A DNA stretch of 64,000 nt. Source: an uncultured Pelagibacteraceae bacterium (lineage in GTDB: Bacteria; Pseudomonadota; Alphaproteobacteria; Pelagibacterales; Pelagibacteraceae). Of the stretch, positions 1-64,000 are shown piece by piece. Position 1 is the stretch's first letter, and each line of letters starts with the position of its first letter. The stretch is from positions 2,005 through 66,004 of the forward strand of contig CACMSB010000006.1 of the NCBI GenBank assembly GCA_902616245.1, read 5' to 3'. Under the pieces are notes generated by a model, which saw only the letters and a program-made list of their open reading frames with translations, made no database searches and was not told the DNA's origin. The position numbers and the translations under genes are program-made.

Positions 1-812
1 ACTCCAAAAGTTTTATTAAAATCAAAAGGTACACCAAAAATATAAAAATTAATTAATGTCGACCAAATTAATTGTGAATATTGAAAATTAGTTACAAAAG
101 ATAAATTTGATAGTTGAATTGCAAGTATAATTAAAAGATGACTGGTAAAACCTAATACACCTAGAAATATTAACCAAATCCATAACTTTTTATTATCAAT
201 AGGTGTCCAGTCTAACATTACATAAATAGAGAAAACAATGGCCCCAACAACAGCAGCATAGAATAACGCCACTAAAGGATCATTATTACCAGAAATAAAT
301 TTTGTAAAAAATTGATATAAAGCCCAACATACTGGTGGTACCAAAGGAAAAATTAAGTCTAAACTTAAGACTTTCATACTAGGACTCATTGAATAAATTA
401 TACACCCGAAGCTTAATAACATTAAAATTATACCTTTAGATGAAAGAATATCTTTTAAAAACAATGCCGTTAAAATTGATACTATTAATGGAGCTGAGAA
501 GAAAACTACATATATATCGACAAGGTCAAATTTTTGTAAAGAATGAATGAAAAAAAAAGTAGCAAAAACCATTAATATAGATCTAATAATATTAATTTTA
601 AAATTGCTTTTTAAGTTTAACTTAGGTTTTAATATCGCGAATAAAATTAAAATAATCACAAAGTGGAAAAAAAATCTGCCCCAAATTACTTGATTTAATG
701 GCATTAATGTTCCCAGATATTTTGCAGTAGAATCTTGGCAAACTAAAATAAAAAATCCAGATATAGATAAAATTATAACTTTGGTAATAGATTTATTTTT
801 AAGAAAATTCAT
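1..812 (-). CDS. DMT/EamA-family inner-membrane permease (3' end runs off the window)
   Basis: Hand-translated, not in the ORF track. ATG at 812 gives MNFLKNKSITKVIILSISGFFILVCQDSTAKYLG...QVIWGRFFFH. The frame is open where spot-checked (FISGNNDPLVALFYAAVVG; TLINFYIFGVP) and hydrophobic throughout. Confidence 0.82.
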   Translation of the reverse strand, partial: MNFLKNKSITKVIILSISGFFILVCQDSTAKYLGTLMPLNQVIWGRFFFHFVIILILFAILKPKLNLKSNFKINIIRSILMVFATFFFIHSLQKFDLVDIYVVFFSAPLIVSILTALFLKDILSSKGIILMLLSFGCIIYSMSPSMKVLSLDLIFPLVPPVCWALYQFFTKFISGNNDPLVALFYAAVVGAIVFSIYVMLDWTPIDNKKLWIWLIFLGVLGFTSHLLIILAIQLSNLSFVTNFQYSQLIWSTLINFYIFGVPFDFNKTFG

Positions 813-827
813 ATTTGTGATTAAATT

Positions 828-1901
828 TTAGACCGAGCTAAGATTATCTAAAATTTTTTTTGAACACTGTTCTGTATTACTAGAGCCTTGTAGATCTTTT
901 GTTCGACTGTCTTTATCTTTAAGAGTTAATTCAATTGATTTTACTATTCTATCAGAAGCTTCTTTTTCACCTAAGTAATCTAACATCATTGCAGCTGACC
1001 AAATTTGACCCACTGGATTAGCTATCCCTTGTCCCGCAATATCTGGTGCCGATCCATGAACGGGTTCAAATAATGATGGGTATTTATTTGTTGGATTAAT
1101 ATTTCCAGATGGTGCAATTCCAATAGTTCCAGTACAAGCTGGTCCTAGATCAGATAGAATATCCCCAAAAAGGTTCGATGCGACTATCACATCAAAGCGT
1201 TCAGGACTTAACACAAATCTAGCAGCTAATATATCGATATGGTATTGATCAGTTTCAACTTCAGGATAATTTTTTTTATTTACATTAAATCTTTCATCCC
1301 AATAAGGCATTGTAATAGATATTCCATTTGATTTTGTGGCACTTGTTAGTTTTTTTCTCTTCCTTATCTTAGCTAATTCAAAAGCAAATTGTTGAACTCT
1401 ATCTATTCCATATTTTGACATTACTGTTTCTTGAATAACAACCTCTCTATCAGTTCCCTGATACATTCTTCCACCGACTGATGAGTATTCTCCTTCAGTA
1501 TTTTCTCTAACAATTATCATGTCGATATCACCCGGTTTTTTATTAGCTAATGGTGCATTTACACCTTCAAAAAGTTTTACAGGTCTTAAGTTAATAAATT
1601 GATCAAACTCTCTTCTAAATTTTAACAACGATCCCCAAAGAGTTATGTGATCTGGATATTTATCTGGCATACCAACCGCACCAAAGAAAATTGCATCGTG
1701 TTTAGTTAATTTATCTTTCCAGTCATCTGGCATCATTTTTCCATGCTTTTCATAATAATCACATGATGCAAAATCATAATCTTCTATATTTAATTTAAAT
1801 TGATGTTGTTGAGAAATTTCTTTTAATATTTTTTGTGCTTCAGGTACAACTTCTTTTCCAATGCCGTCACCAGCAATAGAAGCTATTGAATATTCTTTCA
1901 T
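828..1901 (-). CDS. ttuC: Tartrate / D-malate dehydrogenase (decarboxylating; isocitrate/isopropylmalate dehydrogenase family)
   Basis: Motifs IAGDGIGKEV, TLWGSLLKFRREFDQFINLRP, VASNLFGDILSDLGPACTGTIGIAPS and FEPVHGSAPDIAGQGIANP match the TtuC/DmlA subfamily. Confidence 0.85.
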   Translation of the reverse strand: MKEYSIASIAGDGIGKEVVPEAQKILKEISQQHQFKLNIEDYDFASCDYYEKHGKMMPDDWKDKLTKHDAIFFGAVGMPDKYPDHITLWGSLLKFRREFDQFINLRPVKLFEGVNAPLANKKPGDIDMIIVRENTEGEYSSVGGRMYQGTDREVVIQETVMSKYGIDRVQQFAFELAKIRKRKKLTSATKSNGISITMPYWDERFNVNKKNYPEVETDQYHIDILAARFVLSPERFDVIVASNLFGDILSDLGPACTGTIGIAPSGNINPTNKYPSLFEPVHGSAPDIAGQGIANPVGQIWSAAMMLDYLGEKEASDRIVKSIELTLKDKDSRTKDLQGSSNTEQCSKKILDNLSSV

Positions 1902-2936
1902 TTATTTAGTGAATGTATCGTTAAATTGCTTAGTAACTCTGACAAAAGTTGTGCACTTACTTAATTGTTTTAAAGAGGGTGCGCCAACATATGTACAACT
2001 ACTTCTTACACCACCTAAAATATTTAAAATGGTATCATTAATTTTACCACGGTACTTCACTCTGACTGTTCTTCCTTCGCTACTTCTGTAGTCTGATAGT
2101 CCACCGTAATGTTTATTGTTAGCTGTTTCAGAACTCGATCCATAAAATTCGACATATTTAGAACCATTAGATTTTACTAATTTTCCTTTACCTTCATCAT
2201 GACCTGCAAACATTCCTCCAAGCATAACAAAATCAGCTCCTCCACCAAATGCTTTAGCAACATCACCTGGACATGTACATCCGCCATCTGCAATGATATG
2301 TGCACCTAATCCATGAGCAGCATCAGCGCATTCTATCACTGCACTTAACTGTGGATATCCAACTCCAGTTTGTATTCGTGTTGTACAAACACTACCTGGT
2401 CCAATTCCAACTTTAACAATATCTGCACCTGATAAAATTAATTCTTGAGTCATATCAGCAGTAACAACGTTACCTGCTATGATTGTTTTCGTTGGATATT
2501 TATCTCTAACAGATTTTAGAAATTTACTAAAATGCTCTGAGTAACCATTTGCAACATCAATACAAATAAATTTAATGAAACTAAATTCTTTTAAAACTTT
2601 ATCTAAATTTTGAAAATCTTCTTTTTTTGTTCCAATACTTAAAGCTACATTTGGATATATTGATTTTATTTTTTTAAATTGTTTAATTTTCTTTACATCA
2701 TGTTGTTTTGTTAAACATGTAATCATTCCATAATCAGATAATTTTTCAGCAACACCAAGGACGCCCACACCATCCATGTTAGCTGCCATTATTGGAATTC
2801 CAGACCATTCGTTTTTACTGTATTTAAAACGATAGGTTCTCTTTAAATTAACATCTTTTCTACTTTTAAGAGTGCTTCTTTTAGGTCTAAAAAGTACGTC
2901 GGAATAATCTAGTTTTAGCTCTTCTTCAATTCTCAC
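1902..2936 (-). CDS. guaC: GMP reductase
   Basis: (M)[26 protein letters not shown]-terminus, [22 protein letters not shown] with catalytic Cys, FYGSSS. Start moved to GTG at 2936 to match the family N-terminus. Confidence 0.95.
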
Positions 2937-3058
2937 AAAAATGAAGGTATACATCCAATGAATGATAATTCAATTTAATAATTGACCTTATTAACGTTGT
3001 ATTTGAACAATTTTAAAATTACTGATTGAATTATAAAAATATATATTAAAGTAAATAA

Positions 3059-3934
3059 ATGTTTGAAGGTTTTAAGAGCAGATATATAAAAGTAAAAAAA
3101 GGGAAAGTCTTTTGTAAAGTTAAAGGAGAAGGACCACCTTTATTATTACTCCATGGTTACCCCCAAACGCATTTAATGTGGCACAAAACAGCTCCAGAGT
3201 TATCTAAAAGTTTTACAGTGGTTGCAGCAGACCTTAGAGGTTATGGAAATAGTTTGGCACCGTCATCTGATAGTAAGCATTTTAATTATTCAAAAAGAGA
3301 AATGGCAAGTGATATGAAGCAAATGATGGTAAAATTGGGGTATTCTAAATTTTTTGTTGCTGGCCATGATAGGGGCGGAAGAGTTGCTCATAGATTGGCA
3401 AGAGATCATAGAAAAAATGTGCTTGCTCTCAGCGTTTTAGATATTTGTCCAACTTTAGATATGTATGAATTAACAACAAGAGATTTTGCAAAAGCTTACT
3501 TCCATTGGTTTTTCTTAATTCAACCAAAGTGGCTACCAGAAAGAATGATAATGAGTGATCCAAGAAAATGGATGAAGTATTGCTTAGATAAATGGTCTGG
3601 GAATCATAAATTTGGAAAAGTTGAAGAGGGTTATCTAAAGTGCTTTAAGCAACCAAAGAGAATACATGGATCATGTGAGGATTATAGAGCATCTGCAACT
3701 ATTGATCTTGATCATGACAGATACGATCGAAAGAAAAAATTAAATATTCCTGTTCAAGTATTATGGGGAAAAAATGGTGTTATAGGTAAACAATTTAAAC
3801 CTATTAAAATTTGGCAAAAATATTCAAATAAAAAAGTTTTAGGAGTTGCTGTTAAATCTGGACATTTTATACCAGAGCAAAATCCCAAAGAAACAATTAA
3901 ACAATTAAAAAGTTTCTTTTTAAAAAATGCTTAA
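3059..3934 (+). CDS. Alpha/beta-hydrolase, haloacetate (fluoroacetate) dehalogenase type
   Basis: HGYPQT; GHD104R105GGR108; LD128ICPT; YFH149W150; CEDY209RA; GH269FIPE. These are the nucleophile, carboxylate-binding, halide-pocket and base residues of fluoroacetate dehalogenases. Confidence 0.85.
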   Translation: MFEGFKSRYIKVKKGKVFCKVKGEGPPLLLLHGYPQTHLMWHKTAPELSKSFTVVAADLRGYGNSLAPSSDSKHFNYSKREMASDMKQMMVKLGYSKFFVAGHDRGGRVAHRLARDHRKNVLALSVLDICPTLDMYELTTRDFAKAYFHWFFLIQPKWLPERMIMSDPRKWMKYCLDKWSGNHKFGKVEEGYLKCFKQPKRIHGSCEDYRASATIDLDHDRYDRKKKLNIPVQVLWGKNGVIGKQFKPIKIWQKYSNKKVLGVAVKSGHFIPEQNPKETIKQLKSFFLKNA

Positions 3935-4715
3935 AATTATTCCTAATAAAAAAAATATAGGTGCAGAATTAGTCTGTGATTTAAATAAAATTAATAATTC
4001 TACATTAAAAAAAATAAAATCTGCTCTCTCAAAATATGGAATGATTTATTTTAGAAACCAAAAATTAAGCTCTGATCATTATGTAAAATTTGCAAAAAAA
4101 TTTGGAAAACTTGCAAATTATCCAAGACTTAAAGGATTGAATAAAAAATATCCTCAAATAACTGTTGTTCAAAGAAAATCTACAGATAAAGGCCCTAGTT
4201 TTGGTGAGCAATTTCATACTGACTCAATTTATACTAAAAAACCACCTAGATTTACTATGTTACTATCTAAATTAGTTCCAAAAAAAGGTCAGGCAAACAC
4301 AGATTTTTGTTCCCAATATTTAGCTTATGAGAAATTACCAGCAAACTTTAAAAGAAAGTTGAAAGACGAAAAATGTATATTTTCTTCTGAAGGACCCATT
4401 TCTGTAACAAGATTAGAAAGAGAGAAAGAAAAGGGTAAAAAAGCGAAAGAACTTATTTCAAAGCATAAATTAATAAGAAAAATAAATAGTAAATATACTT
4501 TATACTGTAGTCCTGGACACTTTATTCGTTTTAATAACAGCAAAATTGATGAAAAATTAAAAACTTATTTATTTAAACACCAATTAAAAAAAAGTTTTCA
4601 ATATTCTTTAGAATGGGAAAAGAACCAATTAGCCATTTGGGATAACAGATCTATGCTACATCAAGCAACGGCCTTTAAAGGTAATAGAATTATGCATAGA
4701 ATTACTGTCCAATAA
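3927..4715 (+). CDS. TauD/TfdA-family Fe(II)/2-oxoglutarate dioxygenase
   Basis: HxD motif (FHTDS), WDNRSMLH with distal His, RIMHR with the 2OG-binding Arg, N-terminal IGAEL...YFRNQ. Confidence 0.85.
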   Translation: MLKIIPNKKNIGAELVCDLNKINNSTLKKIKSALSKYGMIYFRNQKLSSDHYVKFAKKFGKLANYPRLKGLNKKYPQITVVQRKSTDKGPSFGEQFHTDSIYTKKPPRFTMLLSKLVPKKGQANTDFCSQYLAYEKLPANFKRKLKDEKCIFSSEGPISVTRLEREKEKGKKAKELISKHKLIRKINSKYTLYCSPGHFIRFNNSKIDEKLKTYLFKHQLKKSFQYSLEWEKNQLAIWDNRSMLHQATAFKGNRIMHRITVQ

Positions 4716-5638
4716 TGTTTCAGGTATTTCTAGGATTAACACCATTTATAGGCATTACGCTTATAGGTTATCTTTTAGGATATATTAAAATATTTGATTT
4801 ACAAAAGGCTAAAATATTTAATTTATTTTCATTTTATATAGCGGTACCAGCTTTAATCATAAAACTAGTTGCACAAAGTGATGTTGGGGAAATAGATGTG
4901 TCTCAAATTTCATCATATTTTTTAATGCAATTAACGAGTGGAATATTTGCTTTTTTATTAACTAAAAATACTTTCAAAAGATCAATTCAAGAGTCAATTA
5001 TTTGGGCTTTAACAGTTGCTTTATCTAATCACGTAATATTAGTTTTACCTATTGCAGAAATTTTCTTTGCAGGGAGTACGATAACTCAAATATCAGGTAT
5101 TATTTTAATGGATAGTGTAGTTTTAATATCCATAGTTAGTTTCTTTTTAGAACTTACTGTAAAAAAGAGAATCAAATTATTTCAGTTTTTAAGAAATTTA
5201 ATATTAAATCCGATGATATTAGCAATATTAATTGGATTGATTATAAGAATTTCAAAGATCAATATAGACGACACTCCATTTGAGTATATTCTCCAAAGAC
5301 TTGCAGCATGTGTGATGCCAGTTGGGTTATTTGCAATTGGTATTATTCTATCTTTTTACTCAAAAAAAGTTTTCAATAAATTAACAATTACTATTTCAAT
5401 ATTAAAACTTATTATATCACCACTGATTTTGCTAATTTTAGGGTACACATTTTTTAGCTTATCAAATCCAATCAATTTTGCCGGAGCTTTGTTGGTTAGT
5501 GTTGGTCCTTGTGGAGCTACCTCAATTGTTATGTGTTCTGCGTATAATGTAAGTCCAGAAAATATTATTAAGGCAATATTTATTTCAACATTTGCTTCAA
5601 TATTTACCTTTTTATTTACAATAAATTTATTAAATTAA
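4715..5638 (+). CDS. AEC-family (auxin efflux carrier / malonate-malate permease-like) transporter
   Basis: About 10 hydrophobic segments; YIAVPALI, NPMILAILIG, MPVGLFAIG, KLIISPLI and C-terminal STFASIFT patterns. Confidence 0.8.
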   Translation: MFQVFLGLTPFIGITLIGYLLGYIKIFDLQKAKIFNLFSFYIAVPALIIKLVAQSDVGEIDVSQISSYFLMQLTSGIFAFLLTKNTFKRSIQESIIWALTVALSNHVILVLPIAEIFFAGSTITQISGIILMDSVVLISIVSFFLELTVKKRIKLFQFLRNLILNPMILAILIGLIIRISKINIDDTPFEYILQRLAACVMPVGLFAIGIILSFYSKKVFNKLTITISILKLIISPLILLILGYTFFSLSNPINFAGALLVSVGPCGATSIVMCSAYNVSPENIIKAIFISTFASIFTFLFTINLLN

Positions 5639-5644
5639 ATAAAT

Positions 5645-6094
5645 ATGATCAAAAATATATTTAGTATCCTTTTTATTTCTTTATTCTTATCATCGATTTC
5701 GATAGCTAAAGATAAAATAGATGAAACTATTGATAAAACCACTGACTTTTTAAAATCTATATCTAAGAAAAGTTTGAATAAATCACAAACTGCAGAATTT
5801 TTAAATAATTATGCAATAACATTGGAAGATGAGAGAAATCAAGGTGTTGTAACTTATATATTTGATGAAAAAAATTATAAAAGATACCAAGATGGAAACG
5901 TCATTTCAGAAGATGGATGGAGATTTACAAACTTTGGTAAATTAAGAGTTTTTTCAGGAGATATCAAATTAACATGGAAATTTAAACTTGATAAGCAAAA
6001 CGTAATAGTAATTAAAACTAAATTTCAACCACTTGGAAAAGAATATCCTTTTACCTACCAACTAAAAGATAAGTTCTTTGAACAAATTAACTAA
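5645..6094 (+). CDS. Hypothetical exported protein
   Basis: 149-aa ORF with a signal-peptide-like N-terminus (MIKNIFSILFISLFLSSISIA|K); no recognised motif. Confidence 0.7.
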   Translation: MIKNIFSILFISLFLSSISIAKDKIDETIDKTTDFLKSISKKSLNKSQTAEFLNNYAITLEDERNQGVVTYIFDEKNYKRYQDGNVISEDGWRFTNFGKLRVFSGDIKLTWKFKLDKQNVIVIKTKFQPLGKEYPFTYQLKDKFFEQIN

Positions 6095-6208
6095 ATGTCA
6101 AAAAGATATAGCGGTAAATCATTTAAAGACTCTAGTGTAATGAAAAAAGCCAAACTTTCTCTTAAGGAAAAAAGAAAAATTAAAAAAGATAAGAAAAAGA
6201 GTAAGTGA
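6095..6208 (+). CDS. Putative 37-aa lysine-rich small protein
   Basis: ATG directly follows the upstream TAA. Hand translation MSKRYSGKSFKDSSVMKKAKLSLKEKRKIKKDKKKSK*; below the ORF-track cutoff. Confidence 0.45.
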   Translation: MSKRYSGKSFKDSSVMKKAKLSLKEKRKIKKDKKKSK

Positions 6209-6216
6209 AATCTTGT

Positions 6217-6244
6217 TTGCATCAAAAAATAAAAGTAGTATAAA
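6217..6244 (+). promoter_or_regulatory. Candidate sigma70 promoter for tRNA-Met
   Basis: TTGCAT (6217-6222), 16-bp spacer, TATAAA (6239-6244), 15 nt upstream of the tRNA. Confidence 0.45.
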
Positions 6245-6259
6245 CCAACAATTATTTAC

Positions 6260-6336
6260 GGCGGGGTAGCTCAGTTGGTTAGAGCGCGGGACTCATAAGC
6301 CCGAGGTCAGTGGTTCGATCCCACTTCCCGCTACCA
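6260..6336 (+). tRNA. tRNA-Met (CAT), most likely elongator
   Basis: 77-nt cloverleaf: acceptor GGCGGGG/TCCCGCT, D-arm AGCTCAGTTGGTTAGAGC, anticodon loop CTCATAA, T-loop TTCGATC, encoded CCA. G1:U72, G2:C71, C3:G70 and A73, with no C1:A72 mismatch, argue against the initiator. Confidence 0.96.
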
Positions 6337-6864
6337 TCAATGACCAGGAAAATCTAAAAGATTTTCAACTTTATATCCTTTTTTTAAAAGATTATCAGTA
6401 CCACCAAGATCAAACAAATTAATTACAAAAATAAATCCTGCAACCTTGCTTTTTGATATTTCTATTAGTTTAGCTGCAGCTTCAGCAGTACCTCCAGTTG
6501 CAATTAAGTCATCAATAATTAATACATTATCGCTTTCATTAAATGAGTCTTTATGAACTTCAATTGTAGCCGTTCCATATTCTAGCTCAAAATCAACAGA
6601 ATGTACCTCAGCGGGTAGTTTATTTTTTTTTCTTAACATTATAAATGGCTTATCTAAGATGTATGAAATAGCAGAAGCAAATACAAAACCCCTAGATTCT
6701 ACAGCTGCTATTTTATCAAAATTAAATTTTTTTGATCTCTCTACTATTTGATCAATACATTCTTTAAATGCTTTTTCATTTTTTATGAGAGTTGTGATGT
6801 CTCTAAATAGAATTCCCTTTTTAGGATAGTCTTGAATTGATCTAATATGTTCTTTTAAATCCAT
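6337..6864 (-). CDS. apt: Adenine phosphoribosyltransferase
   Basis: DYPKKGILFRDITTL, ESRGF, LEYGTA, PRPP-binding IIDDLIATGGT. Confidence 0.97.
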   Translation of the reverse strand: MDLKEHIRSIQDYPKKGILFRDITTLIKNEKAFKECIDQIVERSKKFNFDKIAAVESRGFVFASAISYILDKPFIMLRKKNKLPAEVHSVDFELEYGTATIEVHKDSFNESDNVLIIDDLIATGGTAEAAAKLIEISKSKVAGFIFVINLFDLGGTDNLLKKGYKVENLLDFPGH

Positions 6865-6872
6865 AAAACTTA

Positions 6873-6880
6873 ATTATAAT
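6873..6880. promoter_or_regulatory. Palindromic ATTATAAT giving a perfect TATAAT -10 box on both strands in the 28-bp apt/mtnP gap
   Basis: TATAAT at 6875-6880 (+) lies 12 nt before the mtnP ATG; TATAAT at 6878-6873 (-) lies 8 nt before the apt ATG. Confidence 0.45.
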
Positions 6881-6892
6881 CTAAAACGTATT

Positions 6893-7762
6893 ATGGCAAA
6901 TAATAAATTAGCAATTATTGGTGGAAGTGGCCTATATGATGTTGAAGAGTTTAAAGATAGAGAAACTTTAGATTTAAACACTCCTTGGGGAAAACCCTCA
7001 GATTTAATATTAAAAGCTGAATATAATAATAAAGAAATTTTTTTTTTACCAAGACATGGAAAAGGTCATTTTATTTCTCCATCAAAAATAAATTTTAGAG
7101 CAAATATAGATGCTCTTAAACAACTAGGTATCACAGATATAGTTTCTGTTTCAGCAGTTGGATCTTTAAAGGAAGATTTGCCTCCAGGTAAATTTGTTAT
7201 CGTTGATCAATTCATTGATAGAACTTTTGCAAGATACAAAACTTTTTTTGATGATGAGATTGTTGCACATGTATCAATGGCACACCCAACTTCAAATGGG
7301 CTGATGAATGCTTGCGAAGATGCTATAAAAAAAGAAAGCATACCTTATCAAAGAGGTGGAACTTATGTTGTAATGGAAGGTCCACAATTTTCTACATTAG
7401 CAGAGTCAAACCTATATAGATCATGGAAAGCAGATGTTATTGGAATGACAAATATGCCAGAAGCTAAACTAGCAAGAGAAGCAGAAATTAGATATGCTTC
7501 AGTTTCAATGGTAACAGATTATGATTGCTGGCATCCAGATCATGAAAATGTTGATGTTCAACAAGTTATAAAAGTACTCTTAGATAATGCAGCGAAAGCA
7601 AAAAACATGATTAAAAATTTGATAGAGAACTTTGAAAATCACATTGATCCTAAGGATCCAACTAATAATTGCTTAGATGTAGCAATAATTACTGCTCCAG
7701 AAAAAAGAACTCAAAAGACTAAAGATAAATTAAAAACAATTGCAGGAAGAGTTCTTACTTAA
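6893..7762 (+). CDS. mtnP: S-methyl-5'-thioadenosine phosphorylase
   Basis: IIGGSGLY, FLPRHG, INFRANI, MEGPQFSTLAES, DVIGMTNMPEAKLAREAE, TDYDCW. Confidence 0.95.
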   Translation: MANNKLAIIGGSGLYDVEEFKDRETLDLNTPWGKPSDLILKAEYNNKEIFFLPRHGKGHFISPSKINFRANIDALKQLGITDIVSVSAVGSLKEDLPPGKFVIVDQFIDRTFARYKTFFDDEIVAHVSMAHPTSNGLMNACEDAIKKESIPYQRGGTYVVMEGPQFSTLAESNLYRSWKADVIGMTNMPEAKLAREAEIRYASVSMVTDYDCWHPDHENVDVQQVIKVLLDNAAKAKNMIKNLIENFENHIDPKDPTNNCLDVAIITAPEKRTQKTKDKLKTIAGRVLT

Positions 7763-8838
7763 TGAAAATTAATGGTGTTAAATATAAAACAATTTGGTTT
7801 GATGAAGAAAAACAGGTTGTAAAAATAATAGATCAAACAAAGCTTCCACATAAGTTTATAATAAAAGAATTAAATTCAGTTAAAGACGCGATAAATGCTA
7901 TAAAAACAATGGAGGTGAGAGGTGCTCCATTAATCGGAGGTACAGCTGCATTTGGATTGGTTTTAGCTATAAAAGAAAATAACAGTTTAGATTTTATAAA
8001 AAAAAGTTCAGAGGAATTAGTTGCATCTAGACCAACAGCAATAAATCTTCAGTGGGCAGTTCATAGAATGAATAACAAATTGTCATTTGTTGAACCTGGA
8101 GATTTATTTAATGTTGCACTCAATGAAGCTAAAGAAATTTGTAAAGAGGATGAGGGATTTTGTGAAAGTATTGGTAAAAATGGATTAAATATTATTGAAG
8201 ATATATATAATAAAAAGAAAGATACTGTCAATATTCTCACACATTGTAATGCAGGTTGGTTAGCTACAATAGATTGGGGAACAGCAACTTCTCCTATTTA
8301 TCATGCACATAAAAAAGGAATACCTATACATGTTTGGGTAGATGAAACTAGACCAAGAAATCAAGGAGCAAACCTTACATCATATGAACTTAATGAAGAA
8401 GAAATTCCAAATACAATTATAGCAGATAATACAGGTGGAATATTAATGCAAAGAGGACAGGTTGATATGTGTATTGTTGGAACAGATAGAACATTATCTA
8501 ACGGAGATGTGTGCAATAAAATTGGAACCTATTTAAAAGCTCTTGCAGCTCATGATAATAAGGTACCTTTTTACGTAGCTTTACCAAGTTCAACGATAGA
8601 TTGGAATTTAAAAAACGCAAAAAATATTCCTATAGAAGAAAGAGATCCAAAAGAACTTTCTCATGTGGATGGAATTAACAAAGATAATAAAGTGGATAAA
8701 GTTTTAATATATCCCGAAAAAAGCAAATCATTAAATTTAGCCTTTGATGTAACACCTGCTAAATATGTTACTGCATTAATAACAGAAAAGGGAGTTTGTG
8801 ATGCTTCTTCTGAGGGTTTAAAAAAGTTATTTAATTAA
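7762..8838 (+). CDS. mtnA: S-methyl-5-thioribose-1-phosphate isomerase
   Basis: MEVRGAPLIG, SRPTAINL, THCNAGWLAT, ETRPRNQGA, GTDR...NKIGTY, AFDVTPAKYV. Confidence 0.95.
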   Translation: MKINGVKYKTIWFDEEKQVVKIIDQTKLPHKFIIKELNSVKDAINAIKTMEVRGAPLIGGTAAFGLVLAIKENNSLDFIKKSSEELVASRPTAINLQWAVHRMNNKLSFVEPGDLFNVALNEAKEICKEDEGFCESIGKNGLNIIEDIYNKKKDTVNILTHCNAGWLATIDWGTATSPIYHAHKKGIPIHVWVDETRPRNQGANLTSYELNEEEIPNTIIADNTGGILMQRGQVDMCIVGTDRTLSNGDVCNKIGTYLKALAAHDNKVPFYVALPSSTIDWNLKNAKNIPIEERDPKELSHVDGINKDNKVDKVLIYPEKSKSLNLAFDVTPAKYVTALITEKGVCDASSEGLKKLFN

Positions 8839-10872
8839 TTATCTTAAAGAAGCTGCAATATTTCCACCGTCAACAGTTAGTACTGCTCCAGTTGATTTTT
8901 TTGATATCGCAAGATGATAAAAAGCTTTGGCCACATCATCTGCTTTAACTTCGCTTAACAGTAAATTGCCACTCATATATTGATCAGTGGTTACTTCTCT
9001 TGCTTTCGCTCTTTGTTTAATCATTTTATCATTTAATAAACCACTTCTAATTCTATCAGCGTTTACACCGTTTGATCTAATACCAAGGTGTCCATAATCA
9101 ACTGCATATTGTTTACATAAATTTAAAAGCGCAGACTTAGGCAATCCATATGGTCCAAAATTTTTACCAGGATTAACTGATTGCTTAGATATATTAAATA
9201 ACAAACATCCATTTATATTTTGTTTTTTCATAATTTTAACAGCCTCTGAAGCACAATTTTGATGTGAGAAAAAATTATCTTCAAAACTTTTTCGAAGTAT
9301 TTCATCATTAACTTCTGCAATTGATCCACCTATAGCAGTGCCTGCATTAGATATTAAAATATCTACACCTCCATATATCTCCAAAATTTTATTAAATGCT
9401 TTTTTTACACTTTGTTTGTCAGTTACATCACAGTGGATACAAAGATCACTTATTTTTGTTTGCAAATCATTTATTTTACTTTTATTAATATCAAGTAAAA
9501 CAACTTCAGCTCCATATTTTTTAAATAATTTATAGGTTGCTTTACCAATTTCGCCTGTGCTACCAGTGATAACAACAACGTTTCCTTGCAATTCTTTTTT
9601 TGCTTTATTTAATTTTGCTTGTTCCAAGGACCAATACTCAACATCAAATAAGTCTTTTTTCGATAAAAATTTATATCTGGATGTTTCCTCAACACTTGAA
9701 ATTACATTGGCATTAGTTTGAGTTAAATCTCCTGCAATTTTTGCAGCTTTTAAGGTATCTCCTACTGTAAATAAACCAAAATTCTGAACTAGAATTACTC
9801 TAGGAGATGTATCAAGCATTACTTTTTTTTCTTTAGTTTTTTTCTTATTAGATTCAAAATATTTTTTATATTTTTGCCTATATTCTTTGAATTTTTTTTC
9901 AGCTAAATTTTTAAATTCATCTAAATTACAGTTTGCTTTTGGTGATATTACTAAAGGAAATGGTTTAACTCTTATAACATGATCAGGTGTAGCTGTACCT
10001 TCATTTGAGTATCTATTTATATCTTTACCATTAATAAAATAATCTAACTTACTATTTTTTTTAAAATTTATGATAAATTTGTTATCATTTTTTTCAGATA
10101 AAAGACCTCTCAATATAGGAGCTATATCTGCAGTTGAGAAATTAAATTTAGTTTTCTTTATCTGTTTTATTTTTTTCTTTTTTAGTTTGGTTAAAGTTTT
10201 TTCAGCATCAGATATATACTTTATCATTAAACTGTAAGCATCTTTTGCATTATCAGCAAATGTGAAAATACCGTGGTTTAATAAAATCAAACAATTTATA
10301 TTTGGATTTTTAGAATAAACTTCATTTATTTTTTGTGCTAATTTAAATCCTGGCATTACATATGGCACTATTGCAGTTTTTTTACCAAATATTTTTTTTG
10401 ATAAGATTTCTCCATTTGGTCTATTAGTGATTTTCATAATTGCATCAGAATGAGTGTGATCAACAAATTTTAACGGTAAAAATGCGTGTAAAAAAGTTTC
10501 AACTGATGGATTGGGAGATTTTGTATCTATTAAATTTTTTTTTTGAAAAGCAACCATGTCATCATCAGAGAGAGTTTTCTTTTTTTTCATAGTTAGCAAT
10601 GGATTTAATTTAACTGCTGGCAAACCCGCTGGTTCAATTTCCGCCATATCCCATCCGCTGCCTTTTACGCAAAGAACATCATAATATTTACCATCTATAT
10701 CCTTGATTTTTGTCTTAACTGATGTATTTCCACCACCATGCAATACCAATTCTGGATTTCTTCCTAGAAGCCTAGTTGTATAAACTCTTAGAGCCATATC
10801 CTCAGAATGACCTAATTTTTTATACTTTTTTATGTATTTTTTAGCTTCGTTATCTGACCAATTGTTTTTCAA
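8839..10872 (-). CDS. Bifunctional class II aldolase / short-chain dehydrogenase (RhaD/RhaEW-like fusion)
   Basis: N-domain GGGNTSVK, PSVETFLH, DHTH and NHG (Zn ligands). C-domain TGSTGEIG, NAG and YGLPK (SDR). TTG start with a GAGG SD. Confidence 0.88.
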   Translation of the reverse strand: MKNNWSDNEAKKYIKKYKKLGHSEDMALRVYTTRLLGRNPELVLHGGGNTSVKTKIKDIDGKYYDVLCVKGSGWDMAEIEPAGLPAVKLNPLLTMKKKKTLSDDDMVAFQKKNLIDTKSPNPSVETFLHAFLPLKFVDHTHSDAIMKITNRPNGEILSKKIFGKKTAIVPYVMPGFKLAQKINEVYSKNPNINCLILLNHGIFTFADNAKDAYSLMIKYISDAEKTLTKLKKKKIKQIKKTKFNFSTADIAPILRGLLSEKNDNKFIINFKKNSKLDYFINGKDINRYSNEGTATPDHVIRVKPFPLVISPKANCNLDEFKNLAEKKFKEYRQKYKKYFESNKKKTKEKKVMLDTSPRVILVQNFGLFTVGDTLKAAKIAGDLTQTNANVISSVEETSRYKFLSKKDLFDVEYWSLEQAKLNKAKKELQGNVVVITGSTGEIGKATYKLFKKYGAEVVLLDINKSKINDLQTKISDLCIHCDVTDKQSVKKAFNKILEIYGGVDILISNAGTAIGGSIAEVNDEILRKSFEDNFFSHQNCASEAVKIMKKQNINGCLLFNISKQSVNPGKNFGPYGLPKSALLNLCKQYAVDYGHLGIRSNGVNADRIRSGLLNDKMIKQRAKAREVTTDQYMSGNLLLSEVKADDVAKAFYHLAISKKSTGAVLTVDGGNIAASLR

Positions 10873-10960
10873 TGTTTAACCTCAATAAATTATTATAATA
10901 GTTTTTTGTTTGAAAGAAGTAAAAAATTTCGTTAGTTAAAAAAACATATATTAGATTCTT

Positions 10961-12001
10961 ATGGAAAAAGTTGGGGAACATATAACACTGGATATAGTTG
11001 GAACTAAAAAGGAATATACTCCCGAATTTTATGAAAAGTTAGTTTATAAAATTGCTAAAGCAGCAAAAGTAACAGTTCTAAAAATATCTAAATATAAATT
11101 TGAGCCACAAGGATTTACATTGGTCGCTTTGCTTGCTGAAAGCCACATTAGTTTTCATACTTTCCCAGAAAAAGAAATTGTAAGCTTTGATTTTTTTACA
11201 TGTGGAAAAGTATCACCAAAAGTTTCTCTAGATATAATAAAAGATGAGATGGAACACACAAATATCATCATTAAAGAATTTAATAGAGATACTATTGATC
11301 TTTATCATGACAATTATAGTTCTCCAGGTTTAAAAAAATCATATGTTGTTAATAGAGTTTTAGAAAATTTTAAATCTAAAGTAGGTCAATATATTGAAAT
11401 ACTTGATTTAGAACAATTTGGAAAAGCTTTATTTATTGATAATGAAATACAAGTAGCTGAAAGTGATGAACATTTATATAGCTCAACCTTTGTAAATTCA
11501 GGTCTTAATTTAAATTCGAAAAAAGAAAAAGCTGCAATTATTGGTGGAGGTGATGGTGGTGTAGCAAGAGAATGCATTTCACAAAACTTTGGCTTTATAG
11601 ATTGGTATGAATTAGATCCTGAAGTTGTGGATGTGTGTGATAAACACCTAAGTAAAATTGGTGAGAAGGCCACAGAAAAGAATTCAGTTAAATGCGTTTG
11701 GGGAGATGCTTTTGAAAGTATTAAATCTGTCAAAGATAATACTTATGATCAAATATTTGTAGATCTGAATGATGATCAATTTTGTATAGATCTGGCTGCA
11801 AAAAATATGTCATCTTTAGAAAGAATTTTAAAACCTAAAGGTGTAATTACCGCTCAAGTAGGAAGCCAAGACAAAAAACCAAAACAAGTTGAAAATTGGT
11901 TAAATGTTTTTAACAAAAATTTTGGAAATACAAAACTTTCAAGAGTTTATATACCAAGTTTCGATTGTTCTTGGAATTTTTCCTCGTCAATAAATCATTA
12001 A
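10961..12001 (+). CDS. S-adenosylmethionine decarboxylase proenzyme fused to spermidine synthase (SpeD-SpeE fusion)
   Basis: N-domain LLAE|SHISFHTFPE (pyruvoyl self-cleavage) and FFTCG. C-domain FGKALFID, IGGGDGG, ELDPEVV, DAFE, IFVD, YIPSF...W. Confidence 0.9.
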   Translation: MEKVGEHITLDIVGTKKEYTPEFYEKLVYKIAKAAKVTVLKISKYKFEPQGFTLVALLAESHISFHTFPEKEIVSFDFFTCGKVSPKVSLDIIKDEMEHTNIIIKEFNRDTIDLYHDNYSSPGLKKSYVVNRVLENFKSKVGQYIEILDLEQFGKALFIDNEIQVAESDEHLYSSTFVNSGLNLNSKKEKAAIIGGGDGGVARECISQNFGFIDWYELDPEVVDVCDKHLSKIGEKATEKNSVKCVWGDAFESIKSVKDNTYDQIFVDLNDDQFCIDLAAKNMSSLERILKPKGVITAQVGSQDKKPKQVENWLNVFNKNFGNTKLSRVYIPSFDCSWNFSSSINH

Positions 12002-12059
12002 TTTTTCTTTTTAAAACAATAATTTTATGAAATAATCTTTAAAATTTTTGGAGGAAAAA

Positions 12060-12887
12060 ATGAAAAAATTAAAAGTATTAGGACTTGGTATTTTAATATC
12101 ATCATTTCTAACAATTTCTTCAATTGCAGATCAAATTAAAATAGGAACTGAAGGTGCATATCCGCCTTGGAATTCTAAAGATTCAGCTGGAAATTTGATT
12201 GGCTTTGAAGTCGAATTAGCAAATGAATTATGCAAAATTATGAATCATGATTGCACAATTGTAGAGCAAGACTGGGATGGAATGATACCAGCTTTGGTTT
12301 CAAGAAAATTTGATGCCATCATGGCTGGAATGTCAATAACTGGTGAGAGAATGAAAACAATAAATTTTTCTCAAGGTTATGCTGATGAAGTTGCATCATT
12401 AGCTGTTATGAAAGGATCAAAAAACGAAGGTCTTAAAACAATGTCAGCTATAAATTTATCTGACGTAAGTGCTGATGAACAAGCAACACTAGATGTTTTG
12501 ACTAAAGCATTTAAAGGTAAAACTATTGGTGTACAAACAGCAACAATTCACCAGAACTTCCTAGAGTCTGGTTTAATGGGTAATGTAAAAATAAGAACTT
12601 ACAAAACTCAAGATGAAGTTAACTTGGATTTATCTGCTGGTAGAATAGATGCAGCACTAGCTGCAGCAGTTGCTTTTACGGATTATGCAGAAAAATCTGG
12701 TAAAGGAGTTGTATTAACTGGACCAACATTTGCAGGTGGAGATTTTGGTAATGGTGTTGGAGTAGGTATTAGAAAAGGTGACTCTAAACTTTTAAATGAT
12801 TTTAATGCAGCAATTGATAAAGCTAGAGATGATGGCATTATCAGTAAGCTTGCTATAAAACATTTTGGTTTTGACGCTTCTATGTAA
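12060..12887 (+). CDS. Polar (basic) amino acid ABC transporter substrate-binding protein (HisJ/ArgT/OccT-like)
   Basis: Signal peptide, IGTEGAYPPWN, EQDWDGMIPAL..RKFDAIMAGMSITGER. GGAGG SD at 12050-12054 favours the ATG at 12060. Confidence 0.9.
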   Translation: MKKLKVLGLGILISSFLTISSIADQIKIGTEGAYPPWNSKDSAGNLIGFEVELANELCKIMNHDCTIVEQDWDGMIPALVSRKFDAIMAGMSITGERMKTINFSQGYADEVASLAVMKGSKNEGLKTMSAINLSDVSADEQATLDVLTKAFKGKTIGVQTATIHQNFLESGLMGNVKIRTYKTQDEVNLDLSAGRIDAALAAAVAFTDYAEKSGKGVVLTGPTFAGGDFGNGVGVGIRKGDSKLLNDFNAAIDKARDDGIISKLAIKHFGFDASM

Positions 12888-12897
12888 TAAATTATTT

Positions 12898-12923
12898 ATG
12901 GGTGGCTATAATTAGCCACCTAT
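12898..12923 (+). promoter_or_regulatory. Intercistronic stem-loop between SBP and permease genes
   Basis: ATGGGTGGCTA-TAAT-TAGCCACCTAT: 11-bp stem with one G:U; ends 3 nt before the permease ATG; no U-tract. Confidence 0.65.
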
Positions 12924-12926
12924 ATT

Positions 12927-13619
12927 ATGGAACTTCTATATTTTGGTGATAAAGGTTGGGGAGACGAGTTATTCTTTGCAACCTTAATGACAATTGCGGT
13001 TTCAATAACCGCAATGATAATAGGCTTTATATTTGCTGCCTTATTTACTCCATTAAAATTATCTAATAACAAATTTCTTAATTCTATTGGTAATGCTTAC
13101 ACCACTGTTATTAGAGGTGTGCCTGAGCTACTAGTAATTTATTTATTTTTCTTTGGTGGAAGTGGAGCAATTATGTTTGTTGCTTCAATATTTGGTTATA
13201 ATGATTATATTGAAATTAATGCTTTTTTAACTGGTTCTTTTTCAATAGGGATAATATCGGGAGCATATTCAACTGAGGTATTTAGAGGAGCCCTACAATC
13301 AATTGATAAGGGTCAGTTCGAAGCTGCAAAAGTTTTAGGTTTTAATAAATATATTTACTTCTTTAAAATTATTTTGCCTCAAATGCTTAGACTAGCAATT
13401 CCAAACTTAAGTAATGTTTGGCAAATTACTTTAAAAGATACTTCTCTTATTTCTGTAACAGGTTTGGTTGAAATAATGAGACAATCTTATATCGCTGCCG
13501 GCTCAACTAGAGATCCATTATTTTTTTACTCATTTGCAGCAGTTCTATACTTAATGCTTACATTTTTAAGTATGCAATTATTAAATAGATTAGAAACAAA
13601 ATATAGCAAAGGTTATTAA
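12927..13619 (+). CDS. Polar amino acid ABC transporter permease (HisQ/OccQ-like)
   Basis: YTTVIRGVPELL, AYSTEVFRGA, EAA motif GQFEAAKVLG, LKDTSLIS. Confidence 0.92.
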   Translation: MELLYFGDKGWGDELFFATLMTIAVSITAMIIGFIFAALFTPLKLSNNKFLNSIGNAYTTVIRGVPELLVIYLFFFGGSGAIMFVASIFGYNDYIEINAFLTGSFSIGIISGAYSTEVFRGALQSIDKGQFEAAKVLGFNKYIYFFKIILPQMLRLAIPNLSNVWQITLKDTSLISVTGLVEIMRQSYIAAGSTRDPLFFYSFAAVLYLMLTFLSMQLLNRLETKYSKGY

Positions 13620-14296
13620 TGGATATTGAATTAATGATAAATAGTTTTCCTAAGTTGTTAAACGCAACTTTGATTACTCTTAAACTATTATCTGTATCTC
13701 TAATTCTTGGTCTTTTTATTGGATTAGGTTTTGCAATCTTGAGAATGAATAATAATAAGTTGATTAATAAATTTGCTTACGGGTATTCATATATTTTTAG
13801 AGGAACACCTTTATTGGTTCAAATCTTCATAATATATTTTGGATTAGGTCAAATTGAATATTTAAGAACAACAATTTTATGGGTAGTTTTAAAAGAACCA
13901 TACTGGTGTGCGATAATTGCATTTTCATTAAATACTGGGGCTTATACTTCAGAAATATTGAGATCAGCTTTTCAAACTATAAAACCAGGATATTTAGAAG
14001 CTGGAAGAAGCCTAGGGATACCTTCAAAAATTATTTTTACAAAAATACAAATTCCTATTGCAATTAAACAATCTTTACCAGCGTATGGTAATGAAATTAT
14101 TTTAATGCTCAAAGGTACATCTTTGGCAAGTACAGTCACACTTATGGACTTAACTGGTGTTGCTAAATATATAATTTCAACAACTTTTAAGCCTGTCGAG
14201 GTATTTATTGTGGCAGGAGGTATTTACTTGTTTATGACTTTTATAATCCATAATGTAATTAAATATTTAGAAAAAAAATATGGATTTCAAACATGA
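13619..14296 (+). CDS. Polar amino acid ABC transporter permease (HisM/OccM-like)
   Basis: FRGTPLLVQ, LNTGAYTSEILR, LEAGRSLG, LKGTSLAS. Confidence 0.92.
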   Translation: MDIELMINSFPKLLNATLITLKLLSVSLILGLFIGLGFAILRMNNNKLINKFAYGYSYIFRGTPLLVQIFIIYFGLGQIEYLRTTILWVVLKEPYWCAIIAFSLNTGAYTSEILRSAFQTIKPGYLEAGRSLGIPSKIIFTKIQIPIAIKQSLPAYGNEIILMLKGTSLASTVTLMDLTGVAKYIISTTFKPVEVFIVAGGIYLFMTFIIHNVIKYLEKKYGFQT

Positions 14297-15078
14297 AAAT
14301 AGCATGCATACAATTATCTAGTGGAGAAAATTATGAAAGTAATTTCAAAGATATTCTTAAATACGTAAATCAAGCTATAAAAAATAAATCTGATTTAATT
14401 ATTACACCTGAAACCTCTTCTTTGATGTCCAGTAGTAGAGAAACACTGTTTAAATATTCATTTGAAATGAATAAAGATCCAATTTTGAAAAAAATTAAAG
14501 AAGTTTCAAAAAAATTTAAGAAATGGATTTTACTTGGATCAATTTGCGTTAAGGTTAAAAATAAACTTAGAAATAGATCTATACTGGTTGGACCGAATGG
14601 AAAAATTGTTAAATATTATGATAAAATTAATATGTTTGATGTTAAAATTCCAAATAAAGAGCAACATAAGGAAAGTAAAACTTTTAAAGCAGGAAATAAA
14701 TTAGTCACCGCCAATTTACCTTGGGGTAAAATAGGTTTTACAATTTGTTATGATCTCAGATTCCCAGAACTTTACAGAAATTTATCTAAAAAAAATCTAA
14801 GTTTTATTGCTGTTCCGTCAGCTTTTACAAAGTTTACTGGACAAAAACATTGGTTAACTCTTTTAAGAGCAAGAGCGATTGAAAATTTTTGTTATATATT
14901 TGCACCAGCTCAAACAGGTAAAAATACTCCAAAAAGAGAAACATTTGGTCATACAGTAATTATTTCACCGGATGGAAAAATATTGGCACTAAAAAAATTA
15001 GGCAAAGGAGTGATATATTCAAAAATTAATCCTAAGCTCTCTATGGATTTAAGAAAAATAATACCAAGTTTAATTTAA
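14293..15078 (+). CDS. Carbon-nitrogen hydrolase, Nit1/YafV (deaminated-glutathione amidase)-like
   Basis: Glu-Lys-Cys triad (PET, YDK, ICYDLRFPEL); AFT..TG..HW..LLRARAIEN; FGHT. Confidence 0.82.
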   Translation: MKIACIQLSSGENYESNFKDILKYVNQAIKNKSDLIITPETSSLMSSSRETLFKYSFEMNKDPILKKIKEVSKKFKKWILLGSICVKVKNKLRNRSILVGPNGKIVKYYDKINMFDVKIPNKEQHKESKTFKAGNKLVTANLPWGKIGFTICYDLRFPELYRNLSKKNLSFIAVPSAFTKFTGQKHWLTLLRARAIENFCYIFAPAQTGKNTPKRETFGHTVIISPDGKILALKKLGKGVIYSKINPKLSMDLRKIIPSLI

Positions 15079-16523
15079 TTCCTGCTATCCACAATCAATG
15101 TATCTTTTGATCCACCACCTTGAGAACTGTTAACTATCGTACTGCCTTTTTTTAGAGCAACTCTAGTTAATCCACCTGTTGTAACATACGTTGATTTACC
15201 TGTTAAAATAAAAGGTCTTAAATCTAAATGTCTTGGTTCAATGTTATCAGGTGTGATTGTAGGTACCGTCGATAGAATTTCTAATGGTTGTGCAATATAA
15301 TTTCTTGGATCTCTCTTAATTTTTTTTATCATTTCATCTTTTTCTTTTTTAGATGCTTTAGGGCCAATCATGATACCATATCCACCAGATGCATTAGCCG
15401 GTTTTACAACTAATTTGGATATATTTGAAATAACATGATTTCTATGTGTTTTTATATTACATAAAAAAGTTTCAACCTGATCAATTTTTGGTTGTTCGCC
15501 TAAATAATATACAATCATCTTTTCTACATACGAATAGACTGCTTTATCATCTGCGACACCAGTTCCTAATGCGTTTATGATACCCACATTACCTTTTCTC
15601 CAGCATTTAAATAGACCAGGAACTCCTAAAAGAGACCCTTTAAAGAATACTTTTGGATCAATAAAATTATCATCTAATCTTCTATATATACAGTCTACCT
15701 TTAGAGGCCCTTTGACAGTTTTCATATAGACATTGTCATTTTCAACAAATAGGTCTTTGCCCTCAACTAAAGCAATACCCATTTGTTCTGCTAAAAATTC
15801 GTGTTCAAAATAAGCTGAATTATAAACTCCTGGAGTTAATAAAACCATATGTGGATTATTAGTTTTTTTAGGAATGCATTCAGTCATGCAATTATATAAT
15901 TTATTCGCATACTGATGAACTGAAGATACCTTATATCTTGTAAATAATTCAGGGAAAATATCTCTCATTACCATTCGATTTTCCAACATATATGAAACAC
16001 CAGATGGAACCCTAAGATTATCCTCAAGCACTAAAAAATTACCATTTATATTTTTAATTAAATCTGTTCCAGAAATATTAGCCCAAGCCTTATGTTTTGG
16101 TGAAAAACCATCGCATTCTTTCAAATATTGTGGAGAATTAAAAACTAATTCTTTTGGAATTATTTTGTCCTTAAATATTTTTTTTTGATTATAGACATCA
16201 TCTATAAATAAATTTAACGCCTTAATTCTTTGGGATAATCCTATAGATACTGTTTTCCATTGCGATTTCGTTATAATTCTTGGTATAATATCTAAAGGCC
16301 ATTTTTTTTCTTCCGCTCTATTACTTGCAGAGTAAACTCTAAAATTTATTCCTCTAGCATTTATTGTACTTTGGCAATTTAACTCAATTTCTTGAAGTCT
16401 CTTTTTTCCATATTTTTCGAGAATACTTGAAATAATTTTAGCATGACTTCTTAACTTTTTATCTTTGCTAATGTATCCGTCAAAAGTTGATTTTGAATCA
16501 TAATTTTTCCAAAAATCTGACAT
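15075..16523 (-). CDS. Circularly permuted type 2 ATP-grasp protein (DUF404/DUF407-like)
   Basis: WPLDIIPR, VLEDNLRVPSGVSYMLENR, LTPGVYNSAYFEH, IYRRLDD.F.DP, NALGTGVADDK, VVKPANASGGYG, DLRPF, GLTRVAL...VNSSQGGGSKDT. Confidence 0.92.
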   Translation of the reverse strand: MSDFWKNYDSKSTFDGYISKDKKLRSHAKIISSILEKYGKKRLQEIELNCQSTINARGINFRVYSASNRAEEKKWPLDIIPRIITKSQWKTVSIGLSQRIKALNLFIDDVYNQKKIFKDKIIPKELVFNSPQYLKECDGFSPKHKAWANISGTDLIKNINGNFLVLEDNLRVPSGVSYMLENRMVMRDIFPELFTRYKVSSVHQYANKLYNCMTECIPKKTNNPHMVLLTPGVYNSAYFEHEFLAEQMGIALVEGKDLFVENDNVYMKTVKGPLKVDCIYRRLDDNFIDPKVFFKGSLLGVPGLFKCWRKGNVGIINALGTGVADDKAVYSYVEKMIVYYLGEQPKIDQVETFLCNIKTHRNHVISNISKLVVKPANASGGYGIMIGPKASKKEKDEMIKKIKRDPRNYIAQPLEILSTVPTITPDNIEPRHLDLRPFILTGKSTYVTTGGLTRVALKKGSTIVNSSQGGGSKDTLIVDSRN

Positions 16524-16637
16524 ATTTACTTAATTTTTTTACATAAGAGTCAAATAAGCAAATGATTAAATTAGATACCTGATATGAAATAAATGGGTTT
16601 TATTGTGATAACATATAATTTAAACAGTTAATTGATC

Positions 16638-17360
16638 ATGACTTATTGTATTGGCATTAAAACAGAGACCGGATTAGTATTTGCATCAGACTCTAGAACA
16701 AACGCTGGACTTGATAATGTAAATATATACTCCAAAATGCTAACACATGATGTTGGGGATAGATCAATTGTAATTGTCACTTCAGGAAATCTTGGAACTT
16801 CCCAGGCAGTTTATAATTCAATAAAAAAAGATTTAAAAAGTGAAACAGGTATTATGAATTTAAATACATGCAGTGATTTTGAGCAAATTGCTTCGTATAT
16901 AGGCTCCTTAAATATTGAGCATTCTTCACCTCAAGGCATTAATACTGATAGTGTTTTACTAGGCTCAACCTTTATTGTTGGTGGTCAAATAAAAGATCAA
17001 CTACCACAATTATATTTAGTTTACCCGCAAGGTAATTATATTCGTCCAGCAGATAGCAAACCATATTTAGTTATAGGAGAAGTGAAATATGGGAAACCTA
17101 TTTTAGATAGAGTAATCACACCAAAAGTCTCAATTGGCGATGCATCGAGATGCGCACTGATATCAATGGACTCTACATTAAAAAGTGATCTAACAGTTGG
17201 ACCGCCTATAGACTTTGCTGTTATCAAAAAAGATGAAATCAAAATAGCATCACTTAAATGCTTAAATATGAATGACCCTGAATTTTCCAAAGTTTGTAAT
17301 CAGTGGTCGCAAGGTATTTTTAAGATATTTGACTCTTTTCAAAGGTTTGACTGGGAATAA
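16638..17360 (+). CDS. Anbu proteasome-type (Ntn) peptidase
   Basis: M-T1YCIG...D17SRTNAG.D...K32 triad; GQI...P.LYLVYPQGN.I; QIGE.KYGKPILDR-like segment; ALISMDST..S.L.VGPP.D. Confidence 0.92.
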   Translation: MTYCIGIKTETGLVFASDSRTNAGLDNVNIYSKMLTHDVGDRSIVIVTSGNLGTSQAVYNSIKKDLKSETGIMNLNTCSDFEQIASYIGSLNIEHSSPQGINTDSVLLGSTFIVGGQIKDQLPQLYLVYPQGNYIRPADSKPYLVIGEVKYGKPILDRVITPKVSIGDASRCALISMDSTLKSDLTVGPPIDFAVIKKDEIKIASLKCLNMNDPEFSKVCNQWSQGIFKIFDSFQRFDWE

Positions 17361-17362
17361 AA

Positions 17363-17752
17363 TTAATATTTTGTGTATTCTTTAATTTCTTTAATTTTAG
17401 AACCTGTTTTATTATTTATTTCTAATTTTAATTTTGCTCGTTCATCATTTAAGAAGTGAACATCTCTTGATAATTTAATAAATTTTTCACCAAAGTCAGA
17501 GTTTTTTTCGCAAAGTCTTTTGTCATCCTCTATTACCCAAAGCTTTGAATTAATTTCTTTTAGCGAGTTATACAAAGTTTCAATTTCACTGTAAATTTTA
17601 ATATTTGTATTTAATTGATCTTTCAAAATATTATATTCATCAATTATAAAGTTTAGTTTCTTAGGATCTTTAATTTTTTCAGATTTAATTTCTAAAATCG
17701 AAATTTTATCCAGTAATTCTCCAACTGATACTTCTACTAAAATTTTATTCAT
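17363..17752 (-). CDS. Conserved hypothetical protein (DUF6165-like)
   Basis: VSVGELLDKISILEIK, N..LW.IED..R, ND.RA.LK..IN...GS.I.E.K.Y pattern. Confidence 0.7.
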   Translation of the reverse strand: MNKILVEVSVGELLDKISILEIKSEKIKDPKKLNFIIDEYNILKDQLNTNIKIYSEIETLYNSLKEINSKLWVIEDDKRLCEKNSDFGEKFIKLSRDVHFLNDERAKLKLEINNKTGSKIKEIKEYTKY

Positions 17753-17784
17753 ATAAATTGATATTATGTTAAGTTGTTAAAAAT

Positions 17785-18726
17785 ATGTCTAATATACTTA
17801 TTATAAAACATGGTTCCTTGGGTGATATAGCTCAAGCAAGTGGTGCAATTCAAGATATATCTGACAACCATCCAAATGATAATCTATATATACTGTCGAC
17901 TAAGCCATATTATAATTTATTAAAAAAAAATCCAAATATAACTGATGTAATTTTAGATAAAAGGCTCTCTAGGTTTAACCTAATTTATTTATATTTATTA
18001 ATGAGAAAGATAAAAAAATATAAATTTATTAAAGTTTATGATCTTCAAAATTCTAAAAGAACAAGTTTTTACAAAAAAATTCTTTACCCCAAAGCTTCAT
18101 CAGATATTTGGTCATCAACTGAAACAACTCTTCCAGAGGGAACTAATAAGACAGATTTTGATAAAGACACTGTTCTAAATCGCTTTGAACATCAATTAAA
18201 TGTTTCTGGAATTAAAACTGATAAGGTAACAAAACCAGACTTTTCTTGGAGCTGTGAAAATATTTCAGAAATCAAAAAAAAATATAATTTAAACAAGTAT
18301 ATAATTTTATTTCCTTTTTCATCGTCTCATTTAACCATAAAAAGATGGCCATATTACAATGAATTAATTAAAAAAATTAAATCTACTTTTGAAGATAAAA
18401 TTCAAATTTTAATAGCTCCTGGCCCAAATGAAATAAAATTAGCAAAAGATATTGATGCTAATATTATTTTAAATAATGATAAAGCATTAAGTATTTCTCA
18501 ACTTTCATCATTAATAAAAGATAGTTATTTTGTTATCTCCAATGATACTGGTCCAGCACATATGGCAGCACACTTAAATGTAAAAGGTTTAGTTTTATTT
18601 GGATCACACACTACTGCTCAAAAAGTTAGTATTGAACGAGAATACTTTAAAGCAATTCAAGTTTCAGATTTGGCTAAACTTTCTGCTGATAAAGTATTTC
18701 AAAAAATGCAAGAATCCATTAATTAG
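17785..18726 (+). CDS. Glycosyltransferase family 9 (heptosyltransferase-like)
   Basis: IIKHGSLGDI, YDLQ, KRWP, ISNDTGPAHMAA, LFG. Confidence 0.88.
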   Translation: MSNILIIKHGSLGDIAQASGAIQDISDNHPNDNLYILSTKPYYNLLKKNPNITDVILDKRLSRFNLIYLYLLMRKIKKYKFIKVYDLQNSKRTSFYKKILYPKASSDIWSSTETTLPEGTNKTDFDKDTVLNRFEHQLNVSGIKTDKVTKPDFSWSCENISEIKKKYNLNKYIILFPFSSSHLTIKRWPYYNELIKKIKSTFEDKIQILIAPGPNEIKLAKDIDANIILNNDKALSISQLSSLIKDSYFVISNDTGPAHMAAHLNVKGLVLFGSHTTAQKVSIEREYFKAIQVSDLAKLSADKVFQKMQESIN

Positions 18727-19798
18727 TTTTTCTAAATTTTGATAATAAAAAAGGCAAAAATAAAACTATTATGAAAATTCTTAAAAAATGATGGTAGCTC
18801 ACAAATATTGGATCAATGTTGTAAGCAACACTAATAACTACCATCTCATGAATTCCTCCAGGAGCAAAACTTAAAAAAGTTGGTATAAATTCAAACCCTA
18901 TATAAGTAAGCAAATAAGCAGTTATCATTGCAACAATTACTAAAATTGAACTAACTATAATTCCATGGAAAATAAAAAAAAGTAATTCTTTAATTTTCAA
19001 ACCGTTTAACCTTGTGCCCAAAGCTGTTCCAAGAAATATAAAAGCAATATTTATAAATGCATCTGGAAATCTGGCATTAATTATTTCAAAGGTATAAAAA
19101 ACTCCAGATAAAGCCATTGCGCCAACTAAAGTTGGAGAAGGAATCTTATATTTTTTTAGTATATTCGCAAAAATGAAACAGATTATTAATAAAAAAAATA
19201 TTTCTAAAAAATATCTTTCATTATAGATATTTTCATAATTGTAACCTGTGATTTCTGAGAAGCCTAAATTATTTATAAAAAAAATAGGAACAAAACTAAC
19301 GATAAATATCACTCTTGTAGCCTGAGGGATCAAAACACCTTTATCATTTTTGCTTTTACCAAATTCCAATAAGGCTGCAGATATTGGAACAAATGCACCT
19401 GGAAGAGCTGCCAAAACTGAAATAAATTTACTAAATTTACAAACTTTAAAAAAATAATAACCAGCAAGAATAGTACTAACTATTGTACAGACCAACATTG
19501 CTAATGATGAGAAAATCCATAAATGGATTTTATACAATAATGTTACATTTAGTGTTCCTCCCAGAATTATACCAACAATTAAAAATATAGGATTTAATAA
19601 TTTAGTTGGAAAAACTATTTTATAATTCGTAAATGCGAAACATAAATTTAAACCTAAAGATCCTAACAACCATGGTAAGGGTAAATTTATTAATGTACCT
19701 AAGTATCCACCGACTAGACCTATAAATAGAGCTTTATAACTACCTATTAATGCTAAAAAATATTCTTTTATGTTTTTAGAAGTATTATATTTGAGCAT
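18719..19798 (-). CDS. AbrB-family duplicated membrane protein (often mislabelled putative ammonia monooxygenase)
   Basis: Two similar halves with LPLPWLLGSL / IPSPTLVGAM and PGAF / APGGIHEM motifs, ending HHFLRIF. Confidence 0.82.
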   Translation of the reverse strand: MLKYNTSKNIKEYFLALIGSYKALFIGLVGGYLGTLINLPLPWLLGSLGLNLCFAFTNYKIVFPTKLLNPIFLIVGIILGGTLNVTLLYKIHLWIFSSLAMLVCTIVSTILAGYYFFKVCKFSKFISVLAALPGAFVPISAALLEFGKSKNDKGVLIPQATRVIFIVSFVPIFFINNLGFSEITGYNYENIYNERYFLEIFFLLIICFIFANILKKYKIPSPTLVGAMALSGVFYTFEIINARFPDAFINIAFIFLGTALGTRLNGLKIKELLFFIFHGIIVSSILVIVAMITAYLLTYIGFEFIPTFLSFAPGGIHEMVVISVAYNIDPIFVSYHHFLRIFIIVLFLPFLLSKFRKTN

Positions 19799-19859
19799 TG
19801 ACTAAAATTTATAACTTATGTTTAATGATGGTTTCATAAATATAATAAGAGAGGAAATA

Positions 19860-20834
19860 ATGAAACTAATTAAAACTTTTATTTCAGTTTTATTCTCTGC
19901 TTTCCTTCTGTTTTCATCAACAAGTTCATTTGCAGTTGAAAAATTACATTTTTTAATTGGCGGTGGTGCTGGTGGTGGTTGGGATGGAACTGCTAGAGGT
20001 ACTGGAGAAGCATTAACAAAAGCTGGTTTTTTGAAAAGTGCATCATTTGAAAACATGTCAGGTGGTGGAGGCGGTAAGGCTTTGGCTTACCTAATCAATA
20101 ACGCTCCAAAAGATACAGTTTTAGTTCAGTCAACACCATTGGTGTTAAGATCTATTACAAGACACAAAGGTTATGTAAAAGGTACTGGTACATTATCTTA
20201 TAAAGATGTTAAACCAATTGCAGGTGTAATTGGAGATTATGGTGCAATAGTTGTTGCAAAAAATTCACCTATCAAAAATTTCAAAGATGCAGTTGATCAA
20301 TATCAAAAAGATCCAAAGTCAATTAAAATGGCTGGAGGATCTGTAAGAGGAAGCATGGACCACTTAATTGGTGCGTTAGCTTTCCAAGCAGCTGGAGCAA
20401 ATCCGAACGATGTGATCTATGTTCCATATGATGCTGGTGGAAAAGCGCTTGCTGGACTTTTATCTGGAGAAACTCAAATACTTTCAACAGGCTTAGGTGA
20501 AGTAATGGGTGCTAGAGATCAAGTAAGAATAATTGGTATCACAGCTCCTGAAAGAGTAGGTGATGCACCAGAAGCTCCAACATTAAAAGAGCAAGGGTAT
20601 GATGTTCAGTTTGTTAACTGGAGAGGTTTCTTTGCACCAAAAAGCATGAGTATGAGTGATTATAACAAAATATCTAAAATGCTTGGGGATGTTCAAAAAA
20701 CACCAGAGTGGGAAGCTGTTAGAAAAAGAAATGCATGGGTAAATATTTATAACCCAGGTTCTAAATTTGATGCATTCTTGGAAAAACAAACAGTTGAAAT
20801 GACAGCTCTGATGAAAAAACTTGGAGTAATATAA
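19860..20834 (+). CDS. tctC: Tripartite tricarboxylate transporter substrate-binding protein
   Basis: GGGAGGGWDGTAR, NMSGGGG, GGS..GS.DH, YVPYDAGG, NWRGFFAP. GAGGAA SD supports the ATG at 19860. Confidence 0.9.
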   Translation: MKLIKTFISVLFSAFLLFSSTSSFAVEKLHFLIGGGAGGGWDGTARGTGEALTKAGFLKSASFENMSGGGGGKALAYLINNAPKDTVLVQSTPLVLRSITRHKGYVKGTGTLSYKDVKPIAGVIGDYGAIVVAKNSPIKNFKDAVDQYQKDPKSIKMAGGSVRGSMDHLIGALAFQAAGANPNDVIYVPYDAGGKALAGLLSGETQILSTGLGEVMGARDQVRIIGITAPERVGDAPEAPTLKEQGYDVQFVNWRGFFAPKSMSMSDYNKISKMLGDVQKTPEWEAVRKRNAWVNIYNPGSKFDAFLEKQTVEMTALMKKLGVI

Positions 20835-20864
20835 TCTTTATAGATTATTAAAGAATGTAAAGCA

Positions 20865-21335
20865 GTGAGAATAAGTCCTACAAAATTTATCTCACTGCTT
20901 TTTTTAGTTTTATCGGTATTTTATTTATACACGGCTTACAACATTCAAGTATTTGCATTCGATGAGAATGCACCATTCAATGCTAGGACTTTTCCAATAT
21001 ATTTAGGTTGGGCAGGAATAATTTTATCGAGTTTAAAAATAATTTTACCTGAGAAAGTTACTACAGAAGTAAATCACAAACACTTAGATTATAAAAGTAT
21101 AATTTATTTAATTGTAATCTCTTTAATATATGCAGCTGTAATTTTGAAAATTGGATATTTTATATCAACTTCTTTATTTCTTTTTGCATCTTACTATTTC
21201 TTAGGTGAAAGAAGATGGGGGTTAATGTTTATTTTATCTTTCCCATTTGTTGCTGCATTTATGTATTTGTTACATGGTTTATTAAACATTTACCTACGTG
21301 ATCCGTTTTTAAAATATATTGGAGTTATGGGATGA
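20865..21335 (+). CDS. tctB: Tripartite tricarboxylate transporter small membrane subunit
   Basis: 4-TM protein with ARTFP, IGYFIST and YFLGERR; lies between tctC and tctA. Confidence 0.85.
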   Translation: MRISPTKFISLLFLVLSVFYLYTAYNIQVFAFDENAPFNARTFPIYLGWAGIILSSLKIILPEKVTTEVNHKHLDYKSIIYLIVISLIYAAVILKIGYFISTSLFLFASYYFLGERRWGLMFILSFPFVAAFMYLLHGLLNIYLRDPFLKYIGVMG

Positions 21336-22831
21336 TCGAAGGAATACTAATTGGGTTATCAACTGCGCTATCATTAACGAATATTTTAATGGTGATGGTT
21401 GGATGTTTTGCAGGAACAATAATTGGAATGTTACCAGGACTTGGTCCAATGACTGCAATTGCATTAATGATACCAATTACTTACGGCTTTGATCCTTCAA
21501 CAGGTTTAATTTTAATGGCAGGTGTTTATTATGGAGCAGTATTTGGAGGATCTACATCTTCTATTTTATTAAATGCTCCTGGAATACCAGGAACTGTTGC
21601 TACTGCATTTGATGGTTATCCAATGGCACAACAAGGAAAAGCTGGTAAGGCTTTAGCGATAGCAGCCTATAGTTCATTTGCTGGAGGAACAATTTCTGCA
21701 ATATTTTTATTAGTTGCGGCCCCTAGTTTGTCAAAAGTAAGTTTAGCTTTTAGGTCACCTGACTATTTTGCACTAATGATTTTAGGTTTAACCGCCATTT
21801 CAGCATTTTCATCTAAAGGTCAATTTTTAAAAGCAATGATGATGGTAGTTTTAGGATTAATGTTAGCAACTGTAGGACAAGACTCTTTATCAGATATAAC
21901 AAGATTTACCTTTAACAATATGAATTTAACTGATGGAATAAGCTTTGTATTAATTGTCATGGCTACATTTGCAATGAGTGAAGCTCTTACAATTATTTTT
22001 AGAGGGAAAGATCCAAACAGAGCAGCAAAACAAATCTCATTAACAGAACTAGGTTCAATCAAAGTAAATAAAGAAGAAACTATCAAAATGGCTAAAACAA
22101 TTCCAAGATCTTCAATACTTGGTTTCTTAATTGGCGTTTTACCTGGTGCAGGCGCAACAATTGCATCTTTCTTAGCATATGGAATGGAAAGAAATTATGT
22201 AAATGAGGAAGAAAAACAAAAGTTTGGAAAAGGAAGCGTTCATGGTTTATCAGCACCAGAAACTGCAAATAATGCGGCTTGCTCTGGTTCATTTGTTCCA
22301 TTGCTAACATTAGGAATTCCTGGAAGCGGTACAACTGCAGTTATGCTTGGAGCCCTTTTAGGATTTGGTATTCAGCCAGGACCAAGACTTTATCAAACTA
22401 ACCCTGAAATATTCTGGTCAGTTATAATGTCAATGTACATTGGCATGGTCGTGCTTTTAATTTTAAATTTACCTTTAATACCTTATATCGCTAGAATTTT
22501 AGCAGTACCTAGAAATTATTTAATTCCTTTAATTTTATTTTTTTCAGTAACAGGAATATATCTTATGTCGTTTAATAATTTCGATATTTTTTTAATGATA
22601 GGTATTGCGCTGGTTGCAACTTTTTTAAGACTCTATGATTTTCCCATGCCACCTTTAATATTAGCTTTTGTACTAGGTGGATTAATGGAGGAAACATTGA
22701 GAAGGTCACTTTTAATAAGTGATGGTTCGCCTAATTTTTTATGGGATAGGCCAATAACACTCATAATATTATTGATCACAATCACAATTGTTGGTTGGCA
22801 AATTTTTTCAACTTTTAGAAAAAAAAGTTAA
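21332..22831 (+). CDS. tctA: Tripartite tricarboxylate transporter large permease
   Basis: GMLPGLGP, YYGA.FGGS..SILLNAPG, DGYPMA, PETANNA, PLLTLGIPGS, GIQPGP. Confidence 0.95.
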   Translation: MIEGILIGLSTALSLTNILMVMVGCFAGTIIGMLPGLGPMTAIALMIPITYGFDPSTGLILMAGVYYGAVFGGSTSSILLNAPGIPGTVATAFDGYPMAQQGKAGKALAIAAYSSFAGGTISAIFLLVAAPSLSKVSLAFRSPDYFALMILGLTAISAFSSKGQFLKAMMMVVLGLMLATVGQDSLSDITRFTFNNMNLTDGISFVLIVMATFAMSEALTIIFRGKDPNRAAKQISLTELGSIKVNKEETIKMAKTIPRSSILGFLIGVLPGAGATIASFLAYGMERNYVNEEEKQKFGKGSVHGLSAPETANNAACSGSFVPLLTLGIPGSGTTAVMLGALLGFGIQPGPRLYQTNPEIFWSVIMSMYIGMVVLLILNLPLIPYIARILAVPRNYLIPLILFFSVTGIYLMSFNNFDIFLMIGIALVATFLRLYDFPMPPLILAFVLGGLMEETLRRSLLISDGSPNFLWDRPITLIILLITITIVGWQIFSTFRKKS

Positions 22832-23244
22832 ATATAAATTTTATCAGCTAGACCGTAGCAAAGAATTCCACTTAGCACTGTTAAAATTCCTGATGCGATG
22901 ACACCTTCACTATTTGTTTTTTCGTTATGTCCAAGCTTATTGATATAAATTGTATATATCCCAATTAACAAATATAAAACGTTTTGAGCAAAAATTAATG
23001 TAAAGAAACCCCATGTTCCTGCCAAACCATCTGCTTTAATTAACATTATGTATAGTGCTACTAAAACTGATGCAATAAACGGTGCTCCAAAAAATCTAAC
23101 CATCACAGCTGCAGAATGATCTATATTGTATTGATCTAAAAATGATTTTGTTGCTACCACTGTTCTAAAAGCGTAAACAGCGTAAACGATAAAATGGACG
23201 ATAAAAATACTTAAATAAATTACTCCATTAAATTTATCTAACAT
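22828..23244 (-). CDS. Hypothetical 4-TM membrane protein
   Basis: 138 aa with four hydrophobic helices; family not recognised. Confidence 0.7.
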   Translation of the reverse strand: MLDKFNGVIYLSIFIVHFIVYAVYAFRTVVATKSFLDQYNIDHSAAVMVRFFGAPFIASVLVALYIMLIKADGLAGTWGFFTLIFAQNVLYLLIGIYTIYINKLGHNEKTNSEGVIASGILTVLSGILCYGLADKIYI

Positions 23245-23253
23245 GTTTTGATT

Positions 23254-24336
23254 TTATAAGATTCCTTTGTAGTTTTCAATTATCTTATCCCAAAGAAAAT
23301 TTTCGGAATGACTTTTGCACTCTTTTCCAAACTCAATATATTTATTACCTTCAAATAAACTATCTATACTTGAATAAATTTCATCTAGACTATTACCATC
23401 ACAAATTAATCCCGTTTTATTATGAACAATTGCATCAGAAGCACCACCATCTTTACCACCTATAGATGGAATCCCATATTGTGCGGCCTCAATAAAAGAA
23501 ATTCCAAAGCCCTCAACTGAAGATTTGTGAATTATTGATGGCATTATAAAAATATTGGATTTTGCTATTAGTGCATTTTTTAATTCATTAGAGATATCAC
23601 TTAAAAAAACTACATATTTATCAAGTTTTAGTTCTATAACTAATTTTTTCAAATTTTCCTCTTCATCTCCATATCCTATGCAAGTGTAAGTAATATCAGG
23701 ATATTTCTCTTTTAAATTCCGAATAGCCATTATAACTTTTTCATGATTTTTTCTTTTGTCAAATCTAGAAACAGTAATTAGCCTTTGTTTTTTTCCTCTT
23801 AGCATTTCTTCTGCTTGTTTAAGGTCATCTTTTGAAATTTCTATAACAGGATCTACACCTGGATTTATGACTATTAATCTTTTTTCTTCAACTCCGAGAC
23901 TAACTGCTAAATTTTTCGTAAAGTTTGAGTTTGCTACTACATGGTCAACATTATTTAAAACTTCTAAAACTTTTTTGTTTAATCTAGATCCTTTAGGATG
24001 ATTAATTTCTTTAGAATGAATTAAACATATTTTCTTTTTTGGGGATTTTATAAGTTCTAAACTTTTCCAGTGATCTGCAATGATACAATTTACATTTTTA
24101 TTTTCATTTAAATATTCATTTATTAGTAGAGATTTTCTATATTTTCTTAATAATTTAATTCCACTAACTCTTTCAATTGTAAAAGAAACTTTATCATCAA
24201 ACTTTTTATGATCTTCGTGGTAATCTGCAAAAACTTTAACCATATCTAACTTTGATAAAGATCTTGCTAATCCCCACATTAAATTTTGCATACCACCAAC
24301 ATCGGGTGGAAAAGTTCTAGTTATTATTAAATACAT
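23254..24336 (-). CDS. Glycosyltransferase family 4 (PimA/PimB-like)
   Basis: TFPPDVGGMQ, VSRFDKRKNH, EGFGISFIEAA, GG..DAI. Confidence 0.88.
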   Translation of the reverse strand: MYLIITRTFPPDVGGMQNLMWGLARSLSKLDMVKVFADYHEDHKKFDDKVSFTIERVSGIKLLRKYRKSLLINEYLNENKNVNCIIADHWKSLELIKSPKKKICLIHSKEINHPKGSRLNKKVLEVLNNVDHVVANSNFTKNLAVSLGVEEKRLIVINPGVDPVIEISKDDLKQAEEMLRGKKQRLITVSRFDKRKNHEKVIMAIRNLKEKYPDITYTCIGYGDEEENLKKLVIELKLDKYVVFLSDISNELKNALIAKSNIFIMPSIIHKSSVEGFGISFIEAAQYGIPSIGGKDGGASDAIVHNKTGLICDGNSLDEIYSSIDSLFEGNKYIEFGKECKSHSENFLWDKIIENYKGIL

Positions 24337-24890
24337 TAATTAGATGACCACTTAATACCACAACCCATACTTGGGAATTGTTCTTCAGGACCTTTGCCTG
24401 TTTCTGAAACTTGTTTCATAGCAATAAATAAATCACTATCTCCGGATCTCACAGGCTTTAGTTCTCTTAATTCTCTTATTCTTCCTCTATATTGGAGACC
24501 AAAATCTTTATCATAACCAAAAAAATCTGGAGTACATACAGCATCATATTTTCTTGCAATGTCTTGTGTTTCATCAATCAGGTAAGGAAAATTAAACTTG
24601 TGTTTAATTGCAAACTCTATCATTTTTTCAAAAGAGTCTTCTGGATAATTAATTGGATCATTAGAGCATATTGCAACTGAATTTATTCCTAAATCACTAA
24701 GCTTAGTACAGTCCTCCACCACATCTTTAATAATTGCTTTTACATATGGACAGTGATTACAAATAAACATTATCAAAGTTCCATTTTCACCTTTGATATC
24801 ATTTAAAGATATTAATTTGTTCTCTGTAGATTTTAATTCAAAGTTTTCTGCTTTTTTTCCAAAATCACATACTGGTGTTTTAATAGGCAT
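24336..24890 (-). CDS. Thioredoxin-fold AhpC/TSA-like redoxin
   Basis: FICNHCPYV, NDP..YPEDS, AVCTPDFFGY, PSMGCGIKW. Confidence 0.88.
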   Translation of the reverse strand: MPIKTPVCDFGKKAENFELKSTENKLISLNDIKGENGTLIMFICNHCPYVKAIIKDVVEDCTKLSDLGINSVAICSNDPINYPEDSFEKMIEFAIKHKFNFPYLIDETQDIARKYDAVCTPDFFGYDKDFGLQYRGRIRELRELKPVRSGDSDLFIAMKQVSETGKGPEEQFPSMGCGIKWSSN

Positions 24891-24910
24891 AATGTAATAA
24901 TATATAAATT

Positions 24911-25423
24911 ATGTTTTACGATTTGGAAGATAAAAAACCAAAAAACTCTGGCGAAAATTGGGTAGCGCCAAATGCAACTATTATTGGAGATGTCACATTA
25001 GAAAAAAACTCCAGTGTTTGGTTTAATGCTGTAATTAGAGGTGATAATGAAAACATTCATGTTGGAGAAGGTTCTAATGTTCAAGACGGAAGCGTTTTGC
25101 ATACTGACCCAGGCTGCCCTTTAAAAATTGGTAAAGACGTAACTATAGGTCATATCGTTATGCTTCATGGATGTACAATTGGAGACAATAGTTTAATAGG
25201 TATTGGAGCTGTAATTTTAAATAATGCGAAAATTGGCAAAAACTGCATCATAGGTGCAAAAGCGTTGATAACTGAAAACAAAGAAATTCCAGACAACTCA
25301 TTAGTGGTTGGAGCACCTGGTAGAGTAGTAAGAAAACTTACTGACGAAGAAGTAGGTAAAATTACTGAGAACGCAAAACATTACCAAGATAATTGGAAAA
25401 GATACGTAAAAACTGTTTTTTAA
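24911..25423 (+). CDS. Gamma-class carbonic anhydrase family protein (YrdA/CaiE-like)
   Basis: Hexapeptide repeats, VIRGD, NVQDGSVLH, IGHIVMLHGC (three His ligands). Confidence 0.9.
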   Translation: MFYDLEDKKPKNSGENWVAPNATIIGDVTLEKNSSVWFNAVIRGDNENIHVGEGSNVQDGSVLHTDPGCPLKIGKDVTIGHIVMLHGCTIGDNSLIGIGAVILNNAKIGKNCIIGAKALITENKEIPDNSLVVGAPGRVVRKLTDEEVGKITENAKHYQDNWKRYVKTVF

Positions 25424-25424
25424 A

Positions 25425-25715
25425 ATGCCAGCAGGGTATGTAATTGCACAATTAAGAGTAACCAACCCAGAAAATTATAAAGAGTATATTGAAAAAGTTA
25501 ATCCAATTGTAAAAAAATTCGATGGAGAGTTTTTAGTTAGAAATGGTGAATATCAAATATTTGATGGTGAAACTAAATTTCCAAGAATAATAGTTCTAAA
25601 ATTTCCAAGTTATGAGAGAGCGCTAGAATGGTATAATTCTGAAGAATATAAACCCATTAAACAGATTAGACTCGATAATTCTGAGGGGACTAATATAATA
25701 ATAAAAGGATTATGA
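25425..25715 (+). CDS. DUF1330-family protein
   Basis: GYVIA..RVTNPENYKEY, GEFLVR, VLKFPS...ALEWYNSEEY. Confidence 0.85.
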   Translation: MPAGYVIAQLRVTNPENYKEYIEKVNPIVKKFDGEFLVRNGEYQIFDGETKFPRIIVLKFPSYERALEWYNSEEYKPIKQIRLDNSEGTNIIIKGL

Positions 25716-26659
25716 AAAAAATATTATTAGCATTATTTGTCACATTATTTAGTTCATCATTATTAGCATCAGATGAAAAACCAGGTAGATTTTTTGAAGA
25801 TCAACCAGATGTAACTGATGATTATCAAATTCATTTCATATACATGCTTACAGCCAGTGATGAAGATCGTGAGCTAGATATAAATGGTAAAATTGAGGAA
25901 TATGCTAACAAAATGAACGCTCTTGTTGAAAAGTTTAGTAAAAAAACAAAAGGGTCTTCGGGTGTAAAAAAATATAAGTACGATTATCGAAAAGATGGAA
26001 AATTAGATGTTACCTTCATAAGATTAGATAAAAAAAGAAAAGAACTTCACAAACATATAAATAATAACTATCGTGCATACCTTTGGCTAAATGGATTTAA
26101 TAATCCAAAAAAAGTATATTTTACTTTTGCTGATGTAACTAGCCAAGATGGTGGAGAAGGTGGGGTAGGAATGGCATCAATTTTTCTTAAAAGCAAATAC
26201 AATAAAAATATAAATAGTATGGTTAAAACAGCTGTTCACGAAGTGCATCATGCAATGGGAGGGGGGTTTGCTTGCGTCCCTGGAATGAGTAAAAAAGCAC
26301 ATTTTAAAAGTGGACAAGACACTGATGAAAAGCAAATGTTTTTTGGAAAAGCTTATTTTCATGATGTCGAAGGCTGTCCAAAAGGAGAAGACACAGTATA
26401 TCTAACACCAACAACAAAAGATCCTTACGATCCTTTTAAGCTAATATGTTTGAACGAATGGGGAAAATATAATCACAAAAAGCTTGTTAAACTTAGAGAA
26501 AAACAGGAAAGCGATCTTAAAAAAGGTAAGTGGAACTATAGGAGTGGTGGATCTGGATGTAAGTTTACTTATTGGGACAGAAACGGTTCTGGAGTTATGA
26601 AATTATTTAATAATGAACAGGCTAATAGAGAGTATAATCGAAATCCAAAAGATCATTAA
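25712..26659 (+). CDS. Exported hypothetical protein with HExxH motif (possible zinc metallopeptidase)
   Basis: Signal peptide MKKILLALFVTLFSSSLLA; AVHEVHHAMG; four Cys in the C-half. Confidence 0.6.
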   Translation: MKKILLALFVTLFSSSLLASDEKPGRFFEDQPDVTDDYQIHFIYMLTASDEDRELDINGKIEEYANKMNALVEKFSKKTKGSSGVKKYKYDYRKDGKLDVTFIRLDKKRKELHKHINNNYRAYLWLNGFNNPKKVYFTFADVTSQDGGEGGVGMASIFLKSKYNKNINSMVKTAVHEVHHAMGGGFACVPGMSKKAHFKSGQDTDEKQMFFGKAYFHDVEGCPKGEDTVYLTPTTKDPYDPFKLICLNEWGKYNHKKLVKLREKQESDLKKGKWNYRSGGSGCKFTYWDRNGSGVMKLFNNEQANREYNRNPKDH

Positions 26660-26663
26660 ATAA

Positions 26664-27269
26664 TTAAGGAACTAACCAGGCATCTTTATTATTATCAACA
26701 TCAAATCTAGCTCTACGATGTCCTTTGGCAGCTAAATATAACCATTCCATAGATCTAATTTTACACTGTATGACGGTAAAGTTTTTGTATCCTTCCTCAC
26801 TTTGTTCTTTGGTGTAATCAAAATTATCTAATTCAGGTTTTAAACCAGATGTTGGAATATCAGATTCTGTACCTGGTCCATTATCTACCAAGTAACATTT
26901 ACGACTTATATGTTGAGTTTTTTCCCAAGATTGTTTTGTTATATCATTATTGTGATTGATAATTGCTTCAACTTTTAATCTAACCTGTATTTTTTCATCT
27001 TTATCATAAAATAACATAGATGAATTAGGATTTTTTTCTAATATTTTAATTTTATCAGATCTAATATCACTGTGGAATTGCACTAAATTATTTTGTTCAT
27101 CTGATTTTCTAAGAACAACAATTCTACTTTCAATATTGTCTTCACTTCCACATGAAAATACAGGTATTCTAAAGGGAGATGATCTATTTGTTACTGCATC
27201 AGTTAACATTAACCAAATTTTCTTTTTTATTTCGGAAAAATCCTCGTAGTAGGGAACAGTGGTAGACAC
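26664..27269 (-). CDS. Pyridoxamine 5'-phosphate oxidase-like FMN-binding protein
   Basis: RIVVLR, FHSDIRSDK, LFYD...QVR, EWLYL....HRRARF. Confidence 0.8.
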   Translation of the reverse strand: MSTTVPYYEDFSEIKKKIWLMLTDAVTNRSSPFRIPVFSCGSEDNIESRIVVLRKSDEQNNLVQFHSDIRSDKIKILEKNPNSSMLFYDKDEKIQVRLKVEAIINHNNDITKQSWEKTQHISRKCYLVDNGPGTESDIPTSGLKPELDNFDYTKEQSEEGYKNFTVIQCKIRSMEWLYLAAKGHRRARFDVDNNKDAWLVP

Positions 27270-27271
27270 AA

Positions 27272-28147
27272 TTATTTTTTCTTTTTTAATCTAGCAATTA
27301 AACTTGAGCTATCCCAACGATTTCCACCCATTTTCTGAACTTCAGCATAATAACCATCCACAATTTCAGTTACTGGTACAGGTGAACCATTTCTTTTTGC
27401 TTCTTCAATACATATTTTTAAATCTTTTCTCATCCAATCTACAGCAAATCCATAATCAAATTTATCAGCTACCATAGTTTTATATCTATTTTCCATTTGC
27501 CATGACTGAGCTGCACCTTTTGAAATAGTTTCCATAACTTTATCCATATCTAAACCTGCATTAATTCCAAAATTTACTGCTTCTGATAATCCTTGAACTA
27601 AACCACCAATACACATTTGATTAACCATCTTAGTTAATTGTCCACTACCTGATGGTCCGATTAAAGTTACTTTTTTACTATAACAATCAATTATTGGCTC
27701 TGCTTTTTTAAAATCATTTCCATCGCCACCAACCATGACAGTTAATATCCCACCTTCAGCACCTGATTGTCCTCCAGATATAGGAGCATCTAAAAAACCA
27801 AATCCTTTATCTTTTGCGGCTTTATAAAGTTCTCTAGAAATTTCAGCAGACACAGTTGAATTATCTATATATACGCATCCTTCTTTAGCATTATGAAATA
27901 ACCCATTATCACCTAAAGAGACTTGTCTTAAGTCATCATCATTTCCTACACAAGTAAAAATAAAATCAGCATTTTTAGCAGCTTCAGATGGTGTATCAGC
28001 CATATTACCTTTGTATTCACCAATCCACTTTTCTGCTTTTAATTTTGTTCTGTTAAAAACAGTTACATTATGTCCTGCTTTTGATATATATCCTGCCATT
28101 GGATAACCCATTACACCAAGACCTATGAAAGCAACTTTAGAAGTCAT
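27272..28147 (-). CDS. NAD(P)-dependent beta-hydroxyacid dehydrogenase (3-hydroxyisobutyrate / tartronate semialdehyde reductase family)
   Basis: AFIGLGVMGYPMA, DAPISGGQSGA..G.LTVMVGG, GSGQLTKMVNQ. Confidence 0.88.
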   Translation of the reverse strand: MTSKVAFIGLGVMGYPMAGYISKAGHNVTVFNRTKLKAEKWIGEYKGNMADTPSEAAKNADFIFTCVGNDDDLRQVSLGDNGLFHNAKEGCVYIDNSTVSAEISRELYKAAKDKGFGFLDAPISGGQSGAEGGILTVMVGGDGNDFKKAEPIIDCYSKKVTLIGPSGSGQLTKMVNQMCIGGLVQGLSEAVNFGINAGLDMDKVMETISKGAAQSWQMENRYKTMVADKFDYGFAVDWMRKDLKICIEEAKRNGSPVPVTEIVDGYYAEVQKMGGNRWDSSSLIARLKKKK

Positions 28148-28155
28148 ATTTTTTT

Positions 28156-29364
28156 ATGTTTAAAAATTTAAGTTTAAAAGTAATTGTATTTGGTTTTATA
28201 TTTACATTTTTTTCAAGTTTTGGACAGAGTTTTTTTCTTGGAATATTCAATACAAGTATAAGAGAGACACTCTCGATAACTCATGGACAATTTGGCTCAA
28301 TATATGCATCTGCAACATTGTGCAGTAGTTTACTACTAATATGGGTTGGAAAGAAAATTGACGATATAAATATTTTCCGATTTGCAATCTATGTAACATT
28401 ACTTTTATCTTTTTCTTGTTTTTTCTTTTCAAAAATTTCATCAATCATTTTTTTATTCATTGCAATTTTTTTAATGAGATTTTCAGGACAGGGAATGATG
28501 TCTCATACTGCAACAACAACAGTTTCAAGATATTTCACAATATCAAGGGGTAGGGCGTTAAGTATTTGCTGGTTCGGTTTATCTAGTGCTGAATTTATTT
28601 TACCTGTTTTAATGGTATTCTTGTTGTCATTAACCTCTTGGCAAAATATTTGGACAGTAATTGCTTTATTAATTTTAATATTTTTACCGATAGCATCGTT
28701 CTTTTTAGTTCGAACTGTTAAACTTGATACAAGAGAAAGCACTGGAGGTGAAGAATTTAAAGAGGAAAATATTAAGCAATGGAAAAGAATTGAAGTAATA
28801 AAAGATTATAAATTTTATATCGTAAGCATGAATATGCTTGCTATGCCTTGGATTGCAACTGGTGTATTTGTTTATCAGTCATTTATAACTGAGTCAAAAA
28901 ACTGGGGACCATTTGTAATTGCGCAGTCTTTTATGTCTTATTCAGTATTTTCAGTAATTACACTTTTAATATCTGGTTTTTTAATTGATAAATTCACAAG
29001 TCGAAAACTTTTAATTTTTATGAATATTCCTTTATTTCTGTCGACTTTTGTAATTATTTATTTTGATGCACAATTTACTGCATTTATATTTCTAGGTTTA
29101 ATTGGAATATCAAATGGTTTGGCAAACGTTTTGGGATCTTCCACTTGGGCTGAGGTTTATGGTGTAAAGCATATTGGATCTATTAAAGCTTTGACCACTG
29201 CACTTATGGTTTTTTCAACAGCTTTCGGAACTGCTCTTTTTGGTATTTTAATTGATATCGGATTTTCAATTGAGAAAATTGCTATAATATCTGCACTTTA
29301 TATACTTATTTCTTTTATTCTTCTTTTTTTAGTTAGAAAAAAATTAAACCCAATTTTAGTATAA
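28156..29364 (+). CDS. MFS transporter
   Basis: About 12 TM segments; SSFGQSFF, GKKID, RFSGQG, GFLIDKF, YG.KHIGSI. Confidence 0.88.
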   Translation: MFKNLSLKVIVFGFIFTFFSSFGQSFFLGIFNTSIRETLSITHGQFGSIYASATLCSSLLLIWVGKKIDDINIFRFAIYVTLLLSFSCFFFSKISSIIFLFIAIFLMRFSGQGMMSHTATTTVSRYFTISRGRALSICWFGLSSAEFILPVLMVFLLSLTSWQNIWTVIALLILIFLPIASFFLVRTVKLDTRESTGGEEFKEENIKQWKRIEVIKDYKFYIVSMNMLAMPWIATGVFVYQSFITESKNWGPFVIAQSFMSYSVFSVITLLISGFLIDKFTSRKLLIFMNIPLFLSTFVIIYFDAQFTAFIFLGLIGISNGLANVLGSSTWAEVYGVKHIGSIKALTTALMVFSTAFGTALFGILIDIGFSIEKIAIISALYILISFILLFLVRKKLNPILV

Positions 29365-29405
29365 AATACTTGATTTTGTTGATCTTGGAGTATATTTAAT
29401 CGCCC

Positions 29406-29933
29406 ATGGCAAGAGTTACCGTTGAAGACTGTATAGACAAAGTAGATAGCCCTTATGAATTAGTTTTGGTTGCTAAAGAAAGAGCTACTCAACTTAATTC
29501 AGGAATTGAACCTACATTAGATAGAGATAACGACAAACACACAGTTATTGCTTTGAGAGAAATAGCTGAAGAAACAATTAAAGTTCCAGATTTAACAGAA
29601 GCTGCAGTTTACAAACTAAGAAAACATGTAGAACAAATTGATGATACTGCTGAAGAAGATGAAGATATTGGTGATGATTTTGAGAATTTGTACAAAGGTG
29701 AAATATCAAAAAGTGGTGTACCAATTCTTCCTTCGAAAAGAGCTAGGAAAATTCCTGAAAAAATTCAAGTTTCAAAAGAAGATCTTGCTGAATTATCACC
29801 ATCAGCTCAACCTGATGTTAATGTAGAAGCTCCAAGCGAAGCTGAAGAAAGTGATGATGTTTCACTAGATCAAGTTTCAGAAGCAGAAGAACAAGTTTCA
29901 GACAACGTAAACGAAGAAGAAAATAATTCTTAA
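29406..29933 (+). CDS. rpoZ: RNA polymerase omega subunit with long acidic C-terminal tail
   Basis: [26 protein letters not shown]...[13 protein letters not shown]. Confidence 0.95.
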
Positions 29934-31076
29934 TTAAGAAAACTCTTTTAGTATTTTTTCCCTGTGTTCATCAAGATCAGGAATGTCCCCTCTAGTACTT
30001 TTATCCTCGTATGAAGACATTTTTATGGGATTTCCTGCCAATCTAAAATCACCAACTACTTTATGATAGGCTTTAACAATCATGTTTCTTGCTTCGACTT
30101 GAGGATTTTCTACCGCTTCTTTAATATTAAATATCGGTCCACAAGGTATCCTTAATTTTTCCATTTCACTTACCCATTCAGAAGTATTTTTTGAAGATAG
30201 TTTATCTTCAAAAATTGATTTAAGTTCATTCATATTTTCACATCTGAGCGAATTAGTGTTAAATCTTTTATCACTGACCATTTCAGGTATTCCTAATACT
30301 TCACAAAGTTTTTCAAATAATTTATCGTTACCTGCAGCAATGATTATATAACTATCTTTTGTTTTAAATGCCTCAAAAGGAGCGATTGAAGGATGTCTAG
30401 ATCCCATCGGTTTAGGAATTTCATTTTTAGACAAATATCTTGCAATTGCATTTTCTAAAATCGCAATCTGGCAGTCTAACATTGAAACATCTATAAACAT
30501 TCCCTTACCTGTTTTTTGTCTATCATACAAAGCTGCATTAATTCCGATTGCAGTAAAAAGGCCTGCTGTAATATCACCAATTGATGTTCCAACTCTTGTT
30601 GGTTCACTATTTGGATGACCTGTAACACTCATCAGTCCACCCATTCCCTGAACGACCATGTCATAAGCCGGTAATTCTTTTAAAGGTCCAGTTTGACCAA
30701 AACCAGATGCAGATGCATAGATTAATTTTGGATATTTTTTGCTTACATCTTTCCAACCATATCCCCATTTTTCTAAAGTACCTGGTTTAAAATTTTCTAC
30801 TAAAATATCTGCTTTTGCTAAAATTTTATCAAAGATTTTTTTATCATCTTCATTTTTTAAATTAAGAGCAATACTTTCTTTTCCTCTGTTAAGTGACATA
30901 AAATATGCTGAATAGTCTTTTACAAAAGGTCCAAACTTTCTTGAATCGTCACCAATTTCTGGTGCTTCTACTTTAATTACACGTGCACCGAGATCAGATA
31001 AAATCATTGTACAATATGGACCTACTAAAACCCTAGTAAGATCAACAACTAATAAATTTTTTAAAGGACCATCCAT
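29934..31076 (-). CDS. Family III (CaiB/BaiF) CoA-transferase, YfdE/UctC-like
   Basis: DLTRVLVGPYCT..LSDLGARVIKVE, GDDSR.FGPF, NRGKES, ENFKPG, SGFGQTGP...PAYD, VGTSIGD with catalytic Asp, GNPIK...LDEH.E.I..EFS. Confidence 0.9.
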   Translation of the reverse strand: MDGPLKNLLVVDLTRVLVGPYCTMILSDLGARVIKVEAPEIGDDSRKFGPFVKDYSAYFMSLNRGKESIALNLKNEDDKKIFDKILAKADILVENFKPGTLEKWGYGWKDVSKKYPKLIYASASGFGQTGPLKELPAYDMVVQGMGGLMSVTGHPNSEPTRVGTSIGDITAGLFTAIGINAALYDRQKTGKGMFIDVSMLDCQIAILENAIARYLSKNEIPKPMGSRHPSIAPFEAFKTKDSYIIIAAGNDKLFEKLCEVLGIPEMVSDKRFNTNSLRCENMNELKSIFEDKLSSKNTSEWVSEMEKLRIPCGPIFNIKEAVENPQVEARNMIVKAYHKVVGDFRLAGNPIKMSSYEDKSTRGDIPDLDEHREKILKEFS

Positions 31077-31099
31077 AATAAGTACGTCATTTCCTTATA

Positions 31100-31128
31100 T
31101 TGACTCTTCTGCTCAAGTTCAATTTAAT
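31100..31128 (+). promoter_or_regulatory. Candidate sigma70 promoter for the TRAP-MCD operon
   Basis: TTGACT (31100-31105), 17-bp spacer, TTTAAT (31123-31128); AGGGG SD before ATG 31159. Confidence 0.6.
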
Positions 31129-31158
31129 ATCAACATTATAAATAAAAAGGGGAAAACT

Positions 31159-32169
31159 ATGTTAAGAAAAATAACATTATATTTGTCTTCAATAATTATA
31201 GCTTTTTCAATAGTAGGATCTGCATACGCAGTTACATTAAAAGCAAGTCACCAATGGCCAGGTACACCAAGAGCTGATGGCTCTTTTGACCCACGTCATG
31301 AAATGGTACAAATTATTGCTGATGAAGTAAAAAAAGCAAACGTTGATTTAGAAATTAGAATTTATCCAGCTAAGTCACTTTATAAGCCAAAAGAACAGTG
31401 GAAACCTATGACTACAGGTCAATTAGATATTTCTGCTTTCCCATTAGCCTATGCATCAAAATTCCATCCAGAGTTTGATGCTACATTAATGCCAGGAACT
31501 GTAAAAAATCATGAGCATGCATTGAGATTTAATAAAGGTCCAATGATGACTGAGATTAAAAAAATTATCAGTGATGCTGGTGTTGTAGTACTATCTGATG
31601 CATGGTTAGGTGGTGGTTTCGCATCAAAAACTAAATGTATCAAAAATCCAAGTGATGCTAAAGGACAGGTGATGAGAGCTGCAGGAAAAGCTTTCAACCA
31701 AATGTTAGAAGCTGCTGGTGCAGGTATTCAAAGTATGCCATCATCTGAAATTTATACTGGATTACAAACTGGTGTATTAACAGGTGCAAATACTAGTTCA
31801 GGAAGTTTTGTGAGTTACAAAATATATGAACAAGTAAAATGTGCAACTCCTCCAGGAAAATTTGGTTTATGGTTTATGTATGAGCCAATTTTAATGTCTA
31901 AGAAAAGCTACAATGCTTTAAATTCTAGCCAACAAGTGGCTTTAATGAAAGCAGGTAAAGTTGCTGAGAAATATATGACAGCTCAAGTAGAAAACTTAGA
32001 TAAAAAGTTTGAGGAAGCATACAAAGCTGCAGGTGTTAAATTAGTGTATATGGATGCTGATGATCATGCTGCATGGGTTGATATTGCAATAAAATCATCT
32101 CACAAAGCTTTTGCTGAAAAAGTTCCAGGTGGCGATAAGCTAATGGAAATGGCTTTAGCAGTTAAATAA
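31159..32169 (+). CDS. dctP: TRAP transporter substrate-binding protein (DctP family, MatP-like)
   Basis: Signal peptide, LKASHQWP, conserved carboxylate-binding Arg in MRAAG, SSEIYTGLQTG; followed by dctQ and dctM. Confidence 0.9.
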   Translation: MLRKITLYLSSIIIAFSIVGSAYAVTLKASHQWPGTPRADGSFDPRHEMVQIIADEVKKANVDLEIRIYPAKSLYKPKEQWKPMTTGQLDISAFPLAYASKFHPEFDATLMPGTVKNHEHALRFNKGPMMTEIKKIISDAGVVVLSDAWLGGGFASKTKCIKNPSDAKGQVMRAAGKAFNQMLEAAGAGIQSMPSSEIYTGLQTGVLTGANTSSGSFVSYKIYEQVKCATPPGKFGLWFMYEPILMSKKSYNALNSSQQVALMKAGKVAEKYMTAQVENLDKKFEEAYKAAGVKLVYMDADDHAAWVDIAIKSSHKAFAEKVPGGDKLMEMALAVK

Positions 32170-32183
32170 AATAATATATAAAG

Positions 32184-32220
32184 AACCCCTATTTATTCTC
32201 TGTAAGTAGGGGTTTTTTTT
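32184..32220 (+). terminator. Intrinsic-terminator-like hairpin with U-tract abutting the dctQ start codon
   Basis: AACCCCTATTTA-TTCTCTG-TAAGTAGGGGTT (12-bp stem, one G:U), then T-run to 32220 and ATG at 32221. Confidence 0.7.
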
Positions 32221-32715
32221 ATGAAAGAAAAATACTTAAAATTCTGTGATTATGTTGCAAGAGCTTGTGGAGCTTTTGCAGTTCTAGCTTTACTGTTATC
32301 AATTCTTGTAATTGTAGAATTAGTTTTTGAAAGATACTTTTTTCAAAGAGCAATAACATGGCAAACTGAGCTAGTTACAATGCTTCTAGTTGCTTCAACA
32401 TTTATTGGAAGTGCATATGTTTTAAGTGAGAAAGCTCATGTGAGTATGGAGTGGATCTATGATTTCTTATCAAAAAAAAATATATTAAGACTTAAAATTT
32501 TTACCTCATTAGTCAGTTTATTATTCTTCTTAATTTTATTCTATTTTGGTTTTTTAATGGTTGAGGAAGCGTTTACTAAAAATTACTCAACAGGAACGGT
32601 TTGGGATCCTCCATTGTGGGTACCATATTCGTCAATGATGATAGGTGCTGCATTAATGATTTTACAATATATAGCAGAAATTATTAAGCTTACAGACGAA
32701 AAGGATACTAACTAA
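32221..32715 (+). CDS. dctQ: TRAP transporter small permease
   Basis: 4 TM; RYFF....WQTEL, GSAYVL...AHVSM, PLWVPY. Confidence 0.9.
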   Translation: MKEKYLKFCDYVARACGAFAVLALLLSILVIVELVFERYFFQRAITWQTELVTMLLVASTFIGSAYVLSEKAHVSMEWIYDFLSKKNILRLKIFTSLVSLLFFLILFYFGFLMVEEAFTKNYSTGTVWDPPLWVPYSSMMIGAALMILQYIAEIIKLTDEKDTN

Positions 32716-34046
32716 TGGATCCATTAATAATTGCAATAATTGTTGCTGTTTTTACTTTGATAGTATTATTTTCCGGAATACCAATTGCTTTTGGTTTAAG
32801 CTTTGTATCAATAGCTCTTTTAGTTGCTTTCGAAGGTTTCCAAATGCTAGATGTTTTTGCTGAAACTTTCTATGCGGGATTAAATTCGTTTGTCCTACTT
32901 TCAATACCAATGTTTATATTAATGGGGATGGCAGTTGCTAATTCCCCAGCAGGAAAAGATTTATATACAGGATTGGACAGATGGTTATGGAGAGTACCTG
33001 GAGGTTTGGTTATTTCTAATATAGGAGCTTGTTCAATCTTTGCTGCACTAAGTGGATCAAGTCCCGCAACCTGTGCTGCAATTGGTACCATGGGAATTCC
33101 TGAAATGAGAAAAAGAGGATATTCAGATCAAATTGCAACAGGAACTATAGCAGCTGGTGGAACTTTAGGAGTATTAATTCCTCCAAGCATTGTTTTAATT
33201 GTTTATGGAATTGCAACTGGAACATCTATTGGAAGATTATTTTTAAGTGGATTGATACCTGGATTTATGCTTGCAGGCATGTTTGCTATTTGGGCACTTA
33301 TACACAGTTATTTTATAGATAAAGACTCAGCTAAAGCTTTAAAGAATAGAACGCCTCCAACTTTTAAAGAAAAAATTGAAGTTCTGCCAAGAATACTTCC
33401 TTTCTTAGCAATCATTGCTGGTGTTTTATATGTTTTATATGGTGGTGTTGCTACTCCTTCAGAGGCTTCAGGGGTTGGAGCCTTTTTAGTTTTTGTTTTG
33501 ATTGCAGTCGTCTACAAGATTTATCAACCAAAAAAAATATGGAATATTGTTAAAGTTTCAATGAAAGAAAGCGTAATGATAATGTTTATAATCGCAGCTT
33601 CTTATCTTTTTGCATTTACATTATCACAACTTTACGTAACTCAATCATTAGCTCAAAGTATGGTAGAGATGAGCTCTAATAAATGGGTAGTATTTATTTT
33701 AATAAATATATTTCTTTTGATTGCAGGTTTCTTTTTACCCCCTGTTGCCGTAATTGTTATGACTTCAGCAATATTATTGCCAGTTATAACTCAACTGGGA
33801 TTTGATCCGTACTGGTTTGCAATTGTATTTACAATTAATATGGAAATTGGTCTTATAACTCCACCCGTTGGATTAAACCTTTATATAATAAAGGGTATAA
33901 CACCTGATGTTAGTTTGTCAGAAATTTTAAAGGGATCTATACCATTTATGATAATTATGGCTTTAGCTATACTTATTTTGTGTATTTTTCCTGAGATTGT
34001 GACCTGGTTACCTGACAAAATAATGGGTAAAAGTTTAGGTTTTTAA
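32715..34046 (+). CDS. dctM: TRAP transporter large permease
   Basis: LLSIPMFILMG, FAALSGSSPAT, AAGGTLGVLIPPS, TPSEAS, LITPPVGLNL. Confidence 0.95.
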   Translation: MDPLIIAIIVAVFTLIVLFSGIPIAFGLSFVSIALLVAFEGFQMLDVFAETFYAGLNSFVLLSIPMFILMGMAVANSPAGKDLYTGLDRWLWRVPGGLVISNIGACSIFAALSGSSPATCAAIGTMGIPEMRKRGYSDQIATGTIAAGGTLGVLIPPSIVLIVYGIATGTSIGRLFLSGLIPGFMLAGMFAIWALIHSYFIDKDSAKALKNRTPPTFKEKIEVLPRILPFLAIIAGVLYVLYGGVATPSEASGVGAFLVFVLIAVVYKIYQPKKIWNIVKVSMKESVMIMFIIAASYLFAFTLSQLYVTQSLAQSMVEMSSNKWVVFILINIFLLIAGFFLPPVAVIVMTSAILLPVITQLGFDPYWFAIVFTINMEIGLITPPVGLNLYIIKGITPDVSLSEILKGSIPFMIIMALAILILCIFPEIVTWLPDKIMGKSLGF

Positions 34047-34061
34047 TATATAAAAAACACA

Positions 34062-35369
34062 ATGCTAAATATAAAAAGAATATTCGAGACAATTGCTGAT
34101 GCTGGTCAAAAAATTTTAGAGAAAAAATCATTAAAAAAATTCTCTAAAAAAAGAGATTTGATTGAGCTATGTGATGACCTGTTATCATCAAAAGGAGCAG
34201 CTTTTGGAATTACATTAGCAAGAGATGTCTTGTTTAGGTATCATAACTTGTCTTACGATGAAAAATTAAAATTCTTATTACAAGTTAATGAAAAATATAA
34301 ACCAAATTCAGATAGCATAGATGAGGCAATAAAAGATTATAGTCAAAACAAAAATAGTAGGTCAATTTTAAATTTATCAAGAATATCATCAGGTAAACGA
34401 AAAGAATTATTTAAAAGATTAAATATGGCACCAAATGGTACACCAGAAATAGTTTCTTTAAGAGAGGATTTACAAACTTTTCTAATTAAAAATCCAGAAT
34501 TAAAAGATTTAGACTATGATCTCATAGATATCTTTAAAAATTGGTTTAATCCTGGATTTTTAAAATTAAGAAAAATTACATGGGATACTAAAGCAGCAAT
34601 ATTAGAAAAATTACTAAAATATGAGAAAGTTCATTCAATGAAAGATATGAATGAATTAAAAATTAGACTTGGAGAAAATAGAAGATTTTTTGCTTATTTT
34701 CACCCTGCTTTAGATGAAGAACCAATTATTTTTGTTGAGATTGCATTAACCAAAGGTTTGGCTAAGTCCATTCAAGAGTTGACACGACCTAATAATGAGA
34801 AAAAAGAAAATTATGACACCGCAACATTTTATTCAATTAGCAACTGTCAAGAGGGACTATCTAGGGTTACTTTAGGAAATTTTTTAATTAAAAGAGTAGT
34901 CTATGAGTTGCAAGAAGAATTAACTGATGTAAAGAATTTTGGAACACTCTCTCCAATGATAGGTTTTGCCGATTGGGTTAAGTCTTTAGATAATGAAAAA
35001 TTAGGAGAAATAGTTAAAAAAGAAAACTTTCCTAAAGTTGAATTTCTAAAATCATTAGGATTAAAAATTGGAGATAGAAAATTTATAGACAATAAAGATT
35101 TACTTACAAAAATTGCTCTAAATTATTTAGCTATTCAAAAAAATGATCTAGGTTTTCCAATTAATGATGTTTGTAGATTTCATCTAAACAACGGTGCAGA
35201 AATTGACGATATTGTAATAAATGCAAATGTGTCCGATGTAGGTTTTAAAAGATCATTTGGAATAATGGTTAATTACAAATATGAACTTGGAAAAATTGAG
35301 CAAAATCATCAAGAGTATGTAAACGAAAAAAAAATTAATTTATCAAGTAAACTTAAAAAATATGTCTAG
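34062..35369 (+). CDS. Malonyl-CoA decarboxylase (MatA/MLYCD type)
   Basis: WFNPGFLKLRKITW, YEKVH, RRFFAYFHP, IFVEIAL, FYSISNCQ.GL..VTLGNFLIKRVV, TLSP..GF, VCRFHLNNGA, GIMVNY.Y. Confidence 0.93.
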   Translation: MLNIKRIFETIADAGQKILEKKSLKKFSKKRDLIELCDDLLSSKGAAFGITLARDVLFRYHNLSYDEKLKFLLQVNEKYKPNSDSIDEAIKDYSQNKNSRSILNLSRISSGKRKELFKRLNMAPNGTPEIVSLREDLQTFLIKNPELKDLDYDLIDIFKNWFNPGFLKLRKITWDTKAAILEKLLKYEKVHSMKDMNELKIRLGENRRFFAYFHPALDEEPIIFVEIALTKGLAKSIQELTRPNNEKKENYDTATFYSISNCQEGLSRVTLGNFLIKRVVYELQEELTDVKNFGTLSPMIGFADWVKSLDNEKLGEIVKKENFPKVEFLKSLGLKIGDRKFIDNKDLLTKIALNYLAIQKNDLGFPINDVCRFHLNNGAEIDDIVINANVSDVGFKRSFGIMVNYKYELGKIEQNHQEYVNEKKINLSSKLKKYV

Positions 35370-36363
35370 ATTAAATAGAACTGTTTCTGTTGCTCCAATG
35401 ATGGATTGCACAGACAAACATGAAAGATTTTTCTTAAGATTAATCAGTAAAAATGTTCTTCTCTATACTGAAATGATTGTCTCAGAAGCTATTGATAGAG
35501 GAGATAAAAAGAAACTATTAGAATTTGATATGAGGGAAAAACCTGTTGCTCTGCAACTTGGTGGTTCTTCTCCAAAACTATTAGGAAATGCAGCATATTT
35601 AGGTGAAGAATTTGGTTATGATGAAATAAATTTAAATTTAGGTTGTCCAAGTAAAAAAGTTCAGAAAAATAGATTTGGGGCTTGTTTAATTCAAGAACCT
35701 AATCTTGTTGCTGATTGTCTAAGTGAAATGATTTCAAAAACATCAATTCCTGTAACAGTTAAAACTAGAATTGGATATGACAATGTTGATCAATACGAAA
35801 ATTTATATAATTTTGTGAATATTTTAAAAGAAACAGGTGTTAAAACTTTTATAATTCATGCCAGAAAAGCAATGTTAGGAAAATTTACACCTAAACAAAA
35901 TTTAAATATTCCACCTTTGAAATATGAATATGTAAATAGATTGAAAAAAGATTTTAAAGATTTAGAAATAATAATTAATGGAGGAATAACGTCTACTGAT
36001 CAAATCAAAGAACATTTAGATAATGTAGATGGTGTGATGATTGGAAGGTCAATTTATCATTCCCCTTACATGTTAGCAGATATTGAGAACCAAATTTTTA
36101 ATAATAGTGAAATTTTGACAAGACAAGAAGTTGTTGAGAAACTAATTAAGTATGTAAAAGAAGAAATTAAAAAAGGTACAAGATTAAATCAAATCATGAG
36201 ACATACTCTTGGTTTATTCCATGGACAAACAGGTTCTAGTTTTTGGAAAAGATATTTAAGTGAAAATATGTGTGTAAGAGACGCCGATGTTAAGAAAATT
36301 GATCACATAATGGATAAAGTAAAATTTAATCCACAAAGTATATCGGCAGGGCAAATTGAATAA
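35362..36363 (+). CDS. dusA: tRNA dihydrouridine(20/20a) synthase
   Basis: SVAPMMD.TD, LYTEM, ALQLGGS, NLNLGCPS..VQ..RFGACL, IHARKA, NGGI, GVMIGR. Confidence 0.95.
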   Translation: MSRLNRTVSVAPMMDCTDKHERFFLRLISKNVLLYTEMIVSEAIDRGDKKKLLEFDMREKPVALQLGGSSPKLLGNAAYLGEEFGYDEINLNLGCPSKKVQKNRFGACLIQEPNLVADCLSEMISKTSIPVTVKTRIGYDNVDQYENLYNFVNILKETGVKTFIIHARKAMLGKFTPKQNLNIPPLKYEYVNRLKKDFKDLEIIINGGITSTDQIKEHLDNVDGVMIGRSIYHSPYMLADIENQIFNNSEILTRQEVVEKLIKYVKEEIKKGTRLNQIMRHTLGLFHGQTGSSFWKRYLSENMCVRDADVKKIDHIMDKVKFNPQSISAGQIE

Positions 36364-37189
36364 TACTCTTTTAGAGATTAATAATATTTATTTTATTTTT
36401 TTAATGATGGCAGCCGCTGTTCCGGTTGGTTTTTTTGCAGGTTTTTTTGGTATCGGAGGAGGATTAATTTCAGTTCCATTTTTATTTTTTGTATTTGAAG
36501 CATTTGACGTTGATAAAGATTATTTAATGCATTTATCTGTAGGGACAGCTTTTTCAATAACAATTCTAACTGCTACAGCATCAGTATTAACTCACAGAAA
36601 ATATAATGCTGTTGATTTTAATATTATTAAAAATTATGGAACATTTGTAATAATTGGAGTTTTCTCTGGAACATTGATGGCGGCATTGATGAATACTAAA
36701 ACATTGTTATTTTTTTTTTCTGCAGTTGTTTACTTTTTTGGAGCTTACTTGTTGTTACAAAGTGAAAAGAAAAAAAAAATTAAAAAAAAATTTAATATTT
36801 TTCCTAGAATAATATTTGGATTTTTGTCAGGATTAATATCTGCTCCTATGGGCATAACAGGTGCTATGATGAATGTTCCTATACTAAGATATTTTGGTTA
36901 TCCAATTAACTTAGCAATAGGAAGCTCTGCAGCCATTGGATTTATAATAGCTTTATTTGGATCAATTGGATTTTTTACATCTGGTTTGATGTTAAAAGCT
37001 GATATCCCACTAAGTATAGGGTTTATTAATATACCTGCGTTTATAATATTTGTTCCAATAACAACATTCATGGCAAGGATCGGAGCAAAAACAGTTCAAG
37101 ACCTAGATAGAGTTAAAACACAGAGATTATTCGGTGTTTTTTTATATGTTATTGGTACTTTATTTTTATATAGATTTTTAGTGACCTAG
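36356..37189 (+). CDS. TauE/SafE-family membrane protein (sulfite exporter-like)
   Basis: GFFAGFFGIGGGLI.VP, SVGTA, AIGSSAA, GA......L...FG; TTG start overlapping the dusA stop. Confidence 0.85.
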   Translation: MNNTLLEINNIYFIFLMMAAAVPVGFFAGFFGIGGGLISVPFLFFVFEAFDVDKDYLMHLSVGTAFSITILTATASVLTHRKYNAVDFNIIKNYGTFVIIGVFSGTLMAALMNTKTLLFFFSAVVYFFGAYLLLQSEKKKKIKKKFNIFPRIIFGFLSGLISAPMGITGAMMNVPILRYFGYPINLAIGSSAAIGFIIALFGSIGFFTSGLMLKADIPLSIGFINIPAFIIFVPITTFMARIGAKTVQDLDRVKTQRLFGVFLYVIGTLFLYRFLVT

Positions 37190-37224
37190 GAGACGAGGTG
37201 GTTTCAGTCTCCCTCCGCCACCTC
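37189..37224. other. GC-rich structured element (two interleaved inverted repeats, pseudoknot geometry); possible ncRNA or cis-element
   Basis: GGAGAC (37189-94) pairs with GTCTCC (37207-12); GAGGTGG (37195-201) pairs with CCACCTC (37218-24). Strongly GC-rich against an AT-rich background. Confidence 0.5.
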
Positions 37225-37277
37225 AGTTACATAATAATCGATTCTCTAATTTTTTCTTAACTCTTTATAGTTGAATT

Positions 37278-38732
37278 TTAAATTTTTTGATCATAATCCC
37301 CAACCTTACCAGTTTGTTGAAGGAGATTATCAATAAAGTCAAAAATCTTCTTTTTTCTATCTTCGGAAGTTGGGCTTTCAGTAACTACAACTAAAGAGGG
37401 TTTATTAGAAGATGCTCTTATTAATCCCCAAGACCCATCATCAAAAGAAAATCTTACTCCATTAACAGTTAATATTTCTCTAATTTCTTGATTATCTACT
37501 TTAGTTTTATTTTCTTTAATATTTGTTATTTCTTTAACTAAATTCTCAACTACATCATATTTTTCACTATCTTTACAATAAGGAGCCATAGTCGGACTTT
37601 GATATGTTGTTGGTAATTCTGCAAGTATTTCACTCATTTTTTTGTTATTTTTATCGAGTAACTTACAGACCTGTATTGCTGAATTAATTCCATCATCATA
37701 GCCATATCCCAAAGGTTTATTAAAAAAGAAATGACCACTTTTTTCAAATCCTGCTAAAGCGTCATCGGTATTTACTTTTCTTTTGATATGAGAATGACCA
37801 GTTTTCCAATAAATTGTTTCACATTTATTCTCATTTAATATTCTGTCATTTGAATAAAGTCCTGTCGATTTTACATCAACAACAAATTTACTATTTTTAT
37901 GAATTTTTGAAAGATTTCTAGCTATTAATAGCCCTATTTTATCTGAAAAGATTTCATTACCTTTATCATCAATAACCCCAACTCTATCTCCATCTCCATC
38001 AAAACCAAATCCAATATCAGCATTATTTTCTTTCACAGCTGATGAAATTGCATGTAACATTTCTAAATCTTCAGGATTTGGATTATATTTTGGAAAAGTC
38101 CAATCAAGGTTGCAATCAAGTTCAATAACCTCACACCCAATACCTCTTAAAATTTCAGGTGCGAATATTCCAGCTGTTCCATTACCACATGCAACAACTG
38201 CTTTAATTTTTTTATTTAATGAGTTTTTTGTTATCAAATCATTTTTATAAATAGCTTGGAAACCATCAATTTTTTTCATATTTCCTTCACCATTAATAAA
38301 ATTTTGATTGAGAGTAATATTTTTTAGTTCTTTCATTTCCTCAGGCGCATGAGTTAATCCTTTTTTGATGCCCATTTTTACACCTGTCCAACCATTTTCA
38401 TTATGACTTGCTGTAACCATTGCAATTGCATCTGAATTTAAATTAAATTGAGCGAAGTAAACCATTGGGGATAAAGATAATCCTATATCCTCGATTTTGC
38501 ACCCAGTTGAAACTAAACCCTCTTTTAATTTTTCTTTGATATGTTCACTGTAAGATCTGTAATCTTGGCCAACTATAATTCTTGGATTGTTTTTCTTTGT
38601 ATGATTAATTATTTGAGTTCCAAGACCTTTACCAAGTTGAACGATTCCATCGTCATCTATGTCTTTTTCGTATACCCATCGTGCGTCATATTCCCGAAAG
38701 CCATAAGGATCAATTTTTCCCGAATTATTCAT
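37278..38732 (-). CDS. Phosphomannomutase/phosphoglucomutase
   Basis: GFREYDAR, phosphoserine loop TASHN, metal loop FDGDGDR, GFEKSGH, LIRASSNKP. Confidence 0.93.
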   Translation of the reverse strand: MNNSGKIDPYGFREYDARWVYEKDIDDDGIVQLGKGLGTQIINHTKKNNPRIIVGQDYRSYSEHIKEKLKEGLVSTGCKIEDIGLSLSPMVYFAQFNLNSDAIAMVTASHNENGWTGVKMGIKKGLTHAPEEMKELKNITLNQNFINGEGNMKKIDGFQAIYKNDLITKNSLNKKIKAVVACGNGTAGIFAPEILRGIGCEVIELDCNLDWTFPKYNPNPEDLEMLHAISSAVKENNADIGFGFDGDGDRVGVIDDKGNEIFSDKIGLLIARNLSKIHKNSKFVVDVKSTGLYSNDRILNENKCETIYWKTGHSHIKRKVNTDDALAGFEKSGHFFFNKPLGYGYDDGINSAIQVCKLLDKNNKKMSEILAELPTTYQSPTMAPYCKDSEKYDVVENLVKEITNIKENKTKVDNQEIREILTVNGVRFSFDDGSWGLIRASSNKPSLVVVTESPTSEDRKKKIFDFIDNLLQQTGKVGDYDQKI

Positions 38733-38806
38733 GTGGATATATGTACATTTTTTTAAAATTTTTATTGATAAATATTTAATAAGTTCTATAAATGTTCTAT
38801 TGATTT

Positions 38807-38853
38807 ACAATTTATATAGTATATCAGGTATATCTGCACACTATATCTAGTTA
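38807..38853 (+). promoter_or_regulatory. Tandem NrdR boxes upstream of nrdA
   Basis: acaatttatatagtat (38807-22) and acactatatctagtta (38838-53) resemble the acaCwAtATaTwGtgt consensus. Their 31-bp offset is typical of NrdR box pairs. Confidence 0.75.
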
Positions 38854-38893
38854 TTTACTAGATTTTTTAGTATAAAGATAAAAAGGGAGTTTA

Positions 38894-40831
38894 ATGAACA
38901 AAATATTGTCTCAGGCAATCAGGAAGGCTGTCTCTGATTATAAACCGGCGGAAAAAATCAGCAATAATGACAAAAGACCAGACTTATTTTCACTAAATAA
39001 CAACACAGAGTTGTTTCAAAATTCTAAAGGGATAACTATTAAAATAGATAGATCTAGAGATAATAATTTAACAGATTTTGGAAGAGCAACACTAAGTGAT
39101 AGATACCTTGGAGAAAACGAGTCTTTCCAAGATTTATTTGCAAGAGTTGCAAGTCATTATGCAGATGACAACTTGCACGCGCAAAGACTTTATAACTACA
39201 TAAGTAATTTATGGTTCATGCCAGCAACGCCAGTTTTATCAAACGGTGGAACAAAAAGAGGTTTACCTATTTCTTGTTTCTTAAATGAAGCAGGGGATAG
39301 CTTAACTGGAATATTAGATCTATGGAGTGAAAATGTTTGGTTGGCTGCTAAAGGCGGAGGTATTGGAAGTTATTGGGGCAACTTAAGATCTATTGGAGAA
39401 AAAATTGGAAGAGTTGGAAAAACCTCAGGAATTATTCCTTTCATCAAAGTTATGGACTCTTTGACAATGGCGATCAGTCAAGGTTCTTTAAGAAGAGGAT
39501 CAGCAGCTTGTTATCTTCCAATTGATCATCCGGAGATAGAAGAATTTATTGAAATGAGAAGACCAACAGGTGGTGATCCAAACAGAAGATCATTAAATTT
39601 ACACCACGGTGTTTTAGTTTCAGATGCATTTATGAGAGCTGTAGAGTTAGATGAACAATGGGCACTAAAAAGTCCAAAAGATCAATCAGTGCAAGCTACT
39701 GTTTCTGCAAGAAATTTATGGATTAGATTATTAACTGCAAGAATTGAAACTGGAGAACCTTATATTGTTTTCATTGATACAGTTAATAGAATGATACCTC
39801 AACATCATAAACTTGCTGGTTTAACTGTTAAGACATCTAACTTGTGCAGTGAAATAACTTTACCAACAGGAATTGATAAAGAGGGCAGAGATAGGACGGC
39901 AGTATGTTGTTTATCATCTTTAAATTTAGAAACTTATGATGAATGGAAAGACGATGAAAATTTTGTTCCAGATGTAATGAGATTTTTAGATAATGTATTA
40001 ACTGACTTTACTGAAAAAGCCCCAGAGTCATTTAGTGATGCAGTTTATTCAGCATTAAAAGAGAGAAGTGTTGGTCTAGGTGTTATGGGACTTCATTCAT
40101 TCTTCCAACAAAAAATGATCCCCTTCGAATCTGTAATGAGTAAAGTTTGGAATAAAAAAATATTTGAAAACATCCAAAAACAAGTTGATCAAGCTTCAAA
40201 AGATTTGGCTGATGAAAGAGGAGCATGTCCAGATGCAGCTGATTATGGAATTAATGAAAGATTTTCAAACAAAACTGCAATAGCTCCTACTGCTTCGATT
40301 TCAATTATTTGTGGAGGAACTTCTCCAGGAGTTGAACCAATTGCAGCAAATAGCTACACACACAAAACTTTGTCTGGATCATTTAATGTTAGAAACAAAT
40401 ATTTAAGTAAATTATTAGAAAAACATGGTAAAAATGATGATGAAACATGGTCAAGTATCACAACCAATCAAGGTTCAATTTCTCATCTTGATTTTTTAAC
40501 ACAACAAGAAAAAGACGTATTTAAAACAGCTTTTGAACTAGACCAGAAATGGATCGTGGAGTTAGGTGCAGATAGAACTCCTCATATTTCTCAAGCACAA
40601 TCAATAAATATATTTATACCTGCAGATATTCATAAAAGGGACTTACACCAAATCCATTTCCAAGCTTGGAAAAAAGGATTGAAGAGCCTTTATTACTGCA
40701 GATCTAAATCAATACAAAGAGCGGAAAACGTAAACGATGCAAATTCTACAGATGTAACTGCAAATGTTTACAAATCTAAGAAACAAGAAAATCAACAACC
40801 AGAATATGAGGAGTGTTTATCATGTCAGTAG
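38894..40831 (+). CDS. nrdA: Ribonucleoside-diphosphate reductase alpha subunit (class I, no ATP cone)
   Basis: PATPVLSNGG, ISCFL, SNLCSEI, VCCLSS, AIAPTAS, KSLYYCRS, C-terminal CLSC. Confidence 0.96.
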   Translation: MNKILSQAIRKAVSDYKPAEKISNNDKRPDLFSLNNNTELFQNSKGITIKIDRSRDNNLTDFGRATLSDRYLGENESFQDLFARVASHYADDNLHAQRLYNYISNLWFMPATPVLSNGGTKRGLPISCFLNEAGDSLTGILDLWSENVWLAAKGGGIGSYWGNLRSIGEKIGRVGKTSGIIPFIKVMDSLTMAISQGSLRRGSAACYLPIDHPEIEEFIEMRRPTGGDPNRRSLNLHHGVLVSDAFMRAVELDEQWALKSPKDQSVQATVSARNLWIRLLTARIETGEPYIVFIDTVNRMIPQHHKLAGLTVKTSNLCSEITLPTGIDKEGRDRTAVCCLSSLNLETYDEWKDDENFVPDVMRFLDNVLTDFTEKAPESFSDAVYSALKERSVGLGVMGLHSFFQQKMIPFESVMSKVWNKKIFENIQKQVDQASKDLADERGACPDAADYGINERFSNKTAIAPTASISIICGGTSPGVEPIAANSYTHKTLSGSFNVRNKYLSKLLEKHGKNDDETWSSITTNQGSISHLDFLTQQEKDVFKTAFELDQKWIVELGADRTPHISQAQSINIFIPADIHKRDLHQIHFQAWKKGLKSLYYCRSKSIQRAENVNDANSTDVTANVYKSKKQENQQPEYEECLSCQ

Positions 40832-41835
40832 AAAGTCTAAAAGATGCAAAACAAAAAATTGTAGAACCAAAAAAAATGGGTTTATTAGTTGAGAACCCAG
40901 TCTATAAACCATTCAGATACCCATGGTGTTATGATGCTTGGTTAACTCAACAAAGAATTCATTGGTTACCAGAGGAAGTTCCACTCGGTGACGATGTTAG
41001 AGATTGGCAAAAAAATCTTTCTGAGTCTGAAAAAAACTTACTAACTCAAATTTTTAGATTTTTTACTCAAGCAGATGTTGAAGTTAATAACTGTTATTTA
41101 AGACATTACACAACTGTATTTAAACCTACAGAAGTTTTAATGATGATGACAGCATTTGCCTCTATGGAGACAGTCCATGTAGCAGCTTATTCACATCTAT
41201 TAGATACAATTGGAATGCCAGAATCTGAATATTCTGCATTCATGAAATACAAAGAGATGAAAGATAAATATGATTACATGCAAAACTTCAATGTAAATTC
41301 AAAAGAAGATATCGCAAAAACTGTTGCAGTATTTAGCGCCTTCACAGAAGGTCTTCAATTGTTTGCAAGCTTTGCAATTTTATTAAACTTTCCAAGACAT
41401 AACAAACTTAAAGGAATGGGTCAGATAGTTACTTGGTCAGTAAGAGATGAAACTCTTCATTGTAATTCTATGATTAGAATTTTTAAAGAGTTCATTAAAG
41501 AGAACCCTGAAATTTGGACTCCGAAACTTAAAAAAGAACTTTATGAAGCTTGCAGAACTATAATTGAACATGAGGATGCATTTATTGATCTAGCTTTCGA
41601 AATGGGTCCAATGCAGGGTTTAACAGCTCAAGAAGTTAAAGATTATATAAGGTTCATTGGAAACAGAAGATTAACTCAGTTAGGTCTTGAGCCAATATAT
41701 GATGTCCAGAAAAATCCATTAACATGGTTAGACACTATGTTAAATGCAGTTGAGCATATGAACTTCTTTGAAGGTAGAGCCACTGAATATTCAAAAGCAT
41801 CCACACAAGGTAACTGGATAGACGCTTTCTCCTAG
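40822..41835 (+). CDS. nrdB: Ribonucleoside-diphosphate reductase beta subunit (class Ia)
   Basis: HWLPEEV, FFTQAD, ETVH.AAY (radical Tyr), EGLQLF, RDETLH, NFFEGR.TEY. GAGGAG SD favours the ATG at 40822. Confidence 0.96.
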   Translation: MSVESLKDAKQKIVEPKKMGLLVENPVYKPFRYPWCYDAWLTQQRIHWLPEEVPLGDDVRDWQKNLSESEKNLLTQIFRFFTQADVEVNNCYLRHYTTVFKPTEVLMMMTAFASMETVHVAAYSHLLDTIGMPESEYSAFMKYKEMKDKYDYMQNFNVNSKEDIAKTVAVFSAFTEGLQLFASFAILLNFPRHNKLKGMGQIVTWSVRDETLHCNSMIRIFKEFIKENPEIWTPKLKKELYEACRTIIEHEDAFIDLAFEMGPMQGLTAQEVKDYIRFIGNRRLTQLGLEPIYDVQKNPLTWLDTMLNAVEHMNFFEGRATEYSKASTQGNWIDAFS

Positions 41836-41841
41836 GATTAA

Positions 41842-42090
41842 GTGATAGTAAGTCCCTGTATAAGTATTTGTAAAACTGATCCAGTATCAGGCCTATGCTA
41901 TGGATGTGGTAGATCTGATGAAGAAAAGAAAATTTGGAAAGATCCTGAAACAACAGATGATTGGAAAAATAACAATCTAAAAGAAATCGAAAACAGACTT
42001 TCAGGTTGGCAATTAGAGAGCTTTAAAATGTCTTACAAAAACAAAATTGAAAAAGGCATTTCTTTGTATAAACAAAAACAATCTAAATAG
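41842..42090 (+). CDS. DUF1289-family Cys-rich small protein
   Basis: SPCISIC......LCYGCGRS.EE...W; GTG start 6 nt after nrdB. Confidence 0.8.
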   Translation: MIVSPCISICKTDPVSGLCYGCGRSDEEKKIWKDPETTDDWKNNNLKEIENRLSGWQLESFKMSYKNKIEKGISLYKQKQSK

Positions 42091-42136
42091 AATATATTTT
42101 ATAAGTAAAGATGATTAACTAATTAAATTTAAATAA

Positions 42137-42799
42137 TTAAATTTTTTCTTTATCTTCATAATTTGCTTCTTCATTAGAAACTTTGTTCTTCTTTGTATTT
42201 AAAATGTCAGCAAAACTATGATTCACATCTCTATGCCCAGCTTCATCGTCTCTTATCACTTTTACTACATCTTTTAGTCTAGAATTTAACGGAAGGTTCC
42301 AGTAATTTATTGCTATCTCTGGAGCCTTAATATTTTCAATTTTACCCTCTTCTATTTCATTTAGGTACTCAGTGTAGCTTATGACCGCTTCTTCTTCAAA
42401 ATACCCAACAATTCTATGAGCCGTTTTTTGTGAAATTAAATATATAAATAGATACATTAAAATAAATATAAATTGTGCAATCATTATAATTATTCTTTCT
42501 ATAAACGTAGGTTTTGCAATTTTAATAAAAGTCATTAAATGCATTCTTTCATTTGCAGCTTCATCTAATAGAATTTTTATCCAACCTTTATCATCTTGCA
42601 TTTTTCTTAAAGATTTTAGGTGAAGTAACATTCCAGCTACCATACCAGGAACAGCTGCTACAGTTTCTAAAACAACTGCTCTATGCCCATATTTTTTTTT
42701 AAAAAAAGTATCAGCCAAGAATCTTAAAAATTTTGTGAATCCAAAAGCAATTTTATCACTCAAGTTTTGGGGTTTATGATGTCTATTTAGATTTTCCAT
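42137..42799 (-). CDS. aox: Alternative (ubiquinol) oxidase
   Basis: HRAVVLETVAAVPGMV, EAANERMHL, GYFEEEAVISY, RDDEAGHRDVNH (di-iron carboxylate ligands). Confidence 0.96.
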   Translation of the reverse strand: MENLNRHHKPQNLSDKIAFGFTKFLRFLADTFFKKKYGHRAVVLETVAAVPGMVAGMLLHLKSLRKMQDDKGWIKILLDEAANERMHLMTFIKIAKPTFIERIIIMIAQFIFILMYLFIYLISQKTAHRIVGYFEEEAVISYTEYLNEIEEGKIENIKAPEIAINYWNLPLNSRLKDVVKVIRDDEAGHRDVNHSFADILNTKKNKVSNEEANYEDKEKI

Positions 42800-42847
42800 A
42801 CTATATATATGGCAATGATTAAATATTTTTAAATGAGTAAATTAGAC

Positions 42848-43972
42848 CTATCTTTGGTTCAAAAGCATTACTTTTCTGTATTTACTTCCTTTGTATTTGG
42901 CTAATGGTCTAATTAGTTTATTAGATGAATGTTGTTCCATTATATGAGCCGACCATCCAGTAATTCTTGAAATTACAAATATTGGTGTAAAAAAATCTGT
43001 ATCAAAACCCATTAGATGATAAGTAGGTCCTGTAGGGTAATCTACGTTTGGATGAATATTCTTTTTACTAATCATTACTCTTTCAACAATATCGTAAATC
43101 TTTAAAAACTTTTTATCTTTTTTAATTTTAGCAACTTTTTTGAAATACTCTTTCATTGTTGGAACTCTAGAGTCTCCACTCTTATAAACCCTGTGCCCAA
43201 AACCCATCACAACCTCTTTTTTTTTTAATGCATTATTGATCCATTTTAAGGCGTTCTCAGGTTTTTTTATTTTATTCATCATATGCATAACCTCTTCATT
43301 TGCTCCACCATGTAATGGCCCTTTTAGACTAGCTATAGCTCCTGTTATAGCGCCGTGAATATCAGATAAACTACTTGTTATAGTTCTAGCGGTAAAAGTT
43401 GAAACATTAAAACTGTGCTCTGCGTATAAAATTAAAGATACATCAAAAGCTTTTACAATTTCTTTTTGAGGTACTTTTCCAAAACACATGTAGAAAAAGT
43501 TTTCTGCAAAAGTTAATTCTTTTTTTGGTTTAATAATCTTCTTACCTTTTCGAATTCTATAAAACGCTGCTAAAGCAGTTGGAGTTTTAGCTAAAATTCT
43601 TAGAGCTTTTCTTGTATTTGCTTCCTGAGAATTATCTGTAGTTTCTTTATCTTCTAATCCCATAACACTTACTGCTGTTCGAGCAACATCCATAGGATGA
43701 GATTTCTTTGGCATGTGTTTAATTATTTCGTAAAGATTTTTTGATAAATCTCTATGTCCTCTCTCAATTTTTTCAAATTGTCTTAGTTCAATACTATTTG
43801 GTAAATCACCTTTTAAAATAAGATATGCAGCTTCTTCAAATCTACAAAATTCACATAAGTCTTGAACAGCATAACCCCTATAGGTTAATGAGTTAATCTC
43901 AGGCATAACTTTAGAAACTTCTGTTTCATCAACAACAATTCCTAATAAACCTTTTTTTACTTCTTCACTCAT
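42848..43972 (-). CDS. prpC: 2-methylcitrate synthase / citrate synthase II
   Basis: KGLLGIVV, YAEHSFNVSTF, LKGPLHGGANE, GFGHRVY...D.R, PNVDY; in the prp operon. Confidence 0.92.
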   Translation of the reverse strand: MSEEVKKGLLGIVVDETEVSKVMPEINSLTYRGYAVQDLCEFCRFEEAAYLILKGDLPNSIELRQFEKIERGHRDLSKNLYEIIKHMPKKSHPMDVARTAVSVMGLEDKETTDNSQEANTRKALRILAKTPTALAAFYRIRKGKKIIKPKKELTFAENFFYMCFGKVPQKEIVKAFDVSLILYAEHSFNVSTFTARTITSSLSDIHGAITGAIASLKGPLHGGANEEVMHMMNKIKKPENALKWINNALKKKEVVMGFGHRVYKSGDSRVPTMKEYFKKVAKIKKDKKFLKIYDIVERVMISKKNIHPNVDYPTGPTYHLMGFDTDFFTPIFVISRITGWSAHIMEQHSSNKLIRPLAKYKGSKYRKVMLLNQR

Positions 43973-44868
43973 TATTCGTGTCCCTCTGTGCTAAAATTAT
44001 ATATCTTTTCGTCTAAAGAGTTGTATTTTTCATACTCAACTAGATCATATAATCTTTTTCTAGTTTGCATCTTATCTATAATATTATTTTGATGTCCATC
44101 CGCAAAAATGGCACGTAGACCATCCTCAACACTTTTCATCGCTAGTCTTTGTGTTGTAACTGGATAAATTACAATATTGTAACCTAGCTCTTCTAATTGT
44201 TTAAAATCTAGCAGCTTCGATTTACCAAACTCGGTCATATTTGCTAAAAGATAACAATCTAGTGATTTTCTAACTTTTTCAAACTCAGCTTCATCTTTTA
44301 ATGCTTCTGGAAAAACAATTTCTGCACCAGCATCAATATAAGATTTACAACGATCAATCATTTTATCAATACCTTCAACGCTTTTAGCATCTGAACGTGC
44401 AATGATTTTAAATTGTTTGTCTGATCTTGCTTCTACACATTCTTTGATTTTTATTGTCATATCCTCTTTTGATATCAATTCTTTATTGTCTAGATGGCCA
44501 CATCTTTTTTGTTCTATCTGATCTTCTAAATGAATTGCTGAAATACCAAAATTTTCAAATGTTTGAACAGTTTCTTTACAAGATTTAAAACCTGTATCAA
44601 CATCAACAATGGTCGGAAGATTTGTAACACGTGCAATTTGCTTTGATCTGTTACTGACATCATTAAGAGTTGTTAATCCTATATCTGGATAACCCAAATC
44701 ATTAGACATAACACCTCCAGAAACATAAACACCATCATATCCAATTTCTTCAATAACTTTTGCTGTTAATGGATTATAAGCACCTGGTATTCTTAAAATT
44801 TTATTTGATTTTAGTTTATTATCTAAATCAATTCTTTTCTCTTCAGGTTTTTTTTCAACAAAGTGCAC
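43972..44868 (-). CDS. prpB: Methylisocitrate lyase
   Basis: PGAYN, GYPDIG, DVDTG, EDQ...KRCGHL, IIARSDA, FPEAL, LANMTEFGKS. Confidence 0.93.
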   Translation of the reverse strand: MHFVEKKPEEKRIDLDNKLKSNKILRIPGAYNPLTAKVIEEIGYDGVYVSGGVMSNDLGYPDIGLTTLNDVSNRSKQIARVTNLPTIVDVDTGFKSCKETVQTFENFGISAIHLEDQIEQKRCGHLDNKELISKEDMTIKIKECVEARSDKQFKIIARSDAKSVEGIDKMIDRCKSYIDAGAEIVFPEALKDEAEFEKVRKSLDCYLLANMTEFGKSKLLDFKQLEELGYNIVIYPVTTQRLAMKSVEDGLRAIFADGHQNNIIDKMQTRKRLYDLVEYEKYNSLDEKIYNFSTEGHE

Positions 44869-46370
44869 TAGAATATTCCTTTTTTATTATTCGATTTTAA
44901 GTATCTTCTACTCACTTCAATATTTAGTTTTGTAAGCTGATTATTTTTTAATTTTTTTAAATTTTGAACATCTTTTAAAAATCTATCACTTTCTTTTTTA
45001 GAAATAATACTTTCTGTTAAAATTTTAAATTTATTTATATAATCTTTTCTTTTAAAAGGTCTTTTCCCGTAAGGATGAGCATCTGCTCTTTCTAATTCCT
45101 CAATAATTTTTTTCCCATTATTTAATGTCACTATAACCTTTGCACCAAAAGATTTCTTTTTTGGATCAGGATCATGGTATTTCTTTGTCCATTTTTTATC
45201 CTCATGAGTTTTAATTGATCTCCATATTTTAATTGTACTTTTTTTGTTAGCTCTTTTTTTAGTATAAGACTTTACATGATGCCAATCTGCATCTTCTAAA
45301 GCTACTGCAAAAATATACATTATTGAGTGATCTAAAGTTTCTCTACTAGCATTCGGATCCATTTTTTGTGGATCATTAGCTCCAGTTCCTATTACATAAT
45401 GAGTATGATGACTTGTATATATATCTATTTTTTTAATTGTATTTAAATTATCAATTTTTTTATTAAGTGCTTTTGCAATATCAATTAATGCTTGAGCTTG
45501 ATATTCTGCAGAATATTCTTTTGTATATGTTTCAAGAATAGCCTTTTTTTCTTCGTTCTTTTTAGGCAAAGGAACAAAATATTTAGCATTTTTTCCATCT
45601 AATATTCTTGCTATCACACTATCTTCACCTTCGTAAATAGGACTTGGAGCCCCTTCACCTCGCATCGTTCTATCAACAGCTTCAATTGCTAATTTTCCTG
45701 CATGAGCTGGAGCATATGCCTTCCAACTTGAAATCTCACCTTTTCTTGATTGTCTTGTTGAAACACTCACATGTAATGCTTGTTGAACAGCTTGATAAAT
45801 AGTTTCTGTATTTAATTTTAACATAGATCCAATACCAGCAGCAACACTTGGTCCCAAGTGAGCGATATGATCAACCTTGTGTTTATGAAGACAAATAGCT
45901 TTTACAAGATTAACTTGCACTTCATAAGCAGTTATAATTCCTCTTAATAAATCATTTCCATTTTTTTTTAATTGTTGTGCTACTGCTAATAGGGCGGGAA
46001 TGTTATCGCCAGGATGACTGTAATCAGCTGCAAGAAATGTATCATGAAAATCCAATTCTCTAACAGCAGTTCCATTTGCCCAAGCAACCCATTCACAATC
46101 AAATTTAATTTTTGAATTTATACCAAAAAGATTAGCTCCATTTTTTCGTAAATGTTTTTTTGCCATTTCTCTTGCTGAAATTACTGGCCCTCTATTTAAT
46201 GAGGCAATTGCAACAGAAGCGTTATCAATAATTCTATTAATAACCATTTCTATTGAATTTTTATTTAATTTAGCATTATCACTTGCTATTTCTGCTATTT
46301 TCCAAGCGAGTTGTTTCTTTTTTGGTAAATTTTTTTTTGAAGGGTAAACTTTTACAATATGTTTAATCAT
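44868..46370 (-). CDS. prpD: 2-methylcitrate dehydratase (MmgE/PrpD family)
   Basis: [59 protein letters not shown]. Confidence 0.93.
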
Positions 46371-46389
46371 TGAGAAAATTTAATACTCC

Positions 46390-46408
46390 TTGATTAAGAT
46401 TTAATCAA
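46390..46408. promoter_or_regulatory. Perfect inverted repeat upstream of prpD (candidate operator or hairpin)
   Basis: TTGATTAA-GAT-TTAATCAA in the 40-bp gph/prpD gap, overlapping the AAGGAG SD-like sequence on the minus strand. Confidence 0.45.
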
Positions 46409-46410
46409 CA

Positions 46411-47100
46411 CTAATTAATAAGGTATTTATTAATTATTTGCTCAATATTATTAAAATCTTTTATCAAGTGATTATGATATATCTCATTTATAGTTTTATC
46501 AGTATATCCATCCTCAACTAATATGAATGGTAATCCCGCAGCTTTTGCAGACTCAGAGTCGGTTTCACTATCACCAATCATTATTGATTTTTTTAATTCA
46601 CCTTGAATAATTTCAATTACATTTGTTAAGTGTCTTGGATCTGGCTTACAATAGTCAAAAGTATTATACCCAGCAACGTATTCAAAATAATCGTATACAT
46701 TTATTTTTTTTAAAAGATCTACAGCTAAATGTTCAGTTTTATTAGTGCAAACAGCCATTGAAATATTATTTTTTTTACACCATTTAAGAAATTCTAAAAC
46801 TCCAGGAAGAAGCTTGCTTTCTACTGCAATATTTTTTCCATAGTAATCTATAAATTCATCAACCATTTTAGATTTTATTTTTTCATCATCAATTTTTTTT
46901 AGTTCTTTTCTGGCTTGATTCCATAATGATCTACCAATCATAGAGGCGGCACCTTTCCCTACCAAGTTTCTTATTTCATAAGTAGATTTGGTTTCATAAC
47001 CAAATTTTTGCATTACATGATTATGAGCATTCATTAGATCAGGGGCAGTATCAATTAAAGTCCCATCTAAATCAAAAAGAACTGTGAATTTTTGTGTCAT
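46411..47100 (-). CDS. gph: HAD hydrolase, phosphoglycolate phosphatase
   Basis: FDLDGTLIDTAPD, CTNK, KPDP, MIGDS.TD; sits in the conserved position divergent from glmU-glmS. Confidence 0.85.
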   Translation of the reverse strand: MTQKFTVLFDLDGTLIDTAPDLMNAHNHVMQKFGYETKSTYEIRNLVGKGAASMIGRSLWNQARKELKKIDDEKIKSKMVDEFIDYYGKNIAVESKLLPGVLEFLKWCKKNNISMAVCTNKTEHLAVDLLKKINVYDYFEYVAGYNTFDYCKPDPRHLTNVIEIIQGELKKSIMIGDSETDSESAKAAGLPFILVEDGYTDKTINEIYHNHLIKDFNNIEQIINKYLIN

Positions 47101-47169
47101 TTAAAAAGTATTAATAAGAAATAAATTGTGAATTAATTAAATTAATACCCAGTTATATACAACTATCTA

Positions 47170-47778
47170 ATGAATAGTCAAAATTTACAAAATAAACTTC
47201 GAGATAAATTTTTAAAAAAAGGTGTTAAAATGAAGGGGCCTGAGACAGTTTTTTTTTCTAAAGATACTAAAATTGGAAAAAATGTAGAGATAGAACCTTA
47301 TGTTGTCTTTGCTGATAAAGTTCAAATAGGGAACAATGTCAAAATTTTATCTTTCACTCATCTTGAGGGTGTTAAAATAGATAATGATGTGAGTGTAGGT
47401 CCATACGCACGTTTGAGACCTGGGACAAAAATAAAATCTGGATCAAAAATTGGAAATTTTGTTGAGGTAAAAAAAACAACAATAAATAAAAATTCTAAAG
47501 TTAATCATTTATCATATATTGGCGATGCTCAAGTAGGAAGAAATGTTAATATTGGAGCTGGAACAATAACTTGCAATTATGATGGAAGAAAAAAAAGTAG
47601 AACAAATATTAAGGATAAAGTATTTGTAGGTTCAAATACATCTTTAGTAGCACCAGTTACTTTAAATGAAAAAAGTGTTATAGGCGCGGGTTCAGTAATC
47701 ACAAGAAATGTAGCTAAAGGGTCTCTAGCACTAACAAGGCCAAAACAACTAGAAAAAAAAAATTATAAAAGGAGATAA
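47170..47778 (+). CDS. glmU: GlmU C-terminal glucosamine-1-phosphate acetyltransferase domain only (202 aa)
   Basis: [58 protein letters not shown]. The N-terminal uridyltransferase (GGxGTRM motif) is absent. Confidence 0.88.
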
Positions 47779-47784
47779 GAGGTA

Positions 47785-49605
47785 ATGTGTGGAATAGTTG
47801 GAATTACAAGCTCTAAAGAGGTCACTCCTAGAATTGTAAGTTCATTAAAAAAACTTGAGTATAGAGGCTACGACTCTGCAGGTATAGCAACTCTTTCAGA
47901 AGGAAATATAAATGAAGTAAAGTGTGAGGGTAGGGTAGATGCTTTAGAAAAAAACATTATACAAACAAAAATATCTGGTTCTATTGGTATTGGACACGTA
48001 AGATGGGCCACACATGGAAAACCTAGCTCTATTAATGCACACCCTCATTCATCAGAAGATGTATCCGTAGTCCACAATGGTATAATTGAAAATTCAACTA
48101 TTCTTAAAAAATTATTGGAAAATAAAGGCTACAAGTTTAAATCTCAAACAGACACAGAAGTAATAGTCCATTTGGTAACTGATTATTTAAAAAAATATAA
48201 TCTTAAAAATACAATTATAAAAGTTTTAAAAAAATTACATGGTAGTTTTGCATTAGGAATAATATTCAAAGATCAACCAGACTTAATAGTTGGGGCAAGA
48301 AGAGGTTCTCCACTAGCAGTTGGTTACGGTCCAAACGAACACTACCTTGGTTCAGACTCTTATGCATTAAAGTCAATGACTAATAAAATTTCATATTTAA
48401 ATGATGGAGAATTTTGCATATTAAAAAAAGATCAAGTCGAATTTTTTGATACTGATGGAACAAAAGTTAACAAGAAGATTTTAAATCTTTCTAAGGATGA
48501 TCAAAATTATGAAAAAGGTGATTACAAATATTATATGGCCAAAGAAATAGACGAGCAGCCGATTACCTTAAAAAATTGTGTTAATGAGTACATCGACAAA
48601 CATAACAAAGAAATAAATATTTATAATTTTCCTTGGAAAATTAATGGAATTTCATCAGTAATTTTAATTGGATGTGGAACAGCATATCACTCATGTCTTG
48701 TTGCAAAGTATTGGTTTGAGCAAAATACAAGCCTAGATGTAAGTGTTGATATAGCTTCTGAGTTTAGATATCGAAAAATTAAATTTAAAAAAGATTGTCT
48801 TTACGTTTTTGTTTCGCAATCAGGAGAAACTGCAGATACATTTGCCGCATTAGATTTATGTAGGAAGAATGATGTTAAAACTTGTGCTGTTGTAAATGTT
48901 GTTGAAAGTTCAATTGCAAGAGATGCAGATCTAGTTTTGCCTATTCATTGTGGTCCAGAAGTCGGCGTTGCATCGACAAAGGCCTTTTTAGGACAAATGT
49001 TAGTTCTTTATTTGTTATGTACAAAACTTTCTTATGAACAAAAATCAATTAATAAAAAGAATTACCAAAAAAAGATAAAAGATTTACTGTCTTTGTCTAA
49101 ATCAGCAAAAAATACACTGAACATCGAAGATAAAATCCAAACTCTTGGAAAAGATTTTGCTAATTCTAAAGGATCAATGTTTCTGGGCAGAGGCTATTCA
49201 TATCCGATTGCACTTGAGGGTGCCTTAAAGTTAAAAGAACTTGCTTATGTTCACGCTGAAGGTTATCCAGCAGGAGAAATGAAACATGGACCTCTTGCAC
49301 TTATAGAGGAAGGTATGCCAGTAGTAGTAATTGCCCCAAGAGATGAGCATTACAAAAAAACTATTTCAAATATGCAAGAAGTTATATCTAGAGGTGCAAA
49401 AGTTTTACTAATAACAAATAAAAGCACTGATGAAATTTATTCAGAAAATATTTGGGAGCAAATAGAAGTTGATGCCATATCTGATGAACTTATTCCTTTT
49501 TTGACTACTATACCTTTGCAAAAGTTAGCTTATTACTCTGCACTTGATAAGGGATACGATATCGATAAACCAAGAAACTTAGCTAAATCTGTCACTGTTG
49601 AATAA
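47785..49605 (+). CDS. glmS: Glutamine--fructose-6-phosphate aminotransferase
   Basis: MCGIVG, LEYRGYDSAG, HVRWATHG, SQSGETAD, GVASTKAF, KHGPLAL, PRNLAKSVTVE. Confidence 0.98.
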   Translation: MCGIVGITSSKEVTPRIVSSLKKLEYRGYDSAGIATLSEGNINEVKCEGRVDALEKNIIQTKISGSIGIGHVRWATHGKPSSINAHPHSSEDVSVVHNGIIENSTILKKLLENKGYKFKSQTDTEVIVHLVTDYLKKYNLKNTIIKVLKKLHGSFALGIIFKDQPDLIVGARRGSPLAVGYGPNEHYLGSDSYALKSMTNKISYLNDGEFCILKKDQVEFFDTDGTKVNKKILNLSKDDQNYEKGDYKYYMAKEIDEQPITLKNCVNEYIDKHNKEINIYNFPWKINGISSVILIGCGTAYHSCLVAKYWFEQNTSLDVSVDIASEFRYRKIKFKKDCLYVFVSQSGETADTFAALDLCRKNDVKTCAVVNVVESSIARDADLVLPIHCGPEVGVASTKAFLGQMLVLYLLCTKLSYEQKSINKKNYQKKIKDLLSLSKSAKNTLNIEDKIQTLGKDFANSKGSMFLGRGYSYPIALEGALKLKELAYVHAEGYPAGEMKHGPLALIEEGMPVVVIAPRDEHYKKTISNMQEVISRGAKVLLITNKSTDEIYSENIWEQIEVDAISDELIPFLTTIPLQKLAYYSALDKGYDIDKPRNLAKSVTVE

Positions 49606-49639
49606 ATAATAAAGTCTGTTAAAACAATTTTGAGTTGAA

Positions 49640-51019
49640 ATGAAAAATTGGAAAACAAATAGCTGGAGAAAATACCCTGTCAAACATATTCCTCAATATG
49701 AAGATGAAAAGGAATTAGAGATGGTTTTAAATAAATTAAAAACCTTTCCCCCTTTAGTATTTGCGGGTGAAACAAGACATTTAAAAGATCAGTTAGCGAT
49801 GGTAAATGATGGAAAAGCATTTCTATTACAAGGTGGTGATTGTGCGGAAAGTTTTGCAGAATTTCATCCTGACAATATAAGAGATACTTTTAAAGTTATT
49901 CTACAAATGGCATTGGTGATGACTTACTCAGCATCTTTACCTATTGTAAAACTTGGAAGAATTGCTGGACAATTTTCAAAACCAAGAAGTGCTCCAACTG
50001 AAAAGCAAGGAGATCAAGAGTTACCAAGTTATTTGGGAGATAATATTAATGCAATAGATTTTAATGAAAAAGCCAGAAGACCTGATCCAAAAAGAATGTT
50101 TAAGGCTTACTCTCAATCTGCCTCAACTTTAAACCTTTTAAGAGCATTTTCAAAAGGTGGTTTTGCCGACCTTAACAAGGTTCACTTATGGAATTTAGAT
50201 TATATTAAGAAGAGTCCTCAAGCTAAGAAATTTAAAGAGTTAGAGGATAAAATTGCAGATGCATTAGCATTTATGGATGCTTGTGGAATTACATCTGATT
50301 TTAATAATAGATTATATACAGTTAACTTTTGGACTTCTCATGAAGCCTTACACTTACCCTTCGAGGAAAGCATGACTAGAGTAGACTCAACTACAGGTGA
50401 ATATCACGATACTTCAGCTCACTTTGTTTGGATAGGAGATAGAACAAGACAATTAGATGGAGGACATGTTGAGTTTTGTAAAGGAATAGAAAATCCAATT
50501 GGCATCAAGTGTGGGCCAACGTCAAAACCTGATGAGATTGCAAAAATATGTGAGGTTATAAATCCTAAAAATGAAAAAGGAAAAATTACTTTAATTTCAA
50601 GATTTGGTCATCAGAATGTTGAAAAGTTCTTACCAAAATTAATCAGAGGAATTAAAAAAGAAGGATTAAATGTTGTATGGTCTTGTGATCCAATGCATGG
50701 CAATACAATTAAATCAACTACTGGTTTTAAAACTAGACCATTTAATGATGTTGTAAGTGAAGTTAAAAATGTATTTGCAGTTCATCAAGCAGAAGGTTCT
50801 TATGCGGGAGGTCTTCATGTTGAAATGACTGGACAAGATGTGACAGAGTGTACAGGTGGAGCAAAAAAAATATCAGATGCAGATTTATCAAGCAGATATC
50901 ATACGCACTGTGATCCAAGATTGAACTCCGATCAAGCTATAGAATTAGCATTTTTAATCTCAGATGAGATAAAAAAGAATAGTTTGTATTCTAAAACTGC
51001 AATTAAAGCGGCATCTTAA
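49640..51019 (+). CDS. Class II DAHP synthase (3-deoxy-7-phosphoheptulonate synthase)
   Basis: LLQGGDCAESF, GRIAGQFSKPRS, WIGDRTRQ, CDPMHGNT, HCDPRLN. Confidence 0.95.
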   Translation: MKNWKTNSWRKYPVKHIPQYEDEKELEMVLNKLKTFPPLVFAGETRHLKDQLAMVNDGKAFLLQGGDCAESFAEFHPDNIRDTFKVILQMALVMTYSASLPIVKLGRIAGQFSKPRSAPTEKQGDQELPSYLGDNINAIDFNEKARRPDPKRMFKAYSQSASTLNLLRAFSKGGFADLNKVHLWNLDYIKKSPQAKKFKELEDKIADALAFMDACGITSDFNNRLYTVNFWTSHEALHLPFEESMTRVDSTTGEYHDTSAHFVWIGDRTRQLDGGHVEFCKGIENPIGIKCGPTSKPDEIAKICEVINPKNEKGKITLISRFGHQNVEKFLPKLIRGIKKEGLNVVWSCDPMHGNTIKSTTGFKTRPFNDVVSEVKNVFAVHQAEGSYAGGLHVEMTGQDVTECTGGAKKISDADLSSRYHTHCDPRLNSDQAIELAFLISDEIKKNSLYSKTAIKAAS

Positions 51020-51056
51020 CAGTTTAAAAATAAATTTTTTTTCTTATATTCATATT

Positions 51057-51794
51057 ATGTCCCCAAAAGATAAAGTGAATCACATTAAAAGCTGGATTTC
51101 AGATTATGTGAATTCTATGCCAAAAAAAGCTCAATCTTTAGTGATTGGTATTTCTGGTGGAATAGACTCTTCTGTTTCAAGTACATTAAGTGCAATGACT
51201 GGTTTAAAAACAATTGTTTTATCAATGCCTATTAAACAAAAATCTGCACAACATGATCTAAGTTTGGCACATCAAGAATGGTTAAAGAAGAATTTTAGCA
51301 ATGTAGAGGGACATACATTAGAATTAGATAGTTTATTCAAAACATTCGAGGGAACACTAAATAATTTTGGTAGTGAACACGGGATGGCAAACTCTAGAGC
51401 AAGATTAAGAATGACAACGCTTTATCAAGTAGCTGCCGCAAATAATGGAATAGTTGTTGGAACAGGAAATAAAGTAGAAGATTTTGGAGTTGGTTTTTAT
51501 ACAAAATACGGTGATGGTGGAGTAGATATTTCTCCAATAGCAGATTGTAATAAGACTGAGGTATGGGAACTTGGTAAAGAACTTGGAATTTTAAAAGAGA
51601 TTATTGATGCTCCTCCTACAGATGGTTTATGGGATGATGGTCGTACTGATGAGGGACAGCTTGGTTTGTCATATAAAGAATTAGAAGAAGCGATGGATAA
51701 TGAAAATTCTGTAAATCGAGATAAATATAATTCAATTCGAAGTGCAAATTTGCATAAAATGGAACCTATTCCAGTATGCAAAATTCCTAATTAA
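51057..51794 (+). CDS. nadE: NH3-dependent NAD+ synthetase
   Basis: GISGGIDS, NSRARLRM, GTGNKVE...GFYTKYGDGG, PPTDGLW...TDE. Confidence 0.95.
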   Translation: MSPKDKVNHIKSWISDYVNSMPKKAQSLVIGISGGIDSSVSSTLSAMTGLKTIVLSMPIKQKSAQHDLSLAHQEWLKKNFSNVEGHTLELDSLFKTFEGTLNNFGSEHGMANSRARLRMTTLYQVAAANNGIVVGTGNKVEDFGVGFYTKYGDGGVDISPIADCNKTEVWELGKELGILKEIIDAPPTDGLWDDGRTDEGQLGLSYKELEEAMDNENSVNRDKYNSIRSANLHKMEPIPVCKIPN

Positions 51795-51839
51795 TCAAAT
51801 AGATTCACAAATCTACAATTTAGGTATATTCCTAGTTGT

Positions 51840-53201
51840 ATGGCTAAAGATATTTTTTTAACTAATAGTCTTGGTGGTAAGAAAGAAAAATTTACACCCA
51901 AAAATGACAAATCCATAGGCATGTATGTTTGTGGTCCTACTGTTTATGATGATCCGCATATTGGTAATGCTAGACCATTAGTTGTTTTTGATATTCTGTA
52001 TAAAATTTTAAAAAATAGATATGGATCAAAATCTGTTAAATATATTAGAAATATAACAGACATAGATGACAAAATAATTAAAGCATCTATTGATCAAAAT
52101 ATTTCAATAAAAGATTTAACTTCAAAAATTACTGAAAATTTTCATAACGATTGTAATTACTTAAAATGTGAAACACCAAACAGCGAACCAAAGGCAACAG
52201 ATAACATAAAACAAATGATTGAAATGATCACAGAACTAGAGAAAAAAGGGTTTGCATATTCAAAGGATAAGCATGTTTATTTTGAAGTTAAAAAATTTAG
52301 TGATTATGGAAAACTATCTAATAAAAAGTTAGATGAATTAATAGCTGGTTCACGAGTAGAAGTTTCAGAAATAAAAAAAAATCCTGAAGATTTTGTATTA
52401 TGGAAACCGTCAACAGATAAAGAACCATCATGGGATTCTCCGTGGGGCAAAGGTAGACCAGGTTGGCATTTAGAATGTTCGGTTATGTCAAAAAGATATT
52501 TAGGGGAGGAATTTGACATTCATGGTGGTGGTAGAGACTTGATTTTTCCTCATCATGAAAATGAAATTGCTCAATCAAGATGTGCAAATGAAACAAATTC
52601 GTTTGCAAAGTATTGGGTTCATAACGGATTTATAACTCTTTCTAATGAAAAAATGGCAAAATCTCAGGGAAATATATTAAAAATAAAAGATTTTAAAAAT
52701 AAATATAATGGTCAAGTCTTAAGATTAGCATTAATTAGTGCTCACTATAGACAAGGATTAGATTGGAATGAAAAACTAATATCAGAATGTGAAAAGACTT
52801 TAAGCAAATGGTATTCAGTTTATTCTGATTTTGATAAAAGCAAAATATTACCAGATGAGGTATTAGCTCCTTTATTTGATGATTTAAACACTCCTGGTTA
52901 TATTGCTAATTTACATTCTTTATATAGCAAAGCTTCAACTGGAACTAACGAAGATAAAGCAATTTTTGTCAAAGCTTGTAATTTTATAGGTCTATTAACT
53001 GATACTTCAGAAGAGTGGCTACAAACAAAAAAAAATACAATTTCTCTTTCAGAGGATGAAATTAATTTAAAAATAGTTGAGAGAAATAAAGCGAGAGATG
53101 AAAAAAATTATGAATTAGCTGACAAAATAAGGAAAGATCTTTTAGACAAGGGTATTTTAATTGAAGATAAAGATGGTACAACCACTTGGAAATTAAAATG
53201 A
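51840..53201 (+). CDS. cysS: Cysteine--tRNA ligase
   Basis: YVCGPTVYD..HIGN, DFVLWK, GRPGWHLECS, FPHHENE, KMAKS. Confidence 0.97.
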   Translation: MAKDIFLTNSLGGKKEKFTPKNDKSIGMYVCGPTVYDDPHIGNARPLVVFDILYKILKNRYGSKSVKYIRNITDIDDKIIKASIDQNISIKDLTSKITENFHNDCNYLKCETPNSEPKATDNIKQMIEMITELEKKGFAYSKDKHVYFEVKKFSDYGKLSNKKLDELIAGSRVEVSEIKKNPEDFVLWKPSTDKEPSWDSPWGKGRPGWHLECSVMSKRYLGEEFDIHGGGRDLIFPHHENEIAQSRCANETNSFAKYWVHNGFITLSNEKMAKSQGNILKIKDFKNKYNGQVLRLALISAHYRQGLDWNEKLISECEKTLSKWYSVYSDFDKSKILPDEVLAPLFDDLNTPGYIANLHSLYSKASTGTNEDKAIFVKACNFIGLLTDTSEEWLQTKKNTISLSEDEINLKIVERNKARDEKNYELADKIRKDLLDKGILIEDKDGTTTWKLK

Positions 53202-54799
53202 GTAAAGAAAAAATCTATATATTTGACACAACACTTAGGGATGGGGCACAAACACAAGGTGTTGATTTTTCATTAAATGAAAAAGAAAAAATTGCAAAAT
53301 CTTTGGATAATTTGGGAGTTGATTATATAGAAGGTGGTTGGCCAGGAGCAAATCCAACTGATACAGAATTTTTTAACAAGGATCAGAATTTTAAAAATGC
53401 AAACCTTACTGCTTTTGGTATGACTAAAAAATCTGACCATAGTGCAAAAAACGACCCTATGTTGTCATCTTTGATTAATTCAAAGAGTTCATCGGTTTGT
53501 TTATTTGGTAAAAGTTGGGATTTTCATGTTGATGTTGCCTTAGGTATTTCTAATGATCAAAATTTAGAAAATATAACTGAGAGTGCAAAGCATATAGTTA
53601 ATTCAGGTAAAGAATTTATATTTGATGCTGAACATTTTTTTGATGGTTATAAATCAAATCCTGAATATGCAATATCATGTTTAAAAGCTGCCTATGATAA
53701 CGGTGCAAGATGGATTGTTTTATGTGATACTAATGGAGGGACATTACCTCACGAAATTTCTAAAATTGTTGAGGAAGTAACAGAACATATACCTGGAAAA
53801 AACCTTGGAATTCATGCCCATAACGATACAGAAAATGCAGTTGCTAATAGTCTAGTAGCTGTGCAAGCAGGAGTTAGACAGGTTCAGGGTACAATAAATG
53901 GACTTGGAGAAAGATGTGGTAATGCAAATTTAATGTCTTTGATCCCAACTTTTTTTTTAAAAAAAGATTTTTCAGACAAATATGAAATTAATATTAAGCC
54001 TGAAAATATTAAAAATTTAACACAATGTTCAAGATTATTAGATGAAATATTGAATAGAAAACCAAACAAACATTTACCTTATGTAGGTGCTTCTGCATTT
54101 TCACACAAAGGTGGAATGCATGTATCAGCTGTCCAAAAAGATCCAAAAACTTATGAACATATTAATCCTGATGAAGTAGGTAATGCTAGGAATATTGTTG
54201 TTTCTGATCAATCCGGACAATCTAATATAATGTCTAGATTAAATGCAATTGGTATTAATATTAAAAAAGACGATCCAAAAATTAAAAAACTTCTTCATGA
54301 AGTAAAGGATAGAGAGTTCATAGGATATAGTTACGATGGTGCTGATGCATCTTTCGAGCTTTTAGCTAGAAGATTGATGGGTGAAATACCAAGATACATT
54401 TCAATTAATGAATATGATGTTTCTGTTAAAAAAGATTCTACTGGAGAAGTAATATCATTTGCAAAAGCAAAACTAGAGGTGGATGGTCATGAAATATTAT
54501 GTGAAGGCGAAGGTAACGGACCAGTTAATGCTTTGGATAACGCAATTAGAAAGAATGTTAATAAACTTGAAAAATATTCAGAGTATTTAAAAGATCTAAA
54601 ATTAGTTGATTATAAAGTTAGAATATTAAATACGGGAACTGGTGCTGTAACAAGAGTTTCAATTGAAAGTGCAGACTCAAAACATGGTAATTGGTTCACA
54701 ATAGGAGTTTCTCCAAATATTATTGATGCATCATTTAAAGCTCTTGTTGATAGTTTGGATTACAAGCTATTTAAGGATAATGCTCCTGCAAGTATTTGA
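53198..54799 (+). CDS. cimA: Citramalate synthase (alpha-isopropylmalate synthase family)
   Basis: DTTLRDGAQ, EGGWPGANP, FDAEHFFDGY, CDTNGG, GERCGNANL, AFSHKGGMH. Start at the ATGA overlap with cysS. Confidence 0.9.
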   Translation: MSKEKIYIFDTTLRDGAQTQGVDFSLNEKEKIAKSLDNLGVDYIEGGWPGANPTDTEFFNKDQNFKNANLTAFGMTKKSDHSAKNDPMLSSLINSKSSSVCLFGKSWDFHVDVALGISNDQNLENITESAKHIVNSGKEFIFDAEHFFDGYKSNPEYAISCLKAAYDNGARWIVLCDTNGGTLPHEISKIVEEVTEHIPGKNLGIHAHNDTENAVANSLVAVQAGVRQVQGTINGLGERCGNANLMSLIPTFFLKKDFSDKYEINIKPENIKNLTQCSRLLDEILNRKPNKHLPYVGASAFSHKGGMHVSAVQKDPKTYEHINPDEVGNARNIVVSDQSGQSNIMSRLNAIGINIKKDDPKIKKLLHEVKDREFIGYSYDGADASFELLARRLMGEIPRYISINEYDVSVKKDSTGEVISFAKAKLEVDGHEILCEGEGNGPVNALDNAIRKNVNKLEKYSEYLKDLKLVDYKVRILNTGTGAVTRVSIESADSKHGNWFTIGVSPNIIDASFKALVDSLDYKLFKDNAPASI

Positions 54800-55518
54800 T
54801 GTCATTTAAAAATATAACTTTCATTTTACACAAACCTCAATTATCAGAAAATATAGGAGCCTCCGCTCGAGCTTTAAAAAACTTTAATTTTAATAATCTA
54901 TCAATTGTTAATCCAAAACCCTTATTTCCAAATGATAAAATTATTGCAACATCTGTAGGGGCAAAAGATGTTATTAAAAAAGCAAAAGTATATGAAAATT
55001 TAGAAACATCATTAAGTAATTTAGATATATTAGTTGCAACATCTGCAAGATTTAGAAATAAAAATATTAAACATATATCAATAACCGATCTTAGTAAGAT
55101 TAATTACAAAAAAAAGGTTGGTTTTCTTTTTGGATCAGAAGCATCTGGATTATCAAATAATGAGGTTAGTTATGCTGATTATACTTTACAAATTCCAAGT
55201 AATAAGAATTTTAGATCTTTAAATTTATCTCATAGTCTAATTATAGTAGCTCAAATAGTAAGCGGCCTAATTTCAAATAAAAAGTTTACCTTTGAAAAGT
55301 CAAAAAAAATTAAAAGTGCAAATAAGAATGACATTCAAAGAATGTTGAATTTATGCATTAATAATTTAGAAAATAAGAATTTTTTTCATCCACCTGAAAA
55401 AAAACCAATCATGATGGAAAATTTAAGAAGTATTTTCTATAAACTCAATCTTTCAGAAAAAGAAACTCGTATTTTATCGAGTGTATTTGCTGGTTTAAGT
55501 AAGGAAAAGGTTGATTGA
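54799..55518 (+). CDS. trmJ: SPOUT RNA methyltransferase (TrmJ/LasT family)
   Basis: PQLSENIGASARA..NF, ATSAR, LFGSEASGLSN, SLNLSH. Confidence 0.85.
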   Translation: MSFKNITFILHKPQLSENIGASARALKNFNFNNLSIVNPKPLFPNDKIIATSVGAKDVIKKAKVYENLETSLSNLDILVATSARFRNKNIKHISITDLSKINYKKKVGFLFGSEASGLSNNEVSYADYTLQIPSNKNFRSLNLSHSLIIVAQIVSGLISNKKFTFEKSKKIKSANKNDIQRMLNLCINNLENKNFFHPPEKKPIMMENLRSIFYKLNLSEKETRILSSVFAGLSKEKVD

Positions 55519-55542
55519 CAAAACATAACTTAGGCTTATAAG
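55515..55542 (+). promoter_or_regulatory. sigma70 promoter for rpsD
   Basis: Perfect TTGACA (55515-20, overlapping the trmJ TGA), 16-bp spacer, TATAAG (55537-42), then a C-rich discriminator-like ACCTCC. Confidence 0.7.
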
Positions 55543-55553
55543 ACCTCCTATTA

Positions 55554-56171
55554 ATGACAAAAAGATTAAACTCTAAACATAAAGTTGATAGAAGATTAAA
55601 AGTAAATTTATGGGGGAGACCCAAAAGTCCTTTTAATTCAAGAGCCTATCCTCCAGGACAGCACGGACAAACAAAAGCTGGAAAACCTTCAGACTACGGA
55701 ATTCAACTTCAGGCAAAACAAAAATTAAAGTCTTATTATGGAAACATGAATGAAAGACAGTTCAGAAATGTTTACAAAAAAGCAATCATGAAAAAAGGTG
55801 ATACTGCTGAAAACTTAATCGGATTATTAGAAAGAAGATTGGATGCTGTAATTTATAGATCAAAGTTATCAAACACTATATTTTCATCAAGACAATTGAT
55901 TAATCACGGTCATGTCAAAGTAAATGGAAAAAAAGTAAATATCTCGAGTTATCAAGTCAAAGAAGAAGATACTATTGAAATTAGAGATAAATCTAAACAA
56001 CTTGCTTTGATTGATATTGCACTTGCTAATAAGGAAAGAGAAGTCCCAGAATATCTACAATTAGATGAAAAGAATAAAAAAGTTAAATTTGTAAGAATTC
56101 CATCTTTTGAAGAAGTTCCTTATCCAGTTGTTATGGAACCAAACTTAGTAATTGAATATTATTCTAGATAA
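55554..56171 (+). CDS. rpsD: 30S ribosomal protein S4
   Basis: [42 protein letters not shown]. Confidence 0.98.
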
Positions 56172-56510
56172 TTAATTCTTTGCTTTAAAATTTATTCCTT
56201 TAGACTCAAAAAGTTTTGCAAGCTCTCCACTTTCATACATTTCTTTTACTATATCACATCCACCAATAAATTCATTTTTAACATATAGTTGAGGAATAGT
56301 TGGCCAATCACTAAATACCTTTATACCTTCTCTGAGCTTTTGATCAGCTAAAACATTTACACCTTTAAAATTTACTTCTAGAACCTTTAAAATATTTGAA
56401 GTTGCCATTGAAAATCCACACTGAGGTGCATCTGGAGTACCTTTCATAAAAAGACATACATCATTATTTTCAATTTCACTTTTTATTAAATCATTTGTTT
56501 CTTGTTCCAT
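56172..56510 (-). CDS. grxD: Monothiol glutaredoxin (Grx4)
   Basis: FMKGTPDAPQCGFS, WPTIPQLY...EFIGGCDI. Confidence 0.97.
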   Translation of the reverse strand: MEQETNDLIKSEIENNDVCLFMKGTPDAPQCGFSMATSNILKVLEVNFKGVNVLADQKLREGIKVFSDWPTIPQLYVKNEFIGGCDIVKEMYESGELAKLFESKGINFKAKN

Positions 56511-56741
56511 TTAAATTTCCTTTGTTTTAATTGCTAAAGCGTGAAGCTCATTTCCCATTTTACCTTTTAAAGAATTATATACCATTTTGTGTTGTTCTAT
56601 TTTACTTTTACCTGAAAATTCAGCTGATGTCACTGTAGCAGAATAGTGATTTCCATCACCCGCTAAATCTTGAATTTCAACTTTTGCGTCAGGTAATCCT
56701 TCCTTAATTAAACTCTCAATTTCTTTTAAATCCATTGCCAT
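56511..56741 (-). CDS. BolA/IbaG-family protein
   Basis: DLAGDGNHY, F.GKS.I.QH..VY, LHALAI; adjacent to grxD. Confidence 0.92.
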   Translation of the reverse strand: MAMDLKEIESLIKEGLPDAKVEIQDLAGDGNHYSATVTSAEFSGKSKIEQHKMVYNSLKGKMGNELHALAIKTKEI

Positions 56742-58933
56742 TAGCTATCCATATACTTCTTTAACCAATATTTATGTGCATCTGCCAATTCTTCAATAGG
56801 CAAATTGATGTCATCTTTATATATGATGGATTGTCCATTAACTGTCCCTAATTCATCGAAATGTACAGAATATTTGTTTAAAATATCATTTACTTTCTTC
56901 AAACTAGCTTTAGGTATTTCAACAATATATCGAGCTTGATCTTCACCAAAGAAATATTCATATTTATTTGTTAAACCTTTAAGTGAATTAATTTTTATTC
57001 CCTTTTTTCCTTTAATACACATTTTTGATAATGCTGTTAAAATTCCACCTAATGATACATCATGGCAACTCACAATAAGATTTTTTCTAGATAAATCTAA
57101 TACAGTCTCACCAATGTTTTTTTCATTAAATAAATTAACGGTTGGGGGTGGACCTTTTTTTTCATTTAAAAGCTCTCTTGCAAAAATACTTTGATCTAAA
57201 TGCCCATCAGTTTTACCAATTACATAAACTAAGTTTCCCTCAGTTTTAAAATCCATAGTAAGCATTTGTTGATAGTCAGAGATTAGTCCAACACCTCCAA
57301 TTGTTGGCGTAGGCTTGATACCTTTATCTTTTGTTTCGTTATAAAATGATACATTCCCAGATACGACTGGAAAATCTAGATACTTGCTTGCATCTGTAAT
57401 TCCTTCAACACATTCTACAAATTCACCCATATTTTTTTCTTTTTCTGGGTTTCCGAAGTTTAAACAATTTGTAATAGCAATAGGTTTAGCTCCTACCGAA
57501 ATAAGATTTCTATAGCTCTCACAAACTATTTGTTTTCCTCCAGTTAATGGATGCGAGAAACAATATAATGCAGAAGAATCGACTGATGCTGCTACCGCTT
57601 TATTGGTCCCGTGAACTCTAACAACACCAGCATCACCTCCAGGTTTTTGAATTGTATCACCCATTACTGTATGATCGTATTGATCCCATATCCACTTTTT
57701 ATCTGAAATATTTGAATTACTTAAAATCTTCTTTAGGCAATCTGATAGTTTTAGAGATTTAAATTCATCTTTATCAAATTTTAATTTTTGAGGTAATTTA
57801 GTTTTTTTCCAAGGACGATCATAAATTGGAGCATTTTCAGCAAGAAGATCAATTGGTATTTCAGCAACTTTTTTATTATCAAATATTAATTCTATTTTTT
57901 TTGAATTAGTTGTTTTACCTATAATTGCAAAATCTAAGTTCCATTTATCAAATATTTTCTTCGCATGTTCTTCTTTTCCTTTTTCAAGAACAATAAGCAT
58001 TCTCTCTTGACTTTCAGACAGCATTATTTCGTATGGAGTCATTTTTTCTTCCCTACAAGGGACCTCGCTAAGATTTAATTCAATTCCAAGATTTCCTTTT
58101 GATGCCATTTCAACACTCGAAGATGTTAATCCTGCTGCACCCATATCTTGAATTGCAATAATTGAATTATCAGTCATTAATTCTAGGCACGCTTCAAGTA
58201 ATAATTTTTCAGTAAATGGGTCTCCAACTTGAACTGTTGGTTTTTTTTCTTCAATTTTGTCATCGAAAGTTGCGGAAGCCATACTAGCACCATGAATTCC
58301 ATCTCTTCCAGTTTTTGAACCTACGTATATTACTGGTTTATCTAATCCAGCTGCTTTTGAGTAAAAAATCTTATTTTTATTTACTAAACCAAGTGTCATG
58401 GCATTTACTAAAATATTTCCATTGTAAGACTCATCAAATGTAGTTTGACCAGCAATGGTTGGAACTCCAATACAATTTCCATATCCACCTATTCCTTTAA
58501 CAACTCCCCTTAATAAGTTTCTTGTTTTTTTATGTTGTGGTGAACCAAAATGAATGGAATTTAAATTTGCTATTGGTCTTGCTCCCATTGTAAATACATC
58601 CCTCATAATTCCACCAACACCAGTCGCTGCTCCTTGATAAGGTTCAATAAACGAAGGGTGATTGTGGCTTTCAATTTTAAATACAATTGCATCGTCATCT
58701 CCAATATCAATAACACCTGCATTTTCTCCAGGTCCTTGGATGACCTGTTTTCCTTTTGTGTGCATTTTTTTTAAATGTTTTCTAGAGGACTTATAAGAGC
58801 AATGTTCGTTCCACATTGCAGAAAATATTGCAAGCTCAGTTAAATTAGGTGTTCTATTAAGAAGTTCACATATTTTAGAAAATTCTTCTTTTTTTAATCC
58901 GTGGTCTATTGCAACTGCTTCTGTAACTTCCAT
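56741..58933 (-). CDS. purL: Phosphoribosylformylglycinamidine synthase subunit PurL
   Basis: MWNEHCSYKSS, FKIESHNHPS, QDMGAAGLTSS, LSESQERM, VVSGNVSFYN. Confidence 0.98.
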   Translation of the reverse strand: MEVTEAVAIDHGLKKEEFSKICELLNRTPNLTELAIFSAMWNEHCSYKSSRKHLKKMHTKGKQVIQGPGENAGVIDIGDDDAIVFKIESHNHPSFIEPYQGAATGVGGIMRDVFTMGARPIANLNSIHFGSPQHKKTRNLLRGVVKGIGGYGNCIGVPTIAGQTTFDESYNGNILVNAMTLGLVNKNKIFYSKAAGLDKPVIYVGSKTGRDGIHGASMASATFDDKIEEKKPTVQVGDPFTEKLLLEACLELMTDNSIIAIQDMGAAGLTSSSVEMASKGNLGIELNLSEVPCREEKMTPYEIMLSESQERMLIVLEKGKEEHAKKIFDKWNLDFAIIGKTTNSKKIELIFDNKKVAEIPIDLLAENAPIYDRPWKKTKLPQKLKFDKDEFKSLKLSDCLKKILSNSNISDKKWIWDQYDHTVMGDTIQKPGGDAGVVRVHGTNKAVAASVDSSALYCFSHPLTGGKQIVCESYRNLISVGAKPIAITNCLNFGNPEKEKNMGEFVECVEGITDASKYLDFPVVSGNVSFYNETKDKGIKPTPTIGGVGLISDYQQMLTMDFKTEGNLVYVIGKTDGHLDQSIFARELLNEKKGPPPTVNLFNEKNIGETVLDLSRKNLIVSCHDVSLGGILTALSKMCIKGKKGIKINSLKGLTNKYEYFFGEDQARYIVEIPKASLKKVNDILNKYSVHFDELGTVNGQSIIYKDDINLPIEELADAHKYWLKKYMDS

Positions 58934-59616
58934 TATTTAAAATTATCTAAAATATTTTTGAAAAATAATGAACCATCTTCACCTGATAAATATTTGTCTA
59001 TCATTCTCTCAGGATGAGGCATCATTCCCAATACATTTTTGTTTTTATTAAATATTCCAGCTATATTTTTAATTGCTCCGTTAGGATTAGTTTTTTCATT
59101 TTCTGTGCCATCTACTCCGCAATACGTAACAGCTATTTGATTATTATCCTCTAACGATTTTAATTCATCATCACTACAAAAGTAATTTCCTTCATTATGG
59201 GCAATATGAAGTTCTAAGACATCTTTTTTCAAATCTTTAAAATATTTATTTTGTTTATCTTTAACTTTTACATAAACATTGCTGCATATAAAATTTAGAA
59301 ACTTATTTTGTTGTAAAATTCCATTTAGTAGGCCAGTTTCAGTTAAGATTTGAAATCCATTACAAATACCTAGTACTAGACCTCCAGAATTAGCAAAATC
59401 AATCACTGATTTTATAATTTTTGATTTTGAGGCTATGCTACCACATCTCAGATAATCACCATAAGAAAAGCCACCTGGCAATACTATTAAATCTGATTTT
59501 GGAATATATTGATCATTGTGCCAAACCATTTGATTTTTAAAACCAAATTTTTTTAGAGCCACATCCATATCTCTGTCACAATTTGATCCTGGAAAAATAA
59601 TGACTGATGATCTCAT
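58933..59616 (-). CDS. purQ: Phosphoribosylformylglycinamidine synthase subunit PurQ
   Basis: FPGSNCD, PGGFSYGDYLR, GICNGFQ, MMPHPER. Confidence 0.97.
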   Translation of the reverse strand: MRSSVIIFPGSNCDRDMDVALKKFGFKNQMVWHNDQYIPKSDLIVLPGGFSYGDYLRCGSIASKSKIIKSVIDFANSGGLVLGICNGFQILTETGLLNGILQQNKFLNFICSNVYVKVKDKQNKYFKDLKKDVLELHIAHNEGNYFCSDDELKSLEDNNQIAVTYCGVDGTENEKTNPNGAIKNIAGIFNKNKNVLGMMPHPERMIDKYLSGEDGSLFFKNILDNFK

Positions 59617-59619
59617 TAA

Positions 59620-59853
59620 TTAAACTATTTTGTAATCCTCAATCACAAGATTGGCCAATAGCTTTTTACACATATCATCTACTAAAGACTTTGCTTTCTT
59701 TTCATCTTTCTCTTTAACCTCAATTTCAAAATATTTACCTTGTCTTACATCTTCTACATTCCCAAAGTTCATTCCGTTAAGAGTTTGCTGAATTGCCTTT
59801 CCTTGAGGATCTAAAACTCCATTTTTAAGAGTTACAATTACTTTAATTTTCAT
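59620..59853 (-). CDS. purS: Phosphoribosylformylglycinamidine synthase subunit PurS
   Basis: VLDPQG, VRQGK, LLANLVIEDY. Confidence 0.95.
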   Translation of the reverse strand: MKIKVIVTLKNGVLDPQGKAIQQTLNGMNFGNVEDVRQGKYFEIEVKEKDEKKAKSLVDDMCKKLLANLVIEDYKIV

Positions 59854-60638
59854 TACTTCTTTTTAATCTTTACTGCTTGTGGTTTAGTGTATTTTAACGG
59901 TCTTATATTTGATTGTTCATGAAGTATATCCAATCTTCTTGCAACTTCTTGATAAGCCTCAATTAGATTACCAAGACCTTTTCTAAATCTATCTTTATCT
60001 AATTTTTTATCACTATTTACATCCCATAATCTGCATGTATCTGGACTTATTTCATCAGCAAGCATGATCTCTTTTTTTCCATTTTTTTCATATCTTCCAA
60101 ATTCCACCTTAAAATCTACAAGTTTAATTCCAACACCTCTGAACATACCTTGAAGAAAATCGTTAATTCTATTTAATTCTTTATTAATTAATTTTAGTTC
60201 ATCCTTCTCCATCCATTTAAATGCTAAGATATGTTCAGTGCTTACTAGAGGATCACCCAAGTCATCATCTTTCAAGCAATACTCTATTAAAGGATTATCT
60301 AAAACTGTTCCGTCTTCAATGCCTAATCTTTTAGTTAATGATCCAGTTGCAATGTTTCTTACAATAAATTCAATAGGTATAATTTCAACATGCTGAACTA
60401 GTTGTTCTCTCATATTTAAACGTTTTACTAAATGATTTTTGATACCAACATTGTTCAACTGGGTTAATATATGCTCAGATATCCTATTATTTAAAATTCC
60501 TTTACCATCCATAACTGCTTTTTTTTGATTATTAAATGCAGTTGCGTCATCTTTAAAATGTTGGATCACATATTTTTTATCATTACTTGCAAAAATTATT
60601 TTTGCTTTACCTTCGTATAATTTTTTTCCTTTTTTCAT
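59853..60638 (-). CDS. purC: SAICAR synthetase
   Basis: LYEGKAK, FKDDATAFN, LVDFKVEFG, ADEISPDTCRLWD, DKDRFR. Confidence 0.97.
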   Translation of the reverse strand: MKKGKKLYEGKAKIIFASNDKKYVIQHFKDDATAFNNQKKAVMDGKGILNNRISEHILTQLNNVGIKNHLVKRLNMREQLVQHVEIIPIEFIVRNIATGSLTKRLGIEDGTVLDNPLIEYCLKDDDLGDPLVSTEHILAFKWMEKDELKLINKELNRINDFLQGMFRGVGIKLVDFKVEFGRYEKNGKKEIMLADEISPDTCRLWDVNSDKKLDKDRFRKGLGNLIEAYQEVARRLDILHEQSNIRPLKYTKPQAVKIKKK

Positions 60639-61930
60639 TATTTGAATACTCTTTTAAATATATAATTTACATTTTTTAAGTGTTTGTCATATGTAAAGAT
60701 TTTATCTAATCTTTTTTCACTTATTTTACTAGTGATCGATTTATCATTTTTTAAAAGTGTTAATAAGTTTGTATTCTTTGCAAAACTAGCTTTTGCATGA
60801 GACTGAACCAATCTATACGCTTTCTCTCTAGTAAAGCCTGATTTAGTAAGTTCTAACATTACCTCTTGAGAAAAAACAAGACCTCTTGTTAAGTTTAAAT
60901 TCTTTATCATTGTTTTTGGATAAACAATCATTTTCTCTAAAATTCCTGACAATCTAACTAAAGCAAAATCTAAAGTTATATTTGCATCTGGGCCTATATT
61001 TCTTTCAACACTGGAGTGAGAAATATCTCTTTCATGCCACAAAGAAATATTTTCTAAAGCTGGAATTACATAGCTTCTCACCATTCTTGCAAGTCCTGTA
61101 AGATTTTCACTTAATATTGGATTTTTTTTATGAGGCATTGCAGATGAGCCCTTTTGATCTTTTGAAAAGTATTCTTGTAATTCATAAACTTCAGATCTTT
61201 GTAAATGCCTTATTTCTGTTGCAACTCTTTCAACAGATCCAGCAATAATCCCAAGAACTGCAAAATAATGTGCATGTCTATCTCTTGGTATAATTTGAGT
61301 TGAAAGGGGCTCAGCTTTCAAGTTTAATTTTTTTGCAACATAAGTTTCTATTTTAGGATTTATATTAGCAAATGTTCCTACTGCTCCTGAAATTGCGCAT
61401 GTTGATACATTTTCTATTGCATCTTTTAATCTTAATTTGTTTCTCTTAAATTCTTCATAAAATGATGCTAATTTTAGACCAAATGTAATTGGTTCCGCAT
61501 GAATTCCATGACTTCTTCCAATACATGGTGTTAGCTTATATTTTTTTGCCTGTTTTTTTAGAACAGATAATATTTTATCAATGTCTCTTAATAAAATATT
61601 TCCTGATTGAACCAATTGAATATTTAAAGTTGTATCTAAAACATCAGATGAGGTCATGCCTTGATGAAGATATCTTGCTTTAAGACCAGCTTGTTCTGTA
61701 ATTGATGTCAAAAAAGCAATTACATCATGTTTAACTTTTGCTTCTATATCATGAATTCTTTTAACTTTGATTTTACCTTTTTTTTTAACTAATGATGCAA
61801 CTCCTCTAGGAATAATTTTATATCTTTCCATTGCCTCAGCTGCAGCAATTTCTACATCTAGCCAAATTTTATATTTGTTTTCCTCAGACCAAATACTGAC
61901 AAGCTCTTTTCTAGAATATCTTGATATCAT
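60638..61930 (-). CDS. purB: Adenylosuccinate lyase
   Basis: MISRYSR, KHDVIAF, GMTSSDV, GRSHGIHAEP, GSSAMPHKKNP, WHERDISHSSVER. Confidence 0.97.
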   Translation of the reverse strand: MISRYSRKELVSIWSEENKYKIWLDVEIAAAEAMERYKIIPRGVASLVKKKGKIKVKRIHDIEAKVKHDVIAFLTSITEQAGLKARYLHQGMTSSDVLDTTLNIQLVQSGNILLRDIDKILSVLKKQAKKYKLTPCIGRSHGIHAEPITFGLKLASFYEEFKRNKLRLKDAIENVSTCAISGAVGTFANINPKIETYVAKKLNLKAEPLSTQIIPRDRHAHYFAVLGIIAGSVERVATEIRHLQRSEVYELQEYFSKDQKGSSAMPHKKNPILSENLTGLARMVRSYVIPALENISLWHERDISHSSVERNIGPDANITLDFALVRLSGILEKMIVYPKTMIKNLNLTRGLVFSQEVMLELTKSGFTREKAYRLVQSHAKASFAKNTNLLTLLKNDKSITSKISEKRLDKIFTYDKHLKNVNYIFKRVFK

Positions 61931-62700
61931 TAATTATATGGGGGCCTCTTGTAACCTTTAACAGATTCTGTGAAAATTTCATATGAATCTTCTGTGATAC
62001 CAACAGTGTGCTCGAATTGTGCTGATAATGATTTGTCTTTAGTTACTGCTGTCCACCCATCATTTAAAACTTTTGTGTCATATTTTCCATAATTTATCAT
62101 TGGTTCAATAGTAAAAGTCATACCAGGTATTAGTTCTTTGCCAGTATTTTTAGATCCATAATGAAGTATATTAGGAGGTTCATGAAATACATTGCTTATA
62201 CCATGCCCACAAAAATCTCTTACAACTGAATAACCTTTGCTTTCAACATAAGATTGAATTTCAAATCCTATATCACCCAGTTTTTTTCCTGGTTGTAAAA
62301 TTGATATTGCTTTCATCAATGAGCTATAGGTTGCTTCAATTAAATTTTTTGCCTTAACTGGTACATTTCCAATTTCATACATTCTGCTTGTATCACCATA
62401 ATAATTATCAACGACTGCTGTTACATCAACATTAACTGCATCACCATCTTCCAAAACTCTATCAGAAGGTATTCCATGACAAACTACATGATTTAATGAC
62501 GTACAAAGTGATTTTTCAAATCCTCGATAAAATAATGGAGCTGAATAGCCTCCATTATCTTTTATAAATTCATAACCTAACTTATCAATTTTATCTGTTG
62601 ATATTCCAGGTTTAATATAATCTGTAAGCATATCCAAAGTCCTTGATGCAAGCTTTCCAGCAACTCTCATCTTTTCAAATTTTTCTTTATAATCACTCAT
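61930..62700 (-). CDS. map: Methionine aminopeptidase type I
   Basis: SLNHVVCHGIP, DVT....YYGDTSR, FCGHGI..FHEPP, FTIEPM, SAQFEHT. Confidence 0.96.
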   Translation of the reverse strand: MSDYKEKFEKMRVAGKLASRTLDMLTDYIKPGISTDKIDKLGYEFIKDNGGYSAPLFYRGFEKSLCTSLNHVVCHGIPSDRVLEDGDAVNVDVTAVVDNYYGDTSRMYEIGNVPVKAKNLIEATYSSLMKAISILQPGKKLGDIGFEIQSYVESKGYSVVRDFCGHGISNVFHEPPNILHYGSKNTGKELIPGMTFTIEPMINYGKYDTKVLNDGWTAVTKDKSLSAQFEHTVGITEDSYEIFTESVKGYKRPPYN

Positions 62701-63379
62701 CTATAATATTAATTTTTTTTTCAATTTTAATCTCTTTAGAACTAAGTTTGCATCTATAAGCAAGAAATTTTACTCCAGCTTTTTTTGCTTTTTTGTAGTT
62801 TTCAAAATAAATTTGATCAATATCTTTTGCAATTCTAAAGTTATTTATATTTTGAATTTGCGTTAAAAATAAGACATATGGCTTATATCCTTTTTTAATT
62901 GATTTAATTAGCATATTTAGATGTTTTGTTCCTCTTGATGTTACTGCATCAGGAAATTCTGCAATATCATTTTCTCTAAATAATGTTACATTCTTTACTT
63001 CTATTAAGTAGCTGTCACATAAAAAATCAAATCTTGTATCATCACTAAATTTAAATTCTGGTTTAATATTTTTGATAGTTTTAAACTCAGATATTAATTT
63101 ATTTTCCAATCCATGATTAACGATTTTGTTAGCTCTATGAGTATTTACACCAACGTATCTTTTTTTTGCTTTAATAATTTCTAATGTAAATTTCAGTTTT
63201 CTCTTTGGATCATTGTGTTCTGTAACTAGAACTTCATTACCTTGATCCAAGAGACCCTGCATAGATCCAGTGTTAGGACAATGTGCCGTTATAATCTTGC
63301 TATTTACTTTTATATCGGCGAAAAATCTCTTATATCTTTTTAATAATTTTCCTTTAATAAGGCTATTTGTAAATTTCAT
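62693..63379 (-). CDS. sfsA: SfsA sugar fermentation stimulation / nuclease-like protein
   Basis: KRYKRFFAD, HCPNTGSM, RFDF, EVKNVT, FPDAVTSRG.KHL. Confidence 0.93.
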   Translation of the reverse strand: MKFTNSLIKGKLLKRYKRFFADIKVNSKIITAHCPNTGSMQGLLDQGNEVLVTEHNDPKRKLKFTLEIIKAKKRYVGVNTHRANKIVNHGLENKLISEFKTIKNIKPEFKFSDDTRFDFLCDSYLIEVKNVTLFRENDIAEFPDAVTSRGTKHLNMLIKSIKKGYKPYVLFLTQIQNINNFRIAKDIDQIYFENYKKAKKAGVKFLAYRCKLSSKEIKIEKKINIIDE

Positions 63380-63401
63380 ACAAATTTACTTATATTTACA
63401 T

Positions 63402-64000
63402 ATGCAAAATAAAAAAGAGATAAATGCTGGTATTTTAATTATCGGTAATGAAGTTCTGTCAGGCAGAACACAAGATGTTAACACAAGCACATTAGCTATT
63501 TGGTTAAATTCATTAGGCATACCTGTTGCAGAAGTTAGAGTAATTCCTGATGATGAGAGAATTATAATAAATACAGTTAATGAACTGAGAAAGAAATATT
63601 CTTATATATTTACAACTGGAGGAATAGGACCCACTCATGATGATATTACAGCAGAATCTGTTTCTAAAGCATTTAATATTGAATACGATTTTCATAAAGA
63701 GGCTTTTTCAATACTAGAGAATTATTATAAGCCAGGTGAATTTAATGAAGGTAGACAAAAGATGGCAAAAATGCCTGTAAGCGCTAAATTAATTTTAAAT
63801 CCATCTAGTGGTGCGCCTGGCTTTTATGTTGAAAATGTATTTTGTCTTCCAGGAGTTCCATCTATTATGAAAGCTATGCTTGGAAGTTTAAATAATCTTT
63901 TAGTTGGTGGAGAGCCAATATTAAGTGAAACAATTAATTTAAGAACTGTTGAAAGTGAAATAGCTAAATCATTAACAGAGGTACAGAATAATAATTCTGA
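63402..64000 (+). CDS. CinA-like competence/damage-inducible protein, molybdopterin-binding domain (3' end runs off the window)
   Basis: Hand translation MQNKKEINAGILIIGNEVLSGRTQDVN...TTGGIGPTHDDITA...LPGVP; frame reaches the window end without a stop where checked. Confidence 0.88.
   Translation, partial: MQNKKEINAGILIIGNEVLSGRTQDVNTSTLAIWLNSLGIPVAEVRVIPDDERIIINTVNELRKKYSYIFTTGGIGPTHDDITAESVSKAFNIEYDFHKEAFSILENYYKPGEFNEGRQKMAKMPVSAKLILNPSSGAPGFYVENVFCLPGVPSIMKAMLGSLNNLLVGGEPILSETINLRTVESEIAKSLTEVQNNNS

Follow-up and report, generated by a model that had tools for sequence, protein, structure and literature searches.

Fluoroacetate dehalogenases and a SAR11 relative

Among natural catalysts that hydrolyse C-F bonds, the best understood are the fluoroacetate dehalogenases (FAcDs) of the alpha/beta-hydrolase type. 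In the enzyme of Burkholderia sp. FA1 (FAc-DEX FA1, 1Y37) the catalytic triad is D104-H271-D128, accompanied by R105, R108, H149, W150 and Y212; the His-Trp-Tyr group stabilises the departing fluoride, and Trp150 is needed for defluorination but not for dechlorination (PMC11022551). FA1 and RPA1163 of Rhodopseudomonas palustris (3R3U and many other entries), the mechanism of which has been charted in detail by crystallography, are both homodimers, and RPA1163 is tabulated as active on fluoroacetate and difluoroacetate, as are NOS0089 (Alr0039; 3QYJ, Q8Z0Q1; 291 aa) of Nostoc sp. PCC 7120 and DAR3835 (8SDC) (PMC11022551). The FAcD of Delftia acidovorans D4B also has a deposited structure, 9C9F. 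FAcD genes have been called rare in RefSeq genomes in a recent bioRxiv preprint survey. The sole marine haloacetate dehalogenase with a demonstrated physiological role is ZgHAD of Zobellia galactanivorans, which provides tolerance to bromo- and iodoacetate (PMC8490876). ZgHAD likewise converts haloacetate to glycolate and halide by way of an aspartyl ester, but it is of the HAD type, with a fold unrelated to that of the protein described here, and has no reported action on fluoroacetate.

The locus considered here lies in a 64,000-nt stretch of Pelagibacteraceae DNA (GCA_902616245.1 CACMSB010000006.1:2005-66004), referred to as the window, and coordinates are given in its numbering (Table 1). 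The translated ORF carries D104 and R105 in the motif GHDRGGR with R108 just beyond, D128 in VLDICP, H149 and W150 in YFHWFF, Y209 in CEDYRA and H269 in SGHFIPE. All eight residues are where the sequence-only reading of this DNA had put them, and its statement that the first six are numbered as in FA1 is right, because the published FA1 numbers D104, R105, R108, D128, H149 and W150 coincide (PMC11022551), and the phmmer match (E = 1.7e-71) runs from residues 1-287 to 1-289. Equivalence to FA1, including that of Y209 with Y212 and of H269 with H271, is drawn from these published numbers and the phmmer span and not from a residue-level alignment. The streamlined marine setting proposed in the same reading is correct, since GC is close to 30% across the window and the protein is 95-99% identical to its counterparts in Pelagibacteraceae single-cell genomes. 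What it said of the His/Trp/Tyr halide pocket agrees with the literature (PMC11022551), as does glycolate as the product (PMC11022551, PMC13230308), and its assignment to the haloacetate dehalogenases is supported by full-length FAcD homology at 44-50% identity with the same set of active-site residues.

Table 1. Features at and around the predicted dehalogenase gene. Nucleotide positions are in window numbering and residue positions are those of the dehalogenase; RPA1163 residues are in native numbering, to which 2 is added in the chain numbering of the alignment.
Feature	Position	Strand	RPA1163 equivalent	Remarks
Tartrate/isopropylmalate-dehydrogenase-like gene		-		First in the window-type gene order
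guaC-like gene	1902..2954	-		ORF; second in order, divergent from the dehalogenase
Divergent AT-rich intergenic region	2955..3058	.		104 bp, between the guaC-like gene (-) and the dehalogenase
FAcD-family haloacetate dehalogenase gene (predicted)	3059..3934	+		ORF, ATG to stop, 291 aa
Oxyanion motif, HGYP	residues 32-35			
Predicted triad nucleophile	D104		D110	
Predicted carboxylate clamp	R105, R108		R111, R114	Nucleophile +1 and +4
Predicted triad acid	D128		D134	
Predicted halide pocket	H149, W150		H155, W156	With Y209
Predicted pocket or gate residue	W179		W185	
Predicted halide pocket	Y209		Y219	With H149 and W150
Predicted triad base	H269		H280	
TauD/TfdA-family Fe(II)/2-oxoglutarate dioxygenase gene	3927..4715	+		262 aa; Pfam TauD 5e-39
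AEC-family (Mem_trans) membrane permease gene	4715..5638	+		307 aa; Pfam Mem_trans 5e-22; TIGR00946 below cut-off
149-aa ORF	5645-6094			Last of the window-type set; N-terminal hydrophobic segment; no Pfam match

Comparison of the window dehalogenase with PDB sequences by phmmer gives 3QYJ at 3.6e-97, 9C9F at 5.5e-83, 8SDC at 2.8e-82, 3R3U at 1.5e-77 and 1Y37 at 1.7e-71, and the matches to 3QYJ and RPA1163 are both full-length. Matches between 3.6e-97 and about 1e-68 fall into two groups, of which one comprises alpha/beta-type FAcDs (3QYJ Alr0039, 9C9F, 8SDC/8SDD, many RPA1163 entries, and 1Y37/3B12 FA1) and the other the uncharacterised structural-genomics homologues 4NVR and 4B9A. The protein is 50% identical to NOS0089, 48% to the D4B enzyme (9C9F), 45% to DAR3835 and 44% to RPA1163; judged by these matches, the resemblance is homology and not chance.

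NOS0089 and the window protein are equally long, align from their first residue onward with just two gaps of one residue each, and share both a 10-residue signature (Y34, D104, R105, R108, D128, H149, W150, W179, Y209 and H269) and the motif C175-L-x-K-W179. NOS0089 is, however, cyanobacterial, differs at half of its residues, and is not the sister of the SAR11 proteins in a distance tree. The RPA1163 alignment brings the triad, the Arg pair, His-Trp-Tyr and the W185 equivalent into register over the full length, but RPA1163 has HGFP in place of HGYP, the Lys of its K181-W185 gate pair corresponds to C175 in the SAR11 protein, and its cap contains several short insertions relative to the latter. 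The bioRxiv survey places the genes for FA1 and for H-1 (DehH1, Delftia acidovorans B) on mobile elements or close to them, whereas the SAR11 gene is on the chromosome and in a syntenic position.

Pfam recognises only the generic alpha/beta-hydrolase fold (Abhydrolase_1, 1.5e-26, residues 26-276), and no NCBIfam equivalog model reached its cut-off for this protein. An AF2 model built on a shallow, SAR11-only alignment (pLDDT 74, pTM 0.78) has FAcD structures as all of its top 50 Foldseek matches in the PDB (TM about 0.77), and at the level of the model an alpha/beta-hydrolase fold with a helical cap is confirmed. The cap itself is poorly modelled, with pLDDT below 50 at residues 149-166 and 198-215, the region of H149, W150 and Y209, so that the pocket geometry is taken from the sequence alignment and is not informed by the model.

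Other dehalogenase classes were considered and rejected. Haloalkane dehalogenase (NCBIfam NF002938, NF002873 and NF002043) is ruled out at 67.1 bits against a cut-off of 241, with a match to the N-terminal half alone, and L-2-haloacid dehalogenase of the HAD superfamily is ruled out by the lack of any HAD-family match in Pfam or NCBIfam.

Family signature, substrate and occurrence in SAR11

The family to which the window protein belongs is large. Searched exhaustively, a set of 1.84 billion 50%-identity cluster representatives yields 651 clusters at E <= 1e-30. In an alignment of 116 sequences, made up of the window protein, four PDB enzymes, six SAR11 homologues and the 105 nearest full-length 50%-identity cluster representatives, D104, R105, R108, D128, H149, W150, Y209 and H269 are each present in 88-99%. 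Read from this alignment, the eight-residue set marks the whole FAcD-like family and is a sign of membership, not of a special SAR11 adaptation. The ten-residue pattern YDRRDHWWYH is common to the SAR11 protein, NOS0089 and DAR3835. The distance tree has a star-like shape and little resolution; in it the SAR11 sequences make up a separate clade on a long stem, and the four validated enzymes are spread over three parts, with NOS0089 and DAR3835 as a pair. Since validated enzymes occur in three separate parts of the tree, dehalogenase activity would be a family-wide trait, and the distribution suggests that dehalogenation is a general property of FAcD-like proteins.

Homologues of the FAcD-like type also occur in cyanobacteria and turn up often on plasmids and chromids of Rhizobium, Klebsiella, Pantoea, Paraburkholderia and acetic acid bacteria, where they are mostly annotated 'alpha/beta hydrolase'; a plasmid search gives many at 43-50% identity to the window dehalogenase. 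NCBI uses 'alpha/beta hydrolase' for the SAR11 proteins too. JGI/IMG names more distant relatives 'haloacetate dehalogenase', and the family assignment is thus already implicit in automated annotation.

Among the longer homologues we note, outside the window, an AraC-type regulator (Peripla_BP_3 + HTH_18) fused to a C-terminal FAcD-like domain in a 699-aa protein and its cluster (P0121). The domain is 47% identical to the window protein, the fusion recurs on several contigs from several sources, and it may represent a ligand-sensing or self-regulating dehalogenase. The remaining longer homologues resemble gene-call read-throughs, and none of the fusions seen among longer homologues indicates a substrate.

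Taking homology and active site together, the product of the gene is quite probably a working haloacetate dehalogenase of the alpha/beta-hydrolase FAcD type (EC 3.8.1.3), located in the cytoplasm, and conversion of haloacetate to glycolate and halide is well supported as its predicted reaction. By homology with the characterised enzymes, the substrate carboxylate would be bound by R105 and R108, and D104 would attack the alpha-carbon in an SN2 step with H149, W150 and Y209 hydrogen-bonding the leaving halide. The Asp-glycolyl ester would then be hydrolysed by water activated by H269 and D128, with release of glycolate and regeneration of the enzyme. Fluoroacetate is expected to be a good substrate because the pocket residues are the same as those of NOS0089, DAR3835 and RPA1163; chloro- and bromoacetate would be slower, and difluoroacetate possibly a weak substrate. 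At 44-50% identity the substrate range can nonetheless differ from that of the characterised FAcDs. No signal peptide is apparent on reading the sequence, so that the predicted reaction would be cytoplasmic and would require uptake of the substrate.

The sequence-only reading had proposed a survey of distribution and expression. The gene is widespread in Pelagibacteraceae genomes and is covered by metatranscriptome contigs. At least 352 species-representative genomes encode a relative (pattern scan, one genome per species), and the best 80 of these 352 relatives are all from Pelagibacteraceae. A metagenome protein search gives at least 8000 candidates, the best 120 of which are 74-98% identical to the window protein (nearly all of them 74-90%) and mostly about 291 aa long, and the 90%-identity cluster of the window dehalogenase has 1814 members. 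Across 119 SAR11 homologues at 74-90% identity, seven of the eight residues never vary, nor do W179, Y34 and P35, and D128 is replaced in just one of the 119. The dN/dS ratio (Nei-Gojobori, against eight loci) is 0.04-0.065, or about 0.05, even at dS of about 1.5, and the gene is under strong purifying selection in SAR11.

In four seawater metatranscriptomes, contigs cover the dehalogenase at a depth of the same order as that of the guaC-like and methylthioadenosine phosphorylase-like genes, contig depth being a poor measure that is too noisy for an RNA/DNA or a dehalogenase/guaC ratio and that may include DNA carry-over. Two raw-read DNA runs represent other populations; the majority of their reads match only in part, and the dehalogenase has almost no coverage in them. 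A literature search found no paper tying SAR11 or Pelagibacter to fluoroacetate, haloacetate or haloacid dehalogenase.

The breadth of the family bears on the question of what the SAR11 enzyme acts upon. The FAcD fold and its Asp-ester chemistry could be retained for some other small alpha-substituted carboxylate, with haloacetate hydrolysis as a side activity. The family is far wider than any known fluoroacetate exposure; many of its carriers have no record of such exposure, and in some of them the native substrate may be something other than a haloacetate. That a streamlined open-ocean genome keeps the gene under strong purifying selection points to a substrate that the cells meet at all times, and the characterised members came from screens on halogenated compounds only (PMC11022551). 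Yet members with this residue set have no known alternative substrate, the His-Trp-Tyr pocket is said to stabilise the leaving halide specifically (PMC11022551), and four relatives at 44-50% identity do dehalogenate. We therefore hold a different native substrate to be unlikely, while leaving it a modest chance, and keep haloacetate dehalogenation as the preferred function.

Genomic neighbourhood

The AT-rich region that separates the dehalogenase from its divergent neighbour presumably holds the promoters of both genes. The two weak sigma-70-like matches at 2982-3019 do not rise above chance expectation, and no block of the upstream intergenic region is conserved between SAR11 clades. Rfam has no match in this region, and across the window it identifies one tRNA only and no fluoride riboswitch; a scan for regulatory signals found no terminator-like sites.

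The window-type gene order of Table 1 is seen in the window and in about 52 similar loci. The divergent neighbour, which from its sequence alone we take to be guaC-like (GMP reductase/IMPDH family), adjoins the dehalogenase in every locus reaching that far, in both clades, and is the only stably conserved neighbour. On the other side, the dioxygenase gene lies directly behind the dehalogenase in the approximately 52 loci, with an 8-nt overlap between its start codon and the dehalogenase stop (ATGCTTAA). The permease start in turn overlaps the dioxygenase stop, and the permease always accompanies the dioxygenase. The best PDB matches of the dioxygenase are (R)-phenoxypropionate dioxygenase (2.4e-26) and TauD (1e-20), with the HxD, the distal His and the Arg all aligning; on present sequence comparison it is orthologous to neither. 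The 149-aa protein is found behind the permease at 82-99% identity in most window-type loci and is missing from some.

A different arrangement is seen in a sister clade of about 27 loci, in which the dehalogenase is about 88% identical and is followed by tldD and pmbA. The dioxygenase-permease cassette of this clade sits immediately behind a DAO-FAO_M-GCV_T (dimethylglycine-dehydrogenase-like, DMGDH-like) gene, and two minus-strand genes part it from the dehalogenase; it lies at 2067-3789 in sister-clade locus L058 and at 3927-5638 in the window. At the corresponding site in the window clade there is instead an 812-aa DAO/GCV_T-type (DMGDH-like) gene followed by an opposite-strand gene for a 293-aa multi-pass membrane protein, a pair that is seen in locus L001 (445-3754) just upstream of the window start.

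To the right of the window-type set, RNA and DNA depth in the region peaks at tRNA-Met (6260-6336). In loci that are otherwise collinear (L001-L055; window 6095-6893), the gap between the 149-aa gene and the apt-like gene can be as short as about 0.25 kb or exceed 3 kb, and this variable spacing suggests a small variable island beside the tRNA. The stretch at 6337-10872 presumably encodes, from reading of the translations, apt-like, methylthioadenosine phosphorylase-like and methylthioribose-1-phosphate isomerase-like proteins (methionine salvage), followed on the minus strand by what we take to be a 677-aa aldolase/short-chain-dehydrogenase-like fusion.

The dehalogenase neighbours examined include no glycolate or glyoxylate gene, which counts against the proposal that haloacetate scavenging yields glycolate or glyoxylate in amounts that matter for the SAR11 glycine requirement. 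The proposal is chemically coherent, in that glycolate is the established product of the family, and work by Carini et al. in 2013 is said to show that glycolate can substitute for glycine in cultured SAR11. Phytoplankton glycolate should, however, far exceed any haloacetate supply, and the additional gain in glycine would therefore be negligible. Haloacetic acids of natural and anthropogenic origin do occur in coastal seawater, but ZgHAD, albeit from a different enzyme family, gave tolerance to toxic haloacids and not nutrition (PMC8490876). We regard a nutritionally meaningful supply as improbable and do not think that the dehalogenase is a quantitatively important source of glycine. The most likely role for a haloacetate dehalogenase in these cells would be the removal of trace toxic monohaloacetates, with glycolate as a usable by-product.

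The gene arrangement raises a further scenario, in which the dehalogenase, the TauD-like dioxygenase and the AEC permease constitute one pathway, the permease importing substituted acetates on which the enzymes act sequentially or in parallel. In the window clade all three run in one direction, the stop codon of each overlapping the start of the next, RNA contigs span the dehalogenase-dioxygenase junction, and the best structural relatives of the dioxygenase cleave aryloxy-alkanoates; Burkholderia MBA4 has a dehalogenase-permease operon (cited in PMC8490876). The sister-clade loci, on the other hand, keep the cassette apart from the dehalogenase, and one RNA contig joins 3937 to 6177, corresponding to a form that lacks the cassette altogether. 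The link between dehalogenase and cassette is thus not conserved, the operon of dehalogenase, dioxygenase and permease is specific to one clade, and we give little credence to a common pathway. As the cassette moves between clades, the operon is not used as evidence for the substrate of the dehalogenase.

Enzyme class and significance

There remains the question of whether the protein is a dehalogenase at all, or instead an epoxide hydrolase or esterase. In alpha/beta epoxide hydrolases an aromatic residue comes after the nucleophilic Asp, and the epoxide is polarised by a pair of tyrosines in the cap. In the window protein Arg105 follows the nucleophile, and in our reading of the family H149/W150 sit in the cap at the position of the first of these tyrosines, so that only Y209 remains. 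Although epoxide hydrolases are the nearest other families, although the close homologue 4B9A (8e-68) was deposited as a 'probable epoxide hydrolase', and although a Ser-triad Serratia hydrolase is credited with both esterase and dehalogenase activities, this alternative is highly improbable: epoxide hydrolases enter the PDB match list only at 1e-31 (7AC0 1e-31, 1EHY 8e-24), every closer, validated relative is an FAcD (1e-97 to 1e-71), the nucleophile followed by Arg105, together with Arg108, is the FAcD-defining carboxylate clamp (PMC11022551), and the labels of 4B9A and 4NVR are depositor names, with no activity data found for either.

For the preferred reading, that of a haloacetate dehalogenase, the outcome is that the observation first made on this DNA is confirmed, and that its interpretation is partly supported, namely as regards the enzyme class; the ideas of glycine supply and of a part in ocean halogen cycling draw no support from the gene context. 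Membership of the FAcD family, an intact active site, purifying selection, broad occurrence in SAR11 and the existence of transcripts are established here, and the activity, the order of substrates and the physiological role are predictions. What appears to be new is a very abundant SAR11 member of a well-known enzyme family rather than a system of a new kind. It is of interest for the ecological question that it raises and for the ease with which that question can be tested by expression and assay.

A tentative extension, to which we assign a rather small chance, is that the SAR11 enzyme is a high-affinity dehalogenase kept because monohaloacetates, possibly including natural fluoroacetate, are always present in trace amounts in the dissolved organic matter of the open ocean. 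If this were true, FAcD-type genes would be among the most abundant dehalogenase genes on Earth, and acetates with C-F, C-Cl and C-Br bonds would find a major biological sink in SAR11. Should the enzyme prove inactive on haloacetates, the residue signature used for predicting defluorinases would be insufficient. Should it prove active, it would provide a cold-adapted, low-GC enzyme for comparison with those from soil, would imply that monohaloacetates reach the open ocean steadily from natural sources, and would change the view of where defluorinating capacity resides in nature.

What the first reader, a model, noticed from the sequence alone, without database searches (positions are those of the whole stretch)
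6337..12001. Possible self-contained MTA / 5'-deoxyadenosine recycling loop whose last step is a fused aldolase-dehydrogenase
Seen: apt, mtnP, mtnA, a class II aldolase-SDR fusion and a SpeD-SpeE fusion sit back to back; mtnA and the fusion have abutting stop codons. There are no rhamnose/fucose genes and no mtnB/C/D in the window. Known: SpeE makes MTA; MtnP gives adenine (salvaged by Apt) plus MTR-1-P; MtnA gives MTRu-1-P. In the DHAP shunt a stand-alone class II aldolase cleaves (methylthio- or 5-deoxy-)ribulose-1-P to DHAP plus an aldehyde. RhaEW-type fusions couple such cleavage to aldehyde oxidation. Inferred: this RhaD-like fusion is a repurposed MTRu-1-P / 5-deoxyribulose-1-P aldolase that also converts the methylthioacetaldehyde or acetaldehyde. 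That would recover carbon and adenine and release a small organosulfur compound, which matters for a lineage dependent on reduced sulfur.
Basis: partly seen in the sequence, partly recalled or inferred. Interest (0 to 1): 0.82.

Follow-up and report, generated by a model that had tools for sequence, protein, structure and literature searches.

The report
SAR11 MTA-recycling cluster with aldolase-dehydrogenase fusion
A Pelagibacter (SAR11) gene cluster makes and then breaks down the SAM by-product methylthioadenosine, and its last enzyme is an uncharacterised aldolase-dehydrogenase fusion that sits directly behind the MTA-recycling genes in many other Alphaproteobacteria, so it probably defines an undescribed version of the 'DHAP shunt'.

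Summary
Window 6337-12001 encodes apt(-), mtnP(+), mtnA(+), a 677-aa class II aldolase-SDR fusion(-) and a SpeD-SpeE fusion(+). The mtnA and fusion stop codons abut, and the 64-kb window has no rhamnose/fucose or mtnB/C/D genes.

The fusion is not a RhaEW equivalog: it scores 444 bits against the TIGR02632 cutoff of 568. It belongs to a separate clade, NCBIfam NF006192, which has no assigned function. All catalytic residues of both domains are intact.

- In SAR11 contigs, speDE flanks the fusion in 44/44 cases and mtnA lies downstream in at least 49/61.
- In 73 informative species genomes of other Alphaproteobacteria (plus one Gemmatimonadota), 28 have mtnA or mtnP immediately upstream on the same strand, often as mtnP-apt-mtnA-fusion. 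Nine more link the fusion to mtnK-mtnA, a ribose-type ABC transporter and an MtnR-like regulator.
- No sugar-catabolism genes recur nearby.

Most likely the fusion replaces Ald2/DrdA as the aldolase of a DHAP-shunt variant and removes the aldehyde with NAD(H).

No enzymology exists. The direction of the SDR step, the switch in C4 stereochemistry and the genome-wide absence of mtnBCD are untested. I found no paper describing this. I rate it a new variant of a known kind.

The parts
6337..6864 (-). apt, adenine phosphoribosyltransferase (175 aa). It salvages the adenine released by MtnP.
   Evidence: NCBIfam NF002636, 212.9 bits (cutoff 125); TIGR01090, 201.5 bits (cutoff 185.85). apt lies between mtnP and mtnA in the same unit in 9 non-SAR11 species: L026, L027, L032, L039, L041, L045, L053 and L080, plus L061 where the unit lies 5.7 kb upstream of the fusion. 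It is next to mtnP in SAR11 contigs.
6865..6892 (.). 28-bp divergent intergenic region between apt and mtnP
   Evidence: Read directly from the sequence. No Rfam element. The promoter scan was not above shuffled expectation.
6893..7762 (+). mtnP, 5'-methylthioadenosine phosphorylase (289 aa): MTA (or 5'-deoxyadenosine) + Pi -> adenine + MTR-1-P (or 5-deoxyribose-1-P)
   Evidence: NF006492, 441.8 bits (cutoff 437); TIGR01694, 310.4 bits (cutoff 274.85); Pfam PNP_UDP_1.
7762..8838 (+). mtnA, methylthioribose-1-phosphate isomerase (358 aa): MTR-1-P -> MTRu-1-P. Its start overlaps the mtnP stop by 1 nt.
   Evidence: TIGR00512, 412.4 bits (cutoff 279); NF004326, 448 bits; Pfam IF-2B.
10183..10872 (-). 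Fusion, residues 1-230: class II (metal-dependent) aldolase domain of the RhaE type. Proposed to cleave MTRu-1-P / 5-deoxyribulose-1-P to DHAP plus an aldehyde.
   Evidence: Pfam Aldolase_II, 78.9 bits. PDB 3m4r matches at E = 2e-48 by sequence and TM 0.93 by fold. The phosphate loop GGGNTS (46-51), KGSG (70-73), PSxE with E125, and metal ligands H139/H141/H200 are conserved across 83 family members.
9598..10182 (-). Fusion, residues 231-425: linker/middle domain with no Pfam family. It is well folded in the model and conserved in the whole RhaEW-like superfamily.
   Evidence: AlphaFold2 pLDDT is about 88-98 across this segment. Conserved columns R255, G292, P296, Y335, P357, G366, E412 and K420. 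No Pfam hit.
8839..9597 (-). Fusion, residues 426-677 plus stop: classical NAD-type short-chain dehydrogenase domain. Proposed to convert 2-methylthioacetaldehyde / acetaldehyde.
   Evidence: Pfam adh_short_C2, 121 bits, and adh_short, 109 bits. TGSTGEIG at 436-443, Asp461 at the end of beta-2 (NAD preference), S562, and Y575-x3-K579. Foldseek matches NAD(H) SDRs at TM 0.82-0.91.
10873..10960 (.). 88-bp divergent intergenic region shared by the fusion and speDE. This pairing is invariant in SAR11.
   Evidence: Sequence. speDE lies divergently upstream of the fusion in 44/44 informative SAR11 contigs, and in L001 and L002.
10961..12001 (+). SpeD-SpeE fusion (346 aa): SAM decarboxylase plus aminopropyltransferase. 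It is the local source of MTA.
   Evidence: Pfam AdoMet_dc, 89.9 bits; Spermine_synt_N; Spermine_synth, 84.6 bits. TIGR03330, 92.6 bits (cutoff 75.65). The SAR11 SpeE is described as a characterised multidomain gene fusion in PMC8437039.

Best explanation
The cluster is a compact module that produces and disposes of MTA.

Proposed pathway:
1. SpeD-SpeE makes spermidine-type polyamines and releases MTA. Radical-SAM enzymes elsewhere release 5'-deoxyadenosine.
2. MtnP phosphorolyses these to adenine plus (methylthio- or 5-deoxy-)ribose-1-P. Apt recaptures the adenine.
3. MtnA isomerises the sugar phosphate to the ribulose-1-P form.
4. The 677-aa fusion carries out the last dedicated steps. Its N-terminal metal-dependent class II aldolase domain cleaves the ribulose-1-P into DHAP plus 2-methylthioacetaldehyde (or acetaldehyde). 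Its C-terminal NAD-type SDR domain immediately converts that aldehyde.

By analogy with RhaW, the only characterised relative, the SDR most likely oxidises the aldehyde to 2-(methylthio)acetate or acetate, with gain of NADH. I put this at about 60:40 against reduction to methylthioethanol or ethanol. Either way the conversion pulls the reversible aldol cleavage forward and keeps a reactive aldehyde from escaping.

This is a variant of the DHAP shunt in which a RhaE-type aldolase fused to a dehydrogenase replaces the stand-alone Ald2/DrdA aldolase. The same enzyme clade does this job in many Alphaproteobacteria, fed either through MtnP or through MtnK.

Shown: gene identities, intact catalytic motifs, membership of a clade separate from RhaEW, conserved linkage to mtn genes, and transcription in seawater.

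Inferred: the substrate, the aldol cleavage itself, the direction and product of the SDR step, and the fate of the sulfur.
For: **Identity**
- apt, mtnP and mtnA reach equivalog level.
- The fusion scores 909 bits on NF006192 (cutoff 639) but only 444 on the RhaEW equivalog TIGR02632 (cutoff 567.75).
- Its 39-64% identical relatives behave the same way. True RhaEW representatives (P0175, P0199) pass TIGR02632 and form a separate clade.

**Catalytic competence**
- E125, H139, H141 and H200 in the aldolase domain, and TGxxxGxG, D461, S562, Y575 and K579 in the SDR domain, are all conserved.
- The AF2 model has pLDDT 95.9. The folds match a class II aldolase domain (3m4r, TM 0.93) and NAD(H) SDRs.

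**Linkage within SAR11** (80 metagenome contigs, 72-96% identity)
- speDE lies upstream in 44/44 informative contigs.
- mtnA lies downstream in 49/61. It abuts the fusion in 21 and sits behind a 0.2-2.6 kb variable insert in 28.
- mtnP and apt follow mtnA.

**Linkage outside SAR11** (80 GTDB species loci)
- 22 have mtnA and 6 have mtnP immediately upstream on the same strand, with gaps of 10-173 bp and overlapping stop/start codons in L080.
- 9 carry apt in the same unit.
- 9 have an MtnR-like regulator and fusion, a ribose-type ABC transporter, mtnK (TIGR01767, 499 bits against a cutoff of 275) and mtnA.
- 5 more have mtnA or mtnP within 10 kb.
- Total: 42 of 73 informative loci. About 0.02-0.04 immediate adjacencies would be expected by chance.
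- The same rhizobial architecture is annotated independently in Brucella anthropi pOANT04 and a Pararhizobium plasmid.
- The regulator is 31% identical over its full length to E. coli YjhU/MtnR, the DHAP-shunt repressor (PMC12632272).

**Evolutionary pattern**
- Architectures with and without mtn neighbours are interleaved on the protein tree. Linkage is therefore ancestral, and the unlinked loci are not a paralog group.
- Nothing recurrent follows the fusion in the operonic loci, so it is the terminal step.
- No rhamnose or fucose genes occur among recurrent neighbours.

**Precedent for coupled chemistry**
- RhaEW converts rhamnulose-1-P to DHAP plus lactate with NAD+. It shows no activity with NADH and forms no DHAP without NAD+ (PMC3870299).

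**Expression**
- Seawater metatranscriptome contigs at 95% identity or better cover all five genes.

**Gap in the field**
- A 2026 review describes only the stand-alone Ald2 and says the enzyme acting on 2-methylthioacetaldehyde is unknown (PMC13474568).
Against: - There is no biochemical or genetic datum for any member of this clade.
- The characterised relative, RhaE, cleaves L-rhamnulose-1-P (3R,4S). MTRu-1-P and 5-deoxyribulose-1-P are 3R,4R, like fuculose-1-P (PMC6079011). A different C4 stereopreference must therefore be assumed.
- The aldolase domain has no detectable pairwise similarity to FucA-, RhaD- or MtnB-type chains in the PDB. The assignment rests on context, not on homology to Ald2/DrdA.
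- In 31 of 73 informative species loci no mtn gene lies within 10 kb (for example Xanthobacteraceae and Reyranella).
- In SAR11 the fusion is convergent to mtnA, so the two are not co-transcribed. Unrelated genes are often inserted between them, and at least some lineages (L001, L138) have lost the adjacency.
- Absence of mtnB/C/D or a stand-alone Ald2 from the rest of the genome could not be tested. A 2026 preprint scores KEGG 'methionine salvage' as complete or nearly complete (>=98%) in 135 Pelagibacter genomes without listing the KOs.
- No SAM-responsive riboswitch marks the locus.
- Contig depth in metatranscriptomes is only weak evidence of expression.
Confidence: 0.7

Rival explanations
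1. The fusion is an aldolase/dehydrogenase for a different pentulose-1-phosphate made by the same upstream enzymes. For example, D-ribulose-1-P from nucleoside or ribose catabolism would be cleaved to DHAP plus glycolaldehyde, which the SDR would oxidise to glycolate. MTA and 5'-deoxyadenosine would be at most side substrates.
For: - Rhizobial loci carry a ribose-type ABC transporter (RbsB/RbsC/RbsA-like, all far below their cutoffs) next to mtnK-mtnA.
- Methionine-salvage enzymes are known to be promiscuous towards ribose derivatives (PMC6302742).
- RhaW's native substrate is an alpha-hydroxy aldehyde, which resembles glycolaldehyde more than methylthioacetaldehyde.
Against: - The phosphorylase, kinase and isomerase all score as equivalogs of MTA phosphorylase, MTR kinase and MTR-1-P isomerase.
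- In SAR11 the invariant partner is the MTA-producing SpeDE.
- apt is embedded in the unit, which fits an adenine-releasing substrate.
Confidence: 0.1
2. The N-terminal domain is not an aldolase here. It would act as an MtnB-like dehydratase or epimerase on MTRu-1-P, since MtnB is also an Aldolase_II-fold enzyme, and the SDR would process the product. That would give an unknown methionine-regenerating route instead of a DHAP shunt.
For: - MtnB dehydratases share the class II aldolase fold and metal site (Pfam PF00596; PMC6079011, describes an aldolase-fold fusion in plant methionine salvage).
- A lineage that depends on reduced sulfur would benefit from regenerating methionine.
- A preprint scores methionine salvage as complete or nearly complete in Pelagibacter.
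Against: [quoted passage not shown]
- There is no sequence similarity to MtnB-type chains in the PDB.
- No MtnC, MtnD or transaminase genes travel with the fusion in any of about 160 loci.
Confidence: 0.07
3. The fusion is an ordinary RhaEW, that is, rhamnulose-1-P aldolase plus lactaldehyde dehydrogenase, as JGI annotates it. Its position next to the mtn genes would be coincidental.
For: - JGI names some members 'rhamnose utilization protein RhaD'.
- Same domain architecture as RhaEW and 29-35% identity to it.
Against: - It scores below the TIGR02632 cutoff (444 against 567.75) and below NF006189 (429 against 634).
- It forms a separate clade from RhaEW.
[quoted passage not shown] Yet no rhaA, rhaB, rhaM or rhamnose transporter occurs in the window or among recurrent neighbours.
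Confidence: 0.03
4. The linkage is a historical accident of conserved alphaproteobacterial gene order (petABC, mtnP, apt, mtnA, the fusion, and downstream housekeeping genes) and carries no functional meaning. The fusion would then have an unrelated, unknown role.
For: - In several loci the block lies among housekeeping genes: cytochrome bc1, ychF, pth, L25 and PRPP synthetase.
- 31 of 73 loci lack the linkage.
Against: - At least four different architectures keep the fusion with mtn genes: mtnP-apt-mtnA-fusion, mtnP-fusion, regulator-fusion/ABC/mtnK-mtnA on plasmids, and the inverted SAR11 form with speDE.
- Gaps are operon-like and stop/start codons overlap.
- The unit is also present in a Gemmatimonadota genome (L080).
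Confidence: 0.05

Closest known systems
DHAP shunt for MTA and 5'-deoxyadenosine: MtnP or MtnN/MtnK, MtnA and Ald2 in Rhodospirillum rubrum, Rhodopseudomonas palustris and ExPEC E. coli; DrdK/DrdI/DrdA in Bacillus thuringiensis
   Same: - Same first steps, with equivalog-level MtnP or MtnK and MtnA.
- A metal-dependent class II-fold aldolase gene is clustered directly behind mtnA.
- In the rhizobial form there is an MtnR-family (SorC-type) regulator and a transporter, as in E. coli.
- The expected products are DHAP plus 2-methylthioacetaldehyde or acetaldehyde.
   Different: - The aldolase is not an Ald2/DrdA ortholog. It belongs to the RhaE branch, which shows no pairwise similarity to FucA-, RhaD- or MtnB-type chains.
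- It is fused, through a roughly 200-aa middle domain, to an NAD-type SDR.
- In the known shunt the aldehyde-converting enzyme is separate and still unidentified (PMC13474568).
- In SAR11 the MTA-producing SpeDE and apt are part of the same cluster.
RhaEW (YuxG / Caur_2283; TIGR02632), bifunctional L-rhamnulose-1-phosphate aldolase / L-lactaldehyde dehydrogenase
   Same: - Same three-part architecture: class II aldolase, middle domain and SDR.
- Same catalytic residues and the same NAD-type cofactor signature.
- 29-35% identity overall.
- It is a precedent for obligatorily coupled aldol cleavage and NAD+-dependent aldehyde oxidation.
   Different: - Separate clade and below the equivalog cutoff.
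- Clade-specific motif changes: LHGGGN against VWGGGN; NPSVE against RPSIE; GPYGLPK against GAYSxxK; VNADRI against NPDAVF.
- Never found in rha loci.
- The proposed substrate has the opposite C4 configuration and a thioether or methyl tail.
PDB 3m4r, N-terminal class II aldolase domain of a conserved Thermoplasma acidophilum protein (function unknown)
   Same: It is the only solved structure with sequence similarity to the aldolase domain: E = 2e-48, 38% identity and TM 0.93.
   Different: It is a structural-genomics fragment with no assigned function, from an archaeon. It gives no information on substrate or on the SDR half.
Universal methionine salvage pathway (MtnP/MtnK, MtnA, MtnB, MtnC, MtnD, transaminase)
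   Same: Shares MtnP and MtnA, and the substrate MTRu-1-P.
   Different: - No mtnB, mtnC or mtnD in the window or beside the fusion in any fetched locus.
- The proposed route gives DHAP and a C2 thioether, not methionine.
SpeD-SpeE (AdoMetDC-aminopropyltransferase) gene fusions
   Same: Same two domains in the same order. The SAR11 enzyme is cited as a characterised multidomain fusion with a broad substrate range (PMC8437039).
   Different: Nothing about the enzyme itself is new. What has not been described is its invariant divergent pairing with the aldolase-SDR gene in SAR11.

Membership tests
Class II (metal-dependent) aldolase / adducin-head superfamily (Pfam PF00596) | Significant match to the family profile, and the fold | tested here: met
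   Aldolase_II scores 78.9 bits against a gathering score of 22.2. The AF2 model superposes on the class II aldolase domain of 3m4r at TM 0.93 and rmsd 2.0.
Class II (metal-dependent) aldolase / adducin-head superfamily (Pfam PF00596) | Three His metal ligands (HxH plus a distal H), a catalytic Glu, and phosphate-binding Gly/Ser/Asn loops | tested here: met
   H139, H141, H200, E125, GGGNTS (46-51), KGSG (70-73) and PS (122-123) are at least 90% conserved in 83 sequences. Their assignment as ligands is by analogy with FucA, from my own knowledge.
Classical short-chain dehydrogenase/reductase (SDR) | TGxxxGxG cofactor motif, Ser-Tyr-Lys catalytic residues, and an acidic residue at the end of beta-2 for NAD(H) preference | tested here: met
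   TGSTGEIG at 436-443, D461 (invariant in the 83-sequence alignment A2), S562 and Y575-x3-K579. adh_short_C2 scores 121 bits. Foldseek hits are NAD(H) SDRs.
NCBIfam NF006192 (PRK08324.1-6), bifunctional aldolase/short-chain dehydrogenase, no specific function named | Full-length score above the curated cutoff | tested here: met
   909 bits against a cutoff of 639, matching residues 1-677 to profile positions 1-685 of 685.
RhaEW (TIGR02632 / NF006189) | Score above the equivalog cutoff | tested here: not met
   TIGR02632 scores 444.4 against 567.75, and NF006189 scores 429.3 against 634. True RhaEW representatives P0175 (642) and P0199 (600) pass.
RhaEW (TIGR02632 / NF006189) | Encoded within rhamnose (rha) gene loci | tested here: not met
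   Rodionova et al. state that RhaEW orthologs are always in rha loci. No rha genes occur in the 64-kb window or among recurrent neighbours in 80 + 80 loci.
RhaEW (TIGR02632 / NF006189) | Cleaves L-rhamnulose-1-P and oxidises L-lactaldehyde with NAD+ | not testable with these tools
   This requires an enzyme assay.
DHAP shunt (MTA / 5'-deoxyadenosine salvage) | MtnP, or MtnN plus MtnK, producing MTR-1-P | tested here: met
   mtnP reaches equivalog level in the window. mtnK reaches equivalog level in rhizobial loci, and is annotated as such.
DHAP shunt (MTA / 5'-deoxyadenosine salvage) | MtnA isomerase clustered with the aldolase | tested here: met
   mtnA abuts the fusion in the window. It is immediately upstream on the same strand in 22 other species.
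DHAP shunt (MTA / 5'-deoxyadenosine salvage) | Aldolase orthologous to Ald2/DrdA (the stand-alone FucA-like class II aldolase) | tested here: not met
   phmmer of the aldolase domain against all PDB chains at E <= 10 returns only 3m4r, with no FucA-, RhaD- or MtnB-type chain. The domain is fused and belongs to the RhaE branch. I made no direct comparison with an Ald2 sequence.
DHAP shunt (MTA / 5'-deoxyadenosine salvage) | Cleavage of MTRu-1-P / 5-deoxyribulose-1-P to DHAP plus aldehyde | not testable with these tools
   This requires an enzyme assay or labelled-MTA tracing.
Universal methionine salvage pathway | MtnB dehydratase, MtnC enolase-phosphatase and MtnD dioxygenase present | tested here: inconclusive
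   They are absent from the 64-kb window and from all flanks examined. The rest of the roughly 1.3-Mb genome could not be read. The preprint's 'methionine salvage complete or nearly complete (>=98%)' is not broken down by KO.
SpeD-SpeE fusion | AdoMet decarboxylase and aminopropyltransferase domains in one polypeptide | tested here: met
   AdoMet_dc at 7-109, Spermine_synt_N at 116-167 and Spermine_synth at 170-340 in one 346-aa ORF. The same 346-aa gene is called in L001 and L002.

The most novel reading that the evidence does not exclude
SAR11, the most abundant bacterial lineage in the ocean, and a wide range of soil and freshwater Alphaproteobacteria run an unrecognised, oxidative version of the DHAP shunt. 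A single RhaE-type aldolase-SDR protein would turn MTRu-1-P into DHAP, NADH and 2-(methylthio)acetate, and 5-deoxyribulose-1-P into DHAP plus acetate. This would identify the long-missing enzyme that handles methylthioacetaldehyde. It would also predict a previously unreported organosulfur metabolite, methylthioacetate. That compound would either be excreted as a sulfur loss and a public good, or be processed further to methanethiol, for example by acyl-CoA ligase/Dmd-like enzymes or by the TfdA/TauD-like dioxygenases that follow the fusion in Reyranella-type loci.
Probability: 0.35. Interest if true: 0.82.

Novelty: new variant of a known kind. Interest (0 to 1): 0.72.

Why it matters
MTA and 5'-deoxyadenosine are unavoidable, inhibitory by-products of SAM chemistry. 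How the most abundant marine bacteria dispose of them, and what becomes of the sulfur in a lineage that cannot reduce sulfate, has not been described in the literature I could search.

The data give a function to a large and currently unnamed enzyme clade (NCBIfam NF006192). That clade is found in SAR11, Rhizobiales, Rhodospirillales, Reyranella and others.

They also extend the DHAP shunt to a non-orthologous, fused aldolase, and they offer a concrete candidate for the shunt's unidentified aldehyde-converting step.

The model predicts either methylthioacetate or methylthioethanol as a marine metabolite. It can be tested directly with standard enzymology in tractable relatives, such as Brucella anthropi pOANT04 and Mesorhizobium.

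Tried and rejected
- **Riboswitches.** The Rfam gathering scan of the window found only tRNA-Met. In six operonic or rhizobial loci it found only an unrelated FMN riboswitch. There is no SAM-linked RNA evidence.
- **Promoters and terminators.** Promoter-like sites were fewer than in shuffles (24 against 36 +/- 6). The terminator-like sites all lie inside genes. I drew no conclusion from this scan.
- **Homology to solved class II aldolases.** phmmer at E <= 10 gave only 3m4r. The full-length Foldseek list is swamped by SDRs. I did not run a domain-only fold search, because fold-search output has no residue-level alignments and would not settle specificity.
- **A conserved gene after the fusion that could reveal the product's fate.** Nothing recurrent turned up: a glyoxalase-like domain in 4 loci, housekeeping genes and unknowns.
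- **A TauD/TfdA link.** The window's TauD-family gene (3927-4715) is only about 21% identical to the TauD-family genes that follow the fusion in Reyranella-type loci. It is not conserved beside the cluster in SAR11 contigs. I rejected it as part of the SAR11 system and kept it as a note.
- **Clade-discriminating residues.** A strict column filter gave only 5 positions. Motif-level differences are clearer, but I could not map them in 3D because the model coordinates are not exposed.
- **Genome-wide absence of mtnB/C/D or ald2.** This was not possible.
- **The preprint supplement.** It lists only KOs rescued at a relaxed threshold, so it does not settle the question.
- **Literature.** North et al. 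2020 (Mol Microbiol) is not held. Searches for SAR11 + DHAP shunt, 5-deoxyribose + aldolase + SDR, and methylthioacetate + MTA gave nothing relevant.
- **Gene calling.** Greedy ORF calling in high-GC loci produced spurious antisense ORFs. Synteny counts therefore rest on tblastn.

Full report
**1. What is in the sequence**

The window has about 30% GC. It comes from NCBI assembly GCA_902539835.1, contig CACBKI010000001.1. The closest named homologs of its proteins are from Candidatus Pelagibacter.

Between 6337 and 12001 there are five back-to-back genes, identified as follows:
- apt, 6337-6864 (-), at equivalog level.
- mtnP, 6893-7762 (+): NF006492, 442 bits against 437; TIGR01694, 310 against 275.
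- mtnA, 7762-8838 (+): TIGR00512, 412 against 279.
- A 677-aa protein, 8839-10872 (-): a class II aldolase domain (residues 31-217), an unassigned middle region, and a classical SDR domain (431-670).
- A SpeD-SpeE fusion, 10961-12001 (+).

The stop codons of mtnA and the fusion abut exactly, as TAA|TTA at 8836-8841. The layout is <apt | mtnP> mtnA> | <fusion | speDE>. That makes several transcription units, not one operon.

Pfam or NCBIfam calls covering the whole window show no rhamnose or fucose genes, no second class II aldolase, no ARD cupin and no enolase-phosphatase. The only HAD protein resembles phosphoglycolate phosphatase.

**2. What the fusion is, and what it is not**

It scores 909 bits on NCBIfam NF006192, against a cutoff of 639. 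That model carries only the generic name 'bifunctional aldolase/short-chain dehydrogenase'. It scores 444 bits on TIGR02632, the RhaEW equivalog, whose cutoff is 567.75.

An exhaustive search of 1.84 billion representative proteins found a large superfamily.
- The relatives at 39-64% identity behave like the query: NF006192 or NF006195 is their best hit, and they fall below the RhaEW cutoff.
- Representatives at about 30-35% identity include true RhaEW proteins that pass TIGR02632, and two further unnamed subfamilies.
- On a neighbour-joining tree the query's clade is separate from the RhaEW clade.

All catalytic features are intact and conserved:
- Aldolase domain: phosphate loops GGGNTS and KGSG, PSxE with E125, and metal ligands H139, H141 and H200.
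- SDR domain: TGxxxGxG, Asp461 at the end of beta-2 (the signature of NAD preference), S562 and Y575-x3-K579.

The clade has its own motif variants relative to RhaEW: LHGGGN against VWGGGN, NPSVE against RPSIE, GPYGLPK against GAYSxxK, and VNADRI against NPDAVF.

An AlphaFold2 model built on 83 sequences is very confident, with pLDDT 95.9 and pTM 0.93. In the PDB its aldolase half matches only 3m4r, an uncharacterised archaeal class II aldolase domain, at TM 0.93. Its C-terminal half matches NAD(H)-dependent SDRs. No full-length structure exists.

By sequence the aldolase domain matches no FucA-, RhaD- or MtnB-type chain, even at E <= 10. It is therefore a deep branch of the class II aldolase fold and not an ortholog of the stand-alone Ald2/DrdA aldolases.

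**3. The synteny test within SAR11**

I fetched eighty marine metagenome contigs that encode 72-96% identical fusions and scored them by tblastn with the window's own proteins.
- speDE lies divergently upstream of the fusion in 44 of 44 contigs with enough upstream sequence.
- mtnA lies convergently downstream in 49 of 61 contigs with enough downstream sequence. It abuts the fusion in 21 and sits behind a 0.2-2.6 kb insert in 28. mtnP and apt follow mtnA.
- The inserts are a mix of unrelated genes: TrpB-like PALP enzyme, DUF1015, GFA, SMR, BKACE, CoA-binding protein, enoyl-CoA hydratase, GNAT and MOSC. The convergent junction is thus a variable insertion spot.
- A few lineages have lost the adjacency altogether: L001 and L138.

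Within SAR11, then, the invariant partner of the fusion is the MTA-producing enzyme, and the MTA-consuming genes are nearly always nearby.

**4. The synteny test outside SAR11**

An alignment of 19 clade members, led by a non-Pelagibacter sequence, retrieved 80 species-representative genome loci. They come from Xanthobacteraceae, Stellaceae, Reyranella, Rhizomicrobium, Rhodospirillales, Kiloniellales, Ferrovibrio, Mesorhizobium/Rhizobium/Chelativorans, one Gemmatimonadales and one Verrucomicrobiae.

By tblastn:
- 22 loci have mtnA immediately upstream of the fusion on the same strand.
- 6 loci have mtnP immediately upstream of the fusion on the same strand. Gaps across these 28 loci are 10-173 bp.
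- 9 species carry mtnP-apt-mtnA as one unit. In L080 the stop and start codons overlap.
- 9 loci show a second architecture: a SorC-type regulator followed by the fusion, then a divergent ribose-type ABC transporter, then mtnK (TIGR01767, 499 bits against 275) and mtnA.
- 5 more loci have mtnA or mtnP within 10 kb.
- In total that is 42 of 73 informative loci. Immediate adjacency of two given genes would be expected by chance in about 0.02-0.04 of 73 genomes.

The rhizobial architecture is independently annotated on Brucella anthropi plasmid pOANT04 and on a Pararhizobium plasmid. Its regulator is 31% identical over its full length to E. coli YjhU/MtnR, the repressor of the E. coli DHAP-shunt operon (PMC12632272).

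On a tree of the fusion proteins, loci with and without mtn neighbours are interleaved. Linkage is therefore ancestral for the clade and was lost in some lineages. The unlinked genes are not a separate paralog.

Recurrent other neighbours are housekeeping genes: cytochrome bc1, RNase E, YchF, PRPP synthetase, Pth and L25. None is a sugar-catabolic gene. Nothing recurrent follows the fusion, so it is the terminal gene of the unit.

**5. Mechanism**

The known DHAP shunt converts MTA and 5'-deoxyadenosine in three steps. MtnP, or MtnN plus MtnK, acts first, then MtnA, then a stand-alone class II aldolase (Ald2/DrdA). The products are DHAP plus 2-methylthioacetaldehyde or acetaldehyde (PMC10986504, PMC6079011, PMC13474568).

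In the loci studied here, the gene that occupies the aldolase position is the fusion. The best-supported reading is that its aldolase domain performs this cleavage and its SDR domain immediately converts the aldehyde.

The only characterised relatives are RhaEW of Chloroflexus aurantiacus and Bacillus subtilis. They convert rhamnulose-1-P to DHAP plus lactate with NAD+, show no activity with NADH, and form no DHAP without NAD+ (PMC3870299). That is a tightly coupled cleavage and oxidation.

With the NAD-type Asp conserved, I favour oxidation to 2-(methylthio)acetate or acetate, at about 60:40 over reduction to methylthioethanol or ethanol. The reductive route is the one seen in E. coli and R. 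rubrum.

Apt inside the unit fits recapture of adenine. In SAR11, SpeDE next door supplies the MTA. Seawater metatranscriptome contigs cover all five genes at 95% identity or better.

Gene identities, motif integrity, clade separation and linkage are shown. Substrate, chemistry, SDR direction and sulfur fate are inferred.

**6. Caveats**

- No member of this clade has been assayed.
- L-rhamnulose-1-P is 3R,4S. The ribulose-1-P substrates are 3R,4R, like fuculose-1-P (PMC6079011). The clade must therefore read C4 differently from RhaE.
- 31 of 73 loci lack mtn neighbours.
- In SAR11 the fusion is not co-transcribed with mtnPA.
- No riboswitch or other regulatory signal ties the locus to SAM.
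- I could not read the rest of the genome, so I cannot say whether MtnB/C/D or a stand-alone Ald2 exist elsewhere.
[quoted passage not shown] Its supplement does not resolve this.

**7. Rivals**

- A different pentulose-1-P substrate, such as D-ribulose-1-P giving glycolaldehyde: about 0.10.
- An MtnB-like, non-aldolase chemistry that feeds an unknown methionine route: about 0.07.
- Historical linkage with no functional meaning: about 0.05.
- An ordinary RhaEW: about 0.03.

The evidence for and against each is in the rival entries.

**8. Comparison with what is known, and novelty**

The system works like a DHAP shunt but fails one membership criterion, because its aldolase is not an Ald2/DrdA ortholog. 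It shares architecture with RhaEW but fails two RhaEW criteria: the equivalog score and the rha-locus context.

- NCBIfam (June 2026) gives the clade no specific name.
- The July 2026 review of the pathway knows only Ald2 and calls the aldehyde-converting enzyme unknown.
- Full-text searches found nothing linking SAR11 or this fusion to the DHAP shunt.
- North et al. 2020 could not be read, so prior mention in a survey figure or supplement cannot be excluded.
- The SpeD-SpeE fusion itself is already known (PMC8437039).

I rate the finding a new variant of a known kind, with an interest score of 0.72. It assigns a testable function to a large unnamed enzyme clade. It proposes the missing aldehyde-handling step of the shunt. 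And it bears on sulfur and carbon economy in the ocean's most abundant heterotroph.

Noticed in passing
window 6260-6336 (+): A tRNA-Met (anticodon CAT) ends one base before the 3' end of apt. Metatranscriptome contigs break here into different flanking sequences (loose ends at 6260 and 6336/6337). This suggests that the gene order beyond the tRNA varies between SAR11 strains.
   Followed up: partly
L089, L094, L121, L126, L132, L135 and others, between the fusion's stop and mtnA: In SAR11 the convergent fusion|mtnA junction is a hotspot for insertion of 0.2-2.6 kb of unrelated cargo: TrpB-like PALP enzyme plus DUF1015, GFA, SMR/EmrE, BKACE, CoA-binding protein plus enoyl-CoA hydratase, GNAT and MOSC. 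The window has the 'empty' state, with abutting stop codons.
   Followed up: partly
window 3927-4715 (+); L034 12091-13029, L051, L056, L040, L043, L044: A TauD/TfdA-family dioxygenase (114 bits against the taurine dioxygenase cutoff of 313) lies 1.6 kb beyond apt. In Reyranella-type genomes a TauD-family gene, an aldo-keto reductase and an amidohydrolase directly follow the fusion. A TfdA-like hydroxylation of methylthioacetate would give methanethiol plus glyoxylate. However, the two dioxygenases are only about 21% identical, and the SAR11 one is not conserved beside the cluster.
   Followed up: partly
L166 (Brucella anthropi pOANT04) 8765-14186; L167 16452-21883; L060: In some rhizobial replicons mtnK-mtnA is followed by a split transketolase and a RuBisCO-like protein. 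This suggests a second fate for MTRu-1-P in the same cluster that carries the aldolase-SDR fusion. These genes are absent from Mesorhizobium-type loci and from SAR11.
   Followed up: partly
L058 7108-8901 (-), and 5 similar loci: An acyl-CoA synthetase (NF006020, 929 bits, with weak similarity to the 3-(methylthio)propionyl-CoA ligase DmdB) is divergently transcribed from the MtnR-like regulator and fusion pair in Mesorhizobium-type loci. It could activate a carboxylate product such as methylthioacetate or acetate.
   Followed up: no
window 12048-15078 (+): A Lys/Arg/Orn-type amino-acid ABC transporter lies next to speDE. Its substrate-binding protein scores 231.6 bits on TIGR01096, just below the cutoff of 256, and it has two permeases. 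It travels with speDE in most SAR11 contigs, so it may supply a polyamine precursor. It is followed by a CN-hydrolase that matches deaminated-glutathione amidase and N-carbamoylputrescine amidase models only below their cutoffs.
   Followed up: partly
window 15075-17360: A circularly permuted ATP-grasp protein (CP_ATPgrasp_1/2) sits next to a proteasome-subunit-like gene, an Anbu-type pairing.
   Followed up: no
window 11386-11733 (-): A 115-aa ORF antisense within speDE. It has a TTG start, a Ser/Pro-rich low-complexity translation, and is not called in related contigs. It is almost certainly spurious.
   Followed up: no
window 42137-46370 (-): Methylcitrate-cycle genes (PrpD-like, PEP-mutase/PrpB-like and citrate-synthase-like) lie next to an alternative oxidase (AOX) gene.
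   Followed up: no
bioRxiv 10.64898/2026.04.03.716430: The preprint states that KEGG 'methionine salvage' is complete or nearly complete (>=98%) in all 135 Pelagibacter genomes. Its held supplement lists K00772 (mtnP) and K08963 (mtnA) among threshold-rescued KOs, with no entry for mtnB, mtnC or mtnD. It is worth checking whether the module was scored without those steps.
   Followed up: partly

What the first reader, a model, noticed from the sequence alone, without database searches (positions are those of the whole stretch)
15075..17360. Minimal Anbu system: peptidase and circularly permuted ATP-grasp are divergent, with no alpha-E or transglutaminase gene
Seen: both genes look intact (Anbu T1/D17/K32; ATP-grasp motifs). 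The ATP-grasp stop overlaps the nitrilase stop, leaving no room for the usual downstream genes. Known: Anbu normally sits in a four-gene operon (CP-ATP-grasp, alpha-E/DUF403, transglutaminase, Anbu) proposed to make and remove a peptide tag, and its function is unresolved. Inferred: streamlining may have exposed the essential two-component core, a ligase plus a hydrolase.
Basis: partly seen in the sequence, partly recalled or inferred. Interest (0 to 1): 0.64.

Follow-up and report, generated by a model that had tools for sequence, protein, structure and literature searches.

The report
Two-gene Anbu locus in SAR11
A large clade of the abundant ocean bacterium SAR11 keeps only two genes of the unexplained four-gene 'Anbu operon' (the ATP-dependent ligase and the proteasome-like Anbu peptidase), while sister cultured Pelagibacter strains and SAR86 bacteria still keep the alpha-E helper gene, so nature offers a comparison of which parts the system needs.

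Summary
An intact circularly permuted ATP-grasp gene (15075-16523, minus strand) and an intact Anbu-1 gene (real start 16638, end 17360, plus strand) are divergently transcribed. The ATP-grasp stop overlaps the nitrilase stop. No alpha-E or transglutaminase gene lies in the 64-kb window.

The layout is not a one-off. All 80 SAR11 species loci examined have the same pair, with four different genes downstream of the ligase. Both genes are under strong purifying selection and appear in marine metatranscriptome assemblies.

New here: the pair is the end of a reduction series. Cultured Pelagibacter strains (HIMB1321, 'P. communis') and SAR86 carry Anbu divergent from ATP-grasp plus alpha-E, without transglutaminase. 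These loci form one clade with the window's pair. Alpha-E loss maps to the stem of the two-gene clade. It coincides with substitutions at three ligase residues (E16, P334, W476) that are otherwise invariant.

Anbu-less ATP-grasp/alpha-E/transglutaminase triads do exist in other SAR11-like lineages.

Verdict: a new variant of a known, functionally unsolved system, of moderate interest.

The parts
15075..16523 (-). Circularly permuted ATP-grasp amidoligase (COG2308 type), 482 aa, alpha-E-less '2G' form
   Evidence: PF14403 at E 8e-154 over the full-length model. Matches 3N6X at E 2.5e-138. It keeps 107 of 111 columns that are near-invariant across the family. E16G, P334(N/E) and W476(L/M) are specific to the alpha-E-less clade. 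dN/dS 0.01-0.06. Covered by metatranscriptome contigs in 4 runs.
16524..16637 (.). 114-bp divergent intergenic region, a presumed shared promoter and control region
   Evidence: About 89% identical between the window and L007, although flanking genes have dS 0.8-1.1. The core CAAATG-N13-ATAYCWGNTATG is kept across SAR11 subclades. There is no Rfam match, and the promoter-consensus scan did no better than chance. A regulatory function is inferred.
16638..17360 (+). Anbu-1 type proteasome-like Ntn hydrolase, 240 aa from ATG 16638 (the ORF list starts it at TTG 16632)
   Evidence: E 6e-62 to the designed consensus Anbu (5LOY) and 1e-51 to 6e-45 to natural Anbu structures. Has Met-Thr1, Asp17 and Lys32. 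All 27 near-invariant Anbu columns are kept. dN/dS 0.013-0.03. Covered by metatranscriptome contigs.
840..1901 (-). Iso_dh gene, used as a synteny anchor and not part of the system
   Evidence: 81% identical to the Iso_dh gene that directly follows alpha-E in Pelagibacter three-gene loci (L372, L374, L376). The order Iso_dh - X - ligase - Anbu is shared. X is alpha-E in those strains and about 13 kb of unrelated genes in the window.

Best explanation
This is a reduced but working derivative of the Anbu gene cluster. It consists of an ATP-grasp amidoligase gene and an Anbu Ntn-hydrolase gene transcribed divergently from one conserved 114-bp control region.

It belongs to a distinct 'divergent' lineage of Anbu loci, shared by SAR86 (Gammaproteobacteria) and Pelagibacter, that lacks the transglutaminase gene at the locus. 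Within Pelagibacter, one clade (the window, HIMB1409, AAA795-P11 and at least 80 species-level genomes) has additionally lost alpha-E. The loss occurred at the junction between the ligase gene and Iso_dh.

Inferred mechanism:
- The ligase uses ATP to form an acyl-phosphate and joins a carboxylate to an amine, either a peptide or amino-acid tag on a protein or a small amide.
- Anbu, through its N-terminal Thr1, hydrolyses that product or degrades the marked substrate.
- Alpha-E would be an accessory partner of the ligase (specificity or regulation) that this clade dispenses with.
- By analogy with Pseudomonas, the likely physiological setting is nitrogen economy or protein turnover.

Shown: the anatomy, conservation, phylogeny, selection and presence in RNA assemblies. 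Inferred: the chemistry, the coupling of the two enzymes and the role of alpha-E.
For: Identity of both genes.

Conservation of the pair:
- 80 of 80 SAR11 species loci have the divergent pair with a spacer of about 110 bp.
- At least 507 genomes encode a relative of this Anbu.
- Downstream of the ligase there are four unrelated genes in different subclades: nitrilase, photolyase, CoA-transferase III and carB. The pair is therefore the conserved unit.

Phylogeny:
- In the Anbu tree, the two-gene clade is sister to the Pelagibacter three-gene loci (HIMB1321, P. communis) at 100/97. Both group with SAR86-type loci at 100/100.
- The ligase tree is congruent, at 97/92 and 100/99.
- Three-gene loci: SAR86 SAGs L281-L290 and Pelagibacter L372 and L374-L378, including the complete HIMB1321 genome.
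- Iso_dh provides a synteny anchor.

Function retained:
- dN/dS is 0.01-0.06, lower than in neighbouring genes.
- The ligase keeps 107 of 111 near-invariant columns and Anbu keeps 27 of 27.
- The stem branch of the two-gene clade is no longer than that of the three-gene clade.
- Metatranscriptome contigs from 4 runs cover both genes, while the flanks are mostly uncovered.

Footprint of alpha-E loss: E16, P334 and W476 are invariant in 193 alpha-E-linked ligases, including Pelagibacter three-gene and SAR86 loci. They are replaced only in the two-gene clade.

Background on operon composition, the nitrogen-limitation response and ATP hydrolysis by the ligase: PMC3235984, PMC5666114, PMC6376114.
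Against:
- Valas & Bourne found no Anbu genome without a transglutaminase domain (PMC3235984).
- SAR11-like lineages do carry ATP-grasp/alpha-E/transglutaminase triads (398 species hits), so supply in trans is conceivable.
- No biochemical activity of any Anbu on peptides has been shown, and no complex between operon proteins was detected in Yersinia (PMC6376114).
- Fuchs et al. consider a peptide-synthesis role less likely (PMC5666114).
- Contig depth in RNA assemblies is a poor measure of expression, and DNA carry-over is possible.
- The grouping of SAR11 with SAR86 could be inflated by shared AT-rich composition. Other low-GC sequences do not join that clade, and the shared gene order is independent support.
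Confidence: 0.7

Rival explanations
1. The system is not minimal. Alpha-E and transglutaminase are encoded elsewhere in the same genome, for instance in an Anbu-less ATP-grasp/alpha-E/transglutaminase triad, and serve the pair in trans.
For: Triads exist in 398 SAR11-like species genomes, all Anbu-less within 6 kb. Earlier scan notes describe them as an accessory cassette in SAR11. Valas & Bourne found transglutaminase in every Anbu genome.
Against: - None of the 80 listed triad-bearing SAGs shares a name with the 80 listed pair-bearing SAGs.
- Triad loci differ in composition from pair loci. Flank GC is 0.35 or 0.26 for triads against 0.30 for pairs, which points to other lineages.
- The triad has its own ligase, from a separate clade.
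- No cultured Pelagibacter genome appears among the 120 best triad-type alpha-E proteins, whereas the three-gene type does include complete cultured genomes.
- The three clade-specific substitutions in the ligase fit true loss of its partner.
- All of this evidence is indirect.
Confidence: 0.17
2. The two genes are neighbours only by descent and no longer work together. Anbu acts as a stand-alone protease, and the ligase makes a small metabolite of the glutathione or glutathionylspermidine kind.
For: Fuchs et al. favour a general protease role. No interaction between operon proteins was found in Yersinia. 3N6X is deposited as a 'putative glutathionylspermidine synthase'. In the window the neighbouring gene is a Nit1-like amidase.
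Against: - The adjacency and the spacer of about 110 bp survive in every locus, although both flanks vary.
- The intergenic region is far more conserved than synonymous sites.
- The ligase and Anbu trees are congruent across SAR86, three-gene and two-gene loci.
- The nitrilase neighbour is not conserved.
Confidence: 0.1
3. The pair is a decaying remnant of the operon on its way to loss in a streamlined genome.
For: Two of the four canonical genes are gone. SAR11 genomes are under strong reduction.
Against: dN/dS is 0.01-0.06 over dS up to 1.9. All 81 copies are intact. Catalytic and near-invariant residues are kept. RNA contigs cover both genes.
Confidence: 0.02

Closest known systems
Canonical Anbu operon (COG2308 ATP-grasp, COG2307 alpha-E, COG1305 transglutaminase, Anbu) of Pseudomonas, Yersinia bercovieri, Hyphomicrobium and many Alpha- and Betaproteobacteria
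   Same: The ligase and Anbu-1 families are the same, with catalytic residues and the Anbu-1 S1-pocket pattern kept. 65 of 80 reference loci fetched here show the four-gene colinear form.
   Different: Here the two genes are divergent rather than colinear, and alpha-E and transglutaminase are absent from the locus. The ligase carries three substitutions at otherwise invariant sites.
Three-gene divergent Anbu locus of cultured Pelagibacter (HIMB1321, 'Ca. P. communis') and of the SAR86 cluster. It was found here, and no description was found in the searched literature.
   Same: Same divergent orientation, same lack of transglutaminase at the locus, and the same clade in both gene trees (100/100 and 100/99). 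Iso_dh is a shared anchor in Pelagibacter.
   Different: Those loci keep alpha-E immediately after the ligase. Their proteins are only 62-65% (Pelagibacter) or 52-57% (SAR86) identical to the window's.
Anbu-less ATP-grasp/alpha-E/transglutaminase triad of SAR11-like lineages
   Same: It has a COG2308-type ligase and is found in related streamlined marine Alphaproteobacteria.
   Different: It is the complementary subset: it has alpha-E and transglutaminase but no Anbu. Its ligase is 47-50% identical and falls in a separate clade. Its genome composition differs.
Pup-proteasome system of Actinobacteria (PafA ligase, Dop, 20S). This is a functional analogy from general knowledge, not tested here.
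   Same: An ATP-dependent amide ligase is paired with a Thr1 Ntn-hydrolase of the proteasome fold.
   Different: The ligase fold is different, there is no Pup-like tag gene and no AAA+ unfoldase, and Anbu forms an open dodecamer (PMC5666114). No homology of the systems is claimed.

Membership tests
Anbu (ancestral beta subunit) peptidases | Closer in sequence to solved Anbu proteins than to proteasome beta or HslV | tested here: met
   E 6e-62 to 6e-45 for five Anbu structures, against 5e-3 for archaeal proteasome beta. It falls inside the Anbu clade in the trees.
Anbu (ancestral beta subunit) peptidases | No propeptide, with Met-Thr1 at the N-terminus, plus Asp17 and Lys32/33 | tested here: met
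   ATG 16638 gives MTYCIG. D17 and K32 were found by direct count. M0, T1, D17, R19 and G49 are among the 27 of 27 near-invariant columns kept.
Anbu-1 subtype (Fuchs et al. 2017) | Amphiphilic S1 pocket T20, F30, T48, L52, S55 (Pa-Anbu numbering) | tested here: met
   Read from the sequence and the alignment, the residues are T20, Y30, T47, L51 and S54 (a one-residue deletion and a conservative F to Y change). The pocket definition comes from PMC5666114.
Anbu (ancestral beta subunit) peptidases | Open dodecameric 'lock-washer' assembly | not testable with these tools
   Needs purification with SAXS, EM or crystallography.
Circularly permuted ATP-grasp, COG2308 / PF14403 / PF04174 | Full-length match to the family model and retention of family-invariant residues | tested here: met
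   PF14403 positions 1-374 of 374, E 8e-154. 3N6X at E 2.5e-138. 107 of 111 near-invariant columns kept.
Circularly permuted ATP-grasp, COG2308 / PF14403 / PF04174 | ATP-dependent ligase or ATPase activity | not testable with these tools
   Only orthophosphate release by the Yersinia homologue is published (PMC6376114).
Canonical four-gene Anbu operon | Colinear ATP-grasp, alpha-E, transglutaminase and Anbu genes | tested here: not met
   The genes are divergent. There is no alpha-E or transglutaminase in the window or in 80 related loci.
Canonical four-gene Anbu operon | Alpha-E and transglutaminase present somewhere in the same genome (same regulon) | not testable with these tools
The SAG's own sequencing run was not found. 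The read-laying test on run X19 was uninformative.
Divergent three-gene/two-gene Anbu lineage (SAR86 and Pelagibacter; defined here) | Anbu divergent from the ligase, no transglutaminase at the locus, and monophyly of both proteins | tested here: met
   for the anatomy. for the clades (100/100 and 100/99).

The most novel reading that the evidence does not exclude
Ligase plus Anbu is a self-sufficient two-enzyme system in a major clade of the most abundant marine bacteria. Alpha-E would be a dispensable docking or specificity subunit of the ligase. Its loss left a footprint at E16 (FDE motif), P334 and W476 (KDTW motif), which would mark the alpha-E interface. Cultured three-gene strains (HIMB1321) and two-gene strains (HIMB1409) would then be a ready natural gene-removal pair for solving what the Anbu system does.
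Probability: 0.35. Interest if true: 0.7.

Novelty: new variant of a known kind. Interest (0 to 1): 0.5.

Why it matters
The function of Anbu and its operon has been open since 2008, and purified Anbu shows no activity. Workers disagree on whether Anbu serves a peptide-ligation system or is a general protease.

This work shows that the ligase-Anbu partnership survives, under very strong selection and with a conserved shared control region, after first transglutaminase and then alpha-E are lost. That supports a functional link between ligase and peptidase and demotes the other two genes to accessories.

It also names cultured SAR11 strains that differ naturally in alpha-E. It predicts three ligase residues tied to alpha-E. 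And it places the system in two of the most abundant bacterial groups in the ocean, where nitrogen economy matters.

Tried and rejected
- Looking for the SAG's own sequencing run: only metagenomes were returned.
- Run X19 holds a window-like strain at about 3x depth. I laid it on both triad types. No triad was found, but the core-gene flanks of those references did not lay either. The test therefore cannot see a vertically inherited triad.
- Overlap of SAG names between pair holders and triad holders: none. Both lists are cut at 80, so this is weak evidence.
- Rfam scan of 14000-18000, including a possible glutamine riboswitch: nothing.
- Sigma-70 promoter and terminator scan: no better than shuffled sequence.
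- A 241-aa gene after alpha-E in SAR86 was considered as a fourth component. It was rejected because it is a secreted protein with paralogues and lies on the other side in L290.
- The nitrilase was considered as part of the unit. It was rejected because other genes replace it in other subclades.
- 'No transglutaminase' variants in Betaproteobacteria mostly turned out to have a transglutaminase-domain gene of about 1100 aa after Anbu.
- Literature searches for SAR11 or SAR86 together with Anbu, transglutaminase or proteasome-type protease found nothing relevant. Iyer et al. 2009 is not held. Supplements did not mention Pelagibacter.
Full report
**What is there**

The window comes from Pelagibacteraceae single-cell genome AG-892-J03, with a 100% match to L001. 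Three ORFs matter:
- 14293-15078 (+): a carbon-nitrogen hydrolase.
- 15075-16523 (-): a 482-aa protein.
- 16632-17360 (+): a 242-aa protein.

The two convergent stop codons share TTAA at 15075-15078.

The 482-aa protein matches the circularly permuted ATP-grasp models over their full length (PF14403, E 8e-154). It also matches the only solved relative, 3N6X, at E 2.5e-138.

The 242-aa protein matches five solved Anbu structures at E 6e-62 to 6e-45, against 5e-3 for proteasome beta. It has Thr1, Asp17 and Lys32 when counted from the Met-Thr start, and an Anbu-1-like S1 pocket (the pocket definition is from PMC5666114). The true start is most likely ATG 16638 (MTYCIG), because Thr must follow the initiator Met.

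**Local absence of the other two genes**

I fetched canonical operons with the designed consensus Anbu sequence as query. I confirmed their Pfam content: ATP-grasp, Alpha-E, Transglut_core with Bact_transglu_N, and Proteasome. From them I built HMMs.
- 65 of 80 reference loci have the colinear four-gene form.
- Neither the narrow HMMs (0 hits at E<=1) nor the broad HMMs find alpha-E or transglutaminase. The broad HMMs used 212 alpha-E and 185 transglutaminase sequences from very different lineages, with filters off, and gave a best E of 0.29.
- The search covered six-frame ORFs of the window and of 80 SAR11 loci (1.57 Mb).
- The ligase and Anbu HMMs each hit 81 of 81 sequences.

**Not a one-off**

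All 80 best SAR11 species loci have ligase (-) and Anbu (+) about 110 bp apart.

The gene downstream of the ligase differs by subclade: nitrilase in the window, photolyase (L012), CoA-transferase III (L026) or carB (L064). The gene beyond Anbu also changes. The pair, not its surroundings, is therefore the conserved unit, and the nitrilase is not part of it.

**Functional state**

- dN/dS is 0.01-0.06 for the ligase and 0.013-0.03 for Anbu, over dS of 0.04 to 1.9. This is lower than for the neighbouring genes.
- The ligase keeps 107 of 111 columns that are at least 90% conserved in each of four other groups.
- Anbu keeps 27 of 27 such columns.
- Contigs from four marine metatranscriptome runs cover both genes, while the flanking genes are mostly uncovered. 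The caveat is that assembler depth is a poor measure of expression and DNA carry-over is possible.
- The 114-bp spacer is about 89% identical between genomes whose flanking genes have dS near 1. A core, CAAATG-N13-ATAYCWGNTATG, persists across subclades.
- No Rfam family matches, and the promoter scan is uninformative.

**Relatives that change the picture**

I scanned metagenome contigs for the alpha-E 'ER-A-[DE]-N-x-A-R' motif written in AT-rich codons. This returned low-GC marine contigs of several architectures.

One group has Anbu divergent from ATP-grasp plus alpha-E, with no transglutaminase. Its proteins are the closest to the window's: ligase 52-54% identical, Anbu 54-57% identical. 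In named genomes this architecture belongs to SAR86 single-cell genomes.

Next I ran a full HMMER search of cluster representatives with the SAR86 alpha-E. It surfaced a very AT-rich alpha-E (P0135). Its contig (L372) shows the same three-gene divergent locus followed by Iso_dh.
- The L372 Anbu and ligase are 62-65% identical to the window's.
- Its Iso_dh is 81% identical to window ORF 840-1901.
- Sources name this alpha-E as coming from 'Candidatus Pelagibacter communis' and 'Candidatus Pelagibacter sp. HIMB1321', on contigs of 1.32-1.38 Mb.
- The loci in those genomes confirm the order Anbu (-), ligase (+), alpha-E (+), Iso_dh (+), with no transglutaminase within 10 kb.

**Phylogeny**

With IQ-TREE (LG+C20 PMSF, ultrafast bootstrap / SH-aLRT):
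- In the Anbu tree, the two-gene SAR11 clade (97/95) is sister to the Pelagibacter three-gene loci (100/97). Both lie inside a 100/100 clade with the SAR86-type loci, and this clade is separate from all colinear operons.
- The ligase tree is congruent, at 97/92 and 100/99.

The most parsimonious history has three stages:
1. A colinear four-gene operon.
2. A divergent three-gene locus without transglutaminase, shared by a gammaproteobacterial and an alphaproteobacterial lineage. Horizontal transfer is therefore likely, with direction unknown.
3. A two-gene locus after loss of alpha-E on the stem of the window's clade.

The shared order Iso_dh - X - ligase - Anbu places the loss at the junction. 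X is alpha-E in the three-gene strains and about 13 kb of other genes in the window. That same junction carries variable gene content among two-gene subclades.

**A footprint of the loss**

Only four of the 111 near-invariant ligase columns differ in the two-gene clade. Three of them are kept in every alpha-E-linked ligase examined, including Pelagibacter three-gene, SAR86, triad and canonical loci. They are replaced only in the two-gene clade:
- Glu16 of an N-terminal FDE motif.
- Pro334.
- Trp476 of the C-terminal KDTW motif.

Branch lengths show no general acceleration. I infer that these residues serve the interaction with alpha-E or a step that depends on it. This is a prediction, not a result.

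**What remains open**

Earlier scan notes pointed to Anbu-less ATP-grasp/alpha-E/transglutaminase triads in SAR11. I confirmed such triads in 398 species-level genomes. The best 80 are labelled 'uncultured Alphaproteobacteria' or 'Pelagibacteraceae' single-cell genomes.

Several observations suggest the triads sit in other lineages than the pair:
- Their ligase forms a separate clade.
- Their flanks have GC 0.35 or 0.26, against 0.30 for pair loci.
- None of the listed genomes shares a name with the 80 pair holders.
- No complete cultured Pelagibacter genome appears among the best 120 triad-type alpha-E proteins, unlike the three-gene type.

This evidence does not exclude co-occurrence. A read-laying test on a run that holds a window-like strain (X19) was uninformative, because even the core flanks of the triad references did not lay at 80% identity.

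**Comparison with what is known**

The literature held here describes the four-gene operon, its induction under nitrogen limitation in Pseudomonas putida, Anbu structures, and ATP hydrolysis by the Yersinia ligase. It reports no Anbu substrate (PMC3235984, PMC5666114, PMC6376114). I found no mention of Anbu loci in SAR11 or SAR86.

The two proteins are clear members of their families. The locus fails the definition of the canonical operon. It is best described as a new, reduced variant within a previously undescribed divergent lineage of Anbu loci.

**Verdict**

The two-gene state is real, conserved, functional-looking and derived by stepwise loss. 'Minimal for the whole genome' is unproven.
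- Interest is moderate (0.5). The mechanism is still unknown. The series of two-gene, three-gene and four-gene loci, the availability of cultured strains of both Pelagibacter types, and the three-residue footprint make the old question of what the Anbu system does more directly testable.

Noticed in passing
window 16524-16637; same spacer in L001-L080: The divergent spacer is far more conserved than synonymous sites. It keeps a core CAAATG-N13-ATAYCWGNTATG across SAR11 subclades, with a near-palindrome ATATC-N-GATAT in the consensus. This is a candidate operator for an unknown regulator.
   Followed up: partly
window 15075-16523 versus L007-L051: Among very close relatives the ligase comes in two allele classes (about 100% and about 90% amino-acid identity; dS 1.1). 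Anbu (dS 0.5-0.8) and the nitrilase (dS 0.39) beside it diverge less. This suggests recombination breakpoints inside the locus.
   Followed up: partly
window 1902-15074, and L012, L026, L064 left of the ligase: The junction downstream of the ligase is a hot spot of gene-content change in SAR11. The neighbour is nitrilase with an ABC importer, photolyase, a CoA-transferase/ECH/DctM set, or carAB. In three-gene strains alpha-E and Iso_dh sit there.
   Followed up: partly
L373 6544-9968 (GCA_054228925.1): The ATP-grasp and alpha-E genes are followed by a 349-aa Zn_ribbon_DZR_6 plus Peptidase_Mx protein, in place of transglutaminase or Anbu. Its ligase is the sister of the whole divergent Anbu clade. 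A different peptidase may fill the hydrolase role.
   Followed up: no
L081, L083, L084, L088, L090, L091, L093, L103, L138: Betaproteobacterial and related loci have the order ATP-grasp, alpha-E, Anbu, then a transglutaminase-domain protein of about 1100 aa. In L138 the ORF at the alpha-E position is not recognised by the alpha-E HMMs.
   Followed up: partly
L189 9835-12372; L216 3926-6379: Single ORFs of about 815-845 aa hit both the ATP-grasp and the alpha-E HMMs. They appear to be fusions, which would support physical association of the two proteins.
   Followed up: no
L291 4539-8591 (Flavivirga amylovorans): The gene order is ATP-grasp, alpha-E, Anbu, transglutaminase, so Anbu comes before transglutaminase, on a very long Anbu branch (probably Anbu-2 type).
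   Followed up: no
window 14293-15078: The nitrilase-family neighbour is most similar to deaminated-glutathione amidase models but scores far below their cut-offs (204 bits against 500).
   Followed up: no
window 12048-14296: A polar amino-acid ABC importer (binding protein plus two permeases) has no ATPase gene in the operon. Other first-stage notes flag the same layout in related genomes.
   Followed up: no
L278 (GC 0.30), L254/L217, L165/L242/L218: Low-GC marine metagenome contigs of unknown organisms carry the full colinear four-gene Anbu operon. Low GC alone therefore does not go with the reduced form.
   Followed up: no
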